From contig CAZRWH010000001.1 in NCBI GenBank assembly GCA_964603905.1, positions 3,146 to 65,155 of the forward strand: a DNA stretch of 62,010 bases, written 5' to 3'. Position numbers and translations under genes: made by a program. Positions 1 through 62,010 of the stretch are shown one piece after another; within the stretch, counting starts at the first letter, position 1; every line of letters begins with the position of its first letter. This DNA comes from an uncultured Candidatus Peribacteria bacterium. GTDB taxonomy: Bacteria > Patescibacteriota > Gracilibacteria > UBA1369 > UBA12470. The notes beneath the pieces were generated by a model that ran no database searches, was not told the origin of the DNA, and was given only the letters and a program-made list of their open reading frames with translations.

Positions 1-1845
1 GCTTGTAACTGTGAAAGTGTCTTTTCTATCGTGCATTGATGCATGTTTTCCGTTTTTCTCATGGGAAGTAAATCGTTTTTCGTTAAGCACTACTTCTTCT
101 CCTTCTTGGAAAGGCGAAAGCTCAGATCCTGTTAATTCGGTTGGTTTTGGGCTTATAATAAATCCATTTTGACACGTTGGATCGGGGCCTTGTAAATCGT
201 ATGTGTTTAGCAATTTGATTTTTGATCTCGTGCTGTTGCTTTGTTCAATTTCTCTTATGGCTTCTTCGAATTTAAATTCATCACCAAGTATTTCTAGACC
301 TTGGCTTATTTGACTGAAGTCGAAATCGTTTATGTCTACTTCTTCAGGTTTAGGTTGTCGCATTAAATGTATTCTTAGTATTTCGTACATCAAGACGACC
401 AATACTGTTGATGCGGTAACTCGAGGACATTTGCGTGTGTTCTTAAGAACGTAGTACTGTCTATGGTTTCCTGTTTCTTCATCAGGGTTGGTGTTTAATG
501 GACGGAATTTTTTGTGGTTTTTTTCTCCTGATTTTTTTGTATGGATTGTTAAATCTGGATTTATTGTTCGTAGTCTTTTATATATCCTATCGATATTCTG
601 TCTGATTCCTTGAAATGTGTAGTCTGGATTTTTGTCTAAAAATTCATTGATTATGTCGCGAGTTTTTTTCGGTGTCCCATCTTGAAACTGACTGAAAAAT
701 GCTAGCCAGTTTGTGTAAAAGCTGTTGAATCCAACTTCCATATGGCTTTGTTCTTTGAAGTTACGTCGTGTTCTTATTGTGGCCCATGCTAGTCTTAACA
801 ATTCGTCTGTTACTATAAATTTGCCGGTTTCGTGATCGCGAACTATTTGTAGCTCTGGATTGACGGTGGCTTTGTTTAGCAGGTTTGGGTTGTTGTTAGT
901 TGTTGCTTTTTTTTCTTTCTCCTGCCTATGCTCATCAAGCATTTGTCTTATGCTTGTTAGGCTTGGAATTGTTATTTCTTCTCCGAATAAATTGATTGAC
1001 CTTGGTAATTCCTCATAGGTTGTTTTGTCTATGGCGCTTGGTAGTCCGTAAGGCTTTTGACGTCGGATGTATTTGTCTAATGCGGCTGACAAAACACTAT
1101 TAATGTCTATCGATCTTGATACTGAGTAATTTGCTTGGCTTGTTACCGAAAACGATCTTTTGTCTTCGGAGACTTTTATGTGAGAAGTGTTTATTTTAAA
1201 CCCATTTTCTTCTCGATCTCTTTTTATGAAATTTCCTCCTGTGAAGTTGTTTAATCTCTTAATTGCTTCTAAAACATATCGTATCGATTTGCTTTTTGTT
1301 ATATTCCTTCCTTGTGATGCGAAAAATGCTATAGTGAACTGTTCTAATTTGGCTTTTGGGATTACCTCTCCTAATTTGAATTGCAGGAGATATCCTAATA
1401 GATAGTTTTGTAATTTCAATTTATCTGGTCTGTTGTTGCCTAGTATGTCGTCAGCTACTAAGGCTCTTAAATGGTCGTTGTCATCTATGCTTAATGTCTC
1501 TACGTCGCTTCCTAACTCCATGTGCAGTTTTTTTGTTTTTCTTGTTCCTACTCCTCTTTTTCTCGGTTCTCGAGTATCTGAAGTGACTATATTAATGCGA
1601 CCTTGGGTGGTTTGCCTCAAAGAAGATATAATTGGTTTAATTCCATTTACATGAATCCCGGTTGAGTCGGATATTTGTCGTAAAGTTGTTCCTGCTAATC
1701 CGCTACTTGCTATGATTTTTCCTACCATGAGTTGCTTTGGAGTAAGCATTGTAGGTAATCCCTCTAATTCTCTGCATATTTTTGCATATTCAGAGTCATC
1801 GTTTACGGCTGGTTGTTTGAAAGGCAGGAGATTTGTTTTGTGCAT
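1..1845 (-). CDS. hypothetical protein; 3' end runs off the window (615 codons, no stop); possible N-terminal HTH
   Basis: My own reverse-complement translation from ATG 1845..1843 (MHKTNLLPFKQPAVNDDSEYAKICRELEGLPTMLTPKQLMVGKIIASSGLAGTTLRQISD...) stays open in one frame down to base 1. It is absent from the ORF track, presumably because no stop lies in the window. No family recognised. Confidence 0.6.
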   Translation of the reverse strand, partial: MHKTNLLPFKQPAVNDDSEYAKICRELEGLPTMLTPKQLMVGKIIASSGLAGTTLRQISDSTGIHVNGIKPIISSLRQTTQGRINIVTSDTREPRKRGVGTRKTKKLHMELGSDVETLSIDDNDHLRALVADDILGNNRPDKLKLQNYLLGYLLQFKLGEVIPKAKLEQFTIAFFASQGRNITKSKSIRYVLEAIKRLNNFTGGNFIKRDREENGFKINTSHIKVSEDKRSFSVTSQANYSVSRSIDINSVLSAALDKYIRRQKPYGLPSAIDKTTYEELPRSINLFGEEITIPSLTSIRQMLDEHRQEKEKKATTNNNPNLLNKATVNPELQIVRDHETGKFIVTDELLRLAWATIRTRRNFKEQSHMEVGFNSFYTNWLAFFSQFQDGTPKKTRDIINEFLDKNPDYTFQGIRQNIDRIYKRLRTINPDLTIHTKKSGEKNHKKFRPLNTNPDEETGNHRQYYVLKNTRKCPRVTASTVLVVLMYEILRIHLMRQPKPEEVDINDFDFSQISQGLEILGDEFKFEEAIREIEQSNSTRSKIKLLNTYDLQGPDPTCQNGFIISPKPTELTGSELSPFQEGEEVVLNEKRFTSHEKNGKHASMHDRKDTFTVTS

Positions 1846-1873
1846 TTCTCTTCTTTAAAAAAAGAACCGAATT

Positions 1874-1905
1874 ATAAACAAAAACACCCGTCTTGTCAAC
1901 GGGCG
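1874..1905 (-). terminator. rho-independent terminator downstream of atpD
   Basis: The minus strand reads CGCCCGT-TGACAAG-ACGGGTG (7-bp stem including one G.U) followed by TTTTTGTTTAT. Confidence 0.6.
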
Positions 1906-1935
1906 TTCTCGATTGAAAGTTGTTTTTGTTCTCTT

Positions 1936-2556
1936 TTACGCTTCTACTTTGCTTTTGATGATCATTACGCCTACGATTGCGCTTCTTTCTCCTTCTTCCA
2001 GTTTCATGCTGATGAACTTGATTGTTTCTTTCAGTGCTGGGATTCTGTTGTGTTCAAGTGCATTTACACGTCGTCTTGTTTTTTCTGTTTCTTCAGCAAG
2101 TCTTTCCGCTTGTTTCTCAATTTGAGCCAGTTTGACTAGCAGTGGAAGCACCTCTTGGAAAGATGCTAAAGAGTAATCAAGTTCGCTTGATGTTTGATTG
2201 AAACCGTAAGAAAGTACGTTTCCTTCGATAGAGTGCTTAAAAAACGGAATATGTACACTCATAACGTTTTTTGTCTTAACGTCGAGTGTTGTCTCAGCAG
2301 AGTTGAATGTAAGCGCGCTTTCGAGCATTTTTGGCATAGTTTTTGCCGATCCGTACAGGAAGCTCTTGAACGCAGATCCTAGTTTTTCTTCAACCTCGCG
2401 ACGTAGACTTTTTGCCTCTCGGATAATTTCCATGAATTGTTGCATCAATCCATCTTGTTTATCCTTTAGAAGCTTATGTCCACGCTCGGCCGCCTTCAGC
2501 TGAACTTTCAGCTTGAGCAGCTCCATGCGGGTCGGTTTGACATCTAATTTAGCCAT
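1936..2556 (-). CDS. atpD: V/A-type ATP synthase subunit D
   Basis: 206 aa. MAKLDVKPTRMELLKLK...ERGHKLLKDKQD is the typical subunit D N-terminus. Last gene of the V-ATPase operon. Confidence 0.93.
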   Translation of the reverse strand: MAKLDVKPTRMELLKLKVQLKAAERGHKLLKDKQDGLMQQFMEIIREAKSLRREVEEKLGSAFKSFLYGSAKTMPKMLESALTFNSAETTLDVKTKNVMSVHIPFFKHSIEGNVLSYGFNQTSSELDYSLASFQEVLPLLVKLAQIEKQAERLAEETEKTRRRVNALEHNRIPALKETIKFISMKLEEGERSAIVGVMIIKSKVEA

Positions 2557-2633
2557 AGGTAGTTAATTGTTGTAGTGGTAGTTGTAGTCATTGTGTTTCG
2601 CCTTGGGCGAAACGTCTTATGTCATAAGTCTTA
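2557..2633 (-). repeat. intercistronic cassette: ATGAC-type motif, 8-bp hairpin (2595-2613), family-A G-free leader (2558-2588)
   Basis: The plus strand GGTAGTTAATTGTTGTAGTGGTAGTTGTAGT abuts the atpD ATG. The hairpin is GTTTCGCC-TTG-GGCGAAAC. No C on the plus strand across the leader. Confidence 0.7.
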
Positions 2634-4040
2634 TTATTCTTCTTCTGCTTCAACTTCTTCTTTTGCAGCTCCTTTTCCCTCCATGTATTTCTCGATATGA
2701 GCTTCTTTAACACGTTTTAGCTCTGTCTTCGGCAAGATCTTCATTAGATCCCATCCAATTTGAAGAGTTTCTTCGATAGTTCTATCTTCATACTCGTCTT
2801 GAGTGATGAATTTTGCTTCAAATTCGTTAGCGAATTGAAGGAACAGTCTATCAACGTCTTGAAGAGCAGCTTCACCAAGGATGATCGCAAGGTCACGTAC
2901 CTCAACTCCACGAGCGTACGCTGCATAAAGTTGTGCGAATACACCTTCATGGTCGTCACGAGTAACTTTTCTCGCTGTTGGCGCAAGCCTAGAAAGAGAA
3001 GGTAGTACGTTGATACAAGGATAAATTCCTTTTCTGTGGTGTTCACGAGAAAGTACAAGCTGTCCCTCTGTGATATAACCTGTAAGATCAGGAATCGGAT
3101 GAGTAATATCGTCTTCCGGCATAGTTAGGATAGGAATCTGTGTGATAGAACCGTTTCGTCCTTTTACACGACCAGCTCTTTCATAAAGTGTAGCAAGGTC
3201 AGTGTACAGATAACCTGGATAACCACGTCGTCCTGGTACCTCTTTACGAGCCGCAGATACCTCACGTAGCGCCTCACAGTAGTTTGTAAGGTCAGTAAGG
3301 ATTACAAGTACGTGCATTCCTTTTTCGTAAGCTAGGAACTCAGCAGCTGTAAGCGCCATACGAGGAGTCGCAATACGCTCAACTACAGGATCGTCAGCTG
3401 TGTTAATGAACAGAACCGCTCTTTCGATCGCTCCTGTTTTCTTGAACTCATTTGTAAAGTATTCAGCTTCTTCAAATGTTACACCCATCGCAGCAAATAC
3501 TACCGCAAAGTCTCCTGCTCCTTCAGAACGTACTTTCGCCTGACGAGCGATTTGAGCAGCAATTCGTGCATGTGGCAGACCAGCTCCTGAGAACACAGGA
3601 AGTTTTTGTCCACGTACAAGTGTGTTCAAACAGTCAATTGTTGAAATACCTGTTTGGATAAAGTCATTCGGAAAGTCACGAGAGTAAGGATTCAACGGCG
3701 CACCGTTAATATCAAGTTTCTTCTCAGGAATAATATCGGCTCCTCCATCAATTGGGTTACCTTTTCCGTCAAAGACACGTCCTAGCATGTCTTCTGCTAC
3801 AGGTAGCTCAAGTGTTTTTCCAAGGAATCTAGCTTTTGAACCGTATGTTCCAACACCTTGTGTGTTTTCAAACATCTGAACAAGTGCCATTCCTTCTTTC
3901 GCCTCAAGTACTTTACCGAGACGTGTGTCACCATTTGCGAGAGTAATCTCACAAAGCTCTTCGTATTTGATGCCCTCAACTCCTTCCACCAAGACCAGTG
4001 GTCCGGAGATCGAGGTAATGGTTTGGTATTCTTTTTGCAT
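2634..4040 (-). CDS. atpB: V/A-type ATP synthase subunit B
   Basis: 468 aa with conserved non-catalytic B-subunit sequence ([29 protein letters not shown]). Confidence 0.96.
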
Positions 4041-4080
4041 AATGATTAGTTAGTAGTGAGTAATAAGTAATGAGAAGTGG
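4041..4080 (-). repeat. family-B G-free leader filling the whole atpA-atpB spacer
   Basis: 40 nt with no C on the plus strand: AATGATTAGTTAGTAGTGAGTAATAAGTAATGAGAAGTGG. Confidence 0.65.
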
Positions 4081-5856
4081 TTAGCTTTCTACGTTAGTTG
4101 TAAGCTTTCCGATTTCTTTCTTAACTTTGTCGATTAGCTCTTGGTATTTACCAAGGTCGTCTCCTTTGATTTCTTTACATTTTGCGATTTCTTGAAGTAC
4201 AGGCAGTGCTAGAAGTCTTTCAATTTCGAATCCTTCTTGGCTTACAAGAGGAAGAGCCTCGTTGTATACCGATAGGATTGTTTTTAGCATCCAGTACTGT
4301 TTTTCAAGAGAAGTGTAGGCATCTTCTGGATCGAAAGCATTTTGGAATAGGAAGTCCTCACGAATCGATTTAGCAGATTCAAGGATCAATCTTTCTTTCG
4401 CAGAAAGTGCATCCATACCGACAAGTTTTACGATCTCTTCAAGCTTTGATTCTTCTTGTAGAAGGCTCATTCCAAGTCCTCTTACATCCATGTAATCGTC
4501 TGCAATTTCTTTCTTTGCGTAACCTTCGATGTTGTCTAGGTAAAGTGAGTAACTTGATAGCCAGTTGATAGCTGGGAAGTGACGTCTGTAAGCAAGCTTA
4601 GCATCTAGTCCCCAGAATACTTTTGTTACACGAAGTGTGTTTTGAGTAACAGGCTCAGAAAGGTCTCCACCAGGAGGAGAAACCGCTCCGATCGCTGTTA
4701 GAGAACCGATTCTTTCGTCTGATCCAAGACAGTCAACGATTCCAGCTCTTTCATAGAACTCAGCTGTACGAGAACCTAGGTAAGCAGGATAACCTTCCTC
4801 ACCAGGCATCTCTTCAAGACGTCCTGACATCTCACGAAGAGCCTCAGCCCAACGTGATGTTGAGTCGGCCATAAGCGCTACGTTGTATCCCATATCTCGG
4901 TAGTACTCAGCAATTGTGATACCTGTGTAAACAGAAGCCTCACGAGCCGCTACCGGCATGTTAGATGTGTTTGCGATAAGAATTGTACGTTTCATAAGTG
5001 GTTCACCTGTATTTGGATCTTCCAGGTGAGGGAACTCTTGAAGTACCTCAGTCATCTCGTTTCCACGCTCTCCACATCCGATGTAAACGATTACTTGAGC
5101 ATCACAGTATTTAGCCAGTGATTGCTGTGTAACAGTTTTTCCAGCTCCGAAAGGTCCAGGAATACATCCAGCTCCACCTTTCATGATAGGGAAGAGCATA
5201 TCTAGGATTCTTGTTCCTGAAATAAGTGGAACATTTGGAACTTTCTTAGTTTTTACAGGTCGTGGTTTACGGATTGACCACTTTTGCATCATTTTTAGCT
5301 CGTGTTTTTCTCCTTTGTCGTCTTCCAATGTTGCAATTACGTCTACGATTGTGTGATCTCCGCTCTTGATATCAGTGATTTTTCCACCTTGGATTGCTGG
5401 TGGAACCATGATTTTGTGACGAATCAGGTTTGTTTCTTGTACTTCACCGATTGTGTCTCCAGCTACAACTGTGTCTCCAGCTTTTACTGTTGGTTCGAAT
5501 TTCCATTTCTTCTTTTGGTCTAGAGCAGGTACCTCAATTCCACGTTCCATGAACGCTCCTGAAGCGTCCTCAAGAAGAGGAAGTGGTCTTTGGATACCGT
5601 CGTAAATTGATTCGAGTAGTCCAGGTCCTAGGTCAACCGACATAGTTGTTCCGGTTGCTTCTACCGGTTCTCCCGGTCCAACACCTGATGTTTCTTCGTA
5701 AACCTGGATTGATACTTCGTCACCGTCAATTTCGATGACCTCTCCGATCAGTCCTTTGTCCGAAACTTTCATTACCTCGTACATTTTTGCTCCCGGTAGT
5801 CCTTTTGCTACTACCAGTGGTCCTGCCACTTTGATGATTGTTCCTTTTTGTTCCAT
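4081..5856 (-). CDS. atpA: V/A-type ATP synthase catalytic subunit A
   Basis: 591 aa. Walker [10 protein letters not shown]. Non-homologous-region insertion typical of A subunits. Confidence 0.97.
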
Positions 5857-5892
5857 GATGATGAGTTATAATTTTAAGTTATATATAATTGG

Positions 5893-6249
5893 TTATTTGT
5901 CTCCCAAAATATCAGATCCAACCGCTTGTTCAACGATTTTACTGATTCTTTTTAGTCCATATCCTGTTGTTCCTTTCGGTCCTGGGATTGGAATGATTGC
6001 AGGCAGAGCTGCTGATGAAAGTTTTTTCATTTCATCGTGATTGATTCCGGTTGCTAGATCTTCGATGATGAAGATGATTGCGTATGCCGGTACTGAACTA
6101 TCTTCACTTCCGATCTTTGTTTTCACTAGTTTTTGTAGAGTTTCTAGTGCTTGTTCTGTATCCAAAGCGCTGTGTGCCTCGAGTCCCAATGCTTGGAATC
6201 CTAGGATTGCGTCTTTTGGACCTACAATTGCAATTTTGTGCTTATCCAT
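5893..6249 (-). CDS. atpF: V/A-type ATP synthase subunit F
   Basis: 118 aa. KIAIVGPKDAILGFQALGLE matches the subunit F pattern. Operon position between C and A. Confidence 0.85.
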   Translation of the reverse strand: MDKHKIAIVGPKDAILGFQALGLEAHSALDTEQALETLQKLVKTKIGSEDSSVPAYAIIFIIEDLATGINHDEMKKLSSAALPAIIPIPGPKGTTGYGLKRISKIVEQAVGSDILGDK

Positions 6250-6332
6250 TAGGTAGTAGTAGTTAGTAGTGATAGTTGTAGTGTTGTAGTTGGTGGTAGT
6301 AGTGGTAGTTTTGCGCCTTTGGTGCTGGCTTG
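6250..6332 (-). repeat. extended family-A G-free leader (63 nt) plus small hairpin 6313-6325
   Basis: 6250-6312 has no C on the plus strand (GGTAGTAGTAGTTAGTAGTGATAGTTGTAGTGTTGTAGTTGGTGGTAGTAGTGGTAGTTTT). The hairpin is GCGCC-TTT-GGTGC with a G.T wobble. Confidence 0.65.
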
Positions 6333-7376
6333 TTAGTGAGAGTCGACGTAAGATTTTGGTATTTCTTTTCTGATCATTTCTTCGTCTAGTCCGTTAAGTT
6401 TTCCTACCATAATCATTCGGATGATTTGAGCGTTTAGCTCTTTTAGCCACCAGTAATTAAGTAGTGGTTCGATTCCGAAAGGTAGGAATCTTGCTTCGTT
6501 GATCATTTTTACTAGAGCGTCTTGTAGAAGTTTTTCTAGTTTTCTGAATGATCCTGTTTCTTTGTGGTACTCAAGTCCTTTTGCAATGGCTTCTGCGTAT
6601 GGGCAGAACGAGAATACGTTTACGATTGTGTCCCAGTCTTCTTTTAGATTGTCGATGTATTTGTCATGTCTAATTGATCCTCCGATTGTCAGTGATCTCT
6701 TTAGAACGGTTAGAGGATCTCGTCCTTGTGCTTTTGCACGGCAGAAAGACATGATGTTATGAATGTCAGTTTGTGCTTTTACGTACTGTTTTAGGTATTT
6801 TGATCCAGTTTCTTTTGCGATCTTCTGTTTAACCTTTAGGAAAGCACGGTCGATATGAAGATCTACCAATGTTAGATCTTCTGTCTCTGCGTAAAGCTCT
6901 TTACCTCTCCTTACCGCACGGGCAAGTCTTGGTTTCTCATCTCCTTTCATACGAAGCTGGATTACTTCGTCTGAGAAAATATATTCTGCTAGTGCAGAAG
7001 GTTTGATTTTTCCCCAAGGGATGATTAAGTGCTCTACTTCTTCGTAAGTTTTTCCTGTTAGTTTCGCTTTTAGCATTGTTTTCGCGTTGTGTGCGTCGTA
7101 TTCATACCATGCGATGTTTAGTACCCATCTTTTTGGTGTGATGTCTCTTAATGTTGCTCTAGTGTCCGAAAGTCCAGCGTCGATTACTTCTTGGAAATCT
7201 TCAACTTTGTCGATGTCTCCAATGTGAGTTGAGTAATCTGTGTCGTTTAAGATTCTGTAAGCTTCTTTTGCATCTTTTGCACCTAGCATACGCTCAATAT
7301 CGTTGTGGTCGAGTAATTGATTTGTTAGGACCTGGGTCAAGGTCACTGCGTATATGTAGTCGTTGTTGTTTATCAT
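6333..7376 (-). CDS. atpC: V/A-type ATP synthase subunit C (eukaryotic d-like)
   Basis: 347 aa helical protein at the position of subunit C in the I-K-E-C-F-A-B-D order. Confidence 0.85.
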   Translation of the reverse strand: MINNNDYIYAVTLTQVLTNQLLDHNDIERMLGAKDAKEAYRILNDTDYSTHIGDIDKVEDFQEVIDAGLSDTRATLRDITPKRWVLNIAWYEYDAHNAKTMLKAKLTGKTYEEVEHLIIPWGKIKPSALAEYIFSDEVIQLRMKGDEKPRLARAVRRGKELYAETEDLTLVDLHIDRAFLKVKQKIAKETGSKYLKQYVKAQTDIHNIMSFCRAKAQGRDPLTVLKRSLTIGGSIRHDKYIDNLKEDWDTIVNVFSFCPYAEAIAKGLEYHKETGSFRKLEKLLQDALVKMINEARFLPFGIEPLLNYWWLKELNAQIIRMIMVGKLNGLDEEMIRKEIPKSYVDSH

Positions 7377-7413
7377 TATAATGAGAAGTGAGTAATGAGT
7401 AGTGAGAAGTTAA
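7377..7413 (-). repeat. family-B G-free leader upstream of atpC
   Basis: TATAATGAGAAGTGAGTAATGAGTAGTGAGAAGTTAA, with no C on the plus strand. Confidence 0.65.
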
Positions 7414-7968
7414 TTAGAACAAGATATTAGCTACTTTTGTTTCAAGTTCTCCTCGTAGTTTTTTCTCGATAACTGAATCAAATGTGAAGTCGTATTCAAC
7501 TTTTCCTGTTTTAAGAACGAATCCTCCAAGGAAAGTTCCTTCTTCACCAAGTTTGTATTGTGTGTTTGCAATTACTTCTTCTGTTTCAGCTTTTTTACCT
7601 TTTGCGTAAGTGATTTCACCTTCTTTTTCTGCTTCTTGTGCTTTTTTTATAGAAGACTCGATGTATTTTTTGTAGTTTGGAGAGTCAACTAGTGCGCTTA
7701 GCGTGTTGTCAAAAATTTGGTCGATTAGTTCTCGTTTTTTCGCAAGAATTTGTTTTCTTCTTTCTGCATTTGCTAGCATCTCAGTTCTTTCTTTTACTTT
7801 TGCAGCGCCGTCTACCGCTTTCTTTTCGATATTCTTGATAGATTGTGCTTTTTTCTCTGTATATTTGTCTTCTACAGCTTTCAAAGCGTTTGCTAGTTGC
7901 TTTTCCATTTCTTCTAGCTTTTGCGTTCCGATGTTTTCGATTTCAGATATTAGGTCTGTTAGTGACAT
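7414..7968 (-). CDS. atpE: V/A-type ATP synthase subunit E (peripheral stalk)
   Basis: 184 aa. N-terminal charged coiled coil plus C-terminal globular part. Operon position. Confidence 0.85.
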   Translation of the reverse strand: MSLTDLISEIENIGTQKLEEMEKQLANALKAVEDKYTEKKAQSIKNIEKKAVDGAAKVKERTEMLANAERRKQILAKKRELIDQIFDNTLSALVDSPNYKKYIESSIKKAQEAEKEGEITYAKGKKAETEEVIANTQYKLGEEGTFLGGFVLKTGKVEYDFTFDSVIEKKLRGELETKVANILF

Positions 7969-8119
7969 GTTTTTGGTAGTTAGTAGTTGATAGTGGTAGT
8001 TGTAGTCTTGGTGTCCCGCTCAGCGGGACGGAATTTATATTTTGCGCTTTTAGCCTTGCGCATTATTTCAGACTTGTAACCCCGTTCGAGCGGACTCGAC
8101 CGGGGATGAAGTCAAAAAT
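7969..8119 (-). repeat. atpK-atpE spacer: long hairpin (8083-8108), GTCCCGC hairpin repeat (8009-8029), family-A leader (7975-8006)
   Basis: TGGTGTCCCGCTCAGCGGGAC recurs at 15981-16001. GGTAGTTAGTAGTTGATAGTGGTAGTTGTAGT abuts the atpE ATG. Confidence 0.65.
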
Positions 8120-8593
8120 TTATACTTGGATTCCGAAGATCAGAAGTACACTAACAAGTAGACCAAGTACCGCGTATGTTTCTACCATCGCTGACATGAT
8201 TACCGCTTTACCTGCGTTAGCTGGGTTTTTAGCGATAACTTTTAGACCTGTAGCAGATACTTTTCCTTGGTGGATACCAGAGAAAAGAGACGCGAATCCA
8301 ACTGGAATACTTGCTCCTAGGAATTGCATTCCTGTCGAAGAAGAAAGAGAAGCAACTTCTCCTCCTAGTAGTCCGATTTGCATAAGGATCAAAAGAGCTC
8401 CTAGGAATCCGTAGATACCTTGAGTACCTGGAAGAGCTTGCATAAGAAGGATTTTACCGAAAAGTTCTGGCTTTTCAGTTGTAACTCCCGCTCCAGCTTG
8501 TCCTGCAAGACCTACACCGATACTTGATCCGATTCCTCCGCATACTGCGGCGATTGCAGCTCCGAAGACTGCTAGTGCTAGACCTGTGTCCAT
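8120..8593 (-). CDS. atpK: V/A-type ATP synthase proteolipid subunit K (4-TM, duplicated c)
   Basis: 157 aa. LPGTQGIYGF, SGIHQGKV and AMVETYAVLG align with the Enterococcus hirae NtpK motifs. Confidence 0.93.
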   Translation of the reverse strand: MDTGLALAVFGAAIAAVCGGIGSSIGVGLAGQAGAGVTTEKPELFGKILLMQALPGTQGIYGFLGALLILMQIGLLGGEVASLSSSTGMQFLGASIPVGFASLFSGIHQGKVSATGLKVIAKNPANAGKAVIMSAMVETYAVLGLLVSVLLIFGIQV

Positions 8594-8643
8594 AGTTTTT
8601 TTAGGTTAAATTGTTATGGTTATTTTAAATTTTGGCTAATTTC

Positions 8644-10617
8644 TTAGTCCTTTAGATGAGTGTATTTGCATTCACGTTTGAATGGCTCGAAGTCTTTTCC
8701 TCCACCTTCCATGAATTTCCCGAAGAACTCTACGTATTGCAGACGAGCCGAGTGGATGAAAGCTCCTAGCGTTGATAGCGCTATATTAAGTGTGTGACCT
8801 AGTATAATTACGATGAATCCAACGATGAATCCAACATAAGGAATTAGATCTACCATAATGGTTGCGATTGTATTCATTGCAAACGCGATAATTCCAGTAC
8901 CAAGACCAAGGGCCATGATACGAGAGTAAGAAAGTACGTCTGAGAAGTATCCAACTACATTATATAGAGACAGAACTCCAAGTCCGAGCTTTCCGACGAT
9001 GCTCTTTGACTTTCTTCCTTGAGTTAGGATTAGTGCAATTGTTAATCCAAGAGCAATGTTATTAGAAAGTCCAGCATAAGGTTGTAGTGGCTCGATTGCT
9101 GAAGTTGCTCCAAGGCCTAGTAGTGAAGTTAGGAAGATTATCCAAAGAAGGCTGTCTAGAAGTGCGTCCATGACCTTTCCGTCTTTGAGTTTCCAGTATC
9201 CATCAACCATTAGACCAACAAATACTTGAATAATTCCCATTGCGAATGCTAGTCCGAGGAATACAAGAGCCCCTGATCCTACAGGATTGATGATTTGTCC
9301 TTTGAATCCAAGAACGCCATTCTTCATTTCTGTTAAGAAGGCTGGTGCTTGCTCTGGAGTAAGTCCGAACCATCCACCAAGTAGTACACCTGCTACGAAC
9401 GTAACAAGTCCTCCCCACATAAGTAGTCTTAGTAGTCCTTTGCTTCCTTCAGGGATCTTTAGGAATTTAAGAGCTACAAAACAAAGTGAGAATAGCAGGA
9501 ATCCATATCCTGAGTCTGACAAACATAGTCCGAAGAATATAATAAAGAAAGCTGCCAAGAATGGTGTTGGGTCGACTTCTGTAGGAAGTGGAAGTCCGTA
9601 GATTCTTGTTACAGATTCAAACATGTTCATGAATCCTTTGTTTCGTAGTTCGACCGGTGCGCTTTCGTCTTCTTCTGGCTCTACTTCCATGATTGCGACT
9701 CCTGGAAGTTCTTTTTTTATTTCTTCTTTAAGATTAGTTAGTTCTTCTTTCTTCGCCCATCCTGTCATTACGAATGTGTACTCAGTTTCTCCTGCCATGT
9801 CTTTGTGTTCTTCTCTCACGAATTGCCATAGGTACCAATCGTGTACTATTTTCAGGCTGTCGCTGTTCTTTGCTACTTGCGTTAGTTCTTTTTCAATTTT
9901 CTCTAGTTCTTTTTGAAGTGATCCTTCTTCTTTCTTAATTTCTTTTAGGTGTTTTTTTACACCCCCTGTAGCCGTAATAAGATCAGCTTCTTGTACTCTG
10001 TACTCATTTAGCAGGGGTTGTATTTGGTCTGAATCTGAAAGCAGGTGGATTAGAGAGAAGTAAGCTTTTGATTGATCTTCTGACACTGTGTGGAAGTCAA
10101 CTTTTGCATCTAGTTTTGCAAGTGCGCTTTTGAACTCTTCGAAATCAAGCTTTCCTATTACTCCAAGCACTAGCTTTGCGTGCTTTGTCGTGTGAGGTGT
10201 ATCTAGGTGAACTCTTAGGTTTTTCCAAGGTTCTAGAGTTCGTTCTTCTTGAGTGATGTCTGATAGTCTGTTCTTTGCTTTGACCATTTTTTCTTCTAGG
10301 TCTTGGCAAAGTTTCACAACTTCTTCGTAGTTGAATGTTTTTGCAATAGACTCGATGTTGTCTGCATTTAATATGATTGGAGCAGGAAGAATTCCTTTCT
10401 TCTCATAGTCTGCAAGTAACTTGATTGCGAAGTCTAGATTTGCAAGCTTTAGCTCAAGTTCATGGTCATGCTTTTGAGCCTGAGAAACTCTTGAAGATAC
10501 TTCTTCTCCGAGATCTTTTAGCTCAAGGATATTTTTCTTTTGCAAAAGCTCCATAGCTTGCTCGAGCTTATTTCGAAGCCCGATGATCTGGATCTTTTGC
10601 ATTGGTATTACAGCCAT
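8644..10617 (-). CDS. atpI: V/A-type ATP synthase subunit I (a-like stator)
   Basis: 657 aa. Soluble N-terminal half plus a multi-TM C-terminal half ending in the conserved ...SYSRIMALGLG...HSARLQYVEFFGKF. Confidence 0.93.
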   Translation of the reverse strand: MAVIPMQKIQIIGLRNKLEQAMELLQKKNILELKDLGEEVSSRVSQAQKHDHELELKLANLDFAIKLLADYEKKGILPAPIILNADNIESIAKTFNYEEVVKLCQDLEEKMVKAKNRLSDITQEERTLEPWKNLRVHLDTPHTTKHAKLVLGVIGKLDFEEFKSALAKLDAKVDFHTVSEDQSKAYFSLIHLLSDSDQIQPLLNEYRVQEADLITATGGVKKHLKEIKKEEGSLQKELEKIEKELTQVAKNSDSLKIVHDWYLWQFVREEHKDMAGETEYTFVMTGWAKKEELTNLKEEIKKELPGVAIMEVEPEEDESAPVELRNKGFMNMFESVTRIYGLPLPTEVDPTPFLAAFFIIFFGLCLSDSGYGFLLFSLCFVALKFLKIPEGSKGLLRLLMWGGLVTFVAGVLLGGWFGLTPEQAPAFLTEMKNGVLGFKGQIINPVGSGALVFLGLAFAMGIIQVFVGLMVDGYWKLKDGKVMDALLDSLLWIIFLTSLLGLGATSAIEPLQPYAGLSNNIALGLTIALILTQGRKSKSIVGKLGLGVLSLYNVVGYFSDVLSYSRIMALGLGTGIIAFAMNTIATIMVDLIPYVGFIVGFIVIILGHTLNIALSTLGAFIHSARLQYVEFFGKFMEGGGKDFEPFKRECKYTHLKD

Positions 10618-10678
10618 GTTAGGTAGTTAGTTGTTGTAGTGGTAGTTGTAGCTATTGAGCCCTGTTGGGCCAGCTTTA
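10618..10678 (-). repeat. family-A G-free leader (10622-10651) plus weak hairpin
   Basis: GGTAGTTAGTTGTTGTAGTGGTAGTTGTAG is identical over 30 nt to the copy at 52373-52402. Confidence 0.7.
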
Positions 10679-11020
10679 TTATTTGATTTCGTTCTCGAAA
10701 CTGTTGATTACTAGGTCCATTGCTTCTTTCTTAGAAGTGTCTGCTTTTCCTGCTAGTGATTCGATTTCTCTTTGAGTGTCTGCAAGTTTGTTCTTAAAGC
10801 TCTCTTGTGCTTCTTGTTTTGCTTCAGCAATTTGTTTGTTACCTTTTGCTTTTGCTTCTTCTTCTGCAGATAGGATTTCTTTTTCAAACTTCTCTTCTGC
10901 TTCCATGATCTTGTTGCGATTTGCTTCTTCTTGCTTTGCAATCTGTTGTTTTACCTTTTCTTCTGATTGTTGAATTTGCATCAACGGATCATCGTGAGTA
11001 GTTGAATCTGTTTGAGTCAT
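10679..11020 (-). CDS. V/A-type ATPase small coiled-coil stalk subunit (G/H-like)
   Basis: 113 aa E/K/A/Q-rich coiled coil. First gene of the operon, as ntpF is in E. hirae. Confidence 0.6.
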   Translation of the reverse strand: MTQTDSTTHDDPLMQIQQSEEKVKQQIAKQEEANRNKIMEAEEKFEKEILSAEEEAKAKGNKQIAEAKQEAQESFKNKLADTQREIESLAGKADTSKKEAMDLVINSFENEIK

Positions 11021-11100
11021 TCTTTATGTAGTTAGTAGTTATAGTGGTAGTTGTAGTCATGGTGTTTTTTTGGCCAAAAAAGCGATTTTAACCTTAAAAC
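11021..11100 (-). repeat. family-A G-free leader (11028-11057) plus A/T palindrome (11065-11081)
   Basis: GTAGTTAGTAGTTATAGTGGTAGTTGTAGT lies next to the ATG. The palindrome is TTTTTTTGGCCAAAAAA. Confidence 0.6.
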
Positions 11101-11113
11101 ACACGCTTACCGG

Positions 11114-11142
11114 ATTCTAAAGATGGGGTAAAAAAAAGTCAA
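11114..11142 (-). promoter_or_regulatory. candidate sigma70-type promoter of the V-ATPase operon
   Basis: The minus strand reads TTGACT-N17-TAGAAT about 95 nt upstream of the first ATG. Confidence 0.4.
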
Positions 11143-11205
11143 TGGTAAAAACAGGCTAAATTCCTTGTCTGTAAGCCAGTTTTGTTGTTATTTGTGTGAT
11201 CAATC

Positions 11206-11367
11206 AAATTAGCGGTATATCGGCGATACCTGCTACCCAGCAGAGCTGGGCACTCTGTATAGCCGACCTTGCAGGCTTGTTTTTCGTAAATTTTGAAGCT
11301 TCATCGTACGGATAAGTACGTTTCGCTATAAAAATTTACTGCAAAACTGCGTATACCATCTAATTTT
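11206..11367. ncRNA. structured intergenic element, copy 1 (unknown family; strand unresolved)
   Basis: Aligns end to end with 59611-59771. Closing stem AAATTAG/CTAATTT. Helices 11220-29/11257-66, 11236-41/11245-50 and 11286-94/11331-39 pair in the same register as copy 2 with different sequences. Confidence 0.6.
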
Positions 11368-11392
11368 ATTGTCACACTTGATTGTTTTGTGC

Positions 11393-13474
11393 TCAGATCT
11401 GGTGTATCCGATTGTCCATCACATATGTCTTGTTTGCGGCCTTCGCGACTTTTTTCATTTGCAGCATGGCGCGTGGCATTGTGTAGGTTTTGAAGCTTTG
11501 GCCTCCAGTAATGAATGCTGCTGGTATCTTGTTTGGTGCTGAGAAGGGCGTTTGGTATATGAAGAGGGTTTTTATTTCTGGTTTGAGCATTTGCCACAGT
11601 CCTGGTGTGCCGACTAATACCGTACTTTCTGGTGATCTTTTGCTTAGGTTTTTGATTTTCCCCATTCCTCCCGATGCGTTTTGTGCCAGTACAGATATTC
11701 CTTCTTTTTGCAGAGGAAGTGCTATGTGTTGATGGAGGCTTAATGATGCTCTTTGTGAATTAATTAGTACGAACGTTGGCTTCTCTGCTTCAGGCAGTGT
11801 TTTTAACAGGTGATTACTGGCCTTCGAAGTGAACTCGTTGTCTTTTGGATGTGGCAGAAAGCTGACTAGCTCAATGTTTAGGTCTTTTTCTGATCTTATT
11901 ATTGTTTCTGTTGAGCTCGGCAGTTTGAGGAGTCTACTTAGGAATTGCCCCTGATTCTCTTCTTCTGCGTAAGTCACTGCGGTTGAGATCAATGTGTTTT
12001 GTGCTGTTTTTGACCATATTTTTTCGAACAAAAGGTCGTCTAGATTTTGAGGTATCACCTTTATAAGAGGGGAGGAGTCTTGCATTAGGCCGATTGATAT
12101 TTTGGCCAGATGTGTTTTTCCCTTTATTTTTGCTAAAAATTTCAAAAGCTGTGCTTCTTCAGATTCGGTGCTTAGTTCTGCTGCTATTTTGTCGATTAGA
12201 TCTGCGGTTTTTTTCCACTCAATTGTCGACATGTGATAGTCGTTCAGTTCTAGCTCGAATTGTTGGCCGAATTTTTCGTATAAGATTCCGATGTATCCGA
12301 ACAGTATTGTTAATCTGTCTTTTGTTTCGTCGGACAGGCTGCTTCGTAGGAATCGCTTTTGTGTGTATATGGCTGTGAAGCTTCGTTGAATGTTGTCGTA
12401 GAACTCGTCGATTTCATCTATTATTAGATGTTTTTGGTCTAAGAATCCTTCGTGGTTCTTTGCTAGTTTGGCGAGTGTTGAATGGCCTGTTATTACGGTT
12501 GTTTCTTCTAGTTTTTTGAGGATTTCCTGTGGGTATTTTTCGCAACATAGGTCCCACCACAGATTTTTGATCTCAAAAGGTATTGTTATGTCGGTTTTTG
12601 CTATTGGATGAGGTTTTCCGAGCGTGAATATTTTTAGGGCGAATGTTGTTTCTTCTGGTGTGAGGGAGTCTTTTTTTAGCATTTTCTCGAACAGCTCTTC
12701 GTCTAGGTATTGGTTTTTATCCAGGATGGTATGAATTGTTTCGTCGTTTGTTGCGACTATTGCTTGTTCATTTGCTAACGCTTGATGTTTGTATTCATCC
12801 AGTTCGATGAGTGCTGTTTTTGAATCGTGTTGTATCGGAAGAGGAGCGTGTGATACTTCTTCGTGTTTGGGGTCTCTTAATTCAACCTTCTTAAATGTTC
12901 GTGAAGCTTCTAACAATATTTGTCTCCATGGTGATTTTGATTTTTCTATTACTGGAAGGACTTCTTCAAGATTGTTTTTGGAAAAATATGTGTCTATTAA
13001 CCTGAAAAGTATGTCTATGTTGTCTTTGACATCTTTCAATGCGCGGTGTTGTCCTGTTTCTTCTACTCCAAGTTCCGATGCTATTATCTCGAGGCTGTAT
13101 GATTCTGCTTTTGGAACGGTAATGTGTGCGATGTCCATTGAGTCGAGACGAACATTTGTTGTAGGAATCCCTGCAGCTTCCAGGAAGTCCATATCGAAAT
13201 TAATGTTATGTCCCATTATTGGGTAGTCCGCAATGAACTCTTGTATTTCTGATTTTATGTTTGTCAGTCTTGGAGCGTCTACCAGCATCTCGTCGGTTAT
13301 TCCGGTCAGATGAGTGATTAGATTCGGCAGTTTTACCCCTGGAGATACGAAGGATTCAAAAGTTTTTTCTATTTCGCGTGTTTCTAAGTCCACCAAAGCT
13401 GCACCGACCTCGATAATTTTGTCGTTATCTTTGTTCAAACCTGTTGTTTCGATGTCCAGACATATGATTTTCAT
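11393..13474 (-). CDS. DnaQ-like 3'-5' exonuclease fused to a DinG-like helicase-type domain (ATPase motifs degenerate)
   Basis: 693 aa. DEDDh motifs DIETTG, GHNINFDMDF and HRALKDVKDN. The C-terminal part has a DEID box (HLIIDEIDEF) and VLVGTPGLWQ, but no N-terminal Walker A. Confidence 0.75.
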   Translation of the reverse strand: MKIICLDIETTGLNKDNDKIIEVGAALVDLETREIEKTFESFVSPGVKLPNLITHLTGITDEMLVDAPRLTNIKSEIQEFIADYPIMGHNINFDMDFLEAAGIPTTNVRLDSMDIAHITVPKAESYSLEIIASELGVEETGQHRALKDVKDNIDILFRLIDTYFSKNNLEEVLPVIEKSKSPWRQILLEASRTFKKVELRDPKHEEVSHAPLPIQHDSKTALIELDEYKHQALANEQAIVATNDETIHTILDKNQYLDEELFEKMLKKDSLTPEETTFALKIFTLGKPHPIAKTDITIPFEIKNLWWDLCCEKYPQEILKKLEETTVITGHSTLAKLAKNHEGFLDQKHLIIDEIDEFYDNIQRSFTAIYTQKRFLRSSLSDETKDRLTILFGYIGILYEKFGQQFELELNDYHMSTIEWKKTADLIDKIAAELSTESEEAQLLKFLAKIKGKTHLAKISIGLMQDSSPLIKVIPQNLDDLLFEKIWSKTAQNTLISTAVTYAEEENQGQFLSRLLKLPSSTETIIRSEKDLNIELVSFLPHPKDNEFTSKASNHLLKTLPEAEKPTFVLINSQRASLSLHQHIALPLQKEGISVLAQNASGGMGKIKNLSKRSPESTVLVGTPGLWQMLKPEIKTLFIYQTPFSAPNKIPAAFITGGQSFKTYTMPRAMLQMKKVAKAANKTYVMDNRIHQI

Positions 13475-13564
13475 GCTTGTAGTATAGGGGAGTGATGATT
13501 TCGGTTCCAGTTTTTTGGATCAAGATTTAACAAAAATTTAATATATGTGCGGTATTTTCTGGTT

Positions 13565-13960
13565 ATGAATTATATAAAAAAGTTTTTTGAATGGATTGTG
13601 TTGAAGCGCGATTTAGACAAGAAAAATCATAAACCTCCTTATGTTCCTGAAGGGGAAATATGGTGGGCGAGTATTGGAGAAAATGTGGGGGCTGAAATAA
13701 ACGGGAAGAGCCGTCTGTTTTCTAGACCAGTTATTGTTTTGAAGAAATTGTCTAAAGGGTTTTATTTTGTTGTTCCGACTACTACTCAGGTTCGAAATGG
13801 GAATTGGTATGTTGTTTTTTATGATAATAAATTTTGTGTTACTGCCTGTTTGCATCAAGCGAGGCCCGTTGATTATAGGCGTTTTTATTCAAAATTGGGC
13901 GAATTAGATAAAAGTGAGTTTGATAAACTCAAGAAGGGGTTTGAAAGTTTGTATTTATAA
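13565..13960 (+). CDS. MazF/PemK-family toxin-like protein (no adjacent antitoxin seen)
   Basis: EGEIWWASIGENVGAEINGK...RPVIVL...VVPTTTQ is the PemK fold signature. The ORF track starts at GTG 13547; the ATG at 13565 is more likely. Confidence 0.7.
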   Translation: MNYIKKFFEWIVLKRDLDKKNHKPPYVPEGEIWWASIGENVGAEINGKSRLFSRPVIVLKKLSKGFYFVVPTTTQVRNGNWYVVFYDNKFCVTACLHQARPVDYRRFYSKLGELDKSEFDKLKKGFESLYL

Positions 13961-14037
13961 AAAATGTTCCCCCCGTCTAGAACGGGGGGTCGTGGGTAAC
14001 CCCAAAGTACTGGAATTATACCTTGTGAGTTTGCTTC

Positions 14038-14349
14038 ATGTCAATTTTGCATGATAAAATATTGTCACTATATTTTGACAAATATGACATGGCTAAACCA
14101 AGAAGACTTAGACCTTTGATTCCTCAGGCGCATATTGATGCTCAAAGAGGTGTTGCTGAAAGAGCTGCTCAGAAAGATGCTGAATGGGGAGATCCTCCAA
14201 CAATTTCTGCTGACGAATTGGAGCAAATCAGATTAGAGGCCGCTGATTCTGCGCATGTCATGAGAAGGCAGAACGAAACTGCTGCTAAAGCTGCTATTGC
14301 TACTGAGCATGGCCCAGGTGTTTGTTTTGATCCACCATATGAAGGTTAG
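14038..14349 (+). CDS. hypothetical protein
   Basis: 103-aa ORF with no recognised family. An alternative start at MAKPRRL is possible. Confidence 0.4.
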   Translation: MSILHDKILSLYFDKYDMAKPRRLRPLIPQAHIDAQRGVAERAAQKDAEWGDPPTISADELEQIRLEAADSAHVMRRQNETAAKAAIATEHGPGVCFDPPYEG

Positions 14350-14594
14350 TGAGCAAATGGCAAAGAGCAGATGGCAGTTCGGAATTTTCTTTAATAAAAA
14401 ATATGTCTGAAGTAAAACAACCAAATGAGATTCCTTTAGCCAGGATTAAGGCAAGGCGCGAGATGCTTAATCGTGGTCGAGCAAAACTTCTTCAAAGTGA
14501 AGCACAAATTTATGGCCCGCGTGAAGTTTCTCAGGTTCTTGATGAACGTCGTCAGGCTGTTCGGGATCTACGAATTTTGCAAGAGCTAGCTTAG
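14349..14594 (+). CDS. hypothetical protein
   Basis: 81-aa ORF from GTG. An in-frame ATG at 14403 (MSEVKQPNE...) is more likely. No family recognised. Confidence 0.4.
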   Translation: MSKWQRADGSSEFSLIKNMSEVKQPNEIPLARIKARREMLNRGRAKLLQSEAQIYGPREVSQVLDERRQAVRDLRILQELA

Positions 14595-15865
14595 ATGGTT
14601 GGGGTAGCTATGATCTCAGCTTTTAGGTTGATTAGGTTGAGTGTTATTCGACATACCTCAGCTCGGGTGATGCTGTTACCTCCGCCGAATGTTCCATCTG
14701 CATATCCCGAAACAACCTCTGTTTCCGACGCTTCCATTAGGTATGTGTAGTACCAGTCATCTTCTGTTACGTCTGAGAATGAGTTCACCCAATCTTCTTC
14801 ATCTCCTAGGAAGACTGACGCTCCGTTTAGGTCTTCTACTCCTGATGCTTCGATTAGAATTTTTAAAGCTTCTGCTCGGTTTACCTCATTTGCTGGTGCG
14901 AAAGTGCCGTCAGGATATCCTCCAATTATTTCGTATGCATATGCTGAGTTGATGTAGTTCGTGAACCATTCTCCGTCTTCTACATCTGGGAATTGTGAGT
15001 CTGCTTCGTAAACTTCATATCCAAAAGCTTCAAGTGCAATTTTTGTGATTGCTGCTCTGTTGATGTAATCGCTTGGTCCAAAAGATCCGTCTGGATATCC
15101 TTCAACTATTCCTAGTTCGGCAAGTTCCATGATGTCGTCATATGCCCAATGTCCATCAATGTCCGAGAATGTTATTTCTACTACTTCTTCCTCTTCTTCG
15201 GTCTCGGTGTTTTCTTCCTCAGTTGTTTCTTCTTCCGGGCTAACTTCTTCTATTGTGATTGAAGTTGAAGAGCTTATGTTTCCTTCTGAATCCATCGCGT
15301 AAATATAAAATTTATTTGATGCGTTTTGGTTAAGTTCTACTTTTACAGAGAATGTTCCGCTTGATGTTACGAAATCTTCTCCAGTGTCTGCTCCTGAAAC
15401 TACTATTGTAGATCCAACCTCTGCAGTTCCTGTTAATGTGACCGCGTCTGCGTCAACAGGTGAGTCCATATCGTCTACTGTTGGTGTGTCTGGAGCTGTT
15501 CTGTCTTCTCCAGTCTCTTCTTCTGCTGCTTGTGCTTCAGCTTCGCTTTCAACAATTGTTACTGTCACGATTTCTGATGGTTGTCCGTCCTCTCCAACTG
15601 CTTGGATTGAAAAAGTGTTTGTTACTTCTTGACCAAGACTGACTGTTCTTTCCCAGTCTCCGTTATCGTCAGCATATACTGGTGAGAGCATGTAAGGTCC
15701 ACCTGTTACTGTGATTTGAGCTCCTGGCTCTGAAGTCCCAGTCAAAGTGTATTTGTCAGCATCGATTGGTGATGTTGGATCGTCTACTGTTGGTGCATCT
15801 GTTGCAATTGCTTGCAAAGGCATTAGTAGGATTGCCAAAATTGTGGCGAGTGTGAGTTTTTTCAT
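14591..15865 (-). CDS. secreted surface protein: two Ig-like repeats, acidic linker, three SLH domains
   Basis: Signal peptide MKKLTLATILAILLMPLQAIA. Repeated PTVDD..SP(I/V)DAD..TLTGT units. Three FSD/FPD...GYPDGTF...NRAE SLH motifs. Confidence 0.85.
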   Translation of the reverse strand: MKKLTLATILAILLMPLQAIATDAPTVDDPTSPIDADKYTLTGTSEPGAQITVTGGPYMLSPVYADDNGDWERTVSLGQEVTNTFSIQAVGEDGQPSEIVTVTIVESEAEAQAAEEETGEDRTAPDTPTVDDMDSPVDADAVTLTGTAEVGSTIVVSGADTGEDFVTSSGTFSVKVELNQNASNKFYIYAMDSEGNISSSTSITIEEVSPEEETTEEENTETEEEEEVVEITFSDIDGHWAYDDIMELAELGIVEGYPDGSFGPSDYINRAAITKIALEAFGYEVYEADSQFPDVEDGEWFTNYINSAYAYEIIGGYPDGTFAPANEVNRAEALKILIEASGVEDLNGASVFLGDEEDWVNSFSDVTEDDWYYTYLMEASETEVVSGYADGTFGGGNSITRAEVCRITLNLINLKAEIIATPTI

Positions 15866-16048
15866 TTTTGTTTTTGGTTAGTCGAGAGTCGAGAATCGAC
15901 AGTCGAAAGTGGTTGGTGTTTTGCTTTGCAAAACGGAATTGTTAGTGATTCCGCGGGGACCGCTTCGCTTCCCTGCGGCGTGGTGTCCCGCTGAGCGGGA
16001 CTGTTTTATTTTAATCCATACGTCATAAGTCTTATGTCATATGTCTAT
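15866..16048 (-). promoter_or_regulatory. 183-nt highly structured spacer upstream of the SLH gene
   Basis: Hairpins at 15918-15934, 15951-15978 and 15985-16001 (GTCCCGCTGAGCGGGAC). TCGAC-rich tandem motif at 15880-15910. ATGAC-type motif at 16020-16046. Confidence 0.5.
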
Positions 16049-17125
16049 TTAAAGTTTCGCTATAAACTCATCGAATAGGTAAGTCGTATCTGTTGGTCCA
16101 GGTGTTGACTCTGGATGGAATTGAACCGAGAAGAAAGGTTTTTTCTCGTGTTTGATCCCTTCGACTGTGTCGTCGTTTTGGTTTTTGAACCAAACTTTCC
16201 AGCCTTTTGGAAGTGACTTTTCGTCGATTGCGTAACCGTGGTTTTGGCTTGTGATGTAGCAACGTTTGGTTTCCAGGTCGGTGCAAGGTTGGTTTTGTGC
16301 ACGGTGTCCGTACTTGAGTTTGTATGTTTTTGCTCCAGCAGCGATTCCCATGATTTGGCTTCCTAGGCAGATTCCAAACGTTGGGATTTCTCGCTCGAAA
16401 CATTCTTTCATTGTTTCGTGAGCTTTTGATGGTTGCATTGGGTCGCCAGGTCCATTGCTGAAGAAAACTCCGTCGAACTCTTGTCCTGATTCAAAAGGGT
16501 TTTGGTCCCAAGGGAATCTTGTTACTGTGATGTCACGGTTCAGGAATTCACGGATGATGTTTGCTTTGCAGCCTGTGTCGATTAGGGCGATGTGTTTTCG
16601 TCCGCCTTTGTGTCCTGGGTAGGTGACTGGATTCTTGATTGCAACTTCGTCGACTATGTTCTCCGAATCTGGTGGGGTTACTTCTTTGTACTGCTTTTTT
16701 GTTAAAGTTATTCGTCCTAGCATTGTTCCTTTTTCACGGATTTTTTGTGTCAAAGCTCTTGTGTCGATACCTGAGATTCCTGGGACATTATTTTTCTTCA
16801 GCCATTCGCCGAGAGATTTTTCTGCGTTCCAATGGTTAAAGTTTTCTGAGTACTCTGACACGATTAATGCTCTTATGTGGACTCCGTCTGACTCGAAGTT
16901 TTCTGGCAGGTTGTCTTTGTCCTTGTTCTCTTTTGGAACTCCATAGTTTCCAACAAGTGGATATGTGAGAACCAAAATTTGTCCTCGGTATGACGGGTCG
17001 GTTAGACTCTCTGGGTATCCCATCATTCCTGTGTTGAATACAACTTCTCCTTCGGTTTCTATTTCTGCACCAAAAGATTGACCGGCAAGCTGTGTGCCGT
17101 CCTCTAGCGTAAGGTAAATATTCAT
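16049..17125 (-). CDS. carA: carbamoyl-phosphate synthase small (glutaminase) subunit
   Basis: MNIYLTLEDGT...GMMGYPESLTDPSY...CLGSQ...HGH..., the triad-type GATase. The ORF track adds 18 N-terminal codons that read through the stop-free leader. Confidence 0.93.
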   Translation of the reverse strand: MNIYLTLEDGTQLAGQSFGAEIETEGEVVFNTGMMGYPESLTDPSYRGQILVLTYPLVGNYGVPKENKDKDNLPENFESDGVHIRALIVSEYSENFNHWNAEKSLGEWLKKNNVPGISGIDTRALTQKIREKGTMLGRITLTKKQYKEVTPPDSENIVDEVAIKNPVTYPGHKGGRKHIALIDTGCKANIIREFLNRDITVTRFPWDQNPFESGQEFDGVFFSNGPGDPMQPSKAHETMKECFEREIPTFGICLGSQIMGIAAGAKTYKLKYGHRAQNQPCTDLETKRCYITSQNHGYAIDEKSLPKGWKVWFKNQNDDTVEGIKHEKKPFFSVQFHPESTPGPTDTTYLFDEFIAKL

Positions 17126-17165
17126 GTTTAATGAGTAGTGAGTAATGAGTAGTGAGTAGCAATGG
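17126..17165 (-). repeat. family-B G-free leader upstream of carA
   Basis: GTTTAATGAGTAGTGAGTAATGAGTAGTGAGTAG next to ATG 17125. Confidence 0.65.
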
Positions 17166-17273
17166 AATGCTGCGTGCAAGCTGTTTGTTTCTATTCACTT
17201 TGCGTCATTTTATGCGGAAGTCGCAAAGATTGCAATTGTGTGTTAAATTTTTCTTGAAAATAACCAATAAAAT

Positions 17274-18194
17274 ATGTTCAAACATTTGCTTTCGTCCGCA
17301 GATCTATCCCGAGATGATCTGATGGCTATTTTTGAGGAGGCTGAAAAAATGCTTCCGATTGCACGGCAAGAAGAGAGTTCTGAATTAATGAAAGGGAAGG
17401 TTTTGGCGACTCTTTTTTATGAACCGTCGACGCGAACTCGCTTTAGTTTTGAGACTGCGATGCTGAGGCTTGGAGGGTCGGTGATAAGTAATTTTCAGAT
17501 GAATGAGACCTCTTCAGCTAAGAAGGGGGAGACGTTTTTTGATACTGGTAAAGTTGTTTCTAGATTTGCAGACGTGATTGCCATGAGGCATCCTGAAAGT
17601 GGAACAGTTGCCTCTTTGGCTGAGGGGTCTGAGGTACCGGTTTTGAATGGTGGAGATGGGCCTAATGATCATCCGACGCAAGGGCTTCTTGATGTATTCA
17701 CGATTTGGCGTGAATTTGGGAAGGTTGACGGATTGACTATTGGAATGGTTGGAGATCTCAAATATGGTCGTGTTCCGCATGCACAATGTGAGCTTCTCAA
17801 GAATTTTTCAGGTTTGAAATTTGTTTTTGTTTCGCCGGAGGCTCTTAAAATGCCGGCTAAAATTGTGGAAATGCTTCGTGAAGTCGGTCATGAGGTTGTT
17901 GAAACTGAAGATCTTGATGCGGTTGTGCCTGAGCTTGATGTTTTGGCTTTGACGAGGATTCAAGGGGAGAGATTTGAATCTGAAGAAGAGTACTTGAAAT
18001 ACAAAGGAGTGTATCAAGTGGGCAGAGAGCAAATTGCAAATAGCAGAGAGGGGTTGATTGTTATGCATCCGCTTCCAAGAGTTGACGAATTGAGTACGGA
18101 CTTGGATGATGATTCAAGGTCGCGGTATTTCGACCAGGTGACGAATGGGGTTGCGGTGAGGATGGCTGTGATTAGGATGGTAATTGAGGGTTAG
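17274..18194 (+). CDS. pyrB: aspartate carbamoyltransferase catalytic chain
   Basis: 306 aa with STRTR, HPTQ and HPLPR motifs. Confidence 0.95.
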   Translation: MFKHLLSSADLSRDDLMAIFEEAEKMLPIARQEESSELMKGKVLATLFYEPSTRTRFSFETAMLRLGGSVISNFQMNETSSAKKGETFFDTGKVVSRFADVIAMRHPESGTVASLAEGSEVPVLNGGDGPNDHPTQGLLDVFTIWREFGKVDGLTIGMVGDLKYGRVPHAQCELLKNFSGLKFVFVSPEALKMPAKIVEMLREVGHEVVETEDLDAVVPELDVLALTRIQGERFESEEEYLKYKGVYQVGREQIANSREGLIVMHPLPRVDELSTDLDDDSRSRYFDQVTNGVAVRMAVIRMVIEG

Positions 18195-18232
18195 GCATGG
18201 TATGTTTTTGTCTTAAATGAAAAATTAATTCT

Positions 18233-18574
18233 ATGCAAAACCCAAATAGATTTCGAAAAAAAGACCAACCTCTTCTAGCTCTTGCTGCGGCTGTAGCGGC
18301 AGCCACTGTTTTTTTGGTGGATGCTCAGGTAATAGCGAAGGCTACAGGACGCATGGATGTTGTAGTGGCATCCGAATTGGATGTTTATCGTGGTTTGGTT
18401 TTAGGAGTAATTGACGAGATGAATGATGGGGGGAAGAAGGTTGATTATAATTCTGTGCTCGAAGAGGTGATTTTAGATACTTCTAGTTGGACAGAGGCTC
18501 ATTGCTTTGATCGAGCCAATGGAGATAAAGCTTGTCGTGTTAGCAAAGGCTGGGGAAATATCGTTAATCCTTAA
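18233..18574 (+). CDS. hypothetical protein with N-terminal hydrophobic segment
   Basis: 113-aa ORF between pyrB and pyrC. LLALAAAVAAATVFLV looks like a signal or anchor. No family recognised. Confidence 0.45.
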   Translation: MQNPNRFRKKDQPLLALAAAVAAATVFLVDAQVIAKATGRMDVVVASELDVYRGLVLGVIDEMNDGGKKVDYNSVLEEVILDTSSWTEAHCFDRANGDKACRVSKGWGNIVNP

Positions 18575-18807
18575 TATTTGTTTTTATGGCTATCGATATA
18601 CAAAATTTAAAAAGAGAAATCCCTCAAGGTAGCTTGCTGGGTGGGATTTTGGCTGGCTGAAGAGGGCTTATGATCCGAATTTCAGATCTCAATGTGGACT
18701 TATGACTGACGCTGCAGTTGCGGATGAGTTGGAAGCGACCAATCAGCATGCGATGCGGGTTTTAGATCCAGTTAGACTTTTGAGGGGGGAGTGATATTAT
18801 AACTTTG

Positions 18808-20073
18808 ATGAAAAAACTTCTTCTCAGAAATGGAACCGTCGTTAGCTCGCAGGGGATGCGGGAGGCGGATGTTTTGGTTGAGGAGGGGAGGATTATCAAG
18901 GTGGAGTCTGATATTACGGTTACTGATGACATGGAGGTAATTGATTGCGAAGGGCAGTTTATTATGCCTGGTGTGATTGATACTCATGTTCATTTGCGTG
19001 AGCCGGGGCATGAGGAGAAGGAGGATTTTGTAACAGGTTCGAAAGCGGCTGTTAGAGGTGGGGTTACAACTGTTCTTGATATGCCGAATAATAGTCCTCG
19101 GACAGATTCTGTTGAAAGGCTTGAGGCGAAGTATGAACTGGCGAATGGGCATATGGTTTGTAATTATGGGTTTTATATTTCTGCAACTACTGGTGAAACT
19201 GGTCGTAGCTGCGCTATGAAACTTTATATGGGTGCGTCTACAGGTGAGGAGGCTGAGAAGAGCATGGAGAAGTTTTTTGAAACAGAAAAAATCCTTGTTG
19301 TTCATGCGGAAGATCAGGATCGTATAAATGAACGTGCTAAGCAATTTGATTCTGACAATTCTCCAAGAATTCATTCGGTAATCCGTGACGATGAGGCGGC
19401 TTATTTGGCTGCGAAACAGGCTTTGCATTTGGCGAAGAAACACGATACGCGTATTCATATTGCTCACATGAGTACTGCGAAAGAGGTTGAGAGTTTGCGA
19501 AAATTTAAAACTGAAAAGATTACTGCTGAGGCTGCAACTCATCATTTGTTTCTAACGACTGATGCGTATGACGACCAAGGGGATTTGGTAAAAATGAATC
19601 CTCCTCTTCGAGAAGTTATAGATAAGGAAGCTCTTTGGGGTGCTCTTCGTGAAGGGCTGATTGATAATGTTGTGACTGATCACGCACCGCACTTGCTCGA
19701 AGAAAAAAACTCTGACAATGCTCCTGCAGGGGTCCCAGGTCTTGAGACTTTGCTTCCGTTGATGCTTAACGCGGTTAACAATGGGGATCTTTCGATGGAA
19801 CGTTGTTGTGAGGTCTTATGCGAGAAGCCGGCTGAGATTTTTGGCTTAGACGGCAAAGGACAGATTGCAGAAGGGTACGATGCAGACATTGTGGTTGTTG
19901 ATATGCAGCGAGAGGAGGTTGTTGGTGAAAAAGGTTACCAATCTAAGTGTGGTTGGTCTCCTTATGATGGATTGAGTCTGACCGGTTGGCCGGTTTTGAC
20001 TGTTGTGAATGGAGAGGTTGTTATGAGGGGAGGGGATATTGAAGAAAAGTTTGTGGGAAAAGCTTGTTTTTGA
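18808..20073 (+). CDS. pyrC: dihydroorotase
   Basis: About 421 aa. DTHVHLREPG metal-binding motif and VTDHAPH. The ATG at 18808 is preferred over the TTG at 18805. Confidence 0.93.
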   Translation: MKKLLLRNGTVVSSQGMREADVLVEEGRIIKVESDITVTDDMEVIDCEGQFIMPGVIDTHVHLREPGHEEKEDFVTGSKAAVRGGVTTVLDMPNNSPRTDSVERLEAKYELANGHMVCNYGFYISATTGETGRSCAMKLYMGASTGEEAEKSMEKFFETEKILVVHAEDQDRINERAKQFDSDNSPRIHSVIRDDEAAYLAAKQALHLAKKHDTRIHIAHMSTAKEVESLRKFKTEKITAEAATHHLFLTTDAYDDQGDLVKMNPPLREVIDKEALWGALREGLIDNVVTDHAPHLLEEKNSDNAPAGVPGLETLLPLMLNAVNNGDLSMERCCEVLCEKPAEIFGLDGKGQIAEGYDADIVVVDMQREEVVGEKGYQSKCGWSPYDGLSLTGWPVLTVVNGEVVMRGGDIEEKFVGKACF

Positions 20074-20103
20074 TACAGTTCCCACGGCCTAAACAAACCT
20101 ATT

Positions 20104-21030
20104 ATGAACACATCTATCGATTTCTGCGGCGTAACTTTCCCTAACCCGACTGTTCTCGCTTCAGGGATTTTGGGTGTTATTGGAGACAGCCTCAAAAATG
20201 TTGCTCGAGAAGGAGCAGGTGGAGTGACCTCAAAGTCAGTTTGGCTTGAACGTCACGAAGGTCATGCTAACCCAACAATGATGGGAACTGAGCATTTTTA
20301 TATCAATGCGGTTGGGCTTCCTGATGGTGGAATTGAAAAGGCTCGAGAAGAGCTCGGTAAATATCTTGCTTGGGAAAAAAGAGTGCCTTTGATCGGAAAT
20401 ATTGTCGCTGGGAATATTGCGGATTTTGAAGAGATTGCAGGTAAGATGGTTGAAATTGGGCCAGATATTATCGAGGTAAACATTAGTTGTCCGAATGTTG
20501 AAGATGAGTTTGGAAGACCTTTTGCTTGTGTTGTTGAGGATGCGGCTGAGGTGACTCGTGTTGTGAAAAGTGTAGTTAAAACTATTCCTGTTGCGATCAA
20601 GCTTTCGCCAAATGTTGCGAACATTGGTGAGATTGCAGCGGCTTGTGAAAAAGAAGGCGCTGATGCGATTACGGCTGTGAACACTTTCGGCCCTGGAATG
20701 GTTATCGATATTGATACTGCTGAGCCGATTTTGGCTAACAAAGTTGGTGGAGTTAGTGGTCCTGGTATCAAGCCTCTGGCGGTTAAGCGTGTTTGGGATG
20801 TGGCGAATGCTGTTTCTATCCCTGTGATTGGGATGGGAGGTGTTACTTGTGGACGCGATATTATTGAGTTCATGATGGCCGGCGCGAGTCTAGTTGGGAT
20901 TGGTGCAGGCGTTTATTATGGTGGAGTTGAGATATTTGGAAATGCGATGAAAGAGGTTGAGGAGTGGATGACTGAGAATGGTGTTACGGATTTAAATGAA
21001 ATTATTGGTAAAGCTGTTAAAAAGACTTAA
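20104..21030 (+). CDS. pyrD: dihydroorotate dehydrogenase, class 1B catalytic subunit
   Basis: 308 aa. NPTVLASG...SCPN...GGVSGPGIKP motifs. Followed by pyrK. Confidence 0.93.
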   Translation: MNTSIDFCGVTFPNPTVLASGILGVIGDSLKNVAREGAGGVTSKSVWLERHEGHANPTMMGTEHFYINAVGLPDGGIEKAREELGKYLAWEKRVPLIGNIVAGNIADFEEIAGKMVEIGPDIIEVNISCPNVEDEFGRPFACVVEDAAEVTRVVKSVVKTIPVAIKLSPNVANIGEIAAACEKEGADAITAVNTFGPGMVIDIDTAEPILANKVGGVSGPGIKPLAVKRVWDVANAVSIPVIGMGGVTCGRDIIEFMMAGASLVGIGAGVYYGGVEIFGNAMKEVEEWMTENGVTDLNEIIGKAVKKT

Positions 21031-21042
21031 GACATATGACTT

Positions 21043-21840
21043 ATGACTGACATACCAAAAGTTCTAAAAATTGCAGAAGTTCGAGACGAAAACCCTACGG
21101 TAAAAACGTATGTTTTCCGAGGATACGATTTGGGTGCTAGGCCTGGGCAGTTTGTGAATCTTTGGATGCCTCGCGTCAATGAAAAACCTTTCTCGGTTGC
21201 TTATTGTGACGAGGACGAGTTTTGGCTGACGATTGCGGCGGTTGGAGACTTTACGAAAAAGCTTCATTCTGAATTTGGTGTCGGTGACAAGCTTGGAGTT
21301 CGTGGGCCTTACGGTAAAGGTTACACAATCCCACAAGGTAAGAAGATTGCGCTTTTGGCAGGTGGGTATGGTGCGGCGCCTCTTTATTTTGTTGCGCAAG
21401 AAGCCGTGAAGAATGGATGCACAGTTGAATTTATTGTTGGAGCACGAAATAAAGATCTGCTTCTTTATTTAGACAGAATTGAGCAAGCGGAAGGTATGAA
21501 TTTGCATGTTGCGACTGATGACGGGGCTGTTGGAGAGCAAGGTTACAACACTCAAATTCTTGAGAAGTTAATTGATGATGTTGATATGGTTGCGACTTGT
21601 GGTCCTGAGATTATGATGCGAGCTGCGATGAATATTTGTGAAAAAGCTGGTAAGCCGATCGAGGTTTCGATTGAGAGATATATGAAGTGTGGATCGGGTG
21701 TTTGTGGGAACTGTTGTGTTGATGGTCTTGGTGTTCCGGTTTGTCAAAAAGGACCTGTGATGCCAGGTAAAATGGCGAGAAAAATTGAAGGATTGGCGGA
21801 GTTTCATAGGGATAATGTGGGGTTTAAGATTGTTTATTGA
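21043..21840 (+). CDS. pyrK: dihydroorotate dehydrogenase electron-transfer subunit
   Basis: 265 aa. FAD/NAD-binding fold plus C-terminal CGSGVCGNCC Fe-S motif. Confidence 0.9.
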   Translation: MTDIPKVLKIAEVRDENPTVKTYVFRGYDLGARPGQFVNLWMPRVNEKPFSVAYCDEDEFWLTIAAVGDFTKKLHSEFGVGDKLGVRGPYGKGYTIPQGKKIALLAGGYGAAPLYFVAQEAVKNGCTVEFIVGARNKDLLLYLDRIEQAEGMNLHVATDDGAVGEQGYNTQILEKLIDDVDMVATCGPEIMMRAAMNICEKAGKPIEVSIERYMKCGSGVCGNCCVDGLGVPVCQKGPVMPGKMARKIEGLAEFHRDNVGFKIVY

Positions 21841-21944
21841 TTAGTTGGCAGATTGCAAATGGCAGATAGCAGAAGTTGGTATTTTTTGTAGCAGGTGTTT
21901 TTTGTGGTAATCTGATGTCCTTTAAAAAAATAAAATTTTAAATC

Positions 21945-22229
21945 ATGAGAATAGAAGGAGTAGCTCTTAATAGGGACGATTTGTCAGATTTCTTTTGGAA
22001 TTTGAAGGAGGGCGGAGATATTCAAGTTGAATCTGTCGAAGGATTTCGAAGGGCTTTTCGCAAGAGGATCTTATGGGGAGGCATGGGATTTCAGGTTGAA
22101 TCTGATCTTAATCAAATCTCAATTCAGGTTGGCGAATTAGGGAGGGTAGTTTTGGGTAGATATACCAATGATATTCGTACAAAGGCTCTTCGGGCTATCG
22201 AAGGTTTGCGTTCTGCGGCTCGCCCTTGA
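21945..22229 (+). CDS. hypothetical protein
   Basis: 94-aa ORF with no recognised family. Confidence 0.4.
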   Translation: MRIEGVALNRDDLSDFFWNLKEGGDIQVESVEGFRRAFRKRILWGGMGFQVESDLNQISIQVGELGRVVLGRYTNDIRTKALRAIEGLRSAARP

Positions 22230-22285
22230 CAGTTTTGCCCAAAGATGTATAATGCTTTTCTGTTTTTGAATTTAACCTAAAAAAC

Positions 22286-23188
22286 ATGAAGAACCTAAAT
22301 ACAATGAATACTCTTCGAGCTGCTACAGTTGCTGTTATGGCGATGGCGTCTGGGAATGCGGTTGCTGAGGATGGAGTTTCTGTTACACCGAGATCTATCC
22401 AGGAAGCTGGATGTGTGGTCCCTACTGGTATGAGTCTTCTTGATTTGAGAGATGGTGCTGCAGCTTTAGAGCAGTCTTTTGAACATGCTGTACACGTTTC
22501 TGCACAAGATCGCGATGAGGCTTATCGTCGTGCTGTTCTTGAGTTACAAGAGTCAAAAAAATCTTTAAGTGCAGATACTGGACGATTGATTACATCTCTT
22601 TCTGTTACTGCTGATTCTGCTCGTGAATTGCTTCGAGATATCCCTGCTAATGCCCAAGCAGATGCTTTTGAAGATACTGGTAAATACGGTCTTAGGCTTG
22701 CTGAGATTGAAAAATCTTATGGTGTAAAAAAGCAACAATTCTCTGGTTTGACAGATAGGTATGACTCTTTTGAAGGTATTACTGATATCTCTGACGATGG
22801 TATTAAGCTTTATGATGTTGCTGTAGCTTTGAAAGCATGGGAAAAGTCTACAGGCATTGACTGCCCTGATAAAGTTGTTGATGCGGTGATTGCTGCTGGA
22901 ACTGTTACGATCCCTTCTTATGCTGATCCGAATGCTGTGATGCCTCTGTCTCAAGGTCTTGGTACGCGTGGAAGAGGTTCTGGTTATGGGCATCCTGACT
23001 TTTCGTCTAGGTCGGAACGAAACCCTGATGGGTCTGCATTGACTCATGAACAAAAGAGATTAAATGCTCTTTATGATTTTCTTGGCAAAGTTGAGAGGTT
23101 AGAATCTGATATTGCTAAATCTATTGAAGCTGCTGAGCAACTTCAAAAAGATGTTGATGCTTTTCAGCCACCAGCACAACGACAATAA
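22286..23188 (+). CDS. hypothetical secreted protein
   Basis: 300 aa. Signal-like MKNLNTMNTLRAATVAVMAMASGNAVA. No recognised family. Confidence 0.55.
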   Translation: MKNLNTMNTLRAATVAVMAMASGNAVAEDGVSVTPRSIQEAGCVVPTGMSLLDLRDGAAALEQSFEHAVHVSAQDRDEAYRRAVLELQESKKSLSADTGRLITSLSVTADSARELLRDIPANAQADAFEDTGKYGLRLAEIEKSYGVKKQQFSGLTDRYDSFEGITDISDDGIKLYDVAVALKAWEKSTGIDCPDKVVDAVIAAGTVTIPSYADPNAVMPLSQGLGTRGRGSGYGHPDFSSRSERNPDGSALTHEQKRLNALYDFLGKVERLESDIAKSIEAAEQLQKDVDAFQPPAQRQ

Positions 23189-23283
23189 TTTTTATTGAAA
23201 ATTTCAAAAGGGAGAGCGATTAATTTCGTCTCTCCTTTTTTTTGTGTCATAATGCGCGCGACAAATTTTTAATCTAAATCTCG

Positions 23284-23922
23284 ATGAACGAAGTATCAAA
23301 ACAAGTTGCCGGAGCACTTCTCGATGCAGGTGCTGTAAAAGTTAGTATGGATCCGCCTTTTCAATGGGTTTCAGGTATAAAATCACCTGTTTATTGTGAT
23401 AATCGAATGATGATTTCGCACGTTCAAGGACGTCAATTGATTGTTGATGCTTTTAAGAAAATTGTTGAAGAACAAAACCCTGATTACATCGGAGGAACTG
23501 CAACTGCTGCGATTCCTTGGGCCGCTTTTATTGCGCAAGAACTTGATTTGCCGATGATTTATATCCGTCCAGCGAAGAAGGAGCATGGTGCTGGCAAGCA
23601 AATCGAAGGGGATCTTAAGGCAGGTAGCAAAGTTCTTATTGTTGAAGACCTAATCTCGACTGGTGGAAGTAGCGTGAAAGCTGCAGAAGCTGTTCGTGAA
23701 GAAGGAGGATGTGAAGTGACAGATATTCTTGCAATTGTAACCTGGGAGATTCCGAAAGCGATTGCTAGGTTCGAAGATGCGAATATTAATTTAACGACGC
23801 TTACTGGATTTACAGATTTGATTGGTTTGGCTGCAGAGAGAGGTTACGTGACGGATTCACAGGCTGATATGATTTATAAGTTTAAGGAGGATCCTGCGGG
23901 GTGGTGGGAGTTAGTAGGTTAG
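23284..23922 (+). CDS. pyrE: orotate phosphoribosyltransferase
   Basis: 212 aa with the PRPP-binding loop VLIVEDLISTGGS. Confidence 0.93.
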   Translation: MNEVSKQVAGALLDAGAVKVSMDPPFQWVSGIKSPVYCDNRMMISHVQGRQLIVDAFKKIVEEQNPDYIGGTATAAIPWAAFIAQELDLPMIYIRPAKKEHGAGKQIEGDLKAGSKVLIVEDLISTGGSSVKAAEAVREEGGCEVTDILAIVTWEIPKAIARFEDANINLTTLTGFTDLIGLAAERGYVTDSQADMIYKFKEDPAGWWELVG

Positions 23923-23942
23923 CTGGGGAGTAGGCTAGTAGG

Positions 23943-24320
23943 TTAGCTGTTTTTGCCGTATCGTATTTTCTTTTGCTGGGATATTAGGCTGTTGAGCATT
24001 TTCATTACTTCATCTAATAGTTTGTCTACTTTTATGTAGTCTAGGTGTTGTGTTTTTCGGAGTTCTTTGGAGATGGTTATTTGTGTTTCTAATTCACCTC
24101 CTGATCCATAAGAATAAAGCAAGAAACGTATGAAGTTGCCAGTTGATAAAAGCATTCGACCTTCTGCGATATTTGAAGCAATTGAAACTGAAGCTCTGCG
24201 CATTTGCGATGTTAATCCGTAGACCTCTTCTTTTGGGTAATGTTCTGTAAGTTGATATACAGCTTTGACTAATTGCAAAGATTTTTTCCAAACCAATAAG
24301 TTTTTATAAGTATGCATCAT
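23943..24320 (-). CDS. four-helix-bundle protein (23S rRNA intervening-sequence protein family)
   Basis: 125 aa. YKNLLVWKKS..L...VY.LT..YPKEE.YGLTSQMRRASVSIASNIAEG is the family signature. Confidence 0.85.
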   Translation of the reverse strand: MMHTYKNLLVWKKSLQLVKAVYQLTEHYPKEEVYGLTSQMRRASVSIASNIAEGRMLLSTGNFIRFLLYSYGSGGELETQITISKELRKTQHLDYIKVDKLLDEVMKMLNSLISQQKKIRYGKNS

Positions 24321-24431
24321 ATCGAGAAACTACCACATTGATGTTAAATTTTTGTTAAATCTTATGTATACTCCCGTCGAGACATAATCTACTTCCCAGC
24401 TAAAATACTAATCTACTAATTAATTTAAAAA

Positions 24432-25361
24432 ATGAACTTCGCAGACAAGCTAAATGCAGCAATCAAAAAGACTAAGGCTCCGATTTGTGTTGGTTTAGAT
24501 CCAAGACTTGATCAGATCCCAGCTCAAATTATTACCAAAGCGATAGACGAAAAAGATCGAACACCAGAAGGCGCGGCTCACGCTTTTTTGGAGTTCAATA
24601 AAGGGATTATTGATGCGGTTTGTGATTTGGTGCCGGCTGTGAAACCTCAGATTGCTTTTTATGAGCAGTATGGCTGGGCAGGATTCAAAGCTTACGAGGA
24701 AACTTGTGCATATGCTCGTGAAAAAGGGTTGCTTGTTATTGCTGATGCGAAACGGAACGATATTGGTTCTACTGCGGCAGGTTATTCTGGTGCTTTTCTT
24801 GGAGAGGTTGATCTTTTTGGAGCGAAAGAGAAGGCTCTTGATGCGGACGCTTTGACTGTGAATGCGTACCTTGGATGGGATGGTATTAAACCTTTTGTGG
24901 AAGCTTGTGATAAACATGATAAAGGACTTTTTGTTCTAGTAAAAACTTCTAATCCTTCTTCTGGAGATTTGCAGGATCGTGATTTTTCGGATGGGATGAA
25001 GGCTTATGAATTGATGGCTCATTATGTTGAGTCTTGGGGGTCTGATTTGATTGGCGAGACTGGTTACTCAAGCATAGGTGCAGTTGTAGGGGCAACTTAT
25101 CCAGCACAGGCTAAAGTTCTTCGCAAAATGATGCCTAATTCGATCTTCCTAGTACCTGGTTATGGTGCTCAAGGTGGTGGTGCTGAAGATGTTAAGCCTT
25201 GCTTCAATGACGATGGTCTTGGGGCTATCGTTAACTCGAGCCGAGGTATTATTTTTGCTTATGAAAAGAGTGAAAATTTCAAAGCAGAAAGTTACGATGA
25301 GGCTGCTAGAGTTGCTACTTTGGAAATGATCGCAGACCTTAAATCTGCTGGCCTTGCTTAA
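24432..25361 (+). CDS. pyrF: orotidine-5'-phosphate decarboxylase (long, type 2)
   Basis: 309 aa. VGLDPR...ADAKRNDIGST...LVPGYGAQGG motifs. Confidence 0.92.
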   Translation: MNFADKLNAAIKKTKAPICVGLDPRLDQIPAQIITKAIDEKDRTPEGAAHAFLEFNKGIIDAVCDLVPAVKPQIAFYEQYGWAGFKAYEETCAYAREKGLLVIADAKRNDIGSTAAGYSGAFLGEVDLFGAKEKALDADALTVNAYLGWDGIKPFVEACDKHDKGLFVLVKTSNPSSGDLQDRDFSDGMKAYELMAHYVESWGSDLIGETGYSSIGAVVGATYPAQAKVLRKMMPNSIFLVPGYGAQGGGAEDVKPCFNDDGLGAIVNSSRGIIFAYEKSENFKAESYDEAARVATLEMIADLKSAGLA

Positions 25362-25489
25362 AAAGCTTGCCATATTCCAAAAACGGGCCCCTGCTCGACA
25401 TCGTTGGTTTTTCCTTTGTTAAAGCGGTTATTTGCGCTTTGGAGTGTTGTTTTGGTGTGGGATTAAGTGTTTTACAGGAATGAGGGGGG

Positions 25490-25518
25490 TTAACATGGAG
25501 GCTTTTTTCAGGTATAAT
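25490..25518 (+). promoter_or_regulatory. candidate sigma70-type promoter of the acidic surface-protein operon
   Basis: TTAACA-N17-TATAAT about 27 nt upstream of ATG 25545. Confidence 0.5.
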
Positions 25519-25544
25519 CATTAGATTTAAAAGCTAAGTCGAAC

Positions 25545-27368
25545 ATGTTCAATCTTCTTAACAACCTGGCGGAGAGGCTAAACATCAGGGTTTCTGTTAT
25601 TGTTTTGGTTGTTCTTTTGTTTTCTGTTTCTACTTTGCAGACGGTTGTTACAAATGGCGGATGTGCAGGGGATTGTTCAACTACGACAAGCGTAACTTTG
25701 ACTACAGACTCTACGGCACCTAATCTTCAGTTGGTTAATCCTCCAAGTGGTGCTTTGTGTGCTTCTACTTTTGAAATGGAAATTCTTTGTGAACGTCTCG
25801 CAACTGTTTATGTTAATGGTGCCAACATTGGTACTGTTCCTGGAGATGATGGGCTTATCAATCATACTGTTAGTCTTAATTATGGGATTAATTCTTTTTT
25901 GATTTACGCAATAGACTACTGGGGGAATCAAACTTCTGATTTGAATGTGTCTATTACTCGAAGATCTGATTGTGGTGATGGTGGTCCTGGAGGGGGAGGT
26001 GATGAGGGTCCTTATGGTGGAGGTGTGCCTGATCCTGGAGATGACCCTGACGATGATGACGACGATGATCCAGAGGAAGATCCTGCGGAAGAAGATGATG
26101 ATGACGAGCCTTCTTCAGATCCTGAAGAAGAGGAGGAAGAGTTGCCAGGGGACGAGCCTTCTTTAGATCCTGAAAAAGAAGATGAAGTTGTTGAAGAGGT
26201 ACAAGAAGAAGAGCCTGAAGTCGAGGTAGCTGATGAAGACCTTTATTCTTATTGGATTCCGTATTATCCAGAGGGCGAGCCTTTTGTTTATCATGATGCA
26301 GCTTCAACATGTACTGCGGGTTGTTTGGAGGCTTTGCAAGATTTGAAGCCAAAAGCTTATTTACAAGATTCTGACGATGATGGTATCTCAGATGCTTATG
26401 AGATGTTCTTGAGTTGTGGGGAGGATCTGGATGATATATCGGTTTCTGATAATGAACTTGGTTCTTGTAGTTATATTACCTATACGGACTCGGATGTTTA
26501 TGTGCGCGGACAGGCTTTGGATGAAACAACTAAGGTTGAATTTTATTTAAGTGACGATAATGGTGGATACGAATATCTTTCATCTGTTGTCCCTAATGAA
26601 AATGGCGAATTTTTCTTTAAACACCCTGCGTGGGTTGATGGAGTCTATGAGCTTGTAGCTCGAGAATATGACGAACAAAAGTTGTTGCGTGAATATGGGC
26701 ATTCAATTCGTGTTGATATAGATGAAGATGTTTATTTGGATGTTGATAATCTCCAATACGGAAAAGGGGATAATACAATTCCTATGCCACTTTTAGTTCA
26801 GACAAATGTTTTAGGAGCGGCAACACAACTCGTTTATCAAAACAATGCTAAGACATATATGATTGGAGAGACAGTTCCTATGTCTGAAGTTGTTGTTGTA
26901 TGGGATGAAGAGTCTGCTTTGATTAGCAGTGGCATTTCTGATGCTGATACTGGGCGTTTCAAAGTTGAGACACCTTCTACCTTGCCGATTGGTTTTTATA
27001 ATTCATATGTTTACAGTATTGATTTGAGTAATTGGTTTATGAGTAGCTTGGCGACAGTTCAGTTTGAGATAACAATTGTGGATAAAATAATTGGATTCTT
27101 TGTTGCTACTCAGCTTCTTTGTATTATTCAATGGATTCTTTATATTATCTTGGCTGTGTTGTTGCTTATTGAAAAAAACACAGAGCACAGGAGGCGGAAG
27201 TATACTATTGGTATTTTGACGCTGTTCTTTGTGGCATGGATTTTTTGGCCTGGATTATGGATTTGTAAGTATAGTTTGTGGCCGGTTGTTTTGGTTTTGG
27301 TTTTGTTAATTCTGAAATTTATTTATAAAAAACTTTTTAAGAAAGACCTGGATGATAAAAACAATTAA
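25545..27368 (+). CDS. membrane-anchored surface protein: Ig-like domain, poly-D/E/P tract, C-terminal multi-TM anchor
   Basis: 607 aa. N-terminal hydrophobic segment. GDDPDDDDDDDPEEDPAEEDDDDE tract. Three hydrophobic segments in the last 90 aa. Confidence 0.7.
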   Translation: MFNLLNNLAERLNIRVSVIVLVVLLFSVSTLQTVVTNGGCAGDCSTTTSVTLTTDSTAPNLQLVNPPSGALCASTFEMEILCERLATVYVNGANIGTVPGDDGLINHTVSLNYGINSFLIYAIDYWGNQTSDLNVSITRRSDCGDGGPGGGGDEGPYGGGVPDPGDDPDDDDDDDPEEDPAEEDDDDEPSSDPEEEEEELPGDEPSLDPEKEDEVVEEVQEEEPEVEVADEDLYSYWIPYYPEGEPFVYHDAASTCTAGCLEALQDLKPKAYLQDSDDDGISDAYEMFLSCGEDLDDISVSDNELGSCSYITYTDSDVYVRGQALDETTKVEFYLSDDNGGYEYLSSVVPNENGEFFFKHPAWVDGVYELVAREYDEQKLLREYGHSIRVDIDEDVYLDVDNLQYGKGDNTIPMPLLVQTNVLGAATQLVYQNNAKTYMIGETVPMSEVVVVWDEESALISSGISDADTGRFKVETPSTLPIGFYNSYVYSIDLSNWFMSSLATVQFEITIVDKIIGFFVATQLLCIIQWILYIILAVLLLIEKNTEHRRRKYTIGILTLFFVAWIFWPGLWICKYSLWPVVLVLVLLILKFIYKKLFKKDLDDKNN

Positions 27369-30300
27369 GAAAAACTTGGCGGTCTTGATGGTGCTATCCC
27401 TTGTTGTGATAGGAAGCTGTATTGTGCTTGCGAAAGGTAATGATGGTCTTAATATCGGTTTCGATGATTTGGATGATTTGGCTGAAGTTCAAGTGATTGT
27501 TCATAGTGGTTCTCAAGATCGTGTTTATGTTCGTGATGCTGTGTCTGTGACAAACCCTATTGTTTTTGATGGTTTTGATTCATTGAACAGGTTGCCGTAT
27601 TTGATCGAAGCTAATCTGTACGATTTCGATCATAATATAATTGGTTCTCATGAGAAGGTTGTAATTCCACTGAGCGAGGTCGCTATTGTGGTTGGGATTT
27701 TGATGGTGATTTTGGGGTTTGTTGCTTGTAAAGTTTGTAAATTAAGAATGTACTATGCTTTTATTTCGGGTCTTTTGGTTGTTTTTGCTGGTGTATTCCT
27801 GGTTGTGCCTGGAATTGATATCGAAGGGACAAATTATTCGGCCAATATCTCTGATTTATTGTTTATAGATGTTGTTGATGTTGAAGGTTCTATTAAAGAC
27901 CTAGAATCAGAGGAAGTTGTTGCCGATGTTGAAGTAGAAGCTGTTATTGAGGAAGTTCAGGAGGAAGAAGTTATCGAAGAAGAAGTAGTTGAAGAGGTGG
28001 TAGAGGATGTCGAAGTTTTGGATGTTCCTATAGCAGAAATAATTGAGGAAGAGAAAGAAGAGGTGATTGAAGTTGTGGATCTTGAAGAGGAAGAAGAACT
28101 TGAAGAAGAGGTGGTAGATGAAGATGAAGTTGTTTTAGAGGAAGAAGAGGTCGTGATTGAAGAAATTGAAGACGAAAAGAAAGAAGAGGAAGAAGAGGTG
28201 TTTGAGGCAAAGCTGTATGATGCTGTTGATATTGATGTGGATTCAGAAAGTCAGGCTGTGGTTGTTGCATTTACTGACGAGCAGATTGATGAGCTTTATG
28301 ACTTTGAAAAATGGGTTCCTGTATTAGAGTCGTTGGAGGATATGACGTGTTTATCTGCTTTGGATGATGCTTATGATCGTCGTGTTGCTTCAATTTTTGC
28401 TGGTGTAGAGGAGGAAACGGAGGAAGCCGTGGAGGAAGAAAATGAGGAAGAAGAGATTGAGGTTGAGGAAGTTGAAGACGAGGAACAGGAGATCGAAGAA
28501 GAAGAGGTTGAAGAGGAAGAAGAGATAGATTCTGACGTGAATTTTGAATTATGGATTCAGTGGCTTGAAGATGAAGAGGCTTGGTATACTTGGGATGATG
28601 AAGATGAGAGTTGGTATAAGTGGATTTATAATGAAGAGGTTTGGAATAGATGGAATGTAGAGGAAGAGTCTTGGGATGTTTGGAATTCTGAGCTTTTGGA
28701 ATGGATTGTTATTGAAGAGGAAGACGAACTTGAAGAAGAGGTGGCCGAGGAAGAAGAGGTTGTGATTGAAGAAATTGAAGAGGAGGAAGAAGAGGACACT
28801 CCTCAATGGCATGAATGGACTGGTGGAGGATGGGATTCTTGGCAGGAGTTGATGACAGAGGAAAAAGAGGAATTGAAAGAAGAATTGGATGAAGACGAAC
28901 AAGATGAGGAAGACGAGATCGAGGACAAAAAAACATGGTATAGATGGGGCGATCATGAAAGTTGGTCGTCATGGATTGAGCAAGAGGTTGAAGACGAGGA
29001 AGAGGAGGAGTCAAAACAATGGCATGAATGGCTAGAAGCGAAAAATGATTTAGAAGGAGATGCTGAAGAAGACGAGGAAGAGGAGGAAGAAGAGGCTATT
29101 AGGTCTTGGTATAAATGGGATGGTTCTGAGGATGCATGGTTTAGATGGAACGTTGAAGATGAGAAATGGGAGGAGATTGAAATTGAAGATACAAATAGTA
29201 TTGCCTATAAGTTAAAGAATAAGTTCTCTGCATGGGGGCAGGCTTCATTGTCCCAGTTTGACTTTAAAGGTATTAAGGACAGTGTCTTGCATCTTTGGGA
29301 TGCGTCTCAGGGGTCGGTTAGTCTTTTTGATTTCGATCTTTTGGCTGCTAGAGTTCCTTTGGAGGCAGAATTGTTTAAGAAAAATAAGGACAAAAACAAG
29401 GCAATGAATTATTTGTCGCCATGGGCTTATTCTGGTGATGATGAGGATGAAGATGATAATGATGATGACGACGATCGTGATGACGAGGAAGAAGAGAGTG
29501 AGGAGGATGAGGTTGAAGAAGTTGAAGACGAAGAACAAGAGATCGAAGAAGAGAATGAGGCTGATGAGGAGGCTGTTGTTGAGACGGAAGAATCAGATGA
29601 ACTAAATGAAACTGAGGAAGAGGTTGTTGTTACTGAGGAGAAGGACGACGATAAGCAGGATGAGGATGAAGAAGAAAAAGAAGACGAATTGGTATTGCCG
29701 ATTGTATCGATTTTTGAGCCTGAGAGTTGGGTAGTTGGCAATCTTGAATCGTTTGAGGATCTTGACTCTTCGTTTGGTGTTCTTGATGACATGGATAAAT
29801 GTATTTCTATATTCTCTTATATTTCTGAAGGGGAATACGAGGAGTTTTTGGAGAGTTGGCTTGATTCTAAGTTGTCGGCTGCTAGAGCTATTGCTGAAGA
29901 GGAAACTTCCAAAGCACAAGAAAAGAAGATCTTGGTTAGAAGTGTGGATGATATTGTTGTAGAGAACGTTGTTATTACTCCTAATAACCCTAATTTAGAT
30001 TCGACTTTGGCGCTGGATTACATTGTGACAAACGTTGATAGTCACCCTGGTCTTTCGTTTGACTACACTTGGCAGCGAAAGAATAATTCTGGTCAATACT
30101 ATGAGATGGCATATGTTAAGAGCTCTGAAATTAAGCAGGATTTGATGAAGCCTAAATTCAAAAATATTCCTTATGGTTATGATGTGAAACGATACGAGCT
30201 TGGTTTCGATTTTGAATTTTATGGAGATGTTTATAATTCAATATATATATCCCCTGAAGGCTATGCTAGTTTCCATGACTTGTCTTCTGTTTTGGACTTT

Positions 30301-31251
30301 GAAGAAGGGCAACAATCGGTTATTGCTCCTTGGATGCCTGTTGATAGTTCTAAGATAGATTTTGATAAATCTTACTACCAAGTTAAATTGTCTGACGATG
30401 AGGATGGCAACCAGGCTTTGGTTTATTGGTCTATAGCATTGCTTGATGAGAAAAAAGAGATTGAGGTATATCTTTATTTGCTTGAAGACGAAAACTTGAT
30501 GATTTTTGAATATGACACTCTTCCTGACTCTCTTGATAGCAAGGACATTTACTCAGGTGTTCAGGATTATGGTAAAAAGCTTGCTGTAGGTGATGATGTC
30601 GAGATCTCCTATTTAGGGGTTTTCTCCAAAAAGAAATCTGTTGTTATTACTCCTTATTCTCGATTTGACGATATTGTTGGTGAAAGAGGGCCGACTCTTA
30701 ATCAGTCTCTTCAGGACGGTTACACTTATAGATTAAAAGTTGTTCCTTATCTTAATAATTTCTACGGAGAGGAAGGGTATTCGCGAGAGGTTACTGTTGT
30801 TGATTATGGTGGTGATGTTGATAATGAGTCTTGCAGTGGGTATACCAATGTTTGGTATTTCTTAGGGCCGGCTAGTTTTCATACTTATCCTGATGATGTT
30901 CCTGTTGTTTCCAAGGAGTCAGATCAGATGTTGCATATGGATTTAATTGAATACTTTGGCGAAGAAGAACTAAAAAATATGTCTAGTCTTTATCTTAGGA
31001 TAGATTCATTTGATTCTCGTGACGGTGGTTATTCTTTGGATTCGTCGGCTTTTTATTTGGAAGTTGCTGGTGTTGTCGAGTCTCCTGATGTTTACCATGG
31101 CGTTAAGTATTATGAGATTGATTTAACACCATATTCGGTTTATGGATTGCCTTTGCCGACTATGGAGGTGTTTATGACTTTGCCGGCGGATGCTCCTTCG
31201 GGGGTCTATGACTTCTATGCTTATAGTAATATTTATTATATTGAGGAATGA
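27352..31251 (+). CDS. giant hyper-acidic surface protein with WxxW decapeptide repeats and a non-acidic C-terminal region of about 430 aa
   Basis: 1299 aa. Signal/anchor plus two TM segments. E/V/D repeat tracts. W-x2-W-x6 periodicity. Its start overlaps the upstream gene by 17 nt and its stop overlaps the next ATG (ATGA). Confidence 0.75.
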   Translation: MIKTIKKNLAVLMVLSLVVIGSCIVLAKGNDGLNIGFDDLDDLAEVQVIVHSGSQDRVYVRDAVSVTNPIVFDGFDSLNRLPYLIEANLYDFDHNIIGSHEKVVIPLSEVAIVVGILMVILGFVACKVCKLRMYYAFISGLLVVFAGVFLVVPGIDIEGTNYSANISDLLFIDVVDVEGSIKDLESEEVVADVEVEAVIEEVQEEEVIEEEVVEEVVEDVEVLDVPIAEIIEEEKEEVIEVVDLEEEEELEEEVVDEDEVVLEEEEVVIEEIEDEKKEEEEEVFEAKLYDAVDIDVDSESQAVVVAFTDEQIDELYDFEKWVPVLESLEDMTCLSALDDAYDRRVASIFAGVEEETEEAVEEENEEEEIEVEEVEDEEQEIEEEEVEEEEEIDSDVNFELWIQWLEDEEAWYTWDDEDESWYKWIYNEEVWNRWNVEEESWDVWNSELLEWIVIEEEDELEEEVAEEEEVVIEEIEEEEEEDTPQWHEWTGGGWDSWQELMTEEKEELKEELDEDEQDEEDEIEDKKTWYRWGDHESWSSWIEQEVEDEEEEESKQWHEWLEAKNDLEGDAEEDEEEEEEEAIRSWYKWDGSEDAWFRWNVEDEKWEEIEIEDTNSIAYKLKNKFSAWGQASLSQFDFKGIKDSVLHLWDASQGSVSLFDFDLLAARVPLEAELFKKNKDKNKAMNYLSPWAYSGDDEDEDDNDDDDDRDDEEEESEEDEVEEVEDEEQEIEEENEADEEAVVETEESDELNETEEEVVVTEEKDDDKQDEDEEEKEDELVLPIVSIFEPESWVVGNLESFEDLDSSFGVLDDMDKCISIFSYISEGEYEEFLESWLDSKLSAARAIAEEETSKAQEKKILVRSVDDIVVENVVITPNNPNLDSTLALDYIVTNVDSHPGLSFDYTWQRKNNSGQYYEMAYVKSSEIKQDLMKPKFKNIPYGYDVKRYELGFDFEFYGDVYNSIYISPEGYASFHDLSSVLDFEEGQQSVIAPWMPVDSSKIDFDKSYYQVKLSDDEDGNQALVYWSIALLDEKKEIEVYLYLLEDENLMIFEYDTLPDSLDSKDIYSGVQDYGKKLAVGDDVEISYLGVFSKKKSVVITPYSRFDDIVGERGPTLNQSLQDGYTYRLKVVPYLNNFYGEEGYSREVTVVDYGGDVDNESCSGYTNVWYFLGPASFHTYPDDVPVVSKESDQMLHMDLIEYFGEEELKNMSSLYLRIDSFDSRDGGYSLDSSAFYLEVAGVVESPDVYHGVKYYEIDLTPYSVYGLPLPTMEVFMTLPADAPSGVYDFYAYSNIYYIEE

Positions 31252-31829
31252 TTATAAAAAAATTACAATTTGGTGTGTCTTTGATTGCGGCGAGTATTAT
31301 TCTAATTATTGTGTTGTCTTCTGTGGCTACGGCGGGCACCTGTGTTGGGGCAGGGTATTTGATGATTACTTCTTCTCCTTCTGTTGAGAATTTCGATGAA
31401 AGTTTATCAACTTCTGCTGCTGACGTGATTATTGAGCACGTGTTCACAAGTCCTATTGAGGTTGAGGATTCGCGTGCTGAAACTCTTGGATTTGTATTGA
31501 GTATGCATGCTACAGATTTTCAGGATATTTCTGGAGAGACTAATGACACGATTACGGTTGATAATTTATATGTTATGACGGATTCCGATAATATCCTTGA
31601 ATATGATGACCCTTGTGATGACGGGACGGGTATATCTTTGTCTTGTAGTACTTATACTGCGTTTAGCGATTCTAATCAGGATGGCCTTTCGGATGACTTA
31701 GTCATTTTGGAAGGGGATGTAAGGGCGCGCGTTGGGTATTACACTATTTATCCTAAAATCAAATTGGTTGTGCCTGGTGGGACATTAAGTGGGACTTTTA
31801 GTACGACTTTGACTTATACTCTTATGTAA
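31248..31829 (+). CDS. WxL-like secreted surface protein (C-terminal ...TLTYTLM)
   Basis: 193 aa. N-terminal hydrophobic segment. VEDSRAETLGFVL and LVVPGGTLSGTFSTTLTYTL resemble the WxL-domain blocks, with Y in place of W. Confidence 0.55.
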   Translation: MIIKKLQFGVSLIAASIILIIVLSSVATAGTCVGAGYLMITSSPSVENFDESLSTSAADVIIEHVFTSPIEVEDSRAETLGFVLSMHATDFQDISGETNDTITVDNLYVMTDSDNILEYDDPCDDGTGISLSCSTYTAFSDSNQDGLSDDLVILEGDVRARVGYYTIYPKIKLVVPGGTLSGTFSTTLTYTLM

Positions 31830-31868
31830 AAAAAGAGCCATCACTACAATTCATGATGACTCTTTTAA
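31828..31868. terminator. bidirectional terminator between convergent surface operons
   Basis: AGAGCCATCA...TGATGACTCT (9 of 10 bp) flanked by an A-run and a T-run. Confidence 0.5.
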
Positions 31869-31887
31869 ATGTTGTAAATGTATTTCC

Positions 31888-32544
31888 TTAGTCTTTTTTG
31901 TTAGTGAAAGCGATAATCATTGCTGCAATAAGAATTATTGCGAGTGCACCTACGTACTTTGTGTAGCTTCTTTCGCTGTTTAGTTCCATTTCTTCTTCTA
32001 CTTGGTCCATTACTCCATATCGCTCTTCTTTGAATTCTTTGAACTCGTCTTCTGTTACAACTTGTATTAGTATTGTTTTCCCCATCTTTACTACTGATGT
32101 TACGCCTGATCCTGCTGTCGATCCTGTGTCTTCATTGTAATATCTTGCGAATACTCCTCCGTAATAATCTCCCAAAGGTGTATCTGCTGGGATGTCGAAA
32201 TCTAGTCTTACTACTGCCGTTTCGTTCCCACCGACGCTTACGATTTCTTCTTCAAGTTGTCCCCATAAGTTTACTTCTTTTGCAGGCTCGTCTTCATGGA
32301 CCATTGTAGGGACATTGGATATCGCGTTTAATTCTCCGGTTGAGTGTTGCAGGTTTAGATAGAAAGATTTTACTTCTTCGTCGTTGTTGCTTAATAAGAA
32401 CTCTGTATACATTGATTCCCCTGGTGCGATTTTTAGGGTCATTGGTCCCACGTCGTCATATATTGAGCTGACGCTGAAAGTACCTGCTAGTGCGGTTCCA
32501 GCTGTTAATACTGATAGCAGTAATGCTGTGAGTAATTTTTTCAT
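31888..32544 (-). CDS. DUF916-like cell-surface protein with C-terminal TM anchor
   Basis: 218 aa. Signal peptide. LWGQ...VRLDFDIPADTPLGDYYGGVF signature. C-terminal TM YVGALAIILIAAMIIAF. Confidence 0.5.
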   Translation of the reverse strand: MKKLLTALLLSVLTAGTALAGTFSVSSIYDDVGPMTLKIAPGESMYTEFLLSNNDEEVKSFYLNLQHSTGELNAISNVPTMVHEDEPAKEVNLWGQLEEEIVSVGGNETAVVRLDFDIPADTPLGDYYGGVFARYYNEDTGSTAGSGVTSVVKMGKTILIQVVTEDEFKEFKEERYGVMDQVEEEMELNSERSYTKYVGALAIILIAAMIIAFTNKKD

Positions 32545-32557
32545 TTTTTTGTTTTGG

Positions 32558-33211
32558 TTATTTTTTATTTGGGTCGTAAAGCTGCAATAGTAATATTACG
32601 ATTAAGGCCGATACAGTAGTGGTTACTATCATTAGCATATATTGTGCTGTTTTGTCGCGGTCCCAGCCTCCTGTGTATTTTGCTAGTTCATTTGGTGTTT
32701 CGGTGACAGTAATTATTACTTGGGACACCATTCTAACTTGGGATACGACTTGGCTTTTCCCTTCTTCTACTGTTGGGACGTTTGTAGTAGAGATACCCCC
32801 GTAATATTTTCCGACAGGTGTGTTTTCTGGGACTTCAATTGTGAAATTTAAAATTACTTCCTCTTTCTTTTCAAGTTCTATACTGTTTTGGTCAAAGCTG
32901 ATCCATGTGCCAACTTCTTCTGGCTTTTGTTCATTTGCATCAGGGGTGAATTTACTGTTGTCTAGTGTTGCGTCGATACCTTGTATTTCTATGTATTTTT
33001 CTGAGTCAGGTCCATTTTCGATTAATATAGAGTCTTGAATTGTTGTGCCGGGTGCAATCTCATGTATGAAGGATCTTGGTGATTCCATGTTTGGTATTGC
33101 TGGTGCTACTGCAAATCCGGTACTTATGTCAAACTTTGTTATTTCGTAATATATTGCACCTATTAGGACAAGATCTAACAGTATTAAAAGTGCTATTATT
33201 TTTTTGAGCAT
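32558..33211 (-). CDS. DUF916-like cell-surface protein with C-terminal TM anchor (paralogue)
   Basis: 217 aa. TWISF...ILNFTIEVPENTPVGKYYGGIS. C-terminal TM. Confidence 0.5.
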   Translation of the reverse strand: MLKKIIALLILLDLVLIGAIYYEITKFDISTGFAVAPAIPNMESPRSFIHEIAPGTTIQDSILIENGPDSEKYIEIQGIDATLDNSKFTPDANEQKPEEVGTWISFDQNSIELEKKEEVILNFTIEVPENTPVGKYYGGISTTNVPTVEEGKSQVVSQVRMVSQVIITVTETPNELAKYTGGWDRDKTAQYMLMIVTTTVSALIVILLLQLYDPNKK

Positions 33212-33213
33212 AA

Positions 33214-34329
33214 TTATTTAACTTTTACGTTTGGAATTATGATTGTAGTCCCTTTCATTACGAAGTATGGGGGTTTGATTTTGTTCATTTTGGATAATAG
33301 TTTCCAGTCAACTCCTTTTGATAGAGCGATATCCATTAGGTTCTCATTTTTCTTTGCTGTGTATTTTTTCCCTTCTGCAAGTAGTTTCTTCATTTTTGCC
33401 TCCTTGATGTATAAGAATGCAAATGCAATTAGGAATGCTAAGATGCTAACAATGGTTTCAACTATTGGTAGTATGATGAATGTTACGCTTTTGGACTCTG
33501 TCTTAATGGTTGATGGATCAATATCTCCTATTATTTTAGCTCTGTAGTATTCGAAGTCTATTTTTGTAGAAAGAAGACCTGCAACTGGCACTTTGTCAAG
33601 TTTTATTGACTGTATGTTCGTATCTCCAGGTGTTATTTGGCTAAGTGAATTCTCTTGCTCTCCGATTGTGAATACGAACAGGTTTTTTGTTGTTAGCTTT
33701 GCATCAAGTCCAACGTTTACATTCCCATTATTCTCTGTGTATATGTCTATAACGTGTGATCCTTCTTCGTTTTTTGAGTGTTTAATGCTTTGGATTGCAA
33801 AATCCCATACTTCTTCTCCTGTTACGGTTACGTAAAGTCTCTTCCCAATGTTAACGACACTTACTGTCCCCGAAGCAGCTATGCCGGTGCTTTCTATTAC
33901 GGCAGGTTGTATTAGTATTCCTCCGACATAATCACCAGGGCTTGCGTTTTCTGGTACTGTTATGCTGAAGCAACTTTCTATATTTGTTTCAGCTGGTACA
34001 TCTAGTATTGTTTCTTCAGTATGGAACCATGCGCCTATGTGGTTTTTTTCGTCATCTGCCTTCTCCAGCGCAAAGTTGCCACTATCTGTTATTACGCTGT
34101 CTACGCCGTCGACTTTTACTGATTGTAACTCCTCTTTAAGATTTGACAGTACAAAACAGTCCTCGATTGTTTCTCCCGGATCAAGTTCGAATGCAAATTG
34201 TGTTCCGCTTGCTCTTTCAATGTTTTTTGATGCTCCGATCCCCATTTTTTCTTGTCCGTGCGCAAGAGGTATTAGTAGGATTGAGAGCATTGTTGCAAGT
34301 GCAATGCTTGCCGTTATTTTTTTTGACAT
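33214..34329 (-). CDS. DUF916-like surface protein with TM segment and C-terminal LysM domain
   Basis: 371 aa. AWFH...CFSITVPENASPGDYVGGIL. TM FIILPIVETIVSILAFLIAFAFLYI. LysM-like YTAKKNENLMDIALSKGVDWKLLSKMNKIKPPYFVMKGTTIIIP. Confidence 0.55.
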   Translation of the reverse strand: MSKKITASIALATMLSILLIPLAHGQEKMGIGASKNIERASGTQFAFELDPGETIEDCFVLSNLKEELQSVKVDGVDSVITDSGNFALEKADDEKNHIGAWFHTEETILDVPAETNIESCFSITVPENASPGDYVGGILIQPAVIESTGIAASGTVSVVNIGKRLYVTVTGEEVWDFAIQSIKHSKNEEGSHVIDIYTENNGNVNVGLDAKLTTKNLFVFTIGEQENSLSQITPGDTNIQSIKLDKVPVAGLLSTKIDFEYYRAKIIGDIDPSTIKTESKSVTFIILPIVETIVSILAFLIAFAFLYIKEAKMKKLLAEGKKYTAKKNENLMDIALSKGVDWKLLSKMNKIKPPYFVMKGTTIIIPNVKVK

Positions 34330-34371
34330 GGTTTTTTGTTATTTGTTTTTATTTTTAAATTGAAAGAGGTC

Positions 34372-34638
34372 TTATTCGATTGTTAGCTCTAATAATGTTT
34401 GTACCCCTTGAGATTCGTATATTTCCCCTTTTTCTGGGTCCTCTGTTAGAACGAATATCTCTGTCTCAGTGTCTTCTTCTGTCTCAGTGTCAGTGACTTC
34501 GGTTGTTGTATCTTCAAAGATGTTTTGTATGTTTGTTTGTAGGTTCTCTGAAGAGTCTGTCATGCTCGCTTTGACCAATACTAGAGAAGAAAACAGTAGT
34601 ATCGATATCAGCAGGCTTAGCAGTAATGCTTTTTTCAT
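34372..34638 (-). CDS. small acidic secreted protein
   Basis: 88 aa. Signal peptide followed by a T/E/D-rich tract. Confidence 0.5.
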   Translation of the reverse strand: MKKALLLSLLISILLFSSLVLVKASMTDSSENLQTNIQNIFEDTTTEVTDTETEEDTETEIFVLTEDPEKGEIYESQGVQTLLELTIE

Positions 34639-34740
34639 GGCTGATGGTGGTTATAGGTTAAAATGCTCAGCACAGTAGATATACATGACCTGGTGGTATT
34701 TTTCAACCTAAAGTTTAGGTTTGGCATCTCTTTAAATGAA

Positions 34741-34774
34741 AAGGACACCCTGCTATAAATAGTAAGGTGTCCTT
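34741..34774. terminator. hairpin downstream of the WxL-like gene
   Basis: AAGGACACC...GGTGTCCTT (9 bp) with U-rich flanks on both strands. Confidence 0.45.
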
Positions 34775-34848
34775 TGTTTGTTTTCTAAGTTTGTCCGTCT
34801 CGTTTTTTGGCCTTAAGGCCAGTTTTGATTTACAATTAATCTTGTTGA

Positions 34849-35436
34849 CTATGCAGTAACTAGAGTAAATGTAAGAGTGTTTTGGTAAGTACCAGCTTGA
34901 GTACCACCTGGGATAGTGATTTCTAGATCAGGAGTAAGACCACAATCTACCGCACGGATAGTTGAGTCTGCAGTTACGATATCGTAAGTAGATAGGTCGT
35001 CGATTTGAACGTTTTCTGTCAATACCATTCCTGTAGAAGAACAAGAAGCTGCAGAAAGGTCTTGCCATGAAGTACCTAGACTATCGATATCGAAGTCAAC
35101 GTTAGCATCAGTAGCACCAAGAACGATTTGTTGACCTGTGCTCCAATCTGAAAATCCTTGTGGAAGAGAAACATTAACTGTGAAAGTAGATCCATCAGAT
35201 GTAAGATCCTCGATTTGGAAACTGTCAGTTGTAGCTGTAGCTGTAATTACTTGGTCAGAAGCACTTGTGCTTTGGTTAGCAAAGTTCATAGATGCAGGAA
35301 CTGTTAGAACTGGAGAAACTGCACCGTTGATTTGTACTTGAGAAGTAGTATCGTCAGCAGAAGCAAGACCGAAAAGAACTACGTTTGCTACAAGAGCAGC
35401 AGCAACTACGATTGCTGTAAGTTTTTTGTTTTTCAT
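34849..35436 (-). CDS. WxL-like secreted surface protein (C-terminal ...TLTFTLVTA)
   Basis: 195 aa. Signal peptide. LTVPASMNF, IEDLTSDG and LEITIPGGTQAGTYQNTLTFTL resemble the WxL-domain blocks. Confidence 0.6.
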   Translation of the reverse strand: MKNKKLTAIVVAAALVANVVLFGLASADDTTSQVQINGAVSPVLTVPASMNFANQSTSASDQVITATATTDSFQIEDLTSDGSTFTVNVSLPQGFSDWSTGQQIVLGATDANVDFDIDSLGTSWQDLSAASCSSTGMVLTENVQIDDLSTYDIVTADSTIRAVDCGLTPDLEITIPGGTQAGTYQNTLTFTLVTA

Positions 35437-35581
35437 TGTTTTGAATTTTTACAGTTTTACTGTTTGGTTTTTTGGTTTGAGACGGATTTTCAAAGAACTT
35501 TTTTTGATCGATTTTTTTTGTCGATCTGATCATTATAGCACTTAGATGAACTAGTGTCAAGGGGCATTACTCTGTCATGGT

Positions 35582-35609
35582 TTGTTATTTATCTGAATCT
35601 AACTAGAAT
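35582..35609 (+). promoter_or_regulatory. candidate promoter of the polytopic membrane protein gene
   Basis: TTGTTA-N16-TAGAAT about 40 nt upstream of ATG 35648. Confidence 0.35.
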
Positions 35610-35647
35610 GGTGCTTGATAGAATTTATCTTAAAAAAAGAAATAAAC

Positions 35648-38098
35648 ATGAAAAATCGTTCAAAAATCTTATGGGGTCTTGGTGCTGCATGGCTTTTTAC
35701 TGTTGTGGGTGGGTATTTTTATACTCATTTCGATGTTATAGCTACCCCTCTTCATCCATTATTTGAACTGGTTGATATAACTAGGTATTTCCTTGTTATT
35801 TTGGTTCTGGGAGTTTTGGGCTTTGTTGTTTTTAAGAAGCTTTTACCTCAAAAATTGAAGTTAAGTGCAGTTTTTTTGATTTGTTTGTATTTGTTTTCAT
35901 TGTTTTTCTTTGGGTATAGCAGGTTCTTTTTTAATGATTTTGGAGTTTATCATGGTGATTATCTTGTTCAAACTGAGGAAGGCGTGGCCTTTTATCGAGA
36001 TGTGTCGGAGGTCGATCCGAGTTTAGTTTTATTATTTGATGGAAAGATTAGTTCGGCTCCTATTGCTCAATATGGAGAGGTTTGGGATATGGTTGGTGAT
36101 AAATTTGAGTCTGTTTCACTGATTCCTGCTGCATGGTATATGGTTGTGAATTTGTTTGTACCTCTTGGTCTGTTGATTGGTCTTTTGTTGGCTGTTTATG
36201 TTTATGGTAGTTTTGTGGTTAGGAGATTGGATGTGGGAGGATTAAAGGGGTTTTTGTATTCGATGGGGTTAGGATTTATGATTATGGGGCTTGTTTTGTT
36301 AGGAGGGCTTTTTACGGGATATTATAACCCTTATGTTTTTTGGGCTGTGTTGGCCGGAATGCCACTAGTTTTGATTATTATTGATGCGGAGCATTATTGG
36401 GATATTTTGAAAGGATTTTTCAAATGGAGAAGCGCTCCTTTATCTGATATTTCGGTTTTGTCCTTTGTTTCTATTGCTTCTATTGTTGCGTTTTTTAATT
36501 GGAATTTAGTTCAGTCTTTTGCTCTTTTTCCTTCTGCTTTTGATGACTTTATTCTTTATATGTATTTGCCTCGTGAGCTTTATTTCCGAGGGGAGTTTCT
36601 ATGGGGGTATATGCCTTATGCGTTTGCGCTGGTTCAGTCTTTGGGTATTTTTATGGCTAAGAGTGCAACCTCTATTGCTCAATCTGTTACTTCCGTATGT
36701 TCGTTGTTTGCGGCTTTGGCTGCGTATGTTTTTGCTAGGAAGTACTTGTCCAAAGGTATGTCATGGTTTGTTGCTGCGTTTTTGATGTCGTTGCCTGTGG
36801 TTTTTTATCATGGTCATGTTGATTTAAAGGTAGAGATGCCTCTGATGTTTTTGTCATTTATTTCTTTATTGGCTCTGGATGATTGGTTTGATACTGGTAA
36901 GAAGAAATGGCTTTTCTTGTCATGTTTGATTGCGGGGTATATGGTCTCGGTTAAATTGACGGCTCTTCTTTTTGCGTTAGTTCTGGTGTTGGTCATTTTG
37001 ACTGTATTTTTCCGTAATCTTTATCTGGAAAGAACGAAGTATCTTAAGCAAGGTGTTATTGGGTTGATTTTATGTGCTGTGTTTATGGCAATTCCGGTTT
37101 TGCCTTGGATTGGATTGCATTCCTATTCTTATGGGCAGATGGTGACTAGTGTTGCTGAGCTTTCTCATAGTCATAATGTTGATGCAGTTTCGGTTTCTTA
37201 CGATGAGTTATTAGTTGATGCTTCACAATGTTCTTCGCCTGGTGGAGATTATATGGATTATGGCAAATATATGTCTGATGTATCTGGTGTTTGGAGTTTT
37301 GTTCAGATGCCATGGAATTATGTGATGCAAATTTCTTTGCTTTCACCTGCTACTGACCTGGGTCCTGTTTTCTTGGCTATTTTGCCTATCGGCCTGGTTG
37401 CTCTTCTTATGTTCCGTAGAAAAGAAGGTTTTGGATGGAAGGGGCTTTTATATCTTGGTGCCGGTGTTGCTTATTGGGTGATTTGGGCGTTTTTGTATAA
37501 ACAGGTTCTTTGGTATGGAATTACGGGTTTTGTTTTCTTGTTTATTCTTCTGATTGCATCTCTTTCTCTAGTTAAGAAGGATAGTATTAAAAAAGGTATT
37601 GCGATTGGTGTTTTGTCTGTGCTGGTTTTGACGTCAATTTTCTGGAGAGGTAATTGGTATGTTTCAAGAATGAACGTACAAGCTTTGTATTTGGGAGGGG
37701 AGCTAACCTTTAGTGAGTATGTTAACAATCGTTTTCATGATCATTTTTCTTCGATTGGTGTTTTGAATTCTGACATGGATTCGAAGATTTATGCTACGAA
37801 TGTTCAAACTGTTCTATTCTTTGTTAACAATGGTAATGAAAGGGTTTATGCAGATCGGTATATTGATTTCTTTAGCTGTTTGGATCAATTCCACAATGGA
37901 GATGGGGATGCAATTTTGTCTGACATGCAGGCTACAGGATTTGATTATGTTCTTTTCTATCAGCCTGTTTATGATCCTACTCTTGGAGAAGACTTGTACA
38001 ATGCAAATATGCGACTGCTTCAATTCTCTGAGGAGTATTTGTACTATGCAGGGGGTGATGGAAATTTCTTTACTTATGCTATTCCTCCAGCGATATAA
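35648..38098 (+). CDS. large polytopic membrane protein, possibly a GT-C-fold glycosyltransferase or polymerase-like enzyme
   Basis: About 816 aa from ATG 35648 (the ORF track starts at TTG 35615). More than 12 hydrophobic segments plus a soluble C-terminal domain. No catalytic motif verified. Confidence 0.6.
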   Translation: MKNRSKILWGLGAAWLFTVVGGYFYTHFDVIATPLHPLFELVDITRYFLVILVLGVLGFVVFKKLLPQKLKLSAVFLICLYLFSLFFFGYSRFFFNDFGVYHGDYLVQTEEGVAFYRDVSEVDPSLVLLFDGKISSAPIAQYGEVWDMVGDKFESVSLIPAAWYMVVNLFVPLGLLIGLLLAVYVYGSFVVRRLDVGGLKGFLYSMGLGFMIMGLVLLGGLFTGYYNPYVFWAVLAGMPLVLIIIDAEHYWDILKGFFKWRSAPLSDISVLSFVSIASIVAFFNWNLVQSFALFPSAFDDFILYMYLPRELYFRGEFLWGYMPYAFALVQSLGIFMAKSATSIAQSVTSVCSLFAALAAYVFARKYLSKGMSWFVAAFLMSLPVVFYHGHVDLKVEMPLMFLSFISLLALDDWFDTGKKKWLFLSCLIAGYMVSVKLTALLFALVLVLVILTVFFRNLYLERTKYLKQGVIGLILCAVFMAIPVLPWIGLHSYSYGQMVTSVAELSHSHNVDAVSVSYDELLVDASQCSSPGGDYMDYGKYMSDVSGVWSFVQMPWNYVMQISLLSPATDLGPVFLAILPIGLVALLMFRRKEGFGWKGLLYLGAGVAYWVIWAFLYKQVLWYGITGFVFLFILLIASLSLVKKDSIKKGIAIGVLSVLVLTSIFWRGNWYVSRMNVQALYLGGELTFSEYVNNRFHDHFSSIGVLNSDMDSKIYATNVQTVLFFVNNGNERVYADRYIDFFSCLDQFHNGDGDAILSDMQATGFDYVLFYQPVYDPTLGEDLYNANMRLLQFSEEYLYYAGGDGNFFTYAIPPAI

Positions 38099-38825
38099 GA
38101 TTCTTCCAATCTTCAATCGTTAATTCTTGAGCTCTAACGTTTGGGCTCAAGCCTAGCTGCTTCAGTTTTTCTTCTGTAAGTCCAAGGTTTTTTGAAAGCT
38201 TCTTTCGTTTGTGTGCAAAGCCTTTGTTGATTGTTTCAAAAAGCTTTTCTAGATTTTCTTCTGGTATTTGAGGAGGTTTTATTTCGATTTGTATTACCGC
38301 TGATTCAACTTTTGGGGCTGGTTTAAAATGGGATGCTGGTACTTTTGTGACTATTTTAGGTTTTCCAAAAACTTGTACTTGCAGAGCGAGTACGTTTAAG
38401 TCGCCTGGCTGTGCGCATATTTTTTTTGCAACTTCTCTTTGGATTAGAAGTGTCATTTGTTGGGGTCTTTTGCTAGCTGGCTGCTTTCTTAAGAAATGAT
38501 TGATTATAGGAGAAGTGATGTAGTAAGGGATATTTGCGACAAGCTTGTATGGTGTTTCTGGGGGAGTGAATGTTAATGCGTCGATGTTTAGGAGGTTTAT
38601 GCCTGGGAATTTGTCGCTTAATTCTGGGATAAGATCTTTGTCGAGTTCTATTGCTGTTACCTCATTGGTTCGCTTAACAAGTTCCGCAGTCAAAGCTCCG
38701 TGGCCTGGGCCAATTTCGATGACGTGGTCTTCATTAGAAATGTCCGCTGCTTTTACGATTTTGTGTAATGTGCCTCGGTTTATTAAGAAGTTTTGTCCTA
38801 GATGTTTTTTTGCTTTGATGGTGAT
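38079..38825 (-). CDS. rsmA: 16S rRNA (adenine1518/1519-N6)-dimethyltransferase
   Basis: The track ORF (38079-38693, TTG) lacks motif I. The upstream in-frame codons encode KAKKHLGQNFLINRGTLHKIV...HVIEIGPGHGALT with no ATG, GTG or TTG. The start is drawn here at ATC 38825. Confidence 0.8.
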   Translation of the reverse strand: MTIKAKKHLGQNFLINRGTLHKIVKAADISNEDHVIEIGPGHGALTAELVKRTNEVTAIELDKDLIPELSDKFPGINLLNIDALTFTPPETPYKLVANIPYYITSPIINHFLRKQPASKRPQQMTLLIQREVAKKICAQPGDLNVLALQVQVFGKPKIVTKVPASHFKPAPKVESAVIQIEIKPPQIPEENLEKLFETINKGFAHKRKKLSKNLGLTEEKLKQLGLSPNVRAQELTIEDWKNLISLEE

Positions 38826-38831
38826 AAGTTT

Positions 38832-39065
38832 TTAGTTGTCTGAGATTTTAATCAGCTTGGTTTGTTCGGATTTACCGCTGATTATTGAGATTTGAGACTT
38901 GTTGACCTCGTAATGTTTTGCGAGGAACTTTATTAGTTCTGTGTTGGCTTTTCCTTTTTCTGGCGGAGCTGCAACACGAATTTTTATCGTTCCGTCATCT
39001 AGTACTCCTTGGATTTCGGTCTTCTGGCTTTTTGGAGTTACTTTGATTTTGAAATACTGAGGCAT
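38832..39065 (-). CDS. DUF167 (YggU) family protein
   Basis: 77 aa. IKVTPKSQKTEI...IRVAAPPEKGKANTELIKFLAK...ISIISGKSEQTK is the family pattern. Confidence 0.8.
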   Translation of the reverse strand: MPQYFKIKVTPKSQKTEIQGVLDDGTIKIRVAAPPEKGKANTELIKFLAKHYEVNKSQISIISGKSEQTKLIKISDN

Positions 39066-41806
39066 AGTTTTCTGAATTCTTCAATTATGAATATGGAGGA
39101 TGATATCCCTATGATTATCGCCCATTCTTTTGGCTGTAGATGTGTTGTTCCGATTAGATTTTGGATGAAGGGGATTTCGACAAGAGCAAATACGGTTAAT
39201 GTCGATATAGCTATTGCTCCTAGCAGGAATTTGTTTTTGAAAATTCCAATTTTGAAAACTGAGGTTGTCAGGCTTCTTGCATTTAGAGCGTTCCACATTT
39301 GGATGAATACTAGAAGAACAAACGCTGTTGTTGATGCTTTGAGATAGTCGTTGCCGCTTTTTAATGTGATGTAAAACCATCCAGTTACTATGGCGCCAAT
39401 TATTAGTCCGAGGTATACGAAATGGGTTACGAACTTTCTTTGAAGTATTCTTGCTTTTGGATCCCTTGGAGGGTTTTGCATTATCTCTGGATCTGACTTG
39501 TCTACCCCCAATGCTAATGCTGGCAATACGTCTGTCCCAAGATCTACACAAAGTATGAGTATTGCTGTTAGTGGCGCAGGTATTTTGAATATTATTGCGG
39601 AGAATACTGTTACGAGTTCGCCGATGTTACATGAGAATATATAGAATATGAATTTCTTTAAATTGTTGTAAATTTTTCGTCCTTCCTCTATTGCAGTTAC
39701 GATTGTTCCGTAGCTGTCATCTGCAAGTACCATGTTGCTAGCTTCGCGGCTTACGTCTGTCCCTGTTATCCCCATTGCGACTCCTATATCGGCGCGTTTT
39801 AGTGCTGGTGCGTCATTTACTCCGTCTCCTGTCATTGCAACTATTTCGCCATGGTTTTTGAGTGTAGAAACTATCTTGAGTTTGTGTTCTGGGCTTACTC
39901 GAGAGAAGATTATTTCAGGGTTCTTTTTTATTATTTTTGACAATCTAGGCATTGATAATGTTTGCAGTTCAGATCCGGTTATGATTCTTGGATTTTTGCC
40001 TGAAACTATGCCTACTTGTTTTGCTATGGCTTCTGCTGTTGGGCCGTAGTCTCCTGTGATTATGTATGTTTTTATTCCTGCTTGATGAGTAAGTCTTACC
40101 GCTTCTTTTATCTCTGGCCTTGGAGGGTCTATCATCCCCATTAGCCCTATAAATATTAGTTTTTCTTCAGCGTGATCTTTTTTGTAGGTTTTTGTTTTTG
40201 GGATCTCTTTATATGCAAAGGCAAGTACGCGCATTGCCTTCTTGGCCATTGTTGTGTTGTTTTTTGTTATCTGCTTTTTTATCTCTGGGGTCATCTCTTC
40301 GACGTGTCCGTGGACTAGGACGTGTGTACACTTGTCTAGCAGATTGTCTGGTGCTCCTTTTGTGAATACGAATGCGTTTTTGATGTACTTGTTTTCGCAA
40401 ATTACTGACATCATTTTTCTGTCTGCATTGAAAGGTAGTTCGTCTTTTCTTCGCCAAGCTCTTGTAGATTTGGCGATGTTGAGTCCCATTTTTTCGCTTG
40501 CTGTAAGTAGCGCTCCTTCTGTCGGGTCTCCTATTATTTTCCATTGGTGATCTTCTTCGACTAAGCTTGAGTTGTTACATAGAGTTGCCGTTTGGCTGAG
40601 TATTTCTAATGTATTTGCTAGTTCTAAATTGTTTTCTGCTAACGCTTTGAAATCATAATCAGCAAAGTCATCATCTGTTTCTTCTGGGGTAGGGGAGAGT
40701 GATATTTTTGCATTTGTCCCGGTTATTTTTAAGGAGCCTTTTGGTTCGTATCCCACTCCTTGAACTGAGATGTTGTATCCTGGAATAAAAAGCTCTCTCA
40801 CTGTCATTTCGTTTTTTGTGAGTGTCCCTGTTTTGTCTGTACAGATTACTGTTGTTGATCCTAGTGTCTCTACTGAGGAAAGTTGTTTAACTATTGAATT
40901 TTTCTTTGCGAGCCTCTGTACACCGAGTGCTAGTGCTATTGTTACTGTTGCTGGTAGGCCTTCTGGTACTGCTGCTACAGCTACAGACGTTGCAAAAAGT
41001 ATCGTATCTATTAGTTCTTCTCCTTGTATGAAATACCCTGTTGCGATCAATACCCCGGATATCGCTAATGTGATTTTTCCTACAAAAACTCCTATTTTAA
41101 GTAGTTCTTTTTCAAGTGGGCTTTTGTCACTTTTTGTTGCTGTTGTTAGGTGGGCTATGTTTCCGAACATGGTGTCCATTCCTGTTTTTATAACGATCGC
41201 TCTTCCGTGACCTTTTGTGATGGTTGTTCCCATAAACACGGTATTCTGATGCTCATCCATGTTTAGGTGCTTTTTGTCGATTGACTCTGTAGTCTTTTTT
41301 ACAGGTTGGGATTCTCCTGTGAGAGTTGATTCGTTTGCTTCAAGGTCAATTTCGGTTATTAGGCGTGCATCTGCGCTGACTTGGTCTCCTTCTTCCAAAA
41401 TCAAAATATCTCCTGGTACTAGATCTCTGGCGTCAATTATTTTTTCTATGCCGTCTCGAATTACTTTGGCGTGAGGCTGGATCATGTTTTTCAAAGCTTC
41501 CAGCGCTTTTTCTGCTTTAAATTTCTGTGCGAATCCTATTATTGCGTTCAACAAAACAATGAATAATATCACTGACGCATCAACCATTTCTCCTGCTATC
41601 CCTGCAAGTACTGCTGCGATAATAAGGATTATGACCATTAAGTCTTTGAATTCCTCGAGGAACTGGATTATTAACGGTTTTCTTTTTTTTGGTTTTATCC
41701 GGTTCTTGCCGTATTTCTTTTGTCGATCTTTGATTTCTTTGGAGGAGAGTCCGCTTTCTTGGGTTTTAAACTCTTTGAAAAGTTGGGTTTTGGTCTTTCG
41801 ATGCAT
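39038..41806 (-). CDS. cation-transporting P-type ATPase (P2-type, Ca2+/Na+-like)
   Basis: 922 aa with DKTGTLT, TGDGVNDAPAL, PEGLP in TM4 and a VDLGTD TM6 motif. Confidence 0.92.
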   Translation of the reverse strand: MHRKTKTQLFKEFKTQESGLSSKEIKDRQKKYGKNRIKPKKRKPLIIQFLEEFKDLMVIILIIAAVLAGIAGEMVDASVILFIVLLNAIIGFAQKFKAEKALEALKNMIQPHAKVIRDGIEKIIDARDLVPGDILILEEGDQVSADARLITEIDLEANESTLTGESQPVKKTTESIDKKHLNMDEHQNTVFMGTTITKGHGRAIVIKTGMDTMFGNIAHLTTATKSDKSPLEKELLKIGVFVGKITLAISGVLIATGYFIQGEELIDTILFATSVAVAAVPEGLPATVTIALALGVQRLAKKNSIVKQLSSVETLGSTTVICTDKTGTLTKNEMTVRELFIPGYNISVQGVGYEPKGSLKITGTNAKISLSPTPEETDDDFADYDFKALAENNLELANTLEILSQTATLCNNSSLVEEDHQWKIIGDPTEGALLTASEKMGLNIAKSTRAWRRKDELPFNADRKMMSVICENKYIKNAFVFTKGAPDNLLDKCTHVLVHGHVEEMTPEIKKQITKNNTTMAKKAMRVLAFAYKEIPKTKTYKKDHAEEKLIFIGLMGMIDPPRPEIKEAVRLTHQAGIKTYIITGDYGPTAEAIAKQVGIVSGKNPRIITGSELQTLSMPRLSKIIKKNPEIIFSRVSPEHKLKIVSTLKNHGEIVAMTGDGVNDAPALKRADIGVAMGITGTDVSREASNMVLADDSYGTIVTAIEEGRKIYNNLKKFIFYIFSCNIGELVTVFSAIIFKIPAPLTAILILCVDLGTDVLPALALGVDKSDPEIMQNPPRDPKARILQRKFVTHFVYLGLIIGAIVTGWFYITLKSGNDYLKASTTAFVLLVFIQMWNALNARSLTTSVFKIGIFKNKFLLGAIAISTLTVFALVEIPFIQNLIGTTHLQPKEWAIIIGISSSIFIIEEFRKLCLSISKSK

Positions 41807-41866
41807 GTATGGGTTGATTTTTTCTATTTTTCAGGCATAATTATACCTTAAAATTTACGTTTTTAA

Positions 41867-42289
41867 ATGCATTCTCCAGAGACGTCTGATCCGGTCGCGA
41901 CAATACAAATGGTTCTCGATGAATACTTGGATATTTCTGGCCAATGGCAGTATTTCTTAGTGGGGATGAAATCTGTTACTGCTGGGGGGCTTGAATCTGA
42001 AATCAGAGTCCTTTGGGAAGCAATCCAAGGCTATTTTGCTTTTTATGCAGCAAGAGACTTGTATATGATTTCACTTGAGGCTGAAAATTTGGCAAATGAT
42101 TTGAGGGGATGTATAGAACAGCGTCTTTGGAGTATTTTTTATGGGCGTGGAGTTGACTATGATCGTTTAAATAGAAACCCTATTATGAAAGGGCTTATTA
42201 CTCATTGGGTATCTGTTGGTGGGTTGGTTGCCGAGGTTATTTTAGCTGATCCATTCGCCACTTTTCAATCTCAGCGTGATTCCCGCTAA
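41867..42289 (+). CDS. hypothetical protein
   Basis: 140-aa ORF filling an otherwise empty 430-nt gap. Its 3' end overlaps the trmD 3' end by 53 nt. No family recognised. Confidence 0.4.
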   Translation: MHSPETSDPVATIQMVLDEYLDISGQWQYFLVGMKSVTAGGLESEIRVLWEAIQGYFAFYAARDLYMISLEAENLANDLRGCIEQRLWSIFYGRGVDYDRLNRNPIMKGLITHWVSVGGLVAEVILADPFATFQSQRDSR

Positions 42290-42887
42290 GTAGGACTTTT
42301 GGCACTTTCATTCCACGGAATTCTTCTGGTCTAGTGTAATGAGGATACTCCTTTTTGCCTTGGAGTTTTTCACTAAAAGAGTCTTCTAGCGCCGATTCTT
42401 CGTCGTGTAAAGCTCCTGGTATGTGTCGTGTTACTGAGTCGATTACAACAGTTGCTGGTAATTCTCCTCCTGTCAGTACGTAATCTCCGATTGATATCTC
42501 TTCGTCTACTAATGTGTCGCGTACTCTTTGGTCTATTCCTTCATATCTTCCACAAAGAAGTATCATTGAATCAAGTTTTGCTAGTTTGCGTGTTTTGGAG
42601 TCTGTAAGTTTTTCTCCTTGTGGAGTTAGGAATATTACAGGGCCTTTGTTTGTCTTTTTGATGTCCTCTATCGCGTCAAATAGAGGTTGGCACTGCATTA
42701 CCATCCCAGCTCCGCCTCCGTAAGGTATATCGTCTATTTTGTTGTGTTTGTTGGTTGTGTAATTCCGGATGTCGTGTGCGTTTACTTCGATTAATCCTTG
42801 CTCGATAGCCCTTCCAATTATTGAATGTTGGAAATAAGGGTTCTCTGAGAAGAATGAAGGAAAAATTGTAAGTATGTCGTATTTCAT
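42237..42887 (-). CDS. trmD: tRNA (guanine37-N1)-methyltransferase
   Basis: MKYDILTIFPSFF...IDDIPYGGGAGMVM. The track ORF adds 51 spurious N-terminal codons. Confidence 0.92.
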   Translation of the reverse strand: MKYDILTIFPSFFSENPYFQHSIIGRAIEQGLIEVNAHDIRNYTTNKHNKIDDIPYGGGAGMVMQCQPLFDAIEDIKKTNKGPVIFLTPQGEKLTDSKTRKLAKLDSMILLCGRYEGIDQRVRDTLVDEEISIGDYVLTGGELPATVVIDSVTRHIPGALHDEESALEDSFSEKLQGKKEYPHYTRPEEFRGMKVPKVLLSGNHAEIEKWRMDQLK

Positions 42888-42999
42888 GGTTTGTATTCTA
42901 GAGGTTAGAGTGTGAACTGTAAACTGGAGATTTGTTGCTCGGGAATTGAATCTAGAATGATGAATAATGAAATAATGATGGTGGTGCGTTATACTAAGT

Positions 43000-43026
43000 A
43001 AAAACCCCTCATTCAGAGGGGTTTTT
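43000..43026 (-). terminator. rho-independent (bidirectional) terminator after rpsI
   Basis: AAAA-CCCCTC-ATTCA-GAGGGG-TTTTT. Confidence 0.65.
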
Positions 43027-43047
43027 AGGAAGGGTAACACAATGTTC

Positions 43048-43479
43048 TTAACGTTTGCTCCATTGTGGAGATCTTCTCGCTTTTCGTAGTCCTGGTTTCT
43101 TTCTTTCTTTGATTCTTGCGTCTCTTGTAATGTATCCAGCTTTTTTAAGTGCGCTTCTTAGTTCTGGGTCGAACTCTAGTAGCGCTTTTGCAATACCGTG
43201 TCTTATAGCTTCTGCTCTTCCTGTTGATCCTCCACCAACTACTAGTGCTGAAACATCAAAGTCTTTATCTTTTTTAACCAGCTTAAGAGGTGCTTTTAGT
43301 ACTCCAAGTAGTGACTGAGGCTTCAAAACTTCTTTTGAGTCTTTACCATTGATAATTACTTTTCCTGTTCCTTTGTGGAGACGTACTCTTGCGATCGCTC
43401 TTTTCCTTTTTCCGCAAGCGTAGTGGTATTTACCAGTTAGCTTGATTTGGTCAGCTTGTTTATCGTCTTTTTTAGGCAT
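43048..43479 (-). CDS. rpsI: 30S ribosomal protein S9
   Basis: 143 aa with C-terminal ...KPGLRKARRSPQWSKR. Confidence 0.95.
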   Translation of the reverse strand: MPKKDDKQADQIKLTGKYHYACGKRKRAIARVRLHKGTGKVIINGKDSKEVLKPQSLLGVLKAPLKLVKKDKDFDVSALVVGGGSTGRAEAIRHGIAKALLEFDPELRSALKKAGYITRDARIKERKKPGLRKARRSPQWSKR

Positions 43480-43490
43480 GAATAATTAAT

Positions 43491-43931
43491 TTAAAGTTCA
43501 ATTTTTTCTGGATTCTGTGCTGTGTGTGGATGTTCTTCTCCAGCATAGATCTTTAGTTTTGAAAGAACGTGTGTTCTTAGTCTGTTTCTTGGAATCATCC
43601 CTTTGATAGCTTCGAATAGAATGTTTTCAGGTTTCTTTTGAAGCATTTTCTCGGCTGTTGTAGTCTTAAGTGCTCCAGGGAATCCGCTGTGAGAGTAGTA
43701 CTCTTTTTGTTCCCATTTCTTTCCTGAGAACTTAACTTTGTCAGCGTTGATTATTACAACATGGTCTCCACAATCGATATGAGGTGAGAATGTTGGTTTG
43801 TTTTTTCCTCTTAGTATTACAGCTATCTCTGTAGCTAGTCTTCCTACTGTTTTATCTTTAGCGTCAACTAGGAGCCATTTACGGTCTTTATCGACGTCTT
43901 CAAGTTTTGGTGAGTATGTTTTGAATGTCAT
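43491..43931 (-). CDS. rplM: 50S ribosomal protein L13
   Basis: 146 aa. KWLLVDAKDKTVGRLATEIA motif. Confidence 0.95.
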   Translation of the reverse strand: MTFKTYSPKLEDVDKDRKWLLVDAKDKTVGRLATEIAVILRGKNKPTFSPHIDCGDHVVIINADKVKFSGKKWEQKEYYSHSGFPGALKTTTAEKMLQKKPENILFEAIKGMIPRNRLRTHVLSKLKIYAGEEHPHTAQNPEKIEL

Positions 43932-43932
43932 T

Positions 43933-44283
43933 TTAAATAAACTTTACGATTACCATTGGTGCTGCGTCTCCAGCTCTCATGCCGGCTTTTACGCTAGTTG
44001 TGTATCCTGACGATCTGTCTGCGTATCGAGTTGCAATCACTTCGATTAGCTTCTTTGCAGCATTCTTGTCGTTTAGGTGTTGGTTTACAGCTCTGATTGA
44101 TAGCATCTTGTCTGTTCCTTTTGCTTTGTTAATCAGTTTGTCCATAAAGCCTTTTAGAAGCTTAGCTCTTGCTTCAGTTGTTTTAATTTGTTCGTGAAGC
44201 ACAAGTGATTCTGCTAGTCCTCTCATTAGTGCTTCCCTTCTGCTCTTTGGGAGCGTCAGTCGTCTTTTTTTCTGGTGCCTCAT
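43933..44283 (-). CDS. rplQ: 50S ribosomal protein L17
   Basis: 116 aa. MRHQKKRR...L..L...I.TT..RAK pattern. Confidence 0.94.
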   Translation of the reverse strand: MRHQKKRRLTLPKSRREALMRGLAESLVLHEQIKTTEARAKLLKGFMDKLINKAKGTDKMLSIRAVNQHLNDKNAAKKLIEVIATRYADRSSGYTTSVKAGMRAGDAAPMVIVKFI

Positions 44284-44328
44284 GATATTAGAATTTGGAA
44301 TTTTGAATTATGAATTTTGAGGGTGGTT
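44284..44328 (-). repeat. family-C G-free leader upstream of rplQ
   Basis: GATATTAGAATTTGGAATTTTGAATTATGAATTTTGAGGGTGGTT, with no C on the plus strand. Confidence 0.6.
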
Positions 44329-45306
44329 TTACTCTTCTTCTGATAGATCTAGGTCTCGTTCTTGAAGTGCTGATCTTACCTCTGTCAGAGCTTTTTTACC
44401 GAATCCTCTTAGGTTGTTCAGTTTAGCCTCTGTGCATTTTGTAAGCTGTTCGATTGAACCGATTCCTCCGTTGATAAGAGAGTTTAGAGTTCTTGGTGAT
44501 AGACCTAGAATCTCAATCGGTGTGTACATCTCTTGAGCAGGTTTTTTCGCTTCTTCTGCGGCGCTTTTCTTAGCGATTGTCTCGAAGTCACTTAGGAACT
44601 CTGCTTCAACAGGTGTGTCAGCTTTGTCGAATAGCGTGAAGTAAGATTCAAGTACGTTTGCAGCGAACTTGATTGCGTCTTCAGGGTCGATTGAACCATT
44701 TGTTTCAATCTCCATGATCAGCTTGTCGAGGTTTGTCATGTTTCCTACACGAGTTGCCTCAACGTCATATTTGATTTTTTTAACGGGTGCGAATACTCTG
44801 TCTACTTCGATTAGTTCAGCGTCTTGTCCTTCTTTTTTGTCTAGAGTTGATGGTTTGTATCCAACTCCTTTTTCAAGAATTACTTCCATCTCTATGTTTC
44901 CTCCTTTGTCTAGAGTTGTGATGTATAGATCTGGATTCAGTATTTTTACGTCGCTTGGAGTTTCGAATTTCTTTGCTGTTACTTCTCCTGCTTTGTTAGC
45001 AGATAGCTTGATGATCGATGGTTCTGTTGTTTCTTTCTTTACGTCCAGTTTCTTTAGATTCAGGATGATGTCCAAAACACTTTCTTTAACCCCTTTCAAG
45101 GTTGCGTACTCGTGTGTTATACCTTTGATTTTTACTCCAGCCACTGCCGATCCTGGTAGTGACGAAAGTAGAACTCTTCTTAGAGCGTTACCTAAAGTCA
45201 TACCATATCCTGATGGTAGTGGGCTCAGAGTGATGACTGCATGAAAGTCATCCTTTTTGTCGATAACGAACTTTGGGAGTCCGATTTCTTCCTGGATAAT
45301 GTGCAT
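44329..45306 (-). CDS. rpoA: DNA-directed RNA polymerase alpha subunit
   Basis: 325 aa. N-terminal dimerisation domain plus a C-terminal domain with LGLSPRTLNSL. Confidence 0.95.
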   Translation of the reverse strand: MHIIQEEIGLPKFVIDKKDDFHAVITLSPLPSGYGMTLGNALRRVLLSSLPGSAVAGVKIKGITHEYATLKGVKESVLDIILNLKKLDVKKETTEPSIIKLSANKAGEVTAKKFETPSDVKILNPDLYITTLDKGGNIEMEVILEKGVGYKPSTLDKKEGQDAELIEVDRVFAPVKKIKYDVEATRVGNMTNLDKLIMEIETNGSIDPEDAIKFAANVLESYFTLFDKADTPVEAEFLSDFETIAKKSAAEEAKKPAQEMYTPIEILGLSPRTLNSLINGGIGSIEQLTKCTEAKLNNLRGFGKKALTEVRSALQERDLDLSEEE

Positions 45307-45353
45307 ATGTGAGAAGAATTAGGGGATGAAGAGGGAATATATAATTTTTAGTT

Positions 45354-45980
45354 TTACTTAGAGTAGAACTCAACGATTAGCTGAGTGTCGATGCTGCTTT
45401 CGCCGTCATCTGCTTCTGGCATGTTGATGATTTCTCCTTTCAGGTTTGAAAGGTCAACGTTTAGCCATTTTGGAGCTTTGAATTTCTTATTCTCTTTCGC
45501 TGGTTTGAATAGCTCGCTTCCTTGGCTTGCTTTTCGTACTTCGATCTTGTCTCCAACTTTTACTTGAATAGATGGGATGTCTACTCGTCGTCCGTTTAGC
45601 TTCACTAGTCCGTGTCCTACAGCTTGTCTTGCTTGGTCTCTTGATTCTGTAAATCCAGCTCTGTAAACAACGTTGTCTAGTCTGACTTCTAGTTGTTTTA
45701 GAAGTTCTCCACCTGTAGGTCCGTCTTTGCGGTCAGCTACAGAATAGTATTTCTTGAACTGTTTTTCTCCGATTCCGTAAATTCTTCGTGCTTTTTGTTT
45801 AGCTCGAAGCTGTTTTGCGTATTCAGATTGTTTCTTGAAAGTGTTTTTACCTACTTGTCCTGGAGCGTAATTTCTTCGAGTGATTGCGCATTTTTGTCCT
45901 TCGCATCGTGCACCTTTCAGAAAGAGTTTTTCTCCTTCTCGTCGGCATAGTTTGCATTTTGGACCTGTGTATCTTGACAT
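45354..45980 (-). CDS. rpsD: 30S ribosomal protein S4
   Basis: 208 aa. MSRYTGPKCKLCRREG Zn-type N-terminus and an S4 RNA-binding domain. Confidence 0.95.
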   Translation of the reverse strand: MSRYTGPKCKLCRREGEKLFLKGARCEGQKCAITRRNYAPGQVGKNTFKKQSEYAKQLRAKQKARRIYGIGEKQFKKYYSVADRKDGPTGGELLKQLEVRLDNVVYRAGFTESRDQARQAVGHGLVKLNGRRVDIPSIQVKVGDKIEVRKASQGSELFKPAKENKKFKAPKWLNVDLSNLKGEIINMPEADDGESSIDTQLIVEFYSK

Positions 45981-46021
45981 GATTATGTAGAATTTAGAAT
46001 TTCGTATTTAGATTATTAGCT
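45981..46021 (-). repeat. family-C-like leader upstream of rpsD
   Basis: GATTATGTAGAATTTAGAATTTCGTATTTAGATTATTAGC. Confidence 0.5.
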
Positions 46022-46396
46022 CTAGACTTTTCTTGGACGTGGTTTTCGGCATCCGTTGTGTGGGATTGGTGTTTTGTCGTAGATTGATTCGATATCTAGA
46101 CCATTTGCAACCAATGCTCTGATTGCTTGCTCTCTTCCTGTTCCTACTCCCTTAACAAAAACGTCTACTTTCTCAAGTCCGAATAGTTTTGCTTTTGTTA
46201 CTGCGTTTTCTGCAGCTACTTGAGCTGCGTAAGGTGTAGATTTTTTAGAACCTTTGAAGCCATTAGCTCCTGCGCTACTCCATGCGATCACGTCGCCGCT
46301 TTCGTCTGTGATTGTCACAATTGTGTTGTTGTAACTAGCGCTGATATATACTTGTCCTTTTGTTATACTTCTTCGTTTTTTAGTTGAAGTTGCCAT
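46022..46396 (-). CDS. rpsK: 30S ribosomal protein S11
   Basis: 124 aa. ...[14 protein letters not shown]... motif. Confidence 0.95.
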
Positions 46397-46428
46397 TATT
46401 ACTTAGTTAGTAGTGAGTGATGAGTAGT
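46397..46428 (-). repeat. family-B G-free leader upstream of rpsK
   Basis: TATTACTTAGTTAGTAGTGAGTGATGAGTAGT. Confidence 0.6.
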
Positions 46429-46809
46429 TTATTTCTTAGTTTCTTTTCTTCGTCCGCTTCCCATGGTTACTTTCTTTCCACGTCTTGTTCGTGCATTTGT
46501 CTTAGTCTTTTGTCCTCTTGATGGAAGTCTTCTTCTGTGTCGGTAGCCTCTATAAGATCCAGCGTCTTGTAGACGTTTCACGTCTAGAGCAACCTTTCTT
46601 CGAAGGTCTCCTTCTGTAGTTAGTTTGTCGATACGTTCTCTTAGCTTTGCAACATCTCCTTCTGAAAGTGCGTGCACTTTCGTGTTTCCGTTGATGTTTA
46701 GATCAGTCAAGATTTCTTGACTTACGCTTTTGCCGATACCGTGGATGTAGGTAAGGGCGATAACGATTCTTTTATCTTTGGGCAAATTTACGCCGCAAAT
46801 ACGCGCCAT
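46429..46809 (-). CDS. rpsM: 30S ribosomal protein S13
   Basis: 126 aa. [10 protein letters not shown]...YIHGIG motif. Confidence 0.95.
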
Positions 46810-46826
46810 GGTTAAATTAAGTTAAA

Positions 46827-46940
46827 TTATCCTTGCTTTTGCTTATGCTTAGGGTTCTCGCAGATGACTCTGACGATGTTACATCGCTTGATGATGCGAC
46901 ATTTTTCACACATTTTCTTTACAGATGGTCGTACCTTCAT
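46827..46940 (-). CDS. rpmJ: 50S ribosomal protein L36
   Basis: My own translation gives [37 protein letters not shown] (37 aa). It is too short for the ORF track. Confidence 0.9.
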
Positions 46941-46955
46941 GATTTTGAATGAAAT

Positions 46956-47189
46956 TTATGATTTGTGACGGAAGACGATTCGGCCTTGAGTTAGGTCATA
47001 AGGCGTTAGTTCAACTGTTACCTTGTCTCCAGGTAGGATTCGGATGTAGTTCTTGCGCATCTTACCTGATAGATGGGCTCTGATTGAATGATCCGCAGGG
47101 TAGTTAGGGTCGTCGATTTTAACTTCGAATGTCGTGCTAGGCAGACAAGTTACTACGACTCCTTCAACTTGAATTGTGTCACCACCCAT
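46956..47189 (-). CDS. infA: translation initiation factor IF-1
   Basis: 77 aa. ...[34 protein letters not shown]. Confidence 0.93.
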
Positions 47190-47299
47190 GGGAAATTTTT
47201 TATACGTCTAACCTGTAAAACAGGGCTCTGGTATACAGAGCTCTTGGATTTTATAGGAAGAGAGTCCCTATTGCAAGCCCTTTTTCGGCTTTTTTCAGA

Positions 47300-48058
47300 T
47301 TAGCTTGACAGGCTTAGTATTTCGTTGCCTAGTGGCGTTATTGCGATCGTATGTTCGACTTGTATTGCCAGAGAGGAGTCTGCGGTTATTATGGTCCATT
47401 TATCTGCTAATGTTTTCGTCTTTCTGGTTCCGACTGCGATTATTGGTTCAATTGCGAATGTCATCCCGGGTTTTATGGTAGGGCCGCTTCCTTTTTTGCC
47501 GAAATTGTTGATTGCTGGAGGTTCGTGCAGGTTTCTTCCTACTCCATGACCTGTTAATTCTCTGATTATATGGTAGCCGGCTTTATGTACTACTGACTGT
47601 ATTGCGTTCCCGATGTCTCCTATTTTGTTACCTGGTATAGCTGCGTTGATGCCATCTGCTAGTGCTTTTTCTGCTACTTTTAGTAGTCGTGCTGCTTCTG
47701 GATTTTTGTCGTTCCCGCCTACGATATAAGATATTGCTGAGTCTGTGATTAATCCTTTGTGTGTTATTCCACAGTCTATACTTACAAGATCACCTTCTTG
47801 GATAGGCTTGTCGTTTGGAATGGTGTGTACGACCTCATTGTTTACGGAAGAGCATATAGCTCCAGGAAAACCATGATATCCCAGGAATGAGGGCGTGACG
47901 TTGTGTTTTTCGCAATATTTTCTGGCTATATCATCAAGTTGCCTGGTTGTTGTTCCAACCTTGGTGGCTTTTTTGATTTTTTGAAGAAGCGTGCCTAAAA
48001 GTTTTCCTCCTTCACGCATTGCTTGAAGTTCTGCCTCAGTTTTGATGATAATCGCCAT
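47300..48058 (-). CDS. map: methionine aminopeptidase type I
   Basis: 252 aa with metal ligands in DCG..H...TD, HGVG and EP contexts. Confidence 0.94.
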   Translation of the reverse strand: MAIIIKTEAELQAMREGGKLLGTLLQKIKKATKVGTTTRQLDDIARKYCEKHNVTPSFLGYHGFPGAICSSVNNEVVHTIPNDKPIQEGDLVSIDCGITHKGLITDSAISYIVGGNDKNPEAARLLKVAEKALADGINAAIPGNKIGDIGNAIQSVVHKAGYHIIRELTGHGVGRNLHEPPAINNFGKKGSGPTIKPGMTFAIEPIIAVGTRKTKTLADKWTIITADSSLAIQVEHTIAITPLGNEILSLSS

Positions 48059-48693
48059 TAAAATAGATGTTTTATAGCTTCCTTTAGTTCTTTATCTACG
48101 TTTTCTATGTCTTGTGCGCCGTTTATTTTGATCATTTTGCCTTCTGATGCATATTTGTCGATTACTGGCATCGTTTCGTTTGTGTAAGCATGGATTCTTG
48201 TTGCGATGGCATCTGCGTTGTCATCTTTTCTTACTACAAGTTCTCCTCCACATTTTTCACACTTTTCCTCTGTGTATTTAGCTGGGTAAACCTCTTTGCA
48301 ATTGCCGCATATTCGTCGAGTTGTGAGTCTTTGCATTGCAACCTCTTCAGAGATTTCTATCAAAACTCCTGTAAATTCTCTGCCCATTTTTACCATTAAT
48401 GCATCGAATGTTTCTGACTGTTCCATCTTTCTTGGAATTCCATCAAAAAGTACATTTGTACCTTCCGGTAGATTTGCCATGAAATCTTCGATTATCTCCA
48501 TTACGATTTCATTTGAAACTAGTGCTCCAGCTTCAATGATGGACTTAACTTTTTTCCCTAGCTCTGAATCTTCTTGAGCAAGCTTTCTAAGTGCAGCTCC
48601 TGTTTCAAAAATTTGTAGGTTGTACTCTTTGGAAATAAGTTTCCCTTGAGTTCCTTTACCCGAGCCTTGCATTCCAAATAGTACTAAGTCCAT
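48058..48693 (-). CDS. adk: adenylate kinase (Zn-lid type)
   Basis: 211 aa. GMQGSGKGTQ P-loop and a CGNC...CEKCGG lid. Its stop overlaps the map ATG by 1 nt. Confidence 0.94.
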   Translation of the reverse strand: MDLVLFGMQGSGKGTQGKLISKEYNLQIFETGAALRKLAQEDSELGKKVKSIIEAGALVSNEIVMEIIEDFMANLPEGTNVLFDGIPRKMEQSETFDALMVKMGREFTGVLIEISEEVAMQRLTTRRICGNCKEVYPAKYTEEKCEKCGGELVVRKDDNADAIATRIHAYTNETMPVIDKYASEGKMIKINGAQDIENVDKELKEAIKHLF

Positions 48694-48704
48694 TTTTAGT
48701 TTTG

Positions 48705-48746
48705 ATTATGAAATAAAATAAAAGGTGTTTCATCGAAACACCTTTT
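48705..48746 (-). terminator. terminator-like hairpin between secY and adk
   Basis: AAAGGTGTTTC-GAT-GAAACACCTTT followed by TATTTTATTTC on the minus strand. Confidence 0.5.
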
Positions 48747-48785
48747 AGCATGTAATTAACTTAGCTTCAACTAAGAAATGACTTT

Positions 48786-50084
48786 TTAATAGAATTTCTC
48801 GTAATTGTGCATGATCAGTTGAGAGTTAACTTGTCTAATTAGCTCAAGTACAACTCCTACAACGATAATCATTCCCGCTCCACTAATTAGCATTGGCACA
48901 GATCCTCCACTTGTTCCAGAAAGCATTTGTTGCATCAGGATAGGGGATACAGCGATGAATGCTAGGAATGTTCCACCGAAAAGATTTAGCCTGTCTGACA
49001 CCTTTGCAAGATATTCAGCAGTTTGTTTCCCCGGTCGAATTCCTGGGATGAATCCTCCACGTTTTTGAATGCTATCTGCAATTTTAGTAGGGTCAAAAGT
49101 GATTGATACATAGAAGAATGTAAATCCAATGATTAGGAGGAAATATGTAACCATGTATAGAGGCTCTCCAACCATGAATGCTGTTTGCATCCATTCTCCT
49201 AGTGAAACTGTCCATCCTGACTCACCATTTGCCATAAATTGTCCAAGTACAGAAGGGAAGGTGATCATTGAAACTGCGAAGATGATAGGGATCATTCCCG
49301 CTTGATTGATTCTTATTGGTAGTGATGCTTGTTCTCCTTTGTTTGATTTTCTGTGTCCTGCGTATGTAATTGGAATTCTTCTTTGTCCTTCACCTACCAT
49401 TACGATAAGGATAGTTAGGATAACTGTTCCAATTACTCCTGCTACAAAAGAAATTAGCTTTGTAGGATCTTCTGATGCAAGTGCTAGTGATTGACCAGCT
49501 ACTCCTGGTACCGCTGATAGGATACCTGCGAAGATAAGAATTGATATACCGTTAGAGATTCCTTTCTCTGTCATTATTTCACCAAGCCACATCATCAAAA
49601 CTGCTCCAGCTGATATTACTACCATTATAGGAAGTATAACCAATGGATCGTGAATGTTTGTGATTATGTCAGCTTGTGCTTGTGAATTGATAAGCAAGAT
49701 CATTCCGTAAGATTGCAGGAACGCAAGAGGGAAGGTAAGCCATCGTGTGTAAGATGTTATCTTTTGTCTTCCTTGTGCTCCTTCTTTCGAAAGTTGATCT
49801 AGTTTAGGAACGATTACTTGAAGTAGCTGCATGATGATAACAGCGTTGATGTAAGGAGATAGTCCCATCAATACGATTGAGAAATTCCTTGCACTTCCAC
49901 CTGTAAGTAGGCTGAAAGCTCCAAGTATTTTATTCCTGTCGAATACAGCTTGTAACGCTTCAAGATTTACTCCTGGGATAGTTACATGAGCCAGTAAACG
50001 ATAGATTACTATTGCGAATAAAGTGAATAGGATTTTTTGTCTAAGATCCTTTGCTTGCCAGATTTGGCCGATGTATTTGAACAT
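48786..50084 (-). CDS. secY: preprotein translocase subunit SecY
   Basis: 432 aa, 10-TM pattern, conserved GISNGISILIFAGI. Confidence 0.96.
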   Translation of the reverse strand: MFKYIGQIWQAKDLRQKILFTLFAIVIYRLLAHVTIPGVNLEALQAVFDRNKILGAFSLLTGGSARNFSIVLMGLSPYINAVIIMQLLQVIVPKLDQLSKEGAQGRQKITSYTRWLTFPLAFLQSYGMILLINSQAQADIITNIHDPLVILPIMVVISAGAVLMMWLGEIMTEKGISNGISILIFAGILSAVPGVAGQSLALASEDPTKLISFVAGVIGTVILTILIVMVGEGQRRIPITYAGHRKSNKGEQASLPIRINQAGMIPIIFAVSMITFPSVLGQFMANGESGWTVSLGEWMQTAFMVGEPLYMVTYFLLIIGFTFFYVSITFDPTKIADSIQKRGGFIPGIRPGKQTAEYLAKVSDRLNLFGGTFLAFIAVSPILMQQMLSGTSGGSVPMLISGAGMIIVVGVVLELIRQVNSQLIMHNYEKFY

Positions 50085-50104
50085 TTATTTGTTTAGTTAG
50101 GTGG

Positions 50105-50629
50105 TTAGCCTTTTTTAGAATTTTTAGCGTTCTTTGCTTTTGCTTCTTCTTTTTTCTTAATCAGCACTTCTTTACGTTTTCTGTTTGGATTTCCAAGTGC
50201 TTCTACTGTACCACCTGCTTTCTCTATTTTTGCTTGAGCAGCTTTAGATACGCTTTCAACTGTTATTGTGATTTTTCTTGTGATTTCTCCTTGGCTAAGT
50301 ACTTTCACAGGTTTGTCTGCGTGATCGATTAGACCAGCTTTTTTAAGAGCGTCTTTGTCGAATTTTGCACCTTTGATCTCTTCAAGTTGGCTTAGGTTGA
50401 CAACTTGGTATCGAACTTTGTTCGGGTTTTTGAAACCTTTTAGCTTTGGCATTTTTCGGATCAGAGGTGTTTGTCCTCCTTCGAATCCTGGCCTTCTTTT
50501 TCCTCCACTTCTAGAAGATTGTCCGTTCATTCCTCTTCCTGAGTAGGTTCCTCGTTGAGACCCATTGCCGCGACCAACTCTTTTTTTGGTCTTTTGTGTA
50601 GCCGGCTTTTTAAGTGTGTTTAGTGCCAT
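50105..50629 (-). CDS. rplO: 50S ribosomal protein L15 (with K-rich C-terminal tail)
   Basis: 174 aa. GRGNGSQRGTYSGRG...GGQTPL motif. Confidence 0.94.
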   Translation of the reverse strand: MALNTLKKPATQKTKKRVGRGNGSQRGTYSGRGMNGQSSRSGGKRRPGFEGGQTPLIRKMPKLKGFKNPNKVRYQVVNLSQLEEIKGAKFDKDALKKAGLIDHADKPVKVLSQGEITRKITITVESVSKAAQAKIEKAGGTVEALGNPNRKRKEVLIKKKEEAKAKNAKNSKKG

Positions 50630-50669
50630 ATTAGGTAGTTGTAATTATTAGTGGTAGTTGTAGTACTAA
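50630..50669 (-). repeat. family-A G-free leader filling the rpsE-rplO spacer (no rpmD)
   Basis: ATTAGGTAGTTGTAATTATTAGTGGTAGTTGTAGTACTAA. The 40-nt gap leaves no room for L30. Confidence 0.65.
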
Positions 50670-51347
50670 TTAATTTTTAGTAGTAGCTTTTTCTTCTTTT
50701 TTAGTTGCTTTTGGAGCTGCTTTTTTTGCAGCAGGTTTCTTTGTCTCTTCTTTCTTCTCTGCTTTTTTTGGTGCGGCTTTCTTTGGTGCCGGCTTTGCAG
50801 CAGGTTTTTTCTCTGTCTTTGTTGGAGCTGCTTTCTTTGCTTCCTCCTCTTTTACCTTCTTATTTGGATCTTCTTTGTATCGTAGTTTTGATAGTGCTTC
50901 GTGAACTGCTTTTACACAGTTTAGTTTGTTGTTTGAACCTAGTGATTTACTTAGGATGTTGTGAATTCCTGCTAGTTCAACAACTTTCCTTACAGGTCCT
51001 CCAGCAATAATACCAGTACCTGGTCCCGCAGGGATTAGTAGAACCTCTGCACTTTTGAATTTGTGTTGGATTCTGTGAGGGATTGTGTCTCCGTATAGGT
51101 TTACCGTGATAAGGTTTCTTTTAGCTTTAGCTACCGCTTTTTTAATTGCTCCTTGTACCTCTACAGATTTTCCAGCTCCTACTCCTACTTTTCCTTTTCT
51201 GTTTCCGATTACTACTGTTGCTCGGAATCGTAGCCTTCGACCACCTTTAACTACACGTGTTACACGGTCGATTTGTATTACTTCTTCGTCGAACTCTTTT
51301 GGTTCTGCTTTGCGTCCTCGTCTTTTGTTGAAAGGTTTTTTAGCCAT
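50670..51347 (-). CDS. rpsE: 30S ribosomal protein S5 with K/A/P-rich tail of about 60 aa
   Basis: 225 aa. S5 core (RVTRVVKGGRRLRF..) followed by AKKAAPTKTEKKPAAKPAPKKAAPKK... Confidence 0.94.
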   Translation of the reverse strand: MAKKPFNKRRGRKAEPKEFDEEVIQIDRVTRVVKGGRRLRFRATVVIGNRKGKVGVGAGKSVEVQGAIKKAVAKAKRNLITVNLYGDTIPHRIQHKFKSAEVLLIPAGPGTGIIAGGPVRKVVELAGIHNILSKSLGSNNKLNCVKAVHEALSKLRYKEDPNKKVKEEEAKKAAPTKTEKKPAAKPAPKKAAPKKAEKKEETKKPAAKKAAPKATKKEEKATTKN

Positions 51348-51445
51348 TTATAGTTTGAATTTAGAATTTAATATTTGATGATTGATTGTGGAGCTCTTCG
51401 AGCAAGTTATTGATGCCGCTAGGACCGCCTTGCTTCCTTGCGGTG
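51348..51445 (-). repeat. family-C-like leader plus 10-bp hairpin (51418-51449) upstream of rpsE
   Basis: TTTATAGTTTGAATTTAGAATTTAATATTTGATG. The hairpin is CTAGGACCGC...GCGGTGCTAG. Confidence 0.5.
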
Positions 51446-51790
51446 CTAGAATTTTAGGCCACTTTCTCGTGCGCCTTCGGCAATCGCTTTTACGCGACCG
51501 TGGTATTTGTATCCGTTTCTGTCGAATACGCATTCTTTGATTCCTTGGTCTACTGCTAGTTTCCCGATTTCAAGTCCAATTTGTTTTGCTTTTTCGATCT
51601 TTGTTCCTTCTTTTATCTTCAAGTCTGAAGCTGCACATAGCGTTACTCCCTTAGAATCGTCGATTAGTTGTACGTAATTAGCGTTTAGGCTTCGAAATAC
51701 GATTAGACGTGGCCTTTTCGATGTTCCAGACAGTTTGGCTCGAATTTTGCCGTGTCGTTTAAGTCGTTTAGTTGTTTTTTCTGAAGTCAT
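51446..51790 (-). CDS. rplR: 50S ribosomal protein L18
   Basis: 114 aa. ...RPRLIVFRSLNANYVQLIDD... motif. Confidence 0.94.
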   Translation of the reverse strand: MTSEKTTKRLKRHGKIRAKLSGTSKRPRLIVFRSLNANYVQLIDDSKGVTLCAASDLKIKEGTKIEKAKQIGLEIGKLAVDQGIKECVFDRNGYKYHGRVKAIAEGARESGLKF

Positions 51791-51817
51791 TTCTTAAATA
51801 TGGTTATTTTTAATGGT

Positions 51818-52366
51818 TTAGCTTGCCGCTGTTTTACCTGCTTTTCTTCTTACATATTCTCCTTGGTATCGGATTCCTTTCCCTTTGTAAGGTTCCGGTT
51901 TCTTGTATCCTCGGATGATTGATGCAACGTGTCCTACAACCTCTTTGTCGATTCCTTTTACTGAAAGAATGTTTTTCTTGTCCTGGTCGATTTCGATTTC
52001 AATTCCTGCTGGTGGTGTGTATTCAACTGGATGAGAGAATCCTAGGTTGAGTACAAGTTTTTTACCTTGCATTTGAGCTCTGTAACCAACTCCTATGATC
52101 TCTAGTTTCTTTTCAAACCCTTCAGATACACCTGTTACAAGGTTTTGAAGTAGAGATCTTGTAAGTCCGTGGAGACTTCTAGAGAATTTATCTTCCTCTT
52201 TTCTTGTTACGACGATTTCGTTTTCTGTTATTTCAACGTTCACTTTTTCATGTGGTGTCATCTTTAGTTCACCTTTTGATCCTTTTACTGTTATTTCACC
52301 GTTTGCGTCTTGAGTGACAGTTACGCCATTTGGGATGTTAACGGGTTGTCTTCCTATTCGTGACAT
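51818..52366 (-). CDS. rplF: 50S ribosomal protein L6
   Basis: 182 aa. MSRIGRQPV.IP.GV motif. Confidence 0.95.
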   Translation of the reverse strand: MSRIGRQPVNIPNGVTVTQDANGEITVKGSKGELKMTPHEKVNVEITENEIVVTRKEEDKFSRSLHGLTRSLLQNLVTGVSEGFEKKLEIIGVGYRAQMQGKKLVLNLGFSHPVEYTPPAGIEIEIDQDKKNILSVKGIDKEVVGHVASIIRGYKKPEPYKGKGIRYQGEYVRRKAGKTAAS

Positions 52367-52428
52367 ATTTTAGGTAGTTAGTTGTTGTAGTGGTAGTTGT
52401 AGTAATTGTGCCCTTTGGGCAGATTATT
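52367..52428 (-). repeat. rpsH-rplF cassette: 5-bp hairpin (52409-52421) plus family-A leader (52373-52403)
   Basis: GGTAGTTAGTTGTTGTAGTGGTAGTTGTAGT. The hairpin is TGCCC-TTT-GGGCA. Confidence 0.7.
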
Positions 52429-52812
52429 TTAATAAATTTCACAGATTAGTTCTCCTCCTACTTGGTTTTTTCTAGCTTCTTTGTCGTCCATCAAACCTTT
52501 TGAAGTAGAGATGATTGCCATTCCAAGTCCGTCTAGAACTCTTGGGATATCATTTTTACCTACGTAGATTCTTTGTCCTGGCTTTGAAATCCTTTTTAGG
52601 TTTAGCGTTTCTTGTGTTTCTGGTAATGAAACTTCAAGAGATCTCCATCGTCCGTTTTTAACAACTTTGATATCTGTTACATAACCGTTTTTCTTCATTA
52701 TTTTCAAGATTTCATTCTTCAGGTTCGAGTAAGGGACGTGTAGTGTCTCCTTTGAAGCCATTGAAGCGTTTCGTATTCTTGTTAGTAAATCTGCTATTGG
52801 ATCTGTGTTCAT
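52429..52812 (-). CDS. rpsH: 30S ribosomal protein S8
   Basis: 127 aa. MNTDPIADLLTRIRNA motif. Confidence 0.95.
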   Translation of the reverse strand: MNTDPIADLLTRIRNASMASKETLHVPYSNLKNEILKIMKKNGYVTDIKVVKNGRWRSLEVSLPETQETLNLKRISKPGQRIYVGKNDIPRVLDGLGMAIISTSKGLMDDKEARKNQVGGELICEIY

Positions 52813-52857
52813 ATTATTTAGTGAGTAATGAGTAGTTATTAGTGAGTAGTGTTTGGC
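52813..52857 (-). repeat. family-B G-free leader upstream of rpsH
   Basis: ATTATTTAGTGAGTAATGAGTAGTTATTAGTGAGTAGTGTTTGG. Confidence 0.65.
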
Positions 52858-53082
52858 TTACCAAGATGATTTTCTTACACCCATAATTTCTCCTTTTTGG
52901 GCTAGTTCTCGGAAACAAATTCTACATATTCCGAATCGTCTCATATATCCTTTTGGACGTCCGCATTTTGTACATCTGTTGTATGTTCGTGTCGGCATCT
53001 TTGGTTTTCTGCCAGCTTTAACTGCTCTTGTATGAGCTTTCTTTCTCTTTAGACACTTTGTTATGAGTGATGTTTTAGCCAT
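52858..53082 (-). CDS. rpsN: 30S ribosomal protein S14 (Zn-binding type)
   Basis: 74 aa. [10 protein letters not shown]...CRICFRELA CxxC pairs. Confidence 0.92.
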
Positions 53083-53103
53083 TTGTAATTAGTTTGTAGT
53101 AAA

Positions 53104-53676
53104 TTATTTAGTTTCTGGCGCTTTTACTTCGTCTTTGAAAGGGAAGCCTAGGCCTTTTAGTAGTAGATATCCTGAGTAGTTATCTTTTGCGTTTGTTTTG
53201 ACTGTGATTTGCAGTCCGTGTGGTCTGTCTAGGTTCTCAGGTTTGATTTCTGGAAAGATGCTACAATCTTTGATTCCTAGTGAGAAGTTCCCATTCCCGT
53301 CGAATCCTTTGACTGTGATACCTCGGAAGTCTCTTGTTCTTGGTAGTACTACGTTTACTAGTTTGTTAACGAAGTCGTACATCTTCTTTTCTCTTAGAGT
53401 TACAGTGATTCCTACTGGCATTCCTGCTCTTAGTTTGAAGTTAGATATCGCTTTTTTAGCATTTTTTACTACAGGTTTTTGACCTGTGATAGCTGCGATG
53501 TTCTCAATAATTGGAGAGAAGTCTTTACCTCCTGACTTGATATAAGTTCCAATACCAACGTTTAGCTGTACTTTCTCTAGCTTTGGTGTGGCCATTGGAG
53601 TTACTCCAAGTTCTTTCATTAGTGATGCACTAATCTTTTTTTCGTAATCTTCTTGTAGAGTTGATTTAGTGGACAT
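53104..53676 (-). CDS. rplE: 50S ribosomal protein L5
   Basis: 190 aa. ...PKLEKVQLNVGIG... motif. Confidence 0.95.
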   Translation of the reverse strand: MSTKSTLQEDYEKKISASLMKELGVTPMATPKLEKVQLNVGIGTYIKSGGKDFSPIIENIAAITGQKPVVKNAKKAISNFKLRAGMPVGITVTLREKKMYDFVNKLVNVVLPRTRDFRGITVKGFDGNGNFSLGIKDCSIFPEIKPENLDRPHGLQITVKTNAKDNYSGYLLLKGLGFPFKDEVKAPETK

Positions 53677-53710
53677 ATTAGAATTTTAGAATTTTAGTTG
53701 TTTAGATTGC
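53677..53710 (-). repeat. family-C G-free tandem leader upstream of rplE
   Basis: ATTAGAATTTTAGAATTTTAGTTGTTTAGATTGC. Confidence 0.65.
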
Positions 53711-54052
53711 TTATTTCTTCTTCTTAGATTTTGCTTCTACTGGTTGGTCTAGAGTAGTGTTGCATTTCTTACACATTCTTCGTTTTTTCTTGTCGTCTCC
53801 GATTTCGTATCCAACTCTTGTTGCCTTTTTACAGTGTGGGCATACTACTTTTGCGTTGGATGCATCGATTGGTGCTTCGAAGTGGATAATATCTCCAGCT
53901 CGAGTTGTTGTTTTCTTGATGTGTTTTTTCTTAACATTTACTTTCTCGACTACAACAGCGTTTCTTTTTTTCATAACACGCATTACTTTTCCGGTTTTAC
54001 CAGAATCTTTGCCTTGTATGATTACTACGTTGTCACCTGTTTTAATTTTCAT
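53711..54052 (-). CDS. rplX: 50S ribosomal protein L24 (with CxxC...CxxC pair)
   Basis: 113 aa. KIKTGDNVVIIQGKDSGKTGKV KOW motif. CPHCKK...CKKC. Confidence 0.93.
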   Translation of the reverse strand: MKIKTGDNVVIIQGKDSGKTGKVMRVMKKRNAVVVEKVNVKKKHIKKTTTRAGDIIHFEAPIDASNAKVVCPHCKKATRVGYEIGDDKKKRRMCKKCNTTLDQPVEAKSKKKK

Positions 54053-54073
54053 TATATGAGATAGTTAGTTGGT

Positions 54074-54442
54074 TTATAGTACGTCTGGTGCTAGAGAGAT
54101 GATCTTTTGGAATCCTTTTTCTCTTAGCTCTCTTGCAACTGGCCCGAATACACGTGTTCCTTTTGGCTGGTTCTCTTTGTTGATGATTACTACTGCGTTG
54201 TTGTCGAATCGGATTGATGATCCGTCTTTTCTTCCTTGTGCTTTTCTTGTTCTTACAATAACCGCTCTCTCGATAGCTTTTTTCTTAACAACACCTTTAG
54301 GAGTTGCTTTTTTTACTGCTACTACGATTACGTCTCCTATACCTGCGTATCTTCTTTTAGATCCTCCTAGGACCTTGATACACATGACCTCTTTGGCCCC
54401 GGTGTTGTCGGCTACTTGTAGTAATGTTTGTGCTTGAATCAT
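54074..54442 (-). CDS. rplN: 50S ribosomal protein L14
   Basis: 122 aa. [19 protein letters not shown] motif. Confidence 0.96.
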
Positions 54443-54487
54443 TTTATTAAAGTGTAGATTTTAAAGTGTAGATTGTAGGAAATTGTT
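54443..54487 (-). repeat. tandem-duplicated leader (AAAGTGTAGATT x2) upstream of rplN
   Basis: TTTTATTAAAGTGTAGATTTTAAAGTGTAGATTGTAGGAAATTG, with no C on the plus strand. Confidence 0.6.
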
Positions 54488-54733
54488 TTATTCAGTCTCT
54501 GTTACTCCTTCTGGCTTAACGACTGTCCATCTTTTTAGCTTTGAAAGAGGTTTTGTCTCGTAGATAGTTACAGTGTCTCCTTCTTGGATTGTGTTGCCTG
54601 GGTCGTGTGCGTAGAATTTTTTCGTAGTTCTATATTTTTTCTTGTACTTAGGGTGTGATTTGTATGTATGTACAGTCACGACGACCGTGTCTTTCATTTT
54701 GTTACTTGTGACTGTTCCTGTTTTAGTTCTCAT
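54488..54733 (-). CDS. rpsQ: 30S ribosomal protein S17
   Basis: 81 aa. ...KMKDTVVVTV....HPKYKK motif. Confidence 0.94.
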   Translation of the reverse strand: MRTKTGTVTSNKMKDTVVVTVHTYKSHPKYKKKYRTTKKFYAHDPGNTIQEGDTVTIYETKPLSKLKRWTVVKPEGVTETE

Positions 54734-54770
54734 AGAATTAGTGAGTAGTGAGTAATGAGTAATGAGTAGT
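54734..54770 (-). repeat. family-B G-free leader upstream of rpsQ
   Basis: AGAATTAGTGAGTAGTGAGTAATGAGTAATGAGTAGT fills the spacer, with no C on the plus strand. Confidence 0.7.
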
Positions 54771-54980
54771 TTATGATTCTTGTGGTTCTGCGCTTGCTAG
54801 CTCTCTTTTGATCGTTAGGATTTGTGCGCAGTATCTTTTTAGTTCCTTTGCCATGTGCGATTTCCGGTCTTTACCTGTTTTTAGCACGATTTCTGCTTTT
54901 GTAAGGTTGATTCGTGCTTTTTTAAGCTCTTTGTCTAGGTCTTCAGCTTTGAGTTTTCGTAGTTCTTTTATTGAAAGCAT
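54771..54980 (-). CDS. rpmC: 50S ribosomal protein L29
   Basis: 69 aa helical protein at the L16-L29-S17 position. Confidence 0.9.
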   Translation of the reverse strand: MLSIKELRKLKAEDLDKELKKARINLTKAEIVLKTGKDRKSHMAKELKRYCAQILTIKRELASAEPQES

Positions 54981-55001
54981 GTTGTTCTACTTGTTAGTGT
55001 G

Positions 55002-55424
55002 TTAGTTAAGTTCTGTTGCTGTCAGGAATTTAGTTTTGACAGGCAGTTTGTGTGATGCCAGCCTCATAGCTTCTCTTGCAATATCTTCTTCAACTCCTTC
55101 CATCTCGAATAGTACAGTTCCTGGTTTTACTAGTGCTACGTACTTCTCAACGTTACCTTTACCACTTCCCATAGGTACCTCAGCAGCTTTTTGAGTGACA
55201 GGTTTGTGAGGGAAAACTCTGATCCAGATTTTTCCACCCCTCTTGATGTATCTTGTCATTGCTCGTCTGGCAGCCTCGATTTGTCTTGAAGTGATTTCTC
55301 CAGTTGTTTGTGCTTTGATTGCGTAAGATCCAAATGCGATTCTGTGGCCTTTTTGAGCTACGCCTTTGAAAGCTCCTCTTAGCCGATGACTTTTTCTATA
55401 TTTTTGCTTCTTTGGTAGTAACAT
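55002..55424 (-). CDS. rplP: 50S ribosomal protein L16
   Basis: 140 aa. [14 protein letters not shown] motif. Confidence 0.96.
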
Positions 55425-55452
55425 TGTTTTTAACTTGTTATGTAGTTAGTGA

Positions 55453-56199
55453 CTAAGCCGCTTTTTTTGCAGCAGGTTTTCTTTTTGGTGCTGTTTTCTT
55501 AGCCTCTTTAGGCTCTTCTTTTTTCTCAGCTAGTGGTTTTGAGAATGGATTAACTGTTGTGCTTAGGTTCTTTTTGAACACATCACCTTTATAAATCCAA
55601 ACTTTGATTCCAATTACTCCGTAAGTTGTGTTTGCTCTTGATGTTGCGTAGTCGATATCTGCACGGAATGTATGTAGAGGGATTTTCCCTTGTGTGAAGA
55701 ACTCACTTCTTGAGATCTCTACTCCGTTTAGACGTCCTCCAGCTTGTACTTTGATACCTTTTGCACCTGACTCCATAGCTTTTTGTACTGCCATTTTTGC
55801 CGCTCTTCTGTAAGAAATTCTTCTTTCGATTTGTTTCGCTACAGAATCTGCAACAAGTTGTGCGTCTAGGTCAGGTTTTTGAATCTCTGTTACATTGATG
55901 TGGAACCTGTTTCCAAATTTCTTTTCTAGCTCTGTCCTGAATCCGTCGATTGACTCTCCTTGTCGTCCGATAATAACACCCGGTTTAGAACTGTGGATGT
56001 TGATAGTTGTCTCGTTCGCGCTTCTTAGGATTTGGATTGTTGATACTCCGCAATCTTTTAGCTTGTCTTGTACGTATTTTTTAAGCTTAAGATCTTGGTG
56101 GAAAGTAGCAGTGTACTGTTTTTTTCCTGTGTACCAACTAGAATCCCATTGCTTGATGATTCCTATTCTCTGGATTTTTGGATTAACTTTTTGTCCCAT
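55453..56199 (-). CDS. rpsC: 30S ribosomal protein S3 (K/A-rich tail)
   Basis: 248 aa. MGQKVNP.I.R.G KH-domain core. Tail ...EKKEEPKEAKKTAPKRKPAAKKAA. Confidence 0.95.
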   Translation of the reverse strand: MGQKVNPKIQRIGIIKQWDSSWYTGKKQYTATFHQDLKLKKYVQDKLKDCGVSTIQILRSANETTINIHSSKPGVIIGRQGESIDGFRTELEKKFGNRFHINVTEIQKPDLDAQLVADSVAKQIERRISYRRAAKMAVQKAMESGAKGIKVQAGGRLNGVEISRSEFFTQGKIPLHTFRADIDYATSRANTTYGVIGIKVWIYKGDVFKKNLSTTVNPFSKPLAEKKEEPKEAKKTAPKRKPAAKKAA

Positions 56200-56249
56200 A
56201 TTAGGTAGTTGTAGTTATAGTTATAGTAGTAGTTGTAGTATTGTAACTA
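56200..56249 (-). repeat. family-A-like G-free leader filling the rplV-rpsC spacer
   Basis: ATTAGGTAGTTGTAGTTATAGTTATAGTAGTAGTTGTAGTATTGTAAC. Confidence 0.6.
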
Positions 56250-56669
56250 TTATTTTTTAGTAGTTGCCTTCTTAGTTGGGCTTTTCTCTTCCTTTGCTTC
56301 TTCTTTTTTCTCAGCCTTTGGCGCTTGTTTCTTCTCTTCTTGCTCTTTTACGTCGACTTTTACTGTGATGTGAGAGTTTCTTTTTCTGATTGGGTGCATT
56401 CTTCCTCTTGAACAAGATGTACTTCTTTTGTAAGTGATTCCCTCGGTGACAATGATTTCTTTGATGTAAAGATTGTCTAGAGCTTGTTTGAAGTTTGTCT
56501 CTGCGTTTGATGCTGCTGATTTGACCACTTTGTAAAGTATTTGTGCTCCTTTCTTAGGAGTGAACTTTAGTATGTCTAGAGCATCTTGAACGTCTTTTCC
56601 ACGCACCAATCCAGCTACTAAGTTAGCTTTTTTTGGTGATATCCGTGTTTGTCGTAGTACTGCTTTCAT
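56250..56669 (-). CDS. rplV: 50S ribosomal protein L22 (K/E-rich tail)
   Basis: 139 aa. RISPKKANLVAGLVRGK motif. Confidence 0.94.
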   Translation of the reverse strand: MKAVLRQTRISPKKANLVAGLVRGKDVQDALDILKFTPKKGAQILYKVVKSAASNAETNFKQALDNLYIKEIIVTEGITYKRSTSCSRGRMHPIRKRNSHITVKVDVKEQEEKKQAPKAEKKEEAKEEKSPTKKATTKK

Positions 56670-56699
56670 TATTTAGTTAATAGTGAGTAATGAGTAAGT
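56670..56699 (-). repeat. family-B G-free leader upstream of rplV
   Basis: TATTTAGTTAATAGTGAGTAATGAGTAAGT. Confidence 0.6.
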
Positions 56700-56963
56700 T
56701 TATTTCTTGCCGGCGTGGCTTTTGAATTTTCTAGTGAAAGAGAATTCTCCTAGCTTATGTCCGACCATGTTCTCTGATACAAAGACAGGTACGTGCTCTT
56801 TTCCGTTGTGGACAGCAAATGTGTGTCCTACGAAGTCAGGAGCGATTACTGACGACCTTGCCCATGTTTTGATGACCTGTTTACTTCCTGATGCGTTCAT
56901 CTTCTCAACCTTTTTCATCAGTTTTGGATCTATAAATGGTCCTTTTTTTGAACTTCTTGACAT
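56700..56963 (-). CDS. rpsS: 30S ribosomal protein S19
   Basis: 87 aa. [12 protein letters not shown] motif. Confidence 0.95.
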
Positions 56964-56986
56964 ATTTCTTTAGCTTATTAGTTGAT

Positions 56987-57838
56987 TTATTTAGAGATTA
57001 CGTCACGACCTTTTCTATCTTTTACCCTCCATCTGTTGGTCGTTTTTCTTTTTCTTGTTTTGAATCCTAGAGCAGGTAGTCCCCATGGAGTTTTTGGGTG
57101 CTTCATACCAATTGAAGCTCCACCTTCTCCACCACCATGTGGGTGATCACAAGGGTTCATAGCTTTACCTCTTACTTGAGGTCTTTTACCCATCCATCTT
57201 TTTCTTCCAGCTTTACCAATTTTTAGGTTGCTGTGCTCTGAATTACTTACTTGTCCTATTGTTGCGTAGCATGCTTTTGGAACGTATCGAACCTCTTTTG
57301 AAGGTAGTTCTACTTGTGCGTATTTACCTTCTAGAGAGACAACTTTTCCGCTTGATCCAGCAGTTCTACACATTTGTCCTCCTTTTTTCTCAAACATTTC
57401 TACGTTGTAAATTGAGAATCCAGGTGGGATGTTTTTAAGTTGTAGTCTGTTTCCAACTTTTGCTTTTGTTCGCTCTGCACAGATTATCGTGTCTCCTTCT
57501 TGGATTTTACCTGGAGCGATGTGGTATCTCTTGTCACCATCTTTGTATGTTACCAACATGATGTAACATGTTCTGTTTGGATCATACTCGATTGAAGTAA
57601 CTTTACCTTCGATGTTCAGCTTAGCTGTTCGGTCGAAATCGATAACTCTGTATTTTCTCTTGTGGCCTCCACCTCTGTGTCTGACCGTAAGTTTACCTTG
57701 TGAATTTCTTCCAGCGTTTTCCTTTTTCGCTCGTAGAAGTCTCTTCTCAGGTTTTTTACCTTTTGTTAGTTCTTCAAAGGTATATTTACTGTAGTTTCTT
57801 CTAGCGTTTGATACTGGTTTTACTTTTTTAACTGCCAT
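56987..57838 (-). CDS. rplB: 50S ribosomal protein L2
   Basis: 283 aa. ...NPCDHPHGGGEG... motif. Confidence 0.97.
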   Translation of the reverse strand: MAVKKVKPVSNARRNYSKYTFEELTKGKKPEKRLLRAKKENAGRNSQGKLTVRHRGGGHKRKYRVIDFDRTAKLNIEGKVTSIEYDPNRTCYIMLVTYKDGDKRYHIAPGKIQEGDTIICAERTKAKVGNRLQLKNIPPGFSIYNVEMFEKKGGQMCRTAGSSGKVVSLEGKYAQVELPSKEVRYVPKACYATIGQVSNSEHSNLKIGKAGRKRWMGKRPQVRGKAMNPCDHPHGGGEGGASIGMKHPKTPWGLPALGFKTRKRKTTNRWRVKDRKGRDVISK

Positions 57839-57875
57839 TTATGTAGAGTTTTAGAATTTTAGAATTTTAGAATCT
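57839..57875 (-). repeat. family-C G-free tandem leader upstream of rplB
   Basis: TTATGTAGAGTTTTAGAATTTTAGAATTTTAGAATCT. Confidence 0.65.
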
Positions 57876-58175
57876 CTATTTAACCTCTTTGATCTTGTTG
57901 AAGTCGAATTTTTGTCCTGGTTTAAGAGTGATTACGACTTTTTTGCTAACTGGTCGTTTAACGATTGGTCGTCGTCCTTTTCCTAGACGTGTTTTGCTAG
58001 GAGTCTTGATTGTATTCACAGACACGACTTCTACTCCGTAAAGAGTTCGGAAAGCGTTCTTGATGTCGATCTTTGTTGCTTTTGAGTGAACAACAAATGT
58101 GTGTTTATTTAGTTGCTCTGTTAGCGAACTTTTCTCTGTGATTACCGGTCTTTTGATTACTTTTGAAAAATCCAT
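57876..58175 (-). CDS. rplW: 50S ribosomal protein L23
   Basis: 99 aa. ...VIKRPVITEKS... motif. Confidence 0.94.
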   Translation of the reverse strand: MDFSKVIKRPVITEKSSLTEQLNKHTFVVHSKATKIDIKNAFRTLYGVEVVSVNTIKTPSKTRLGKGRRPIVKRPVSKKVVITLKPGQKFDFNKIKEVK

Positions 58176-58196
58176 AATTTAGTAAGTAGTGAGAAG
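58176..58196 (-). repeat. short family-B leader upstream of rplW
   Basis: AATTTAGTAAGTAGTGAGAAG. Confidence 0.5.
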
Positions 58197-58856
58197 TTAG
58201 TTTTCTTCTGCTGGTGTAGCAGTAGCTTTTTTCAGAAATGTGTCTTCAAGTGCGCTGAAAGCGTCTCCTACAAACAAAACACTTCGATATCGAAGTACTT
58301 TTTCTGTGTTTAGGTTCCTTGCTGAAACAGTTTCTGTGTATTGAATATTTTTTGCAGCTCTTGAAACATCTCCGTTGTCTTCTTTTGTGACGATCAAGAA
58401 AGTTTTATCTAGAGGAAGTTTCCCTAGCATTTCTTGCATTGATTTTGTCTTTGCCCCTTTGTCGTAACTGTCTACTGCTAGAATCTTCCCGTCTTTTGCC
58501 TTAAGTGAAAGCGCTGAGAACAAAGCTGCTCTGCGTTGTTTCTTAGGCATGTTCTTAGAGAAGTTACGAGTGTTCCTAGGTCCGAAAACTACACAACCAC
58601 CTTTGTGGTGTACGTTTGTTCTAGAACCTTGTCTTGCTCGTCCTGTTCCTTTTTGTCGGAAAGGTTTAGCTGTTGTAGACTTGATTTCCCCTCGAATTTT
58701 AGTGTGAGCTATAGGATGTCTTCGGTTGGCTTGAATCATTACTACTGCTTGATGCATTAGGTCTTCATTGATCTTTGCCTCAAAGATATCTTTATTCAGA
58801 GTAATATCTCCTTTTTCTGCTCCATTCTGACTGTATAGTTTTACTTTTGTTGCCAT
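58197..58856 (-). CDS. rplD: 50S ribosomal protein L4
   Basis: 219 aa. ...KPFRQKGTGRARQGS... motif. Confidence 0.95.
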   Translation of the reverse strand: MATKVKLYSQNGAEKGDITLNKDIFEAKINEDLMHQAVVMIQANRRHPIAHTKIRGEIKSTTAKPFRQKGTGRARQGSRTNVHHKGGCVVFGPRNTRNFSKNMPKKQRRAALFSALSLKAKDGKILAVDSYDKGAKTKSMQEMLGKLPLDKTFLIVTKEDNGDVSRAAKNIQYTETVSARNLNTEKVLRYRSVLFVGDAFSALEDTFLKKATATPAEEN

Positions 58857-58858
58857 GA

Positions 58859-59443
58859 TTATGAGTTTTTCCTTATGATTACTAGATTGTTTTTCCCGCC
58901 TGGGACAGGTCCTTTGATACCGATGAGGTTTTTCTCAGCGTTTACGTATGCGATCTTAGCGCTTCGTAGTGTAACTGCTGCGTTACCCATTCTTCCCGCC
59001 ATCTTCTTACCTTTGTGTACTCTTCCAGGTTTCGCACAGGCTCCGATAGATCCTGGTTCTCTTTTGTGGTGTGAACCGTGAGTCATTGGACCTCTGCTGA
59101 AGTTGTGTCTCTTGATTGTACCTTGAGTACCTTTACCTCTTGAAGTTCCAGTCACTTTTACAGTGTCATCTTCTTCAAAAAGATCTACCTTTACTGCATC
59201 CCCTGTATTGAGGGCGTCGTCCTCGCTTACGCGGAACTCCTTAAGGTAGTGATATTTTTTAGTCTTCGTAGGTCTTTTCATTTTTCCAAGACCTAGAACT
59301 ACCGCCGGATATCCATCTTTCTCAACCGTTTTGACTTGAACCACTTCGTTAGGTTCGCATTCAATGATTGTAAGAGGGATCACGCGACCATCGTCTTTAA
59401 TCAGACGTGTCATGCCGATTTTCTTGCCTAATATTCCAGGCAT
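58859..59443 (-). CDS. rplC: 50S ribosomal protein L3
   Basis: 194 aa. MPGILGKKIGMTR and ...GKGTQGTIKRHNF... motifs. Confidence 0.96.
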   Translation of the reverse strand: MPGILGKKIGMTRLIKDDGRVIPLTIIECEPNEVVQVKTVEKDGYPAVVLGLGKMKRPTKTKKYHYLKEFRVSEDDALNTGDAVKVDLFEEDDTVKVTGTSRGKGTQGTIKRHNFSRGPMTHGSHHKREPGSIGACAKPGRVHKGKKMAGRMGNAAVTLRSAKIAYVNAEKNLIGIKGPVPGGKNNLVIIRKNS

Positions 59444-59559
59444 AATAGTGATAGGTTAGTAGCTATTAATATTTATCCTTAGCTAGCAGGGGATAGGTCT
59501 TAATTCCTTCGAGAGGAGCCGCTCCCTGTTCTAACGTACAGATTTTAATGTGCGACGGC

Positions 59560-59588
59560 AGTCTATAGATTAGATTGCCCTTCGTCAA
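59560..59588 (-). promoter_or_regulatory. candidate internal promoter between rpsJ and rplC
   Basis: The minus strand reads TTGACG-N17-TAGACT about 115 nt upstream of the rplC ATG. Confidence 0.35.
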
Positions 59589-59610
59589 GCCAATTTTAAA
59601 GAAATTATAT

Positions 59611-59771
59611 AAATTAGCGAGCTGTTAACTTGGCCTGCTTTCTAGCAGAGCTAGAAACTCTGCCAAGTTAACCTGTTAGGCTTGTTCTTCGATAGCCCTT
59701 ATAACTCGCCGTACCATTAGTACGTCTCGTCATAAAGAGGCTATCTGTGAACTGCGTATCTCATCTAATTT
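59611..59771. ncRNA. structured intergenic element, copy 2 (unknown family; strand unresolved)
   Basis: Same architecture as 11206-11367. Closing stem AAATTAG/CTAATTT. Helices 59624-34/59662-72, 59639-46/59650-57 and 59691-97/59739-45. Shared CGTAC/GTACG hairpin. Confidence 0.6.
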
Positions 59772-59801
59772 TTACAATTTCTTGTTAAAATTGTTTGCAG
59801 T

Positions 59802-60125
59802 TTACTCTGAAGCGATCATCTTAATCTCGATGTCTACACCTGCAGGAAGTGCAAGGCTAGATAGTGATTCGATTGTTTTTGGTGTGCTTTCGCGGATGTC
59901 GATTAGTCTTTTGTGTGTTCTGATCTCGTATTGGTCTCGAGCGTCTTTGTTTACGAAAGTAGAGGTGTTAACTGTGAATTTCTCAATTCTTGTTGGAAGA
60001 GGGATTGGTCCAGCAATGATTGCACCTGTTCTTTCTGCTGTCTCGATGATTAGCTTTGCAGCTTCGTCAATGATCTTGTGATCGAATGACATGATTTTGA
60101 TTCTAATCTTTTGGTTTGTTGCCAT
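59802..60125 (-). CDS. rpsJ: 30S ribosomal protein S10
   Basis: 107 aa. ...[18 protein letters not shown]...GPIPLPT motif. Confidence 0.96.
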
Positions 60126-60275
60126 TTCTTTAGTTGTTAATGATTAGTTGTAAATTTCTTAAGCCACCCGGAGGGAACCCCGGGTGCATTTCTTTAGCAC
60201 CTAATTAATATAAATGGGATTTCCCTTGTGGGGCCAAGGCGTTAAAAGCAACGGCTTGGACTTTCTTTCTGGCTT

Positions 60276-60306
60276 GAAAACCTGGGCAAACGGGCGCTTG
60301 CCCAGG
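60276..60306 (-). terminator. rho-independent terminator after tuf
   Basis: The minus strand reads CCTGGGCAA-GCGCCCGT-TTGCCCAGG followed by TTTTC. Confidence 0.6.
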
Positions 60307-60324
60307 CAATTTAAATCAAAAAGA

Positions 60325-61515
60325 TTATTCGTGGATTTTTGTTACAACTCCAGCACCAACTGTTCGTCCACCTTCACGAATCGCGAAACGTGTTCCTTCG
60401 TCAAGAGCGATAGGAGCACCTAGTACGACGTCCATTTTGATGTTGTCTCCAGGCATAACCATCTCAACTCCAGCTGGAAGTTCGATAGAACCTGTTACAT
60501 CAGTTGTACGGATGTAGAATTGAGGTTTGTATCCTTTGAAGAAAGGAGTGTGTCGTCCACCTTCTTCCTTGCTTAGTACGTATACCTCACATTCGAATTT
60601 AGTATGTGGAGTGATTGATCCAGGTTTAGCAAGAACTTGTCCTCTTTCAATCTCTTCACGCTCGATACCTCTAAGTAGGATACCAACGTTGTCTCCAGCT
60701 TGACCTTGGTCAAGAAGTTTTCGGAACATCTCAACACCAGTAACAACAACTTTTCGAGTTTCTTTGATACCGACGATTTCGATTTCTTCGTTAACTTTGA
60801 TGATACCTTGGTCAACACGACCTGTAGCAACAGTTCCACGTCCTTTAATTGAGAATACATCCTCAACAGGCATTAGGAATGGTTTGTCTAGTGGTCGCTC
60901 TGGCATTGGAATGTACTCATCTAGAGCTTTTAGAAGTTCTACGATTGGCTCTGCGTCTGCTCCGTTTGGATCTTCCATAGCTTTAAGAGCTGAACCTTTG
61001 ATCACTGGAATATCGTCTCCAGGGAATTCGTATTTTGTTAGAAGTTCGCGTACCTCCATCTCTGAAAGTTCTGCGATTTCTGGATCTGCAATATCCATCT
61101 TGTTTAGGAAAACAACGATGTAAGGTACGTTTACCTGACGTGCAAGAAGGATGTGCTCTCGTGTTTGAGGCATTGGTCCATCAGCTGCAGATACTACAAG
61201 AATAGCACCGTCCATTTGAGCTGCACCTGTAATCATGTTTTTGACGTAGTCAGCATGTCCAGGACAGTCAACGTGAGCGTAGTGTCTTGTTTCTGTCTCG
61301 TACTCTTGGTGAGAAGTGGCAATTGTGATACCTCTTTCTCTTTCTTCTGGTGCGTTGTCGATTTGATCGAAAGCAACGACTTTGTTGTTACCGCCCATCT
61401 TTGTTGCGGCTACAGTTGTGATTGCAGCTGTCAATGTTGTTTTACCATGGTCAACGTGTCCAATAGTACCAACATTTACGTGTGGTTTGCTGCGATCAAA
61501 AGTTCCTTCTGCCAT
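60325..61515 (-). CDS. tuf: elongation factor Tu
   Basis: [27 protein letters not shown]..., 396 aa. The track ORF adds 19 codons from the stop-free leader. Confidence 0.97.
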
Positions 61516-61653
61516 ATTGTTTATTGGGTTAGGGTTAGAACTTGATATTTTAAAATTTGCATTTTTAAACACAAGCGCGGAAGATTCTAGATTATATCCG
61601 TTTTGAATGCAAGAGTATTTCTGTTGCGTATGTTTGTGTTTGTTATGATACGC

Positions 61654-62010
61654 TTAAGGGAATAATGCGCGGAGTTGTAATATCAGGTACTTGGTGCCCT
61701 CTATGTCGCGTTCTGCGATTGTTGTTTTCATTTGTTCAAGTATTGCGTCGGCTTGTGCAACCATCTCGGGGTTGCTGGCTTCTAGGACTTCTGGTTCGTC
61801 TGCGTATCTCTCTGAATAAGTTTGGATTGGTACTGTTGTGTGTCTCCTGAAATAAAAGTTCCAATCGAATGGCTCTTCTCTTCTTGCGCTAGATGGGGTT
61901 AGGTCGGGTGCAACACCAAGTATGTGGCGTGATAGTCCCTGCATTCTTGCTCCTATTACGCAATAGTTTGTTCTTTCTGGTTCTCCTGATGGGGTGTTTG
62001 GTGGCATAGG
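61654..62010 (-). CDS. hypothetical protein (5' end may lie beyond the window)
   Basis: 117-aa ORF from ATG 62007. The frame is still open at the window edge. No family recognised. Confidence 0.4.
   Translation of the reverse strand, partial: PMPPNTPSGEPERTNYCVIGARMQGLSRHILGVAPDLTPSSARREEPFDWNFYFRRHTTVPIQTYSERYADEPEVLEASNPEMVAQADAILEQMKTTIAERDIEGTKYLILQLRALFP

What the first reader, a model, noticed from the sequence alone, without database searches (positions are those of the whole stretch)
11206..11367. Two-copy 160-nt intergenic element with compensatory helices: candidate novel structured RNA
11206-11367 and 59611-59771 align end to end (162 and 161 nt) at roughly 60% identity by eye.

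Shared single-stranded blocks (plus strand): AAATTAGCG, CTGCT, AGCAGAGCT, ACTCTG, AGGCTTGTT, CGTAC...GTACG, AACTGCGTAT and CATCTAATTT.

Three helices keep their register but change sequence completely:
- Outer stem: TCGGCGATAC/GTATAGCCGA versus GTTAACTTGGC/GCCAAGTTAAC.
- Inner stem, capped by the same AGA loop: CCCAGC/GCTGGG versus TTTCTAGC/GCTAGAAA.
- Third stem: GTAAATTTT/AAAATTTAC versus GATAGCC/GGCTATC.

The ends pair as AAATTAG/CTAATTT. The conserved CTGCT...AGCAG and CAGAG...CTCTG segments can form alternative pairings, which hints at a possible switch.

Both copies sit just after a stop codon (the dinG-like gene; rpsJ) and upstream of a promoter-like TTGAC(T/G)-N17-TAGA(A/C)T that drives a major operon (V-ATPase; rplC and downstream). 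I do not recognise a known RNA family. The strand is unresolved because there are no informative G.U pairs.
Basis: seen in the sequence. Interest (0 to 1): 0.72.

Follow-up and report, generated by a model that had tools for sequence, protein, structure and literature searches.

The report
Structured mobile repeat of CPR bacteria
The two look-alike ~175-nt spacers are real members of an uncatalogued family of tightly folded non-coding elements that are gained and lost between genes (once inside a gene) in ultra-small CPR bacteria; they are not a switch dedicated to the two neighbouring operons.

Summary
Window 11197-11374 and 59602-59780 are two about 62% identical copies of one element. They share 51 predicted pairs, 18 of them kept through changes on both sides and none broken.

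G.U pairs put the functional strand on the minus strand, the strand of the flanking genes. No Rfam 15 family matches.

A motif scan of metagenomes plus a covariance model recovered 22 full-length relatives, mostly Candidatus Saccharibacteria. All have the same architecture: a long variable closing helix P1, an irregular GA-rich arm A, and arm B with a 4x4 loop AGAG/GCAG and an AGC-UCU-GCU tip. In the alignment 92% of cells pair, against 32-43% in slid controls, and 42 of 47 pairs change on both sides.

It is not a leader of the V-ATPase or rplC operons. Both copies lie upstream of the promoters, and the nearest relatives lack the element at both loci.

The family is patchy and dynamic:
- Up to five diverged copies occur in 5 kb.
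- Both orientations occur.
- Copies sit before tRNAs and start codons.
- One in-frame 165-nt net gain lies inside aclA, between alleles 99.8% identical in their flanks.

There are no target duplications and no conserved terminal repeats.

Best reading: a new structured, proliferating element akin to bcr1 or RPE. Its mobilising mechanism and any host role are unknown.

The parts
11197..11374 (-). Copy A, whole element with its extended closing helix P1
   Evidence: Covariance-model hit 11199-11374, 88 bits, E 2.6e-21. MFE -62.5 kcal/mol with the helix map. It starts about 18 nt after the stop of the 693-aa exonuclease-domain ORF.
11353..11374 (-). Copy A, P1 5' strand. It pairs with 11197-11218 (20 bp and contains AAAUUAG/CUAAUUU).
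11271..11350 (-). Copy A, arm A. Nested helices: 11342-11350/11271-11279, 11331-11339/11286-11294, 11325-11327/11297-11299, and the tip CGUAC(11316-11320)/GUACG(11305-11309).
11219..11267 (-). Copy A, arm B. P2 is 11257-11267/11219-11229. The internal loop is AGAG (11253-11256) / GCAG (11230-11233). P3 is 11245-11252/11234-11241. The loop UCU is 11242-11244.
   Evidence: This is the most conserved module of the family.
59602..59780 (-). Copy B, whole element with its extended P1 (59760-59780 pairs with 59602-59621)
   Evidence: Covariance-model hit 59604-59779, 90.6 bits, E 5e-22. MFE -70.1 kcal/mol. It starts about 20 nt after the rpsJ stop.
59680..59755 (-). Copy B, arm A. Helices: 59749-59752/59684-59687, 59738-59745/59691-59698, 59729-59735/59699-59705, tip 59719-59726/59708-59715.
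59624..59672 (-). Copy B, arm B. P2 is 59662-59672/59624-59634. The loops are AGAG 59658-59661 and GCAG 59635-59638. P3 is 59650-59657/59639-59646. UCU is 59647-59649.
11114..11142 (-). Promoter-like TTGACT-17-TAGAAT, downstream of copy A and upstream of the 113-aa ORF and V-ATPase genes. It is context, not part of the element.
   Evidence: 10 of 12 matches. V_ATPase_I and ATP-synt_C domains in the downstream ORFs.
59560..59588 (-). Promoter-like TTGACG-17-TAGACT, downstream of copy B and upstream of the rplC leader. It is context.
   Evidence: The same promoter type and a leader are present before rplC in relatives that lack the element.
11142..11200 (-). Hairpin plus U-run just 3' of copy A: a possible terminator of the upstream transcript. 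The evidence is weak.
   Evidence: The stem and U-run are seen only through a weak alignment to STnc320 (E 1.7) and by eye. The terminator scan did not list it.

Best explanation
The two window sequences are paralogous members of a previously uncatalogued family. The elements are about 165-180 nt long, non-coding and highly structured. They occur in CPR (Patescibacteria) bacteria: many Candidatus Saccharibacteria, and here a Peregrinibacteria/Peribacteria genome.

**Architecture.** Each copy folds on its own as a single strand; the sense strand is the window's minus strand. A long closing helix P1 differs in sequence from copy to copy and brings the two ends together. P1 encloses two arms: arm A, an irregular GA-rich hairpin, and arm B, a hairpin with a conserved 4x4 internal loop and an AGC-UCU-GCU tip.

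**Shown.**
- The family proliferates within genomes.
- It is gained and lost quickly, at mostly transcribed non-coding sites: 5' UTRs, gaps between cistrons, 3' UTRs and positions next to tRNA genes. One copy lies in frame inside an ORF.
- It has no target-site duplication and no conserved terminal repeats, so it is not a classical cut-and-paste MITE.

**Inferred.**
- It is copied through a folded single-stranded intermediate, RNA or ssDNA. An unidentified trans-acting factor would recognise that intermediate through the conserved loops.
- Once inserted, each copy stays under selection to keep the compact fold. P1 would insulate the flanking message and in some copies carries the Shine-Dalgarno sequence of the next gene.

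**In this window.** The copies sit as 3'-UTR or intergenic modules behind the exonuclease gene and rpsJ. They are not leaders or switches of the V-ATPase and rplC operons.
For: **Structure**
- 21 full-length members in the counted alignment: 92.1% of 969 cells pair, against 32-43% when partners are slid. 42 of 47 pairs change on both sides. 0 of 500 shuffles reach the observed values.
- G.U 85 against A.C/C.A 33 on the sense strand.

**No known family**
- No Rfam match.

**Not operon-specific**
- Both copies lie upstream of the promoters.
- No copy in the fetched loci of Peregrinibacteria/Gracilibacteria relatives, including the rpsJ-rplC spacer.
- No copy at the exonuclease/V-ATPase locus of the nearest relatives.

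**Proliferation**
- 5 copies in 5.1 kb of L131 and 3 in 4 kb of L112.
- Copies from one genome tend to be each other's closest relatives: window 62%, L112 64-68%, L131 70%.

**Gain and loss**
- The L125 aclA allele (647 aa) and L145/L146 (592 aa) are 99.8% identical in flanking DNA. In L125, 46 nt of linker are replaced by 211 nt holding the element. All other listed homologues are 586-602 aa.
- The three L112 sites are empty in relatives whose YebC is 86-87% identical.
- L149 has a copy at the same pre-yebC site. It is not closest to the L112 copy, so this looks like an independent insertion.
- L131:3435 and L114:605 are 94% identical but have unrelated flanks.

**Orientation and other features**
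- Two copies lie antisense to both flanking genes.
- There are no flanking direct repeats.
- There is one truncated relic.
- Most copies have stop codons in all three frames, but the copy inside aclA has none in its reading frame.
Against: - Copies within a genome are only 40-70% identical, yet almost all are structurally intact. An actively transposing selfish element should show near-identical copies and more decayed relics; only 1 relic was seen among about 25 copies. This pattern fits purifying selection at each locus, that is, a host function.
- No transposase, reverse transcriptase or other partner gene was found next to any copy.
- The aclA event is a replacement, not a clean insertion. 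It could therefore be an imported allele rather than a transposition.
- Many Saccharibacteria copies sit 14-30 nt downstream of an extended -10 box and directly before a start codon or a tRNA. This is also what a 5'-leader function would predict.
- Fourteen members were found with a pattern that fixes the arm-B motifs, so their conservation is overstated.
- Whether the single strand that matters is RNA or DNA was not resolved.
Confidence: 0.55

Rival explanations
1. Host-serving cis-acting RNA module. The element is kept in UTRs because the compact fold does something for the host message: it protects the 5' or 3' end from exonucleases, offers an RNase III site in the 19-20-bp P1 that separates cistrons, or presents or sequesters the Shine-Dalgarno sequence. 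Mobility would be only the way it spreads.
For: - All copies stay structurally intact despite 40-60% sequence divergence.
- Positions include directly before the start codons of yebC (twice), thrS, mnmA, ruvA and a WbaP-like gene, directly before tRNA-Met and tRNA-Asp, and 14-30 nt after extended -10 boxes.
- The 3' strand of P1 is purine-rich (GGUGNGNAGG). It contains GAGGAGG or GAGGAA 5-6 nt before the yebC ATG in L149 and L112.
- In the antisense copy L098, the complement of the P1 5' strand gives AGGAG 11 nt before the yjbR ATG.
- The window copies start 18-20 nt after stop codons, and copy A is followed by a hairpin and U-run.
Against: - The same genes do without it in relatives whose YebC is 86-87% identical, and in the window's relatives.
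- There is no consistent position relative to genes: 5' UTR, 3' UTR, orphan copies followed by terminators, antisense copies and one in an ORF.
- The Shine-Dalgarno overlap holds for only 3-4 of about 8 copies that precede an ORF.
Confidence: 0.2
2. Multi-copy trans-acting small RNA genes. Each copy would be a gene with its own promoter whose product binds a conserved protein or RNA through the invariant loops, as a sponge or an RNP component. Like tRNA genes, the copies differ in their helices but keep the fold.
For: - Extended -10 boxes (TGnTAnAAT) lie 14-55 nt upstream of about half the Saccharibacteria copies.
- Terminator-like hairpins lie right after L131:3435 and L100.
- Copies cluster with tRNA genes.
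- Sub-families are shared between contigs: L102 with L131:4420/3673, and L131:3435 with L114.
Against: - The yebC promoter in L149 is homologous to that of the empty site in L147, so it belongs to the locus and not to the element.
- The window copies have no credible promoter of their own. Only weak -10-like matches overlap P1.
- Several copies lie between the cistrons of an operon, one lies inside an ORF, and two lie antisense with no visible promoter.
- Copy number varies from 0 to 5 per 5-20 kb among related genomes.
Confidence: 0.1
3. A single-stranded-DNA element of the REP/RAYT or IS200/IS605-derived (PATE) type. A Y1 (HUH) transposase would recognise the fold on one DNA strand, which would explain structure-dependent conservation, strand asymmetry, and the lack of terminal repeats and target duplications.
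For: - No terminal inverted repeats conserved between copies and no target duplications.
- G.T-type wobble asymmetry.
- An IS200-like Y1_Tnp gene lies in a Saccharibacteria contig exactly between ruvC and ruvA, where L112 carries an element.
Against: - That Y1 gene has its own unrelated flanking hairpins, TTCCAAGGAGGCTCCTTGGAA.
- No Y1 gene lies near any copy.
- Known REP/PATE units are short simple hairpins. They are not 170-nt three-helix junctions with GA-rich internal loops.
- No conserved tetranucleotide or pentanucleotide target was visible by eye next to the copies (flanks printed).
Confidence: 0.1
4. One reading: a ligand- or signal-sensing riboswitch-like RNA. It would toggle between the long arm-B hairpin and the alternative CUGCU/AGCAG and CAGAG/CUCUG pairings to control the downstream operon.
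For: - The alternative pairings are possible in nearly all copies (94-96% of cells).
- One position (A/U to G/C) changes on both sides in two copies.
- Tandem copies exist in L131.
Against: - The window copies are upstream of the promoters.
- The element is absent from the orthologous loci of relatives.
- The associated genes share no function.
- CUGCU/AGCAG shows no covariation, and CAGAG/CUCUG is broken as often as it is compensated.
- The long hairpin is far more stable than the alternatives.
- One copy lies in an ORF and two lie antisense.
Confidence: 0.03

Closest known systems
bcr1 repeats of the Bacillus cereus group (about 155 bp)
   Same: As described in PMC3184786, bcr1 repeats are dispersed and of similar length, and their genomic distribution is not conserved between related strains. 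They are transcribed, and base-pair compensatory changes maintain a two-arm, cruciform-like RNA structure.
   Different: - bcr1 is flanked by 5-bp direct repeats; none is found here.
- bcr1 copies are said to lose structural stability repeatedly, whereas almost every copy here is intact.
- There is no sequence or Rfam relationship.
- This family occurs in CPR bacteria and has a long variable closing helix and conserved internal loops.
Rickettsia palindromic elements (RPE, about 105-146 bp)
   Same: They are small structured repeats. They occur in intergenic DNA and also in frame inside protein-coding genes, where they add a peptide segment without destroying the protein. This description of RPE rests on my own knowledge of Ogata et al. 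2000; the element is listed in PMC3184786. Here, one copy adds 55 residues to the inter-domain linker of AclA.
   Different: - Only 1 of about 25 copies here lies in an ORF, and most copies have stop codons in all frames.
- The architecture is a three-helix junction with invariant loop motifs, not a simple palindrome.
- The host lineage is different and there is no sequence similarity.
Classical bacterial MITEs (Correia/NEMIS, Nezha, Chunjie, ERIC-like units)
   Same: They are short, non-coding and multi-copy, fold stably as RNA, show filled and empty sites between relatives, and often lie in transcribed spacers (PMC3184786).
   Different: Here there are no terminal inverted repeats conserved between copies, no target-site duplication, no related full-length IS and no near-identical copy sets. 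What is conserved is the structure and the loops, not the ends.
Orphan structured RNA motifs of Rfam
   Same: It is a sequence family defined only by comparative structure, with strong covariation and unknown biochemical function.
   Different: It is not in Rfam 15. Unlike most such motifs, it shows insertion polymorphism and very heterogeneous gene contexts.

Membership tests
Any Rfam 15 family | Score at or above the family's gathering threshold, or at least a suggestive E-value | tested here: not met
   There are no hits at gathering scores over the whole window. Nothing overlaps either copy at E<=10. Nothing overlaps six Saccharibacteria loci carrying 12 copies.
Classical MITE | Terminal inverted repeats whose sequence is conserved among copies and shared with an autonomous IS | tested here: not met
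   The ends pair within each copy (P1), but their sequence differs from copy to copy with compensation. No IS with matching ends was seen.
Classical MITE | Target-site duplication flanking each copy | tested here: not met
   The longest flanking direct repeats are 4-7 nt, at the level of shuffled flanks, for 21 copies.
Classical MITE | Filled and empty sites between close relatives | tested here: met
   - aclA: L125 against L145/L146, with flanks 99.8% identical.
- The comEC/yebC/ruvC-ruvA sites: L112 against L147 and L165.
bcr1/RPE-type structured repeats | Dispersed multi-copy element whose secondary structure is kept by compensatory changes | tested here: met
   22 full-length copies were found, up to 5 per 5 kb. 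42 of 47 pairs change on both sides, and 92% of cells pair.
bcr1/RPE-type structured repeats | In-frame presence inside protein-coding genes (RPE) | tested here: met
   There is one case: a net 165 nt (55 aa) in the AclA linker, in an open frame.
bcr1/RPE-type structured repeats | 5-bp flanking direct repeats (bcr1) | tested here: not met
Riboswitch or cis-regulatory leader of the downstream operon | Lies within the 5' UTR, downstream of the promoter, of the regulated gene | tested here: not met
   In the window, both copies lie upstream of the promoter-like sites that precede the operons. Several Saccharibacteria copies do lie in 5' UTRs.
Riboswitch or cis-regulatory leader of the downstream operon | Conserved at orthologous loci, with associated genes functionally coherent | tested here: not met
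   - It is absent at both loci in relatives.
- The neighbours are heterogeneous: tRNAs, thrS, mnmA, yebC, comEC, ruvA, a wbaP-like gene, rplL, yjbR and aclA.
Riboswitch or cis-regulatory leader of the downstream operon | Ligand binding or a conformational switch | not testable with these tools
   Only covariation of the alternative pairings could be counted. It is weak or absent.
REP/RAYT or IS200/IS605-derived PATE | Association with a Y1 (HUH) transposase, and hairpins matching that transposase's end hairpins | tested here: not met
   The only Y1_Tnp gene seen (L149) has unrelated flanking hairpins. Genome-wide co-occurrence could not be tested.
Integron attC site | Conserved R''/R' boxes (RYYYAAC / GTTRRRY) at the ends, and a cassette-array context with an integrase | tested here: not met
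   The ends are variable and show no such boxes by eye. The neighbours are housekeeping genes, not cassettes.
Retron msr-msd RNA | A reverse-transcriptase gene directly downstream of the closing inverted repeat | tested here: not met
   The downstream genes are tRNAs, yebC, thrS, mnmA and others. No RT domain appears in any flanking ORF examined.
Intrinsic terminator | GC-rich hairpin immediately followed by a U-tract | tested here: not met
   The terminator scan lists no site within either copy on the minus strand. P1 is AT-rich in the window and has no proper U-tract.

The most novel reading that the evidence does not exclude
The family could be a new class of mobile genetic element in CPR bacteria. 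It would propagate through its own folded RNA (or ssDNA) rather than through terminal repeats: a small intron-like or retro-like element. The near-invariant arm-B core (AGAG/GCAG loop plus the AGC-UCU-GCU tip) would be a catalytic site or an enzyme-docking site. The sequence-free closing helix P1 would be rebuilt at each new site.
Probability: 0.12. Interest if true: 0.9.

Novelty: new variant of a known kind. Interest (0 to 1): 0.66.

Why it matters
CPR/Patescibacteria genomes are about 1 Mb and strongly streamlined, and I found no description of this element in the papers searched. A 170-nt element that reaches several copies per 5 kb in some genomes is therefore notable. So is the fact that it keeps an elaborate three-helix fold through 40-60% sequence divergence while still being gained between 99.8%-identical alleles.

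If it is mainly selfish, it is a mobile element without the usual hallmarks (terminal repeats, target duplications or an adjacent enzyme gene), and so points to an unknown mobilisation mechanism.

If it is mainly host-serving, it is a widespread UTR module of unknown function in a little-studied part of the bacterial tree.

Practically, it gives a covariance model for annotating spurious N-terminal extensions and 'hypothetical' ORFs in CPR MAGs. It also warns against reading such spacers as operon-specific riboswitches.

Tried and rejected
- **Rfam.** Searched at gathering scores and at E<=10 on the window and on six relatives' loci. Nothing matched. A by-eye resemblance to hairpin-ribozyme loops (CAGAG.., AGAAAC/GUAU) and to the SRP symmetric loop found no support from Rfam.
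- **Orthologous spacers.** I fetched 80 L3 loci from GTDB genomes. nhmmer found no copy in any of them, and the model found none in the 17 Peregrinibacteria/Peribacteria/Gracilibacteria loci it searched. The nearest homologues of the exonuclease gene also had none.
- **Viral contigs.** Four pattern scans gave only chance matches or nothing. blastn against plasmids and phages gave no match.
- **Target-site duplications.** At chance level.
- **Coding potential.** Most copies have stop codons in all frames.
- **A partner gene.** Pfam scans of window ORFs and of ORFs flanking relatives found no transposase, RT or nuclease next to a copy. The one Y1 transposase seen is unrelated.
- **A spliced intron.** Disfavoured. 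The single copy inside an ORF is in frame and free of stops, as expected for a translated insertion and not required for an intron.
- **Outer P1 as an inverted copy of the target.** L125 hints at this (AGGATGA is shared with the empty site), but the yebC and ruvC-ruvA sites do not support it.
- **Literature.** Six full-text searches found no description of this element.
- **rplC leader.** An attempt to align it across relatives failed.
Full report
**1.

- Window 11206-11367 and 59611-59771 align end to end, with 118 invariant columns of about 200. Identity over the core is 62% in the model-based alignment.
- The shared blocks occur exactly twice in the 62-kb window, against about 0 expected.
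- Each copy folds much better than dinucleotide shuffles on both strands (z -5.0 to -7.9).
- On the minus strand the two copies share 51 predicted pairs. Eighteen are kept through changes on both sides and none is broken.
- With the full closing helix, the elements span 11197-11374 and 59602-59780.
- A filter-free covariance-model scan finds no third copy in the window.

**2. Strand and surroundings**

- All flanking genes are on the minus strand:
  - a 693-aa RNase_T-domain ORF (11393-13474), then copy A, then a 113-aa ORF and V-ATPase genes;
  - tuf, rpsJ (59802-60125), then copy B, then rplC (58859-59443).
- About six G.U pairs exist only on the minus strand, and the minus-strand folds are 5-13 kcal/mol more stable.
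- Both copies begin 18-20 nt after a stop codon.
- Both lie upstream of the promoter-like sites TTGACT-17-TAGAAT (11142-11114) and TTGACG-17-TAGACT (59588-59560). If those promoters are real, the elements are not part of the V-ATPase or rplC leaders.

**3. Not a known RNA family**

Rfam 15 gives nothing at gathering scores for the window. It gives nothing relevant at E<=10 around either copy or on six loci of relatives.

**4. Organism and orthologous loci**

- L3 relatives in GTDB genomes place the window in Candidatus Peregrinibacteria/Peribacteria. The best match is 80% identical.
- In these relatives the rpsJ-rplC spacer ranges from 124 nt to 1.8 kb and holds various unrelated ORFs. The promoter and a leader before rplC are retained, but the element is absent.
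- The closest homologues of the exonuclease gene are only 48-51% identical. Their loci keep the synteny exonuclease, then a 787-aa SLH protein, then a 114-aa ORF, then V-ATPase. They have no copy.
- The element is therefore not a conserved feature of either operon.

**5. A wider family**

- I scanned metagenome contigs for the arm-B motif CAGAGT-N(2-10)-AGCTCTGCT-N(2-10)-AGCAGG. This returned 49 loci. Seventeen had 4+4-nt gaps; most of these gaps are complementary or one mismatch short of it, some through G.U pairs.
- A covariance model built from 14 sequences recovered 21 distinct full-length members in the held sequence, and later one more in L149. These include extra copies that the pattern had missed: five in 5.1 kb of L131 and three in about 4 kb of L112.
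- It also recovered arm-B-only hairpins (L116, L124/L132). nhmmer added one truncated 5' half (L112:3254-3323).
- Names attached to close homologues of AclA and YebC encoded on two of these contigs (L125, L112) identify them as Candidatus Saccharibacteria.
- All members share one architecture:
  - P1, a closing helix of 10-20 bp that differs in sequence from copy to copy;
  - arm A, a long irregular hairpin with GA-rich internal loops and a CGUAC-loop-GUACG tip;
  - arm B, made of P2, a 4x4 loop AGAG/GCAG, an 8-bp P3 and an AGC-UCU-GCU tip.
- Covariation counted on the 21 sequences:
  - 92.1% of 969 cells pair, against 32-43% when partners are slid by 1-3 columns;
  - 42 of 47 pairs change on both sides (257 cells);
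  - none of 500 shuffles reaches the observed values.
- G.U pairs outnumber A.C/C.A by 85 to 33 on the sense strand.
- Caveat: 14 members were retrieved with a pattern that fixes the arm-B motifs, so only the copies found by the model show how variable those motifs really are. Examples are CGGAG, AGUG, UCC, UUC and UUG.

**6. Contexts are heterogeneous**

- Copies lie directly 5' of:
  - tRNA-Met and tRNA-Asp;
  - the start codons of thrS, mnmA, yebC and a WbaP-like gene, and upstream of comEC.
- One lies exactly between the ruvC stop codon and the ruvA start codon.
- Some are orphans followed by terminator-like hairpins.
- Two are antisense to both neighbours: L098, between RNase_T and yjbR, and L114, after rplL.
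- One (L125) lies inside the aclA reading frame.
- About half of the Saccharibacteria copies have an extended -10 box 14-55 nt upstream. At yebC this promoter is homologous to the promoter of the empty site, so it belongs to the locus and not to the element.

**7. Gain and loss**

- *aclA.*
  - The L125 protein is 647 aa. All other listed homologues are 586-602 aa.
  - Its nearest relatives (L145/L146) are 99.8% identical in DNA outside the inter-domain linker. In L125, 46 nt of that linker are replaced by 211 nt containing the element: a net gain of 165 nt, or 55 aa, in frame and without stops.
  - Only 8 of 60 copy-frames in the family are free of stops.
  - The ancestral linker (LQKVEEKDET) is recognisable in distant homologues, so the L125 state is derived.
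- *The L112 sites.* All three are empty in relatives whose YebC is 86-87% identical (L147, L165) and in L148 and L150.
- *L149.* It has a copy at the same pre-yebC site. That copy is closer to several other members than to the L112 copy, which argues for independent insertion.
- *L131:3435 and L114:605.* They are 94% identical but have unrelated flanks, and their outer P1 differs by a compensated pair.
- Copies within one genome tend to be each other's nearest relatives, as expected for proliferation within a genome.
- No flanking direct repeats exceed chance, the ends are not conserved between copies, and no transposase, RT or nuclease gene accompanies the copies.
- The one IS200-like Y1 gene seen has its own unrelated hairpins.
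- The family was not found in viral contigs, plasmids or phages.

**8. Interpretation**

Shown:
- It is a real, uncatalogued family held together by structure.
- It acts in single-stranded form on the sense strand.
- It is multi-copy, patchily distributed and recently gained or lost.
- It lacks the hallmarks of a classical MITE.

Inferred:
- It proliferates through a folded single-stranded intermediate that is recognised through the conserved loops.
- The long P1, which brings the ends together, lets it sit in messages with little harm.

Tension in the data: almost every copy is structurally intact despite 40-60% divergence, and relics are rare. This fits purifying selection at each locus, meaning some benefit to the host or a cost of misfolding. 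I therefore keep substantial weight on a host-serving UTR module (0.2) and on sRNA genes (0.1). An ssDNA/HUH mechanism cannot be excluded (0.1).

- the window copies are on the wrong side of the promoters;
- the element is absent in relatives;
- the alternative pairings show almost no covariation.

**9. Comparison with known systems**

- The nearest analogues are bcr1 of the Bacillus cereus group and the Rickettsia RPEs.
  - bcr1 is about 155 bp and transcribed, its structure is kept by compensatory changes, and its distribution is not conserved. It does have 5-bp direct repeats (PMC3184786).
  - RPEs are structured repeats also found in frame within ORFs. This description rests on my own knowledge of Ogata et al. 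2000; the element is listed.
- This family differs in several ways:
  - it has a three-helix junction with near-invariant internal-loop motifs;
  - its closing helix is free to vary in sequence;
  - it has no target duplications;
  - its copies are unusually well preserved;
  - it occurs in CPR bacteria.
- I class it as a new variant of a known kind.
- The most novel reading still open is an intron-like or retro-like element that propagates through its own fold. I give it a probability of about 0.12.

Noticed in passing
window 59444-59590 (-); L012-L024 upstream of rplC: A sigma-70-like promoter (TTGAC[T/G]-17-TA[G/T]A.T) and a leader of 100-150 nt with a shared GGCTCC motif precede rplC in the window and in Peregrinibacteria relatives. 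This may be an undescribed r-protein leader. It has no Rfam hit, and a quick alignment and consensus fold of six leaders gave no structure.
   Followed up: partly
L012-L029, rpsJ-rplC spacers: The spacer between rpsJ and rplC is a hot spot in this lineage. It ranges from 124 nt to 1.8 kb, and different unrelated ORFs are inserted in different genomes.
   Followed up: partly
L013:9451-10001: This spacer has a promoter-like site followed by about 400 nt of GC-rich non-coding sequence that looks structured. It has no Rfam match at E<=0.01.
   Followed up: partly
window 60126-60325: The 200-nt tuf-rpsJ spacer has a GC-rich hairpin (60165-60186) and a weak sul1-like match (E 0.41, below threshold). 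It may be a leader of rpsJ.
   Followed up: no
window 11021-13474 compared with L141 and L143: Relatives have a 778-787-aa SLH-domain gene between the exonuclease gene and the V-ATPase operon. The window lacks this gene and has copy A there. A PemK/MazF-like ORF (13547-13960, +) lies on the other side of the exonuclease gene.
   Followed up: partly
L149:11204-11895: An IS200-like Y1 transposase gene (203 aa, minus strand) is inserted between ruvC and ruvA. It is flanked on both sides by the hairpin TTCCAAGGAGGCTCCTTGGAA. L112 carries a copy of the structured element at this same intergenic site.
   Followed up: partly
L116:1025-1102; L124:1262-1341 (= L132:664-743): These are 'mini' versions made only of a closing helix and arm B, with the same CAGAGU / AGCUCUGCU / AGCAGG motifs. 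In L116 it lies between convergent genes.
   Followed up: no
L094:250-496: One full copy carries an extra segment of about 70 nt at the tip of arm A, so the tip tolerates insertions.
   Followed up: no
L112:3254-3323: A truncated 5' half of an element lies immediately upstream of a full copy. It is the only decayed relic seen.
   Followed up: partly
window 25545-27368 and 27352-31251 (+): Two large adjacent ORFs (607 and 1299 aa) have no Pfam domain.
   Followed up: no

Follow-up and report, generated by a model that had tools for sequence, protein, structure and literature searches.

The island of about 10 kb analysed here is a real, conserved cell-surface gene set in an uncultured, ultra-small CPR/Peregrinibacteria bacterium. 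Its products probably form a WxL-type surface complex, assembled non-covalently on the cell of this monoderm-like organism, and sequence comparison suggests a very divergent version of the WxL complexes of lactobacilli and enterococci, joined to extremely acidic membrane-anchored giants. The island lies within the 62,010-nt stretch of DNA that was analysed as a whole, referred to below as the window.

Gene order and conservation of the island

All eight open reading frames assigned to the island by an earlier sequence-only reading were found in place, in two convergent groups. On the plus strand, the ORFs of 607 and 1299 aa overlap by 17 nt and those of 1299 and 193 aa by 4 nt (ATGA), which fits the translational coupling proposed for these genes. 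The promoter proposed for this operon (25490..25518, plus strand; TTAACA-17-TATAAT) lies 27 nt upstream of the 607-aa ORF and scores 11 of 12 against the sigma-70 consensus, being identified by consensus match alone. For the minus-strand genes, the best promoter match in the region (35532..35560, minus strand; TTGACA-17-TATAAT with a TG extension, 12/12) was located upstream of the 195-aa gene. The total count of promoter-like sites in the region was not above chance, and only their placement is informative. A terminator-like bidirectional hairpin (31831..31866) separates the convergent operons, with −17.8 kcal/mol (z −5.5) followed by U7 on the minus strand and −10.6 kcal/mol (z −4.1) on the plus strand. 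Another terminator- or attenuator-like hairpin (34740..34775, minus strand; −18.9 kcal/mol, z −5.6) was found just downstream of the 195-aa gene, where a U-run follows the stem (UUUUCAUUU). Given this strong hairpin and U-run, the minus-strand "operon" may represent two transcription units.

At least four further Peregrinibacteria/Patescibacteria lineages carry the whole set, with the 1299-aa giant and the neighbouring PMT_2 glycosyltransferase included, in unchanged order and at 22–40% identity. Gene order was kept in loci L002, L003, L004 and L028–L030, and partly in L005. Since each gene of the cluster has its counterpart in several distant genomes, sequence comparison confirms the island ORFs as genuine genes rather than chance ORFs. 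The sequence-only reading had staked its proposal on co-occurrence in related genomes and on profile searches; the genes were found together in relatives, and the profiles assigned the proteins to the predicted families. An origin of the island as mobile or foreign DNA was rejected: the island gave no tRNA or Rfam matches, its GC content resembles that of the flanks, the flanks consist of pyrimidine biosynthesis and housekeeping genes, and the PMT_2 neighbour is kept in relatives.

All eight island proteins are acidic, with pI values of 4.05–5.3 against a window median of 5.8. The most extreme composition was that of the 1299-aa protein, whose content of D+E reaches 29.6% compared with a window median of 13.4%. 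A proteome-wide, halophile-like trait was rejected on these window medians, which indicate that the acidic bias is specific to exported proteins. The same window also encodes an SLH-domain protein, which is strongly acidic as well. Hydropathy analysis of the island proteins revealed the hydrophobic N-termini and C-terminal TM segments that had been described for them.

Small WxL-domain proteins and DUF916 paralogues

Two small secreted proteins, of 193 aa (31248..31829, plus strand, its start overlapping the stop of the 1299-aa gene) and 195 aa (34849..35436, minus strand), had been called WxL-like. Their hydrophobic N-terminal segments (residues 8-26 and 6-24) are consistent with secretion, and the domain extends to the last residue in the alignment. 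In a direct Pfam search the 193-aa protein scored 15.9 bits on PF13731 against a gathering cutoff of 25, and the 195-aa protein gave no match; orthologues scored 15–23 bits, spanning nearly the whole model. The profile of the Peregrinibacteria family matched actinobacterial ORFs at E = 5e-11 and 5e-8, which themselves pass the Pfam WxL model (38.3 and 26.7 bits) and sit directly upstream of DUF916 genes. An exhaustive HMM search with the profile of the 193-/195-aa family collected 510 sequence clusters (representatives), and PF13731 was carried by 85 of the 143 top relatives (best 3.7e-49). This search was needed for the wider family, as the word-index search returned only the query itself for the 193-aa protein and only 6 matches for the family alignment. 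Since the transitive profile match is strong despite the sub-threshold direct scores, we accept both proteins as probable members of the WxL superfamily, that is, as divergent small WxL-domain proteins, which upholds the earlier call. The family profile detected no other WxL-like ORF in the window.

Small WxL proteins contain two Trp-x-Leu motifs about 106 residues apart, the second a few residues from the C-terminus (PMC9772566). The spacing in the island proteins fits this pattern (105 residues in the 193-aa and 102 in the 195-aa protein), and the second motif lies 1-3 residues from the terminus. The tryptophan is absent from the motifs, which read FVL and YTL in the 193-aa protein and FTV and FTL in the 195-aa protein. 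The earlier claim that the W of WxL is replaced therefore stands for these motifs, but not as a special trait, because Pfam-passing actinobacterial WxL members have YTI in the second motif and the literal motif is thus not universal in the family. Moreover, a close relative of the 195-aa protein (P0015) retains the canonical TWTL. Seen at the sequence level, the replacement of W by F or Y is real but conservative.

The minus strand also encodes three proteins, of 371 aa (33214..34329), 217 aa (32558..33211) and 218 aa (31888..32544), each with a signal peptide and a single C-terminal TM helix by hydropathy. The 217-aa protein passes the PF06030 gathering cutoff (29.8 vs 27.3 bits; TM 191-209), the 371-aa protein scored 22.4 bits, and the 218-aa protein, a paralogue of the other two, gave a weak Pfam score (14.2 bits; TM 197-215) and a family HMM match at E = 1.5e-14. 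PF06030 was matched by 13 of 14 DUF916 family members, and the family profile finds the solved EfmWxLIP1 structure (9i25/9i1y), reaching the PGBD of 9i25_C at E = 1.3e-5. These results argue for the assignment of all three as C-terminally membrane-anchored DUF916 (WxLIP_PGBD) paralogues, as had been proposed. The DUF3324/HBD domain matched 0 of 14 family members at E ≤ 0.1, and the PDB alignment ends where the PGBD ends. Modelling of the 371-aa protein with AlphaFold2, from an alignment of its two paralogues only, gave a pLDDT of 39, too poor for fold assignment, and PDB searches with single sequences of island proteins returned no matches.

The 371-aa protein is arranged as signal peptide, DUF916, a second beta-rich domain, TM helix, K/R-rich stretch and C-terminal LysM. 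The second beta-rich region (about 120 aa) has no counterpart in the 217- and 218-aa proteins. The LysM (PF01476, residues 323-366) scored 23.1 bits against a cutoff of 20.9, so the earlier LysM call holds, and it was present in 7/7 CPR orthologues (best E = 8.6e-12). It is placed after the TM helix, on the predicted cytoplasmic side, a position that does not fit the simple model set out below.

The pairing of a WxL gene upstream of a DUF916 gene was also seen in Actinomycetota (Cryobacterium, Microbacterium and uncultured members; L008, L013 and L015), where a DUF916-TM gene immediately follows the WxL gene. These pairs share with the island a second motif of Y-T-I/L, and their DUF916 proteins align with the 371-aa protein across both extracellular domains, with a conserved "IPW"/TM block. 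On the other hand, the DUF916 proteins examined there have no LysM and their Pfam scores are higher. No homologue of the giant's C-terminal region was detected in the actinobacterial loci, and neither extra PGBD-only paralogues nor a PMT_2 neighbour were noted there.

The acidic giant and the accompanying proteins

The 1299-aa protein (27352..31251, plus strand) consists of an N-terminal anchor with TM-like segments at 2-20, 110-128 and 137-155, a polyacidic stalk of about 700 aa with 12 WxxW motifs, and a C-terminal globular region of about 440 aa. The globular region is conserved in L002, L003, L004 and L028, and its full-length relatives were found only inside such clusters. A word-index search with its alignment returned nothing, and a single-sequence AlphaFold2 run on the 440 aa gave an unusable model (pLDDT 33). 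Within this region lies a candidate RemA/NIDO-like module: the profile matches residues 62-185 of RemA, the gliding adhesin of Flavobacterium johnsoniae (8gl6_D), at E = 9.7e-5. The giant gave no direct Pfam NIDO match, and NIDO scored below threshold at the same spot in two module-sharing metagenomic proteins (23.1 and 18.7 bits vs 25). What the giant appears to share with RemA, and with NIDO-like modules in giant exported proteins, is a stretch of about 120 residues carrying the signature "GFxFxFYGxxYxxlYvSxxGxxSF" set within a very large surface protein. However, RemA belongs to a diderm, which exports it by type IX secretion (T9SS), whereas the giant is N-terminally TM-anchored in a monoderm-like CPR cell, and the similarity is weak (E ~1e-4) and limited to one module. 

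The giant was also considered as a "large WxL protein". The WxL profile gave E = 2.4 and hhalign a probability of 3-7% over the last ~43 columns; the likeness is limited to a generic final beta-hairpin motif, and the assignment was rejected on sequence grounds. Among metagenomic relatives, large proteins that end in a WxL-like domain do occur.

The 607-aa membrane protein (25545..27368, plus strand; pI 4.05) is ordered as N-terminal signal anchor, Ig-like domain, Gly/acidic linker, a further beta-rich region and three C-terminal TM helices (TM-like segments 18-36, 509-527, 555-573 and 576-594). Its N-terminal domain is homologous to a 440-aa Ig+dockerin protein of L002 (BLASTP 1e-9). The multi-TM architecture and the acidic character had been recognised correctly by the sequence-only reading, while the Ig-like label depends on sub-threshold matches to Cadherin-like (19.9 bits) and Big_13.

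The 88-aa secreted acidic protein (34372..34638, minus strand) has orthologues of 86-96 aa at the same position in L002, L003 and L028. In Firmicutes clusters this position is occupied by a small LPXTG protein, but the 88-aa protein has no sorting signal. Its identity as a degenerate CscD/ElrB-type LPXTG protein was rejected: the NCBIfam EF0750_LPXTG match is weak (19.6 bits) and absent in three orthologues, which leaves positional equivalence. Neither an LPXTG-type sorting signal nor a sortase TLxTC motif was present in any frame of the window, so the reported lack of an LPXTG partner or sortase is borne out within that stretch. Peribacteria genomes encode sortase A (PMC4736985).

An 827-aa polytopic GT-C glycosyltransferase (PMT_2; 35615..38098, plus strand) with about 12 TM segments adjoins the island (PF13231, 28.2 bits vs cutoff 26.1). 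An orthologue adjoins the cluster in L002 (E = 3e-145), L004 and L028/L029, and it is possible that this enzyme glycosylates cluster proteins.

A probable divergent WxL complex and its alternatives

A WxL gene cluster has been defined as at least one WxLIP and at least two WxL genes within four genes, a WxLIP being DUF916 + DUF3324 + TM helix (PMC10599100). With two WxL-like and three DUF916 genes within 4.2 kb, the gene content of the island agrees with this definition, with the caveat that the DUF3324 domain is missing. The minimal organisation described in PMC9772566, which includes a large WxL protein that ends in a WxL domain, was not found in the window, and the window ORFs include no small LPXTG protein, which is frequent but not essential in WxL clusters. 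The nearest known clusters are Csc of Lactiplantibacillus plantarum, Swp/Lwp/Duf of Enterococcus faecium and elr of E. faecalis. Like them, the island encodes at least two secreted WxL proteins beside one or more DUF916 proteins that combine a signal peptide with a C-terminal TM helix; the small WxL proteins are acidic, about 190 aa long and have motifs about 105 residues apart; and a small secreted protein and a large multi-domain surface protein are present. Unlike them, it belongs to a CPR host rather than a Firmicute, has F or Y for the motif tryptophans, and contains three DUF916 paralogues, two of them PGBD-only, with DUF3324 undetectable. The large protein is here N-terminally membrane-anchored and polyacidic, with no WxL domain detectable at its C-terminus, the small protein lacks LPXTG, a LysM follows the TM helix, and the GT-C neighbour is conserved. 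Within the literature library that was searched, no paper combined the WxL domain with Patescibacteria, and WxL was mentioned in none of the listed top-ranked papers on CPR and Saccharibacteria.

By analogy with the enterococcal and lactobacillar system, the DUF916 proteins would sit in the membrane via their C-terminal helix and, at the peptidoglycan, hold the small WxL proteins by the N-terminal "aromatic-x-aromatic-acidic-L" strand that is conserved in DUF916, to give a wall-embedded platform. The giant would be held in the membrane by its N-terminal helices, pass its polyanionic stalk, some 700 residues long, through the wall or over it and display the adhesin-like, RemA/NIDO-like head. 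It may thereby replace the "large WxL protein", which in canonical clusters faces outward and binds ligands, and the adjacent GT-C (PMT_2) enzyme may glycosylate Ser/Thr-rich island proteins. The envelope context fits such a complex, as illustrated by the SLH-domain protein. Related assembly modules also occur in the L002 operon, which includes cohesin-like and dockerin-bearing genes. Peribacteria make peptidoglycan (PMC4736985), and peptidoglycan binding by such divergent WxL/DUF916 members is predicted from the known systems. The complex likely serves to attach the organism to another cell or a surface, or to organise the envelope, and the earlier suggestion of a main attachment apparatus for an epibiotic lifestyle is speculation.

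The acidic stalk bears on a different reading, an envelope-structural or ion-buffering module in which the platform anchors polyanionic proteins as a teichoic-acid substitute that binds cations and organises the wall or S-layer, with no partner-cell ligand. All giant orthologues keep an acidic stalk (20-30% D+E) but not its sequence, strong acidity marks every island protein and the SLH protein, and the record names of related loci point to marine or mat-type metagenomes. We consider this reading unlikely, given that the globular head, not the stalk, is the giant's best-conserved part, that this head contains a module apparently common to surface adhesins such as RemA and other giant exported proteins, and that in Firmicutes adhesion has been associated with WxL clusters (PMC9772566, PMC10599100). 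A surface complex that captures or degrades polysaccharides, with large proteins that bind glycans and an unrelated PMT_2 neighbour, would agree with the carbohydrate utilisation that Siezen et al. proposed for csc clusters (PMC1534035), with the cohesin-like and dockerin-bearing genes of the L002 operon, and with the lectin-type domains (Laminin_G_3, F5_F8_type_C, Lectin_C) of large C-terminal-WxL-like relatives; it is nevertheless quite improbable, because the island and the genes directly beside it revealed neither a glycoside hydrolase nor a CBM or sugar transporter, and the flanks carry pyrimidine biosynthesis and housekeeping genes. That the island is a chance neighbourhood of unrelated secreted proteins, with weak matches reflecting generic beta-sandwich features, might be argued from the sub-threshold Pfam scores of most individual proteins and the C-terminal "P..G.Y" hairpin motif common to WxL, DUF916 and the giant, but it is hardly credible, being already contradicted by synteny at only 22–40% identity across lineages and by strong profile evidence, the Actinomycetota pairing included.

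The non-covalently assembled WxL-type complex is thus preferred, and the core finding would extend the known kind of WxL cluster rather than define a new one, its function being judged by analogy. A much broader version of it seems improbable: that WxL/DUF916 anchoring to the wall is ancient and widespread among monoderm-type bacteria, CPR included, and not a Firmicute gut adaptation, that Peregrinibacteria rebuilt the platform around a membrane-tethered, glycosylated, polyacidic giant as their principal device for partner-cell attachment, and that DUF916-LysM connects the complex at the surface with the cytoplasmic side, for instance with the places where wall is made. More speculatively, the 12 WxxW motifs and the conserved GT-C neighbour could be signs that the stalk undergoes tryptophan or O-mannosylation.

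In a published survey, more than 91% of WxL domains were assigned to Firmicutes (PMC9772566). Hundreds of divergent environmental WxL sequence clusters were found here, most with F or Y for the name-giving tryptophan, and motif-based and threshold-based annotation will miss such members. Beyond type IV pili, few details are known of the way in which CPR/Patescibacteria construct their surface and keep hold of partner cells, and a "hypothetical protein" block of Peregrinibacteria now gains a named, experimentally tractable analogue in the WxL-WxLIP complexes, whose WxLIP component has a solved structure. The polyacidic N-anchored giant, the PGBD-only paralogues, the cytoplasmic LysM and the GT-C neighbour suggest how this platform can be re-used.

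Gene layout and chromosomal setting

ORFs were listed over 23-38 kb of the window, and all eight island genes of the sequence-only reading were recovered. The plus strand carried the genes for the 607-aa (25545-27368), 1299-aa (27352-31251) and 193-aa (31248-31829) proteins, with start/stop overlaps of 17 nt between the first two and 4 nt (ATGA) between the last two. The convergent minus strand carried the genes for the 195-aa (34849-35436), 88-aa (34372-34638), 371-aa (33214-34329), 217-aa (32558-33211) and 218-aa (31888-32544) proteins. The two best sigma-70-like matches of the region lay at the expected operon-promoter positions. One, at 25490-25518 on the plus strand, agreed with the consensus at 11/12 positions, confirming as a predicted site the promoter proposed earlier; the other, at 35560-35532 on the minus strand, agreed at 12/12 positions and had a TG extension. 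The number of sigma-70-like sites was not above that in shuffled sequences, so their placement alone is informative. Between the convergent gene sets lay a hairpin of -17.8 kcal/mol with a U7 run after it on the minus strand. A second hairpin with a U-run (34740-34775, minus strand; -18.9 kcal/mol, z -5.6) directly followed the 195-aa gene, which may therefore be transcribed separately, perhaps at a high level, or may be subject to attenuation.

The island was flanked by chromosomal housekeeping genes. These included an operon for a V/A-type ATPase instead of an F-type one (subunits D, B, A, C/AC39, c and I; 1936-10617, minus strand), carA, pyrB, pyrC, pyrD, pyrK, pyrE and pyrF, as well as ksgA, trmD, rpoA, rpsD and genes for a P-type ATPase and an SLH-domain surface protein. 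The latter (424 aa; 14591-15865, minus strand) had three SLH domains, Big_6 domains and a pI of 4.05, and points to SLH/secondary-cell-wall-polymer anchoring as a mode of attachment for surface proteins of this organism. A 125-aa ORF between pyrE and pyrF (23943-24320, minus strand) may resemble the '23S rRNA-intervening-sequence protein' family of four-helix bundles. The window yielded neither tRNAs nor Rfam matches, and its GC profile showed no island signature. The island proteins were singletons among a collection of 15 billion proteins, and their nearest relatives came from MAGs of Candidatus Peregrinibacteria, Peribacteria and 'Patescibacteria group'.

WxL-like and DUF916-like proteins

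The 193- and 195-aa proteins had a significant C-terminal block in common, and on their own matched the Pfam WxL family (PF13731) with at best 15.9 bits. A WxL-family HMM built from eight Peregrinibacteria members matched Actinomycetota ORFs directly upstream of DUF916 genes (E = 5e-11 and 5e-8), which themselves pass Pfam WxL (38.3 and 26.7 bits). When 1.84 billion representatives were searched exhaustively with the HMM, 510 matched at E <= 1e-3, of which 58 reached E <= 1e-10. Most of these relatives were ~190 aa long, while some were large and carried the domain at their very C-terminus; PF13731 was matched by 85 of the 143 best, with a top value of 3.7e-49. These matches bear out the proposal that both proteins are WxL-like. 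Word-indexed homology searches with the 193-aa protein and with the C-terminal alignment of the giant (the 1299-aa protein) were essentially empty. None of the WxL-like relatives returned by word-indexed search carried a precomputed Pfam domain, and the sole one with a source name was annotated as 'hypothetical protein'.

The two WxL motifs were spaced by 105 residues in the 193-aa protein and by 102 in the 195-aa protein, the second lying 1-3 residues from the end; both features equal those published for small WxL proteins (PMC9772566). As the earlier reading had noted, the Trp was replaced, giving FVL/YTL (193 aa) and FTV/FTL (195 aa). However, TWTL was retained by a close relative, and a second motif with Y also occurred in Pfam-passing actinobacterial members; the replacement is conservative and common. 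Two further small WxL-like genes were observed on other contigs of the same sequencing run, SRR8146440 (L027 4932-5516 and L031 1452-2045), of which one retains the canonical TWTL and adjoins a PGA_cap gene and the other adjoins murJ. No further WxL or DUF916 genes were found in the window.

The 371-, 217- and 218-aa proteins were tandem paralogues (~26% identity) with W and P..PGDY.GG motifs in common. The 217-aa protein passed the DUF916 profile PF06030 (29.8 bits vs a cutoff of 27.3), the other two being sub-threshold. In a family alignment that included six orthologues from Patescibacteria (CPR) and seven actinobacterial relatives, PF06030 was matched by 13 of the 14 members and DUF3324 (HBD) by none. 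The profile of this family matched EfmWxLIP1, a solved Enterococcus faecium protein (9i25_C, 9i1y_A), over the PGBD with E = 1.3e-5. The alignment took in the N-terminal strand ('nFayeldpG' vs 'YFDLLVAP'), which in WxLIP has been proposed by Hassan et al. to insert into WxL (PMC10599100). All three paralogues ended in a C-terminal TM helix, in agreement with their description as anchored DUF916-like proteins. The 371-aa type had a second beta-rich region that aligned with actinobacterial DUF916 proteins. Unlike the latter, it carried a LysM domain past the TM helix and a K/R-rich stretch (residues 323-371; 33214-33363, minus strand), which was kept in all seven CPR orthologues and, by the positive-inside rule, is predicted to be cytoplasmic. 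AlphaFold2 models with only window sequences as alignments were unusable, with pLDDT of 39 for the 371-aa protein and 33 for the C-terminal 440 aa of the giant.

Acidic proteins

The giant was hyper-acidic as first described (29.6% Asp+Glu vs a window median of 13.4%), and the pI values of all island proteins were 4.05-5.3. Three hydrophobic N-terminal segments were followed by an acidic stretch of ~700 residues. Twelve WxxW motifs lay in residues 401-599 (28552-29148, plus strand), where Trp content was 10% vs 0.9% in the rest of the protein; five of the twelve followed an exact 10-residue period (W401/404 to W441/444), and shuffles gave ~1 motif (maximum 7). None occurred in the giant's orthologues. 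WxxW is the eukaryotic C-mannosylation motif, and linking it to the neighbouring GT-C glycosyltransferase is pure speculation.

The conserved C-terminal region of the giant (~440 residues) had no Pfam match. Its profile matched residues 62-185 of the gliding adhesin RemA (8gl6_D) with E = 9.7e-5. The RemA-matching module (~50-120 residues) recurred in other giant exported metagenomic proteins, two of which had sub-threshold NIDO matches at the module position. That the giant is itself a large WxL protein was rejected at the sequence level: the WxL profile gave E = 2.4 and hhalign a probability of 3-7% over a terminal hairpin motif, which is common to DUF916 too.

The 607-aa protein began with a signal anchor, continued with an Ig-like domain and an acidic/Gly linker, and ended in three TM helices. 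The Ig-like domain showed a sub-threshold Cadherin-like match and had a homologue (BLASTP 1e-9) in a 440-aa protein encoded at L002, a Peregrinibacteria locus; this protein ends in a dockerin and adjoins a cohesin-like gene. The 88-aa protein weakly matched the EF2685/EF0750 small LPXTG family; this match was not reproduced in orthologues, and membership was rejected. Neither an LPXTG signal nor a sortase motif was found within the window, as had been claimed.

Synteny and nature of the proposed complex

The sequence-only reading had staked its case on profile searches and on co-occurrence in relatives; the searches returned the predicted families, WxL and DUF916, and a conserved gene order was observed. 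It runs small WxL, small acidic protein, LysM-type DUF916 and two short DUF916 genes, then a convergent small WxL gene preceded by the giant. The order recurred in L002 (Peregrinibacteria GW2011_GWF2_43_17, identical to L032), in L003 (identical to L033), and in L004 and its 81%-identical relative L028-L030, and was rearranged in L005, with DUF916-like and WxL-like genes. Protein identity to the window was only 22-40%, and no full-length relative of the giant's C-terminal region was found outside such clusters. A PMT_2 GT-C glycosyltransferase (~830-860 aa) adjoined the cluster in L002, L004 and L028/L029 as well as in the window; the window copy (827 aa, ~12 TM segments; 35615-38098, plus strand) diverges from the 195-aa gene. 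In L002, the cohesin-like 348-aa gene and the Ig+dockerin 440-aa gene (13058-15441, minus strand) lay between the giant and the small WxL-like gene, an arrangement that hints at cohesin-dockerin assembly as part of the same surface complex.

In Actinomycetota regions with DUF916-TM genes (L008 9114-10888; L013 9094-10891; L026 7702-10903), a Pfam-passing WxL gene was observed immediately upstream of the DUF916-TM gene; in Streptomyces a purple-acid/metallophosphatase gene took its place, in agreement with a published note of DUF916 as a metallophosphatase neighbour (PMC12537917).

By gene content, the island is a WxL-type surface complex cluster in a divergent variant, because it combines the elements by which such clusters are defined, namely two or more WxL proteins together with one or more DUF916 anchors in a span of four genes (PMC10599100). 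In contrast to canonical clusters, it had no detectable DUF3324, large WxL protein or LPXTG signal in the window. By analogy, the small WxL proteins would be retained at the peptidoglycan by the membrane-anchored DUF916 proteins. The N-anchored giant would extend a polyanionic stalk, present an adhesin-like head and substitute for the large WxL protein that the cluster lacks. Some components may be glycosylated by the GT-C neighbour; Ser+Thr make up 23-25% of the small WxL proteins. A glycan-capturing complex and a structural or ion-buffering module are less well supported than such a WxL-type complex.

No paper in the searched library combined 'WxL domain' with Patescibacteria, and WxL was unmentioned in the top-ranked papers listed by broader CPR and Saccharibacteria searches. 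It was likewise unmentioned in the sections of the Peribacteria genome paper drawn on here (PMC4736985). Known features of Peribacteria include pyrimidine synthesis, peptidoglycan and large extracellular proteins (PMC4736985). Since over 91% of WxL domains have been ascribed to Firmicutes (PMC9772566), we count the island as a new variant of the WxL system and not as a system of a new kind. It offers a useful entry point to CPR surface biology, and cautions that the WxL family reaches far beyond what its motif name implies.

Follow-up and report, generated by a model that had tools for sequence, protein, structure and literature searches.

A tryptophan-pair array in a hyper-acidic orphan protein of a Candidatus Peribacteria bacterium: proposed aromatic contact sites along a charged stalk

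Introduction

What is a regularly spaced array of tryptophans doing inside a hyper-acidic bacterial protein? The question is raised by a 62,010-nucleotide stretch of DNA from an uncultured Candidatus Peribacteria bacterium, analysed as a whole and hereafter called the window, in which an earlier note had described a strict 10-residue Trp periodicity (W-x2-W-x6) within a Glu-rich protein of 1299 aa. The array is found in a single genome, and the role that we infer for it is most likely to provide sticky aromatic contacts along a charged stalk.

Results

The array lies in a predicted extracellular, polyanionic segment

The WxxW array was found where the earlier note had placed it, in the 1299-aa protein of ORF 27352..31251 on the forward strand, and every peptide quoted there is present. 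By composition count the protein contains 29.6% Asp+Glu and 6.5% Lys+Arg, and in a public protein collection it occurs in one metagenome-derived genome, on an NCBI contig of 78,763 bp. Gene and protein are laid out as follows (window coordinates, with the basis of each assignment in brackets).

27352..31251, forward strand: gene of the hyper-acidic orphan protein, 1299 aa (ORF list and composition)
27376..27432, forward strand: N-terminal hydrophobic segment, aa 9-27, signal peptide or signal anchor (Kyte-Doolittle)
27679..27816, forward strand: two hydrophobic helices, aa 110-128 and 137-155, predicted membrane hairpin (hydropathy)
27817..29901, forward strand: polyanionic 'stalk', aa 156-850, with three short non-acidic islands inside (block composition)
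29902..31248, forward strand: C-terminal non-repetitive Tyr/Asp/Ser/Val-rich region, aa 851-1299 (no family or PDB match)

The N-terminal segment reaches a Kyte-Doolittle 19-residue mean of 2.89 and is directly preceded by MIKTIKKN; the two helices peak at 2.76 and 2.53, and the short loop between the second and third hydrophobic segments, KVCKLRMYY, contains Lys and Arg. From the positive-inside rule we infer the orientation of the N-terminal segment and, from the three hydrophobic segments together with the Lys and Arg of this loop, that the membrane hairpin puts all downstream residues, and with them the acidic segment, outside the cell. That the topology derives from hydropathy alone counts against the explanation preferred below.

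The stalk comprises about 700 aa with 42% Asp+Glu and a net charge of about -251, is probably disordered and extracellular, and is predicted to sit between the membrane anchor and the C-terminal 450-aa region. Its DNA contains many degenerate GAA/GAG-rich repeats, and two of its islands, one at ~aa 323-370 and the other at ~793-840, share 38% identity (E=0.003). The segment EVEDEEQEIEEE, noted earlier as occurring twice, does so at about aa 373 and aa 722. The C-terminal region (aa 851-1299) is without a Pfam, NCBIfam or PDB match and without a homologue, and AF2 prediction of the C-terminal 452 aa without an alignment gave an unusable model (pLDDT 33). Two antisense ORFs (28549-28956 and 28709-29014) were set aside as Phe/Leu/Ser-rich mirror images of the GAA-rich sense strand, and no RNA or tRNA features were found in the 62-kb window.

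The WxxW pair is the invariant element

The array contains 12 WxxW motifs in 206 residues, confined to aa 401-606; in the DNA, the Trp401 codon begins at base 28552 and codon 613 ends at base 29190. Glu accounts for 34%, Trp for 12% and Asp for 10% of the array segment, and the region aa 372-613 has no Cys, about 5% Lys+Arg and a net charge of about -101. The motifs fall into five blocks.

28552..28704, forward strand: Block A, five strict decapeptides and a closing Trp, aa 401-451
28807..28842, forward strand: Block B, WHEW-TGGG-WDSW, aa 486-497, pair spacing 8
28936..28974, forward strand: Block C, WYRW-GDHES-WSSW, aa 529-541, pair spacing 9
29020..29031, forward strand: Block D, lone WHEW, aa 557-560
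29107..29169, forward strand: Block E, two strict decapeptides and a closing Trp, aa 586-606

Block A (Trp at 401, 404, 411, 414, 421, 424, 431, 434, 441, 444 and 451) consists of the units WIQWLEDEEA, WYTWDDEDES, WYKWIYNEEV, WNRWNVEEES and WDVWNSELLE followed by W, and Block E of WYKWDGSEDA and WFRWNVEDEK followed by W, with the consensus W-[Y/F/N]-[K/R]-W-[N/D]-x-E-[E/D]-E-x. After Block A, Trp stand at 486/489, 494/497, 529/532, 538/541, 557/560, 586/589, 596/599 and 606, so that the successive gaps of the array read 3,7,3,7,3,7,3,7,3,7,35,3,5,3,32,3,6,3,16,3,26,3,7,3,7.

The periodicity thus survives exact residue counting. Its strict 10-residue form applies to aa 401-451 (five units and a Trp) and aa 586-606 (two units and a Trp) and fails in the middle blocks, which keep WxxW but show pair-to-pair spacings of 8 and 9 and one lone pair. 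The connectors between WxxW pairs are 4, 5 or 6 residues long and rich in Gly, Asp, Asn, Ser and Glu, with WxxW retained throughout. The invariant element is the WxxW pair, and the decapeptide spacing is not uniform along the array.

Chance, assembly and neutral expansion

The Trp gap and alternation statistics exclude chance as the origin of the array: 19 of 25 Trp gaps are of 3 or 7 residues (binomial p=1.6e-11), and the longest strict 3/7 alternation extends over 10 gaps, whereas 100,000 random placements produced no run longer than 6. Over the whole protein, 12 WxxW were observed where 0.97 are expected (Poisson p=6e-10), and none of 100,000 composition-preserving shuffles of the segment reached 12. 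Outside the array, the six frames of the 62-kb window contain only 40 WxxW, single and scattered. The array is not an assembly artefact either, because Logan contig L193, assembled independently from SRR8146440, agrees with window positions 25404-29696 at 0 mismatches.

It is possible, though less likely than not, that low-complexity expansion left the array behind as a neutral by-product which a disordered linker tolerates. Slippage or recombination in a repeat-prone, GAA-rich gene would then have amplified a unit of 30 nt together with a module of 'acidic spacer + WxxW'. Such an origin would suit the degenerate GAA/GAG repeats that form a patchwork throughout the middle of the gene, and the duplication of one 'spacer + QWHEW' module, the acidic spacer and QWHEW before and in Block B recurring at 28982-29031 with 80% nucleotide identity over 50 nt. 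It fits less well with Trp, a rare residue with a single codon, standing at every register position (Trp1 and Trp4 are invariant in the Block A units) while the other eight positions have fallen to 19% amino acid and 49% nucleotide identity. It also sits badly with the confinement of Trp to aa 401-606, other acidic tracts lacking it (none in aa 155-300, none in aa 700-782), and with the preservation of WxxW despite changed connector length. TRF found no 30-bp DNA repeat in Block A. Given the divergence of the non-Trp positions, the Trp spacing looks conserved and not recently copied; on this reading of the sequence, constraint looks to act on Trp, and recent slippage looks less fitting.

Strands are suggested at some units

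Structure prediction of the Trp region was poor, the single-sequence AF2 model having a mean pLDDT of 49.6 and a pTM of 0.23, with hints of short beta strands at some units. Block E was modelled as three short antiparallel strands (586-589, 596-600 and 605-609; pLDDT 73-80, a range that the model reaches in this block only), while in Block A strands were placed on aa 410-415 and 420-425, corresponding to one of the five possible hairpins. The Glu-rich spacers were modelled as helical. A Foldseek search with this low-confidence model gave only matches of E>2, to propeller blades.

The retention of WxxW across connectors of 4, 5 and 6 residues fits a strand-turn-strand arrangement better than a phase-dependent helix. 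We regard it as quite improbable that the strict blocks are helical, as an amphipathic alpha helix or a coiled coil whose hydrophobic Trp stripe would serve self-association or binding at the membrane interface, even though i/i+3 spacing and Glu-rich sequence are both helix-favouring, AF2 makes the adjoining Glu-rich spacers helical, and our scans returned a small, apparently helical viral protein (L126/L185) with WEEWEVSDEV/WKEWEITDEV units. The Trp moment is 0.95 at 108 degrees (3.33 residues per turn) and only 0.17 at 100 degrees, and on a real helix the Trp stripe would wind round once per ~45 residues. Known coiled-coil periodicities are 7/2, 11/3 and 15/4; the 10/3 period of the array lies outside them, and the array does not show the 3.5-3.67 residues and ~100 degrees of a canonical coiled coil. 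Moreover, the connectors TGGG, GDHES and DGSEDA break helices and vary in length, and on those WxxW units that it models with some confidence AF2 gives strands and not helices.

If strands are formed, their geometry would be uncommon. Residues i and i+3 of a beta strand face opposite sides, so that a single-layer sheet would need a Trp ladder on each of its faces, an unusual arrangement that speaks against the hairpin reading. For Block E and part of Block A, AF2 suggests short Trp-paired hairpins that would resemble designed tryptophan zippers. Those are tiny hairpins held together by cross-strand Trp-Trp pairs, and their W-x-W (i, i+2) spacing puts all indoles on one face; in contrast, the i, i+3 spacing of the array would turn the paired Trp of each strand to opposite sides. 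We consider it unlikely that WxxW-turn-WxxW, strung along the polyanionic stalk, is an undescribed natural folding unit and, in a poorly sampled bacterial lineage, a new class of multivalent repeat binding the wall, glycans or partner proteins; it would then be a minimal Trp-paired hairpin, or a single-layer meander, bearing a Trp ladder on each face.

The array matches no known repeat family

The proposal that the repeat belongs to no described family was borne out by Pfam, NCBIfam, PDB and HMMER searches. An hmmscan against Pfam-A assigned neither the whole protein (E<=0.01) nor aa 401-613 (E<=10) to a family, the 1299-aa protein had no match in NCBIfam, and PDB sequence searches returned none. 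A HMMER scan of aa 396-455 against 1.84 billion representative proteins found no relative, its sole match (P0001, with a basic KQAWHRYKTH repeat) being unrelated. A homology search in 5.8 billion proteins yielded none for the whole protein among 8000 poly-Glu word candidates and no relative of the C-terminal domain; the '90% cluster' partners P0012 and P0013 (56 aa) proved to be unrelated sequences. At the DNA level, the genome collection gave at least 120 matches to seven TGG codons at the 9/30-nt register; those listed were mostly out-of-frame tandem repeats, and the source genome was not among them. Metagenome and viral DNA scans with an added Glu/Asp constraint found no relative, many 'WEEWEE' matches being the antisense strand of viral genes that end in PFFPPFF repeats. 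In these searches the array had no detectable relative and no known family, and we read it as lineage-specific.

Individual families that might have been expected to match were likewise absent. Neither the 1299-aa protein nor its C-terminal 452 aa matches the WxL domain (PF13731), which occupies about 200 C-terminal residues and has two Trp-x-Leu motifs; the Trp region has no Pfam match at E<=10 and hence none to the Mucin-2 WxxW repeating region (PF13330), a domain of CysD type, and TSP_1 gave no Pfam match in the 1299-aa protein or in aa 401-613. The possibility, raised in the earlier note, that the segment might prove to be a choline- or cell-wall-binding repeat found no support, CW_binding_1 (PF01473) giving no profile match in the whole protein (E<=0.01) or in aa 401-613 (E<=10). 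RTX repeats are GGxGxDxUx nonapeptides, and EF-hand and TSP type 3 repeats have DxDxDG-type loops; these calcium-binding repeats had no Pfam or NCBIfam match, and their motifs are absent from the units.

A literature search for bacterial WxxW or Trp-rich acidic repeats returned only eukaryotic work on TSR, C-mannosylation and BAD-1. BAD-1 (WI-1) of Blastomyces dermatitidis is a Trp-rich acidic tandem-repeat adhesin that binds Ca2+ and heparin; its repeats have ~20 conserved residues and a WxxWxxW triplet, and two invariant Cys close a loop of 17 residues (PMC3708853). The array resembles it as part of a surface protein with short repeats, high Trp content, Trp-x-x-Trp spacing and acidic residues; unlike fungal BAD-1, it is bacterial and has a 10-residue unit, the WxxW pair only, no Cys and longer poly-Glu spacers, and no sequence homology between the two was detected. 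The WxxW spacing and extracytoplasmic location recall the 'Trp ladder' of thrombospondin type 1 and WSXWS proteins, one unit here being WSSW, whereas those domains are Cys-knotted or of fibronectin type with interleaved Arg, and the array has no Cys, rare Arg and a bacterial host. The choline- and cell-wall-binding repeats of CW_binding_1 are likewise short, aromatic-rich and located in wall-associated proteins; they form beta hairpins in which stacked aromatic side chains hold wall ligands. Their 20-residue unit with conserved Gly and Tyr/Trp positions is not acidic and differs from the Trp array, for which stacked-aromatic wall binding is proposed by analogy as the mechanism.

The same W-x2-W-x6 register with polar or acidic fillers, just outside a membrane anchor or signal peptide, was encountered in the scans in a Ruminococcus flavefaciens histidine kinase loop (GQQDWNNWNN x5, uncharged, with Asn/Gln/Gly), an HtrA-like protease (DEDWSNWPGM) and a secreted protein (WGNWENDEEG). 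These tracts differ from the array in host protein and fillers and have no detectable homology to it. WxxW decapeptides arise independently in unrelated extracytoplasmic proteins, and their shared register hints at a convergent solution. Such independent Trp-periodic low-complexity tracts, like the confinement of an orphan protein to one genome, also speak for neutral expansion.

The operon appears to lie among cell-wall protein genes

The genes next to the array-bearing gene are as follows.

25545..27368, forward strand: upstream gene of the same operon, 607 aa (ORF list, Pfam)
31248..31829, forward strand: downstream gene, 193 aa, WxL-like small surface protein (Pfam, BLASTP)
31888..34329, reverse strand: three paralogous WxLIP_PGBD-like genes, 218, 217 and 371 aa, convergent with the operon

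The 607-aa gene runs 17 bases into the 1299-aa gene, the 193-aa gene starts 4 bases inside the end of the 1299-aa gene, overlapping its stop codon, and the 607-aa gene is preceded by a promoter-like site at 25490-25518 that matches at 11 of 12 positions; together these overlaps and this site define a three-gene operon. The 607-aa protein has an N-terminal anchor, an Ig/cadherin-like segment (Pfam Cadherin-like E=0.0011, below cut-off), an acidic tract and C-terminal membrane helices, and is weakly similar to the Big_6 part of an SLH protein. The 193-aa protein has a Pfam WxL match below cut-off (E=0.014) and ends in ..TLTYTLM, where Tyr replaces Trp; its C-terminal 41 aa are 37% identical (E=4e-6) to a 195-aa protein at 34849-35436 on the reverse strand, and in 5.8 billion proteins it matches itself alone. 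Among the convergent genes, the WxLIP_PGBD score is above the 27.3-bit cut-off for the 217-aa protein (29.8 bits), below it for the 371-aa protein (22.4 bits, with LysM) and weak for the 218-aa protein, the three being related by mutual BLASTP E-values of 1e-8 to 1e-12.

Envelope genes of the window thus include WxLIP_PGBD, LysM, a WxL-like domain and an SLH protein. Judged by such matches, most of them below Pfam cut-offs, the operon appears to lie inside a WxL-like/WxLIP-like cell-wall protein cluster. With its small WxL-like and PGBD-like proteins and C-terminal anchors, this neighbourhood may resemble the WxL/WxLIP (DUF916/DUF3324) clusters of Firmicutes; however, no DUF3324 domain was detected in it, the local WxL-like proteins give sub-threshold matches with Tyr/Phe for Trp in the terminal motif, and canonical clusters are without a hyper-acidic 1299-aa member, the array itself not being a WxL domain. 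In WxL/WxLIP clusters, wall attachment is Trp-dependent (PMC10599100).

The surface proteins of the window are all very acidic, with predicted pI at the 4.05 floor of the calculation and 2-6.5% Lys+Arg, which suggests a cation-rich habitat.

The array region could also be a high-capacity, low-affinity polyanion for Ca2+/Mg2+ or mineral, with Trp as structural punctuation or in cation-pi contacts, a reading we rate as improbable. The net charge of aa 372-613 and of the whole stalk, the suggested habitat and the BAD-1 repeats, which are Trp-rich with acidic residues at the surface and whose Ca2+ binding combines high capacity with low affinity (PMC3708853), agree with it. It would explain the Glu/Asp tracts but not fixed-spacing Trp in one part of the stalk only, and no EF-hand, RTX or TSP type 3 motif was detected by Pfam.

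Finally, the pairs might be modification sequons, a lipid-carrier-dependent GT-C glycosyltransferase glycosylating the first Trp of each pair at the outward side of the membrane. The eukaryotic C-mannosylation sequon is W-x-x-W/C, and WxxW is exactly the sequon of DPY19 C-mannosyltransferases (PMC10154233, PMC8433626). The segment that holds the twelve copies is predicted to be extracytoplasmic and unfolded, and a PMT_2-family GT-C enzyme of 827 aa is encoded at 35615-38098, 4.4 kb downstream. We nevertheless judge such a modification extremely improbable: the PMT_2 match is weak (E=2.6e-6), with no Dpy19 match and no PDB relative, the gene lies outside the operon because convergent genes intervene, PMT_2 genes are common in bacteria, and bacteria are not known to C-glycosylate Trp.

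Discussion

We tentatively favour, at less than even confidence, the reading of the array as multivalent aromatic WxxW 'stickers' carried by the acidic, probably disordered stalk of an orphan protein anchored in the membrane. BAD-1 and the WxxW decapeptides of unrelated extracytoplasmic proteins offer analogies in its favour. The acidic tracts would act as a hydrated, cation-loaded spacer that holds the C-terminal domain off the membrane and through the wall, and the WxxW blocks as the multivalent stickers. Each WxxW-turn-WxxW unit would most likely form a short Trp-paired beta hairpin or meander, whose exposed indole rings may stack on wall glycan strands. Alternatively, the units may attach through strand addition to the WxL-like/PGBD-like products of the neighbouring genes; for WxL clusters, partner binding via beta-hairpin insertion has been proposed (PMC10599100). 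Either way, sticker binding would fix and organise the stalk in the envelope.

Known from one protein in one genome, the array has a practical value that goes no further than supplying a clean peptide candidate such as WYKWDGSEDAWFRWNVEDEKW for biophysical work. If the Trp pairs are functional, they would constitute an aromatic module for binding or folding that is very small and easy to synthesise, and the array would be an example of a 'charged spacer plus aromatic sticker' grammar in the envelope-spanning proteins of poorly sampled bacteria.

A non-random array of WxxW motifs

The 3.9-kb ORF at 27352..31251 (+) encodes a hyper-acidic orphan protein of 1,299 amino acids, for which the earlier note had described a strict ten-residue Trp periodicity (W-x2-W-x6) at 28552-29190, exactly residues 401-613. 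Exact residue counting gave the following positions.

Trp positions in the array of the 1,299-aa protein
401, 404, 411, 414, 421, 424, 431, 434, 441, 444, 451: run 1, ten successive gaps alternating strictly between 3 and 7
486/489 and 494/497: pairs
529/532 and 538/541: pairs
557/560: isolated pair
586/589, 596/599, 606: run 2, strict period

The periodicity thus holds in two blocks, residues 401-451 and 586-606, but not in the middle, where the WxxW pair is the invariant element, neighbouring pairs follow at distances of 8 and 9, and a single pair stands alone. The seven strict units share the consensus W-[Y/F/N]-[K/R]-W-[N/D]-x-E-[E/D]-E-x.

The array is real and non-random. Gaps of 3 or 7 account for 19 of the 25 Trp-Trp gaps (binomial p=1.6e-11), and the alternating run spans ten gaps compared with a maximum of six in 100,000 random placements. 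The protein contains 12 WxxW motifs where 0.97 are expected from composition (Poisson p=6e-10), a count reached by none of 100,000 shuffles, while all six frames of the remainder of the window hold just 40 single, scattered WxxW. Residues 401-606 contain 26 of the protein's 36 Trp; its other acidic tracts have none. An assembly artefact was ruled out because Logan contig L193, an independent assembly from SRR8146440, is identical to window positions 25404-29696 with 0 mismatches. One base beyond this match, within the acidic repeats, that assembly breaks, and a further contig (L122) picks up at 29698.

Hydropathy places hydrophobic segments at residues 9-27, 110-128 and 137-155. The N-terminus (MIKTIKKN) bears Lys, and the loop between the latter two segments (KVCKLRMYY) bears Lys and Arg, so that by the positive-inside rule the residues beyond 155 are predicted to lie outside the cell. 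Residues 156-850 form a putative acidic stalk (42% Asp+Glu, net charge about -251) broken up by three short non-acidic islands, and residues 851-1299 are free of repeats, with abundant Tyr, Asp, Ser and Val. It is secure that the Trp array lies in an acidic segment, predicted to be extracellular, of an orphan envelope protein. At 18000-31000, GC skew takes strongly positive values (up to 0.56 at 28-30 kb) and AT skew also becomes positive; this reflects the purine-rich GAA/GAG coding of plus-strand acidic genes, not replication strand bias.

A putative cell-wall gene neighbourhood and the host lineage

The 1,299-aa gene is the second of three in an operon: the end of the 607-aa gene overlaps it by 17 bases, its own stop codon overlaps the start of the 193-aa gene by 4 bases, and the 607-aa gene is closely preceded by the best promoter-like site (11/12 matches).

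Genes of the neighbourhood
14591-15865: SLH-domain protein, 11 kb upstream of the 1,299-aa gene
25545-27368, plus strand: 607-aa protein, membrane-anchored, partly acidic
31248-31829, plus strand: 193-aa secreted protein, Pfam WxL below threshold (E=0.014)
31888-34329, minus strand: three tandem WxLIP_PGBD-like paralogues (218, 217 and 371 aa), convergent with the operon
34849-35436, minus strand: 195-aa secreted protein, C-terminal end common to the 193-aa protein (E=4e-6)
35615-38098, plus strand: 827-aa membrane protein, weak PMT_2 (GT-C glycosyltransferase) match

The 193-aa and 195-aa proteins share the C-terminal motif IPGGTxxGT[FY]xxTLT[YF]TL, in which Tyr/Phe replace the Trp of canonical WxL domains (the 193-aa protein lacks Trp altogether), and this end could represent a version of the WxL wall-binding domain without Trp. 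The three paralogues resemble the WxLIP peptidoglycan-binding domain (DUF916), one of them beating the Pfam cut-off; no DUF3324 host-binding domain was detected. The 218- and 217-aa proteins end in membrane helices, and the 371-aa protein carries a LysM domain. Together with the SLH protein, these neighbours suggest that the 1,299-aa gene lies in a putative WxL-type cell-wall protein cluster. For such clusters, peptidoglycan binding and partner recognition through beta-hairpin insertion have been proposed (PMC10599100). The 607-aa protein, also an orphan, shows a weak resemblance to the SLH protein's Big_6 region and combines a 100-residue Asp/Glu/Pro tract with a Trp-rich, multi-helix C-terminal membrane anchor.

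WxxW is the eukaryotic C-mannosylation sequon, and the PMT_2-like gene, which has no relative in the PDB, lies 4.4 kb from the protein with twelve WxxW. This nearness is probably coincidence, and it is extremely improbable that the motifs are Trp-glycosylation sequons served by this GT-C enzyme.

The window comes from a bacterial chromosome and carries genes for EF-Tu and an A/V-type ATPase, together with the S10-spc-alpha ribosomal operon, which includes SecY and RpoA. The genes rpsE (S5) and rplO (L15) follow each other at 50105-51347 (-) with a 40-bp gap that leaves no room for an L30 gene, an order typical of, though not exclusive to, Candidate Phyla Radiation (CPR) bacteria. Clustering at 90% identity leaves ribosomal protein L2, RpoA and the ATPase subunits as singletons, and the lineage is therefore very sparsely sampled; missing L30 and singleton L2 and RpoA possibly point to a CPR-like lineage. 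The window nevertheless encodes the A/V-type ATPase and a complete pyrimidine pathway. All of its predicted secreted proteins are very acidic and Lys/Arg-poor, with predicted pI at the calculation's floor of 4.05.

Relatives and recurrence of the register

The claim that no described repeat family matches the array was supported. Neither Pfam-A nor NCBIfam matched the whole protein, searches of Pfam-A at E<=10 with the N-terminal part, the Trp segment and the C-terminal 452 residues produced only noise, and PDB sequence searches returned nothing significant. Word-indexed searches with the whole protein and its C-terminal 442 residues found no relative among 5.8 billion proteins, and residues 396-455, run with HMMER against all 1.84 billion cluster representatives, matched only an unrelated basic repeat. 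In the public collection, the protein comes from one NCBI contig only (78,763 bp). It sits in a "90% identity" cluster (P0011, P0012, P0013) represented by an unrelated 56-aa JGI protein, and SecY likewise shares a cluster with an unrelated 50-aa fragment; misplacement of this kind can conceal proteins from representative-based searches.

The array did not conform to choline-binding repeats, thrombospondin type 1 (TSR)/WSXWS motifs, mucin WxxW repeats, RTX repeats or the canonical coiled-coil pattern, nor the protein to the WxL domain; the array belongs among the short aromatic tandem repeats of surface proteins, outside every described family. The nearest analogue in function is BAD-1, a fungal adhesin whose Trp-rich WxxWxxW tandem repeats present an acidic surface and bind Ca2+ and heparin, but the Cys-closed loop and WxxWxxW triplet that define BAD-1 are missing here (PMC3708853). 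Cation or mineral binding with the Trp merely incidental appears unlikely.

DNA pattern scans for the register returned no relative among the matches listed; these do include extracytoplasmic low-complexity segments of unrelated proteins with W-x2-W-x6.

Proteins and segments found in the scans
L027:900-3014 (SFMO01000081.1), plus strand: Ruminococcus flavefaciens MAG histidine kinase, five exact GQQDWNNWNN between its two membrane helices
Membrane-anchored HtrA-like protease (Trypsin_2 and PDZ domains): DEDWSNWPGM
Secreted protein: WGNWENDEEG
Small viral protein: WEEWEVSDEV units
L025, L032, L101: Flavobacteriia predicted lipoproteins, long WGWNN/WGWNxW pentapeptide arrays, Ser/Arg/Asn-rich tails

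The sensor kinase (HisKA and HATPase_c confirmed), from a cellulolytic bacterium, has PWN repeats after its decapeptides, and its extracellular loop is an uncharged counterpart of the repeat studied here. One of the WGWNN lipoproteins had no Pfam match. Because unrelated extracytoplasmic proteins carry it, the motif type is rare yet convergent. Frequent "WEEWEEWEER" matches (L170, L171, L180 and many IMG/VR and metagenome loci) are the antisense of viral genes with Thr/Ser/Ala-rich repeat domains, a long PFFPPFFPFF tail and then a Cys-rich terminus; the Pro-Phe tail is common to many viral contigs.

Structure and divergence of the units

AlphaFold2, run on residues 389-621 with no alignment, gave a mean pLDDT of 49.6 and a pTM of 0.23, with helices on the Glu-rich spacers and short strands at residues 410-415, 420-425, 586-589, 596-600 and 605-609, moderate confidence (pLDDT 73-80) being reached only within the stretch of the last three. 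A Foldseek search of the PDB returned just E>2 matches to propeller-blade meanders, and the C-terminal domain model (pLDDT 33) was unusable. An amphipathic helix or coiled coil is quite unlikely: the Trp residues are coherent at 108 degrees per residue (period 3.33; moment 0.95) compared with 0.17 at the alpha-helical 100 degrees, and WxxW pairs are joined by Gly/Asp/Asn/Ser/Glu-rich connectors of 4-6 residues (TGGG, GDHES, DGSEDA, NVEDEK, for example). Phase and connectors speak weakly against one continuous amphipathic helix and for strand-turn-strand units or, alternatively, motifs strung along an unfolded chain.

Tandem Repeats Finder reported no 30-bp array, and at the eight non-Trp positions of the five strict units protein identity is only 19% and codon identity 49%; the units are therefore old or strongly diverged, with Trp kept at each register position. 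That Trp persists amid such divergence argues for constraint on its spacing rather than recent slippage, and the array is apparently constrained. Neutral low-complexity expansion is a rival explanation only slightly less likely than the mechanism proposed below. Duplication is visible in the module "acidic spacer + QWHEW" (28769-28818 and 28982-29031, 80% nucleotide identity). A small non-acidic island is also duplicated (28318-28461 and 29728-29871, residues ~323-370 and ~793-840; 38% identity, E=0.003), with the 15-residue acidic string EVEEVEDEEQEIEEE upstream of either copy, so that repeats of a higher order are built into the stalk in addition to the Trp array.

A tentative mechanism

The most likely explanation, which we hold only tentatively, is one of "stickers on a spacer", in which a hydrated, cation-loaded stalk of poly-Glu/Asp would carry the C-terminal domain outwards. 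Multivalent aromatic contacts to wall glycan strands, or to the WxL-like and PGBD-like proteins encoded alongside, would come from the WxxW blocks, each of which might fold into minimal hairpins paired through Trp. The Trp array is clean and unusual, but it is a single orphan occurrence, and Trp-periodic low-complexity tracts recur in unrelated proteins.
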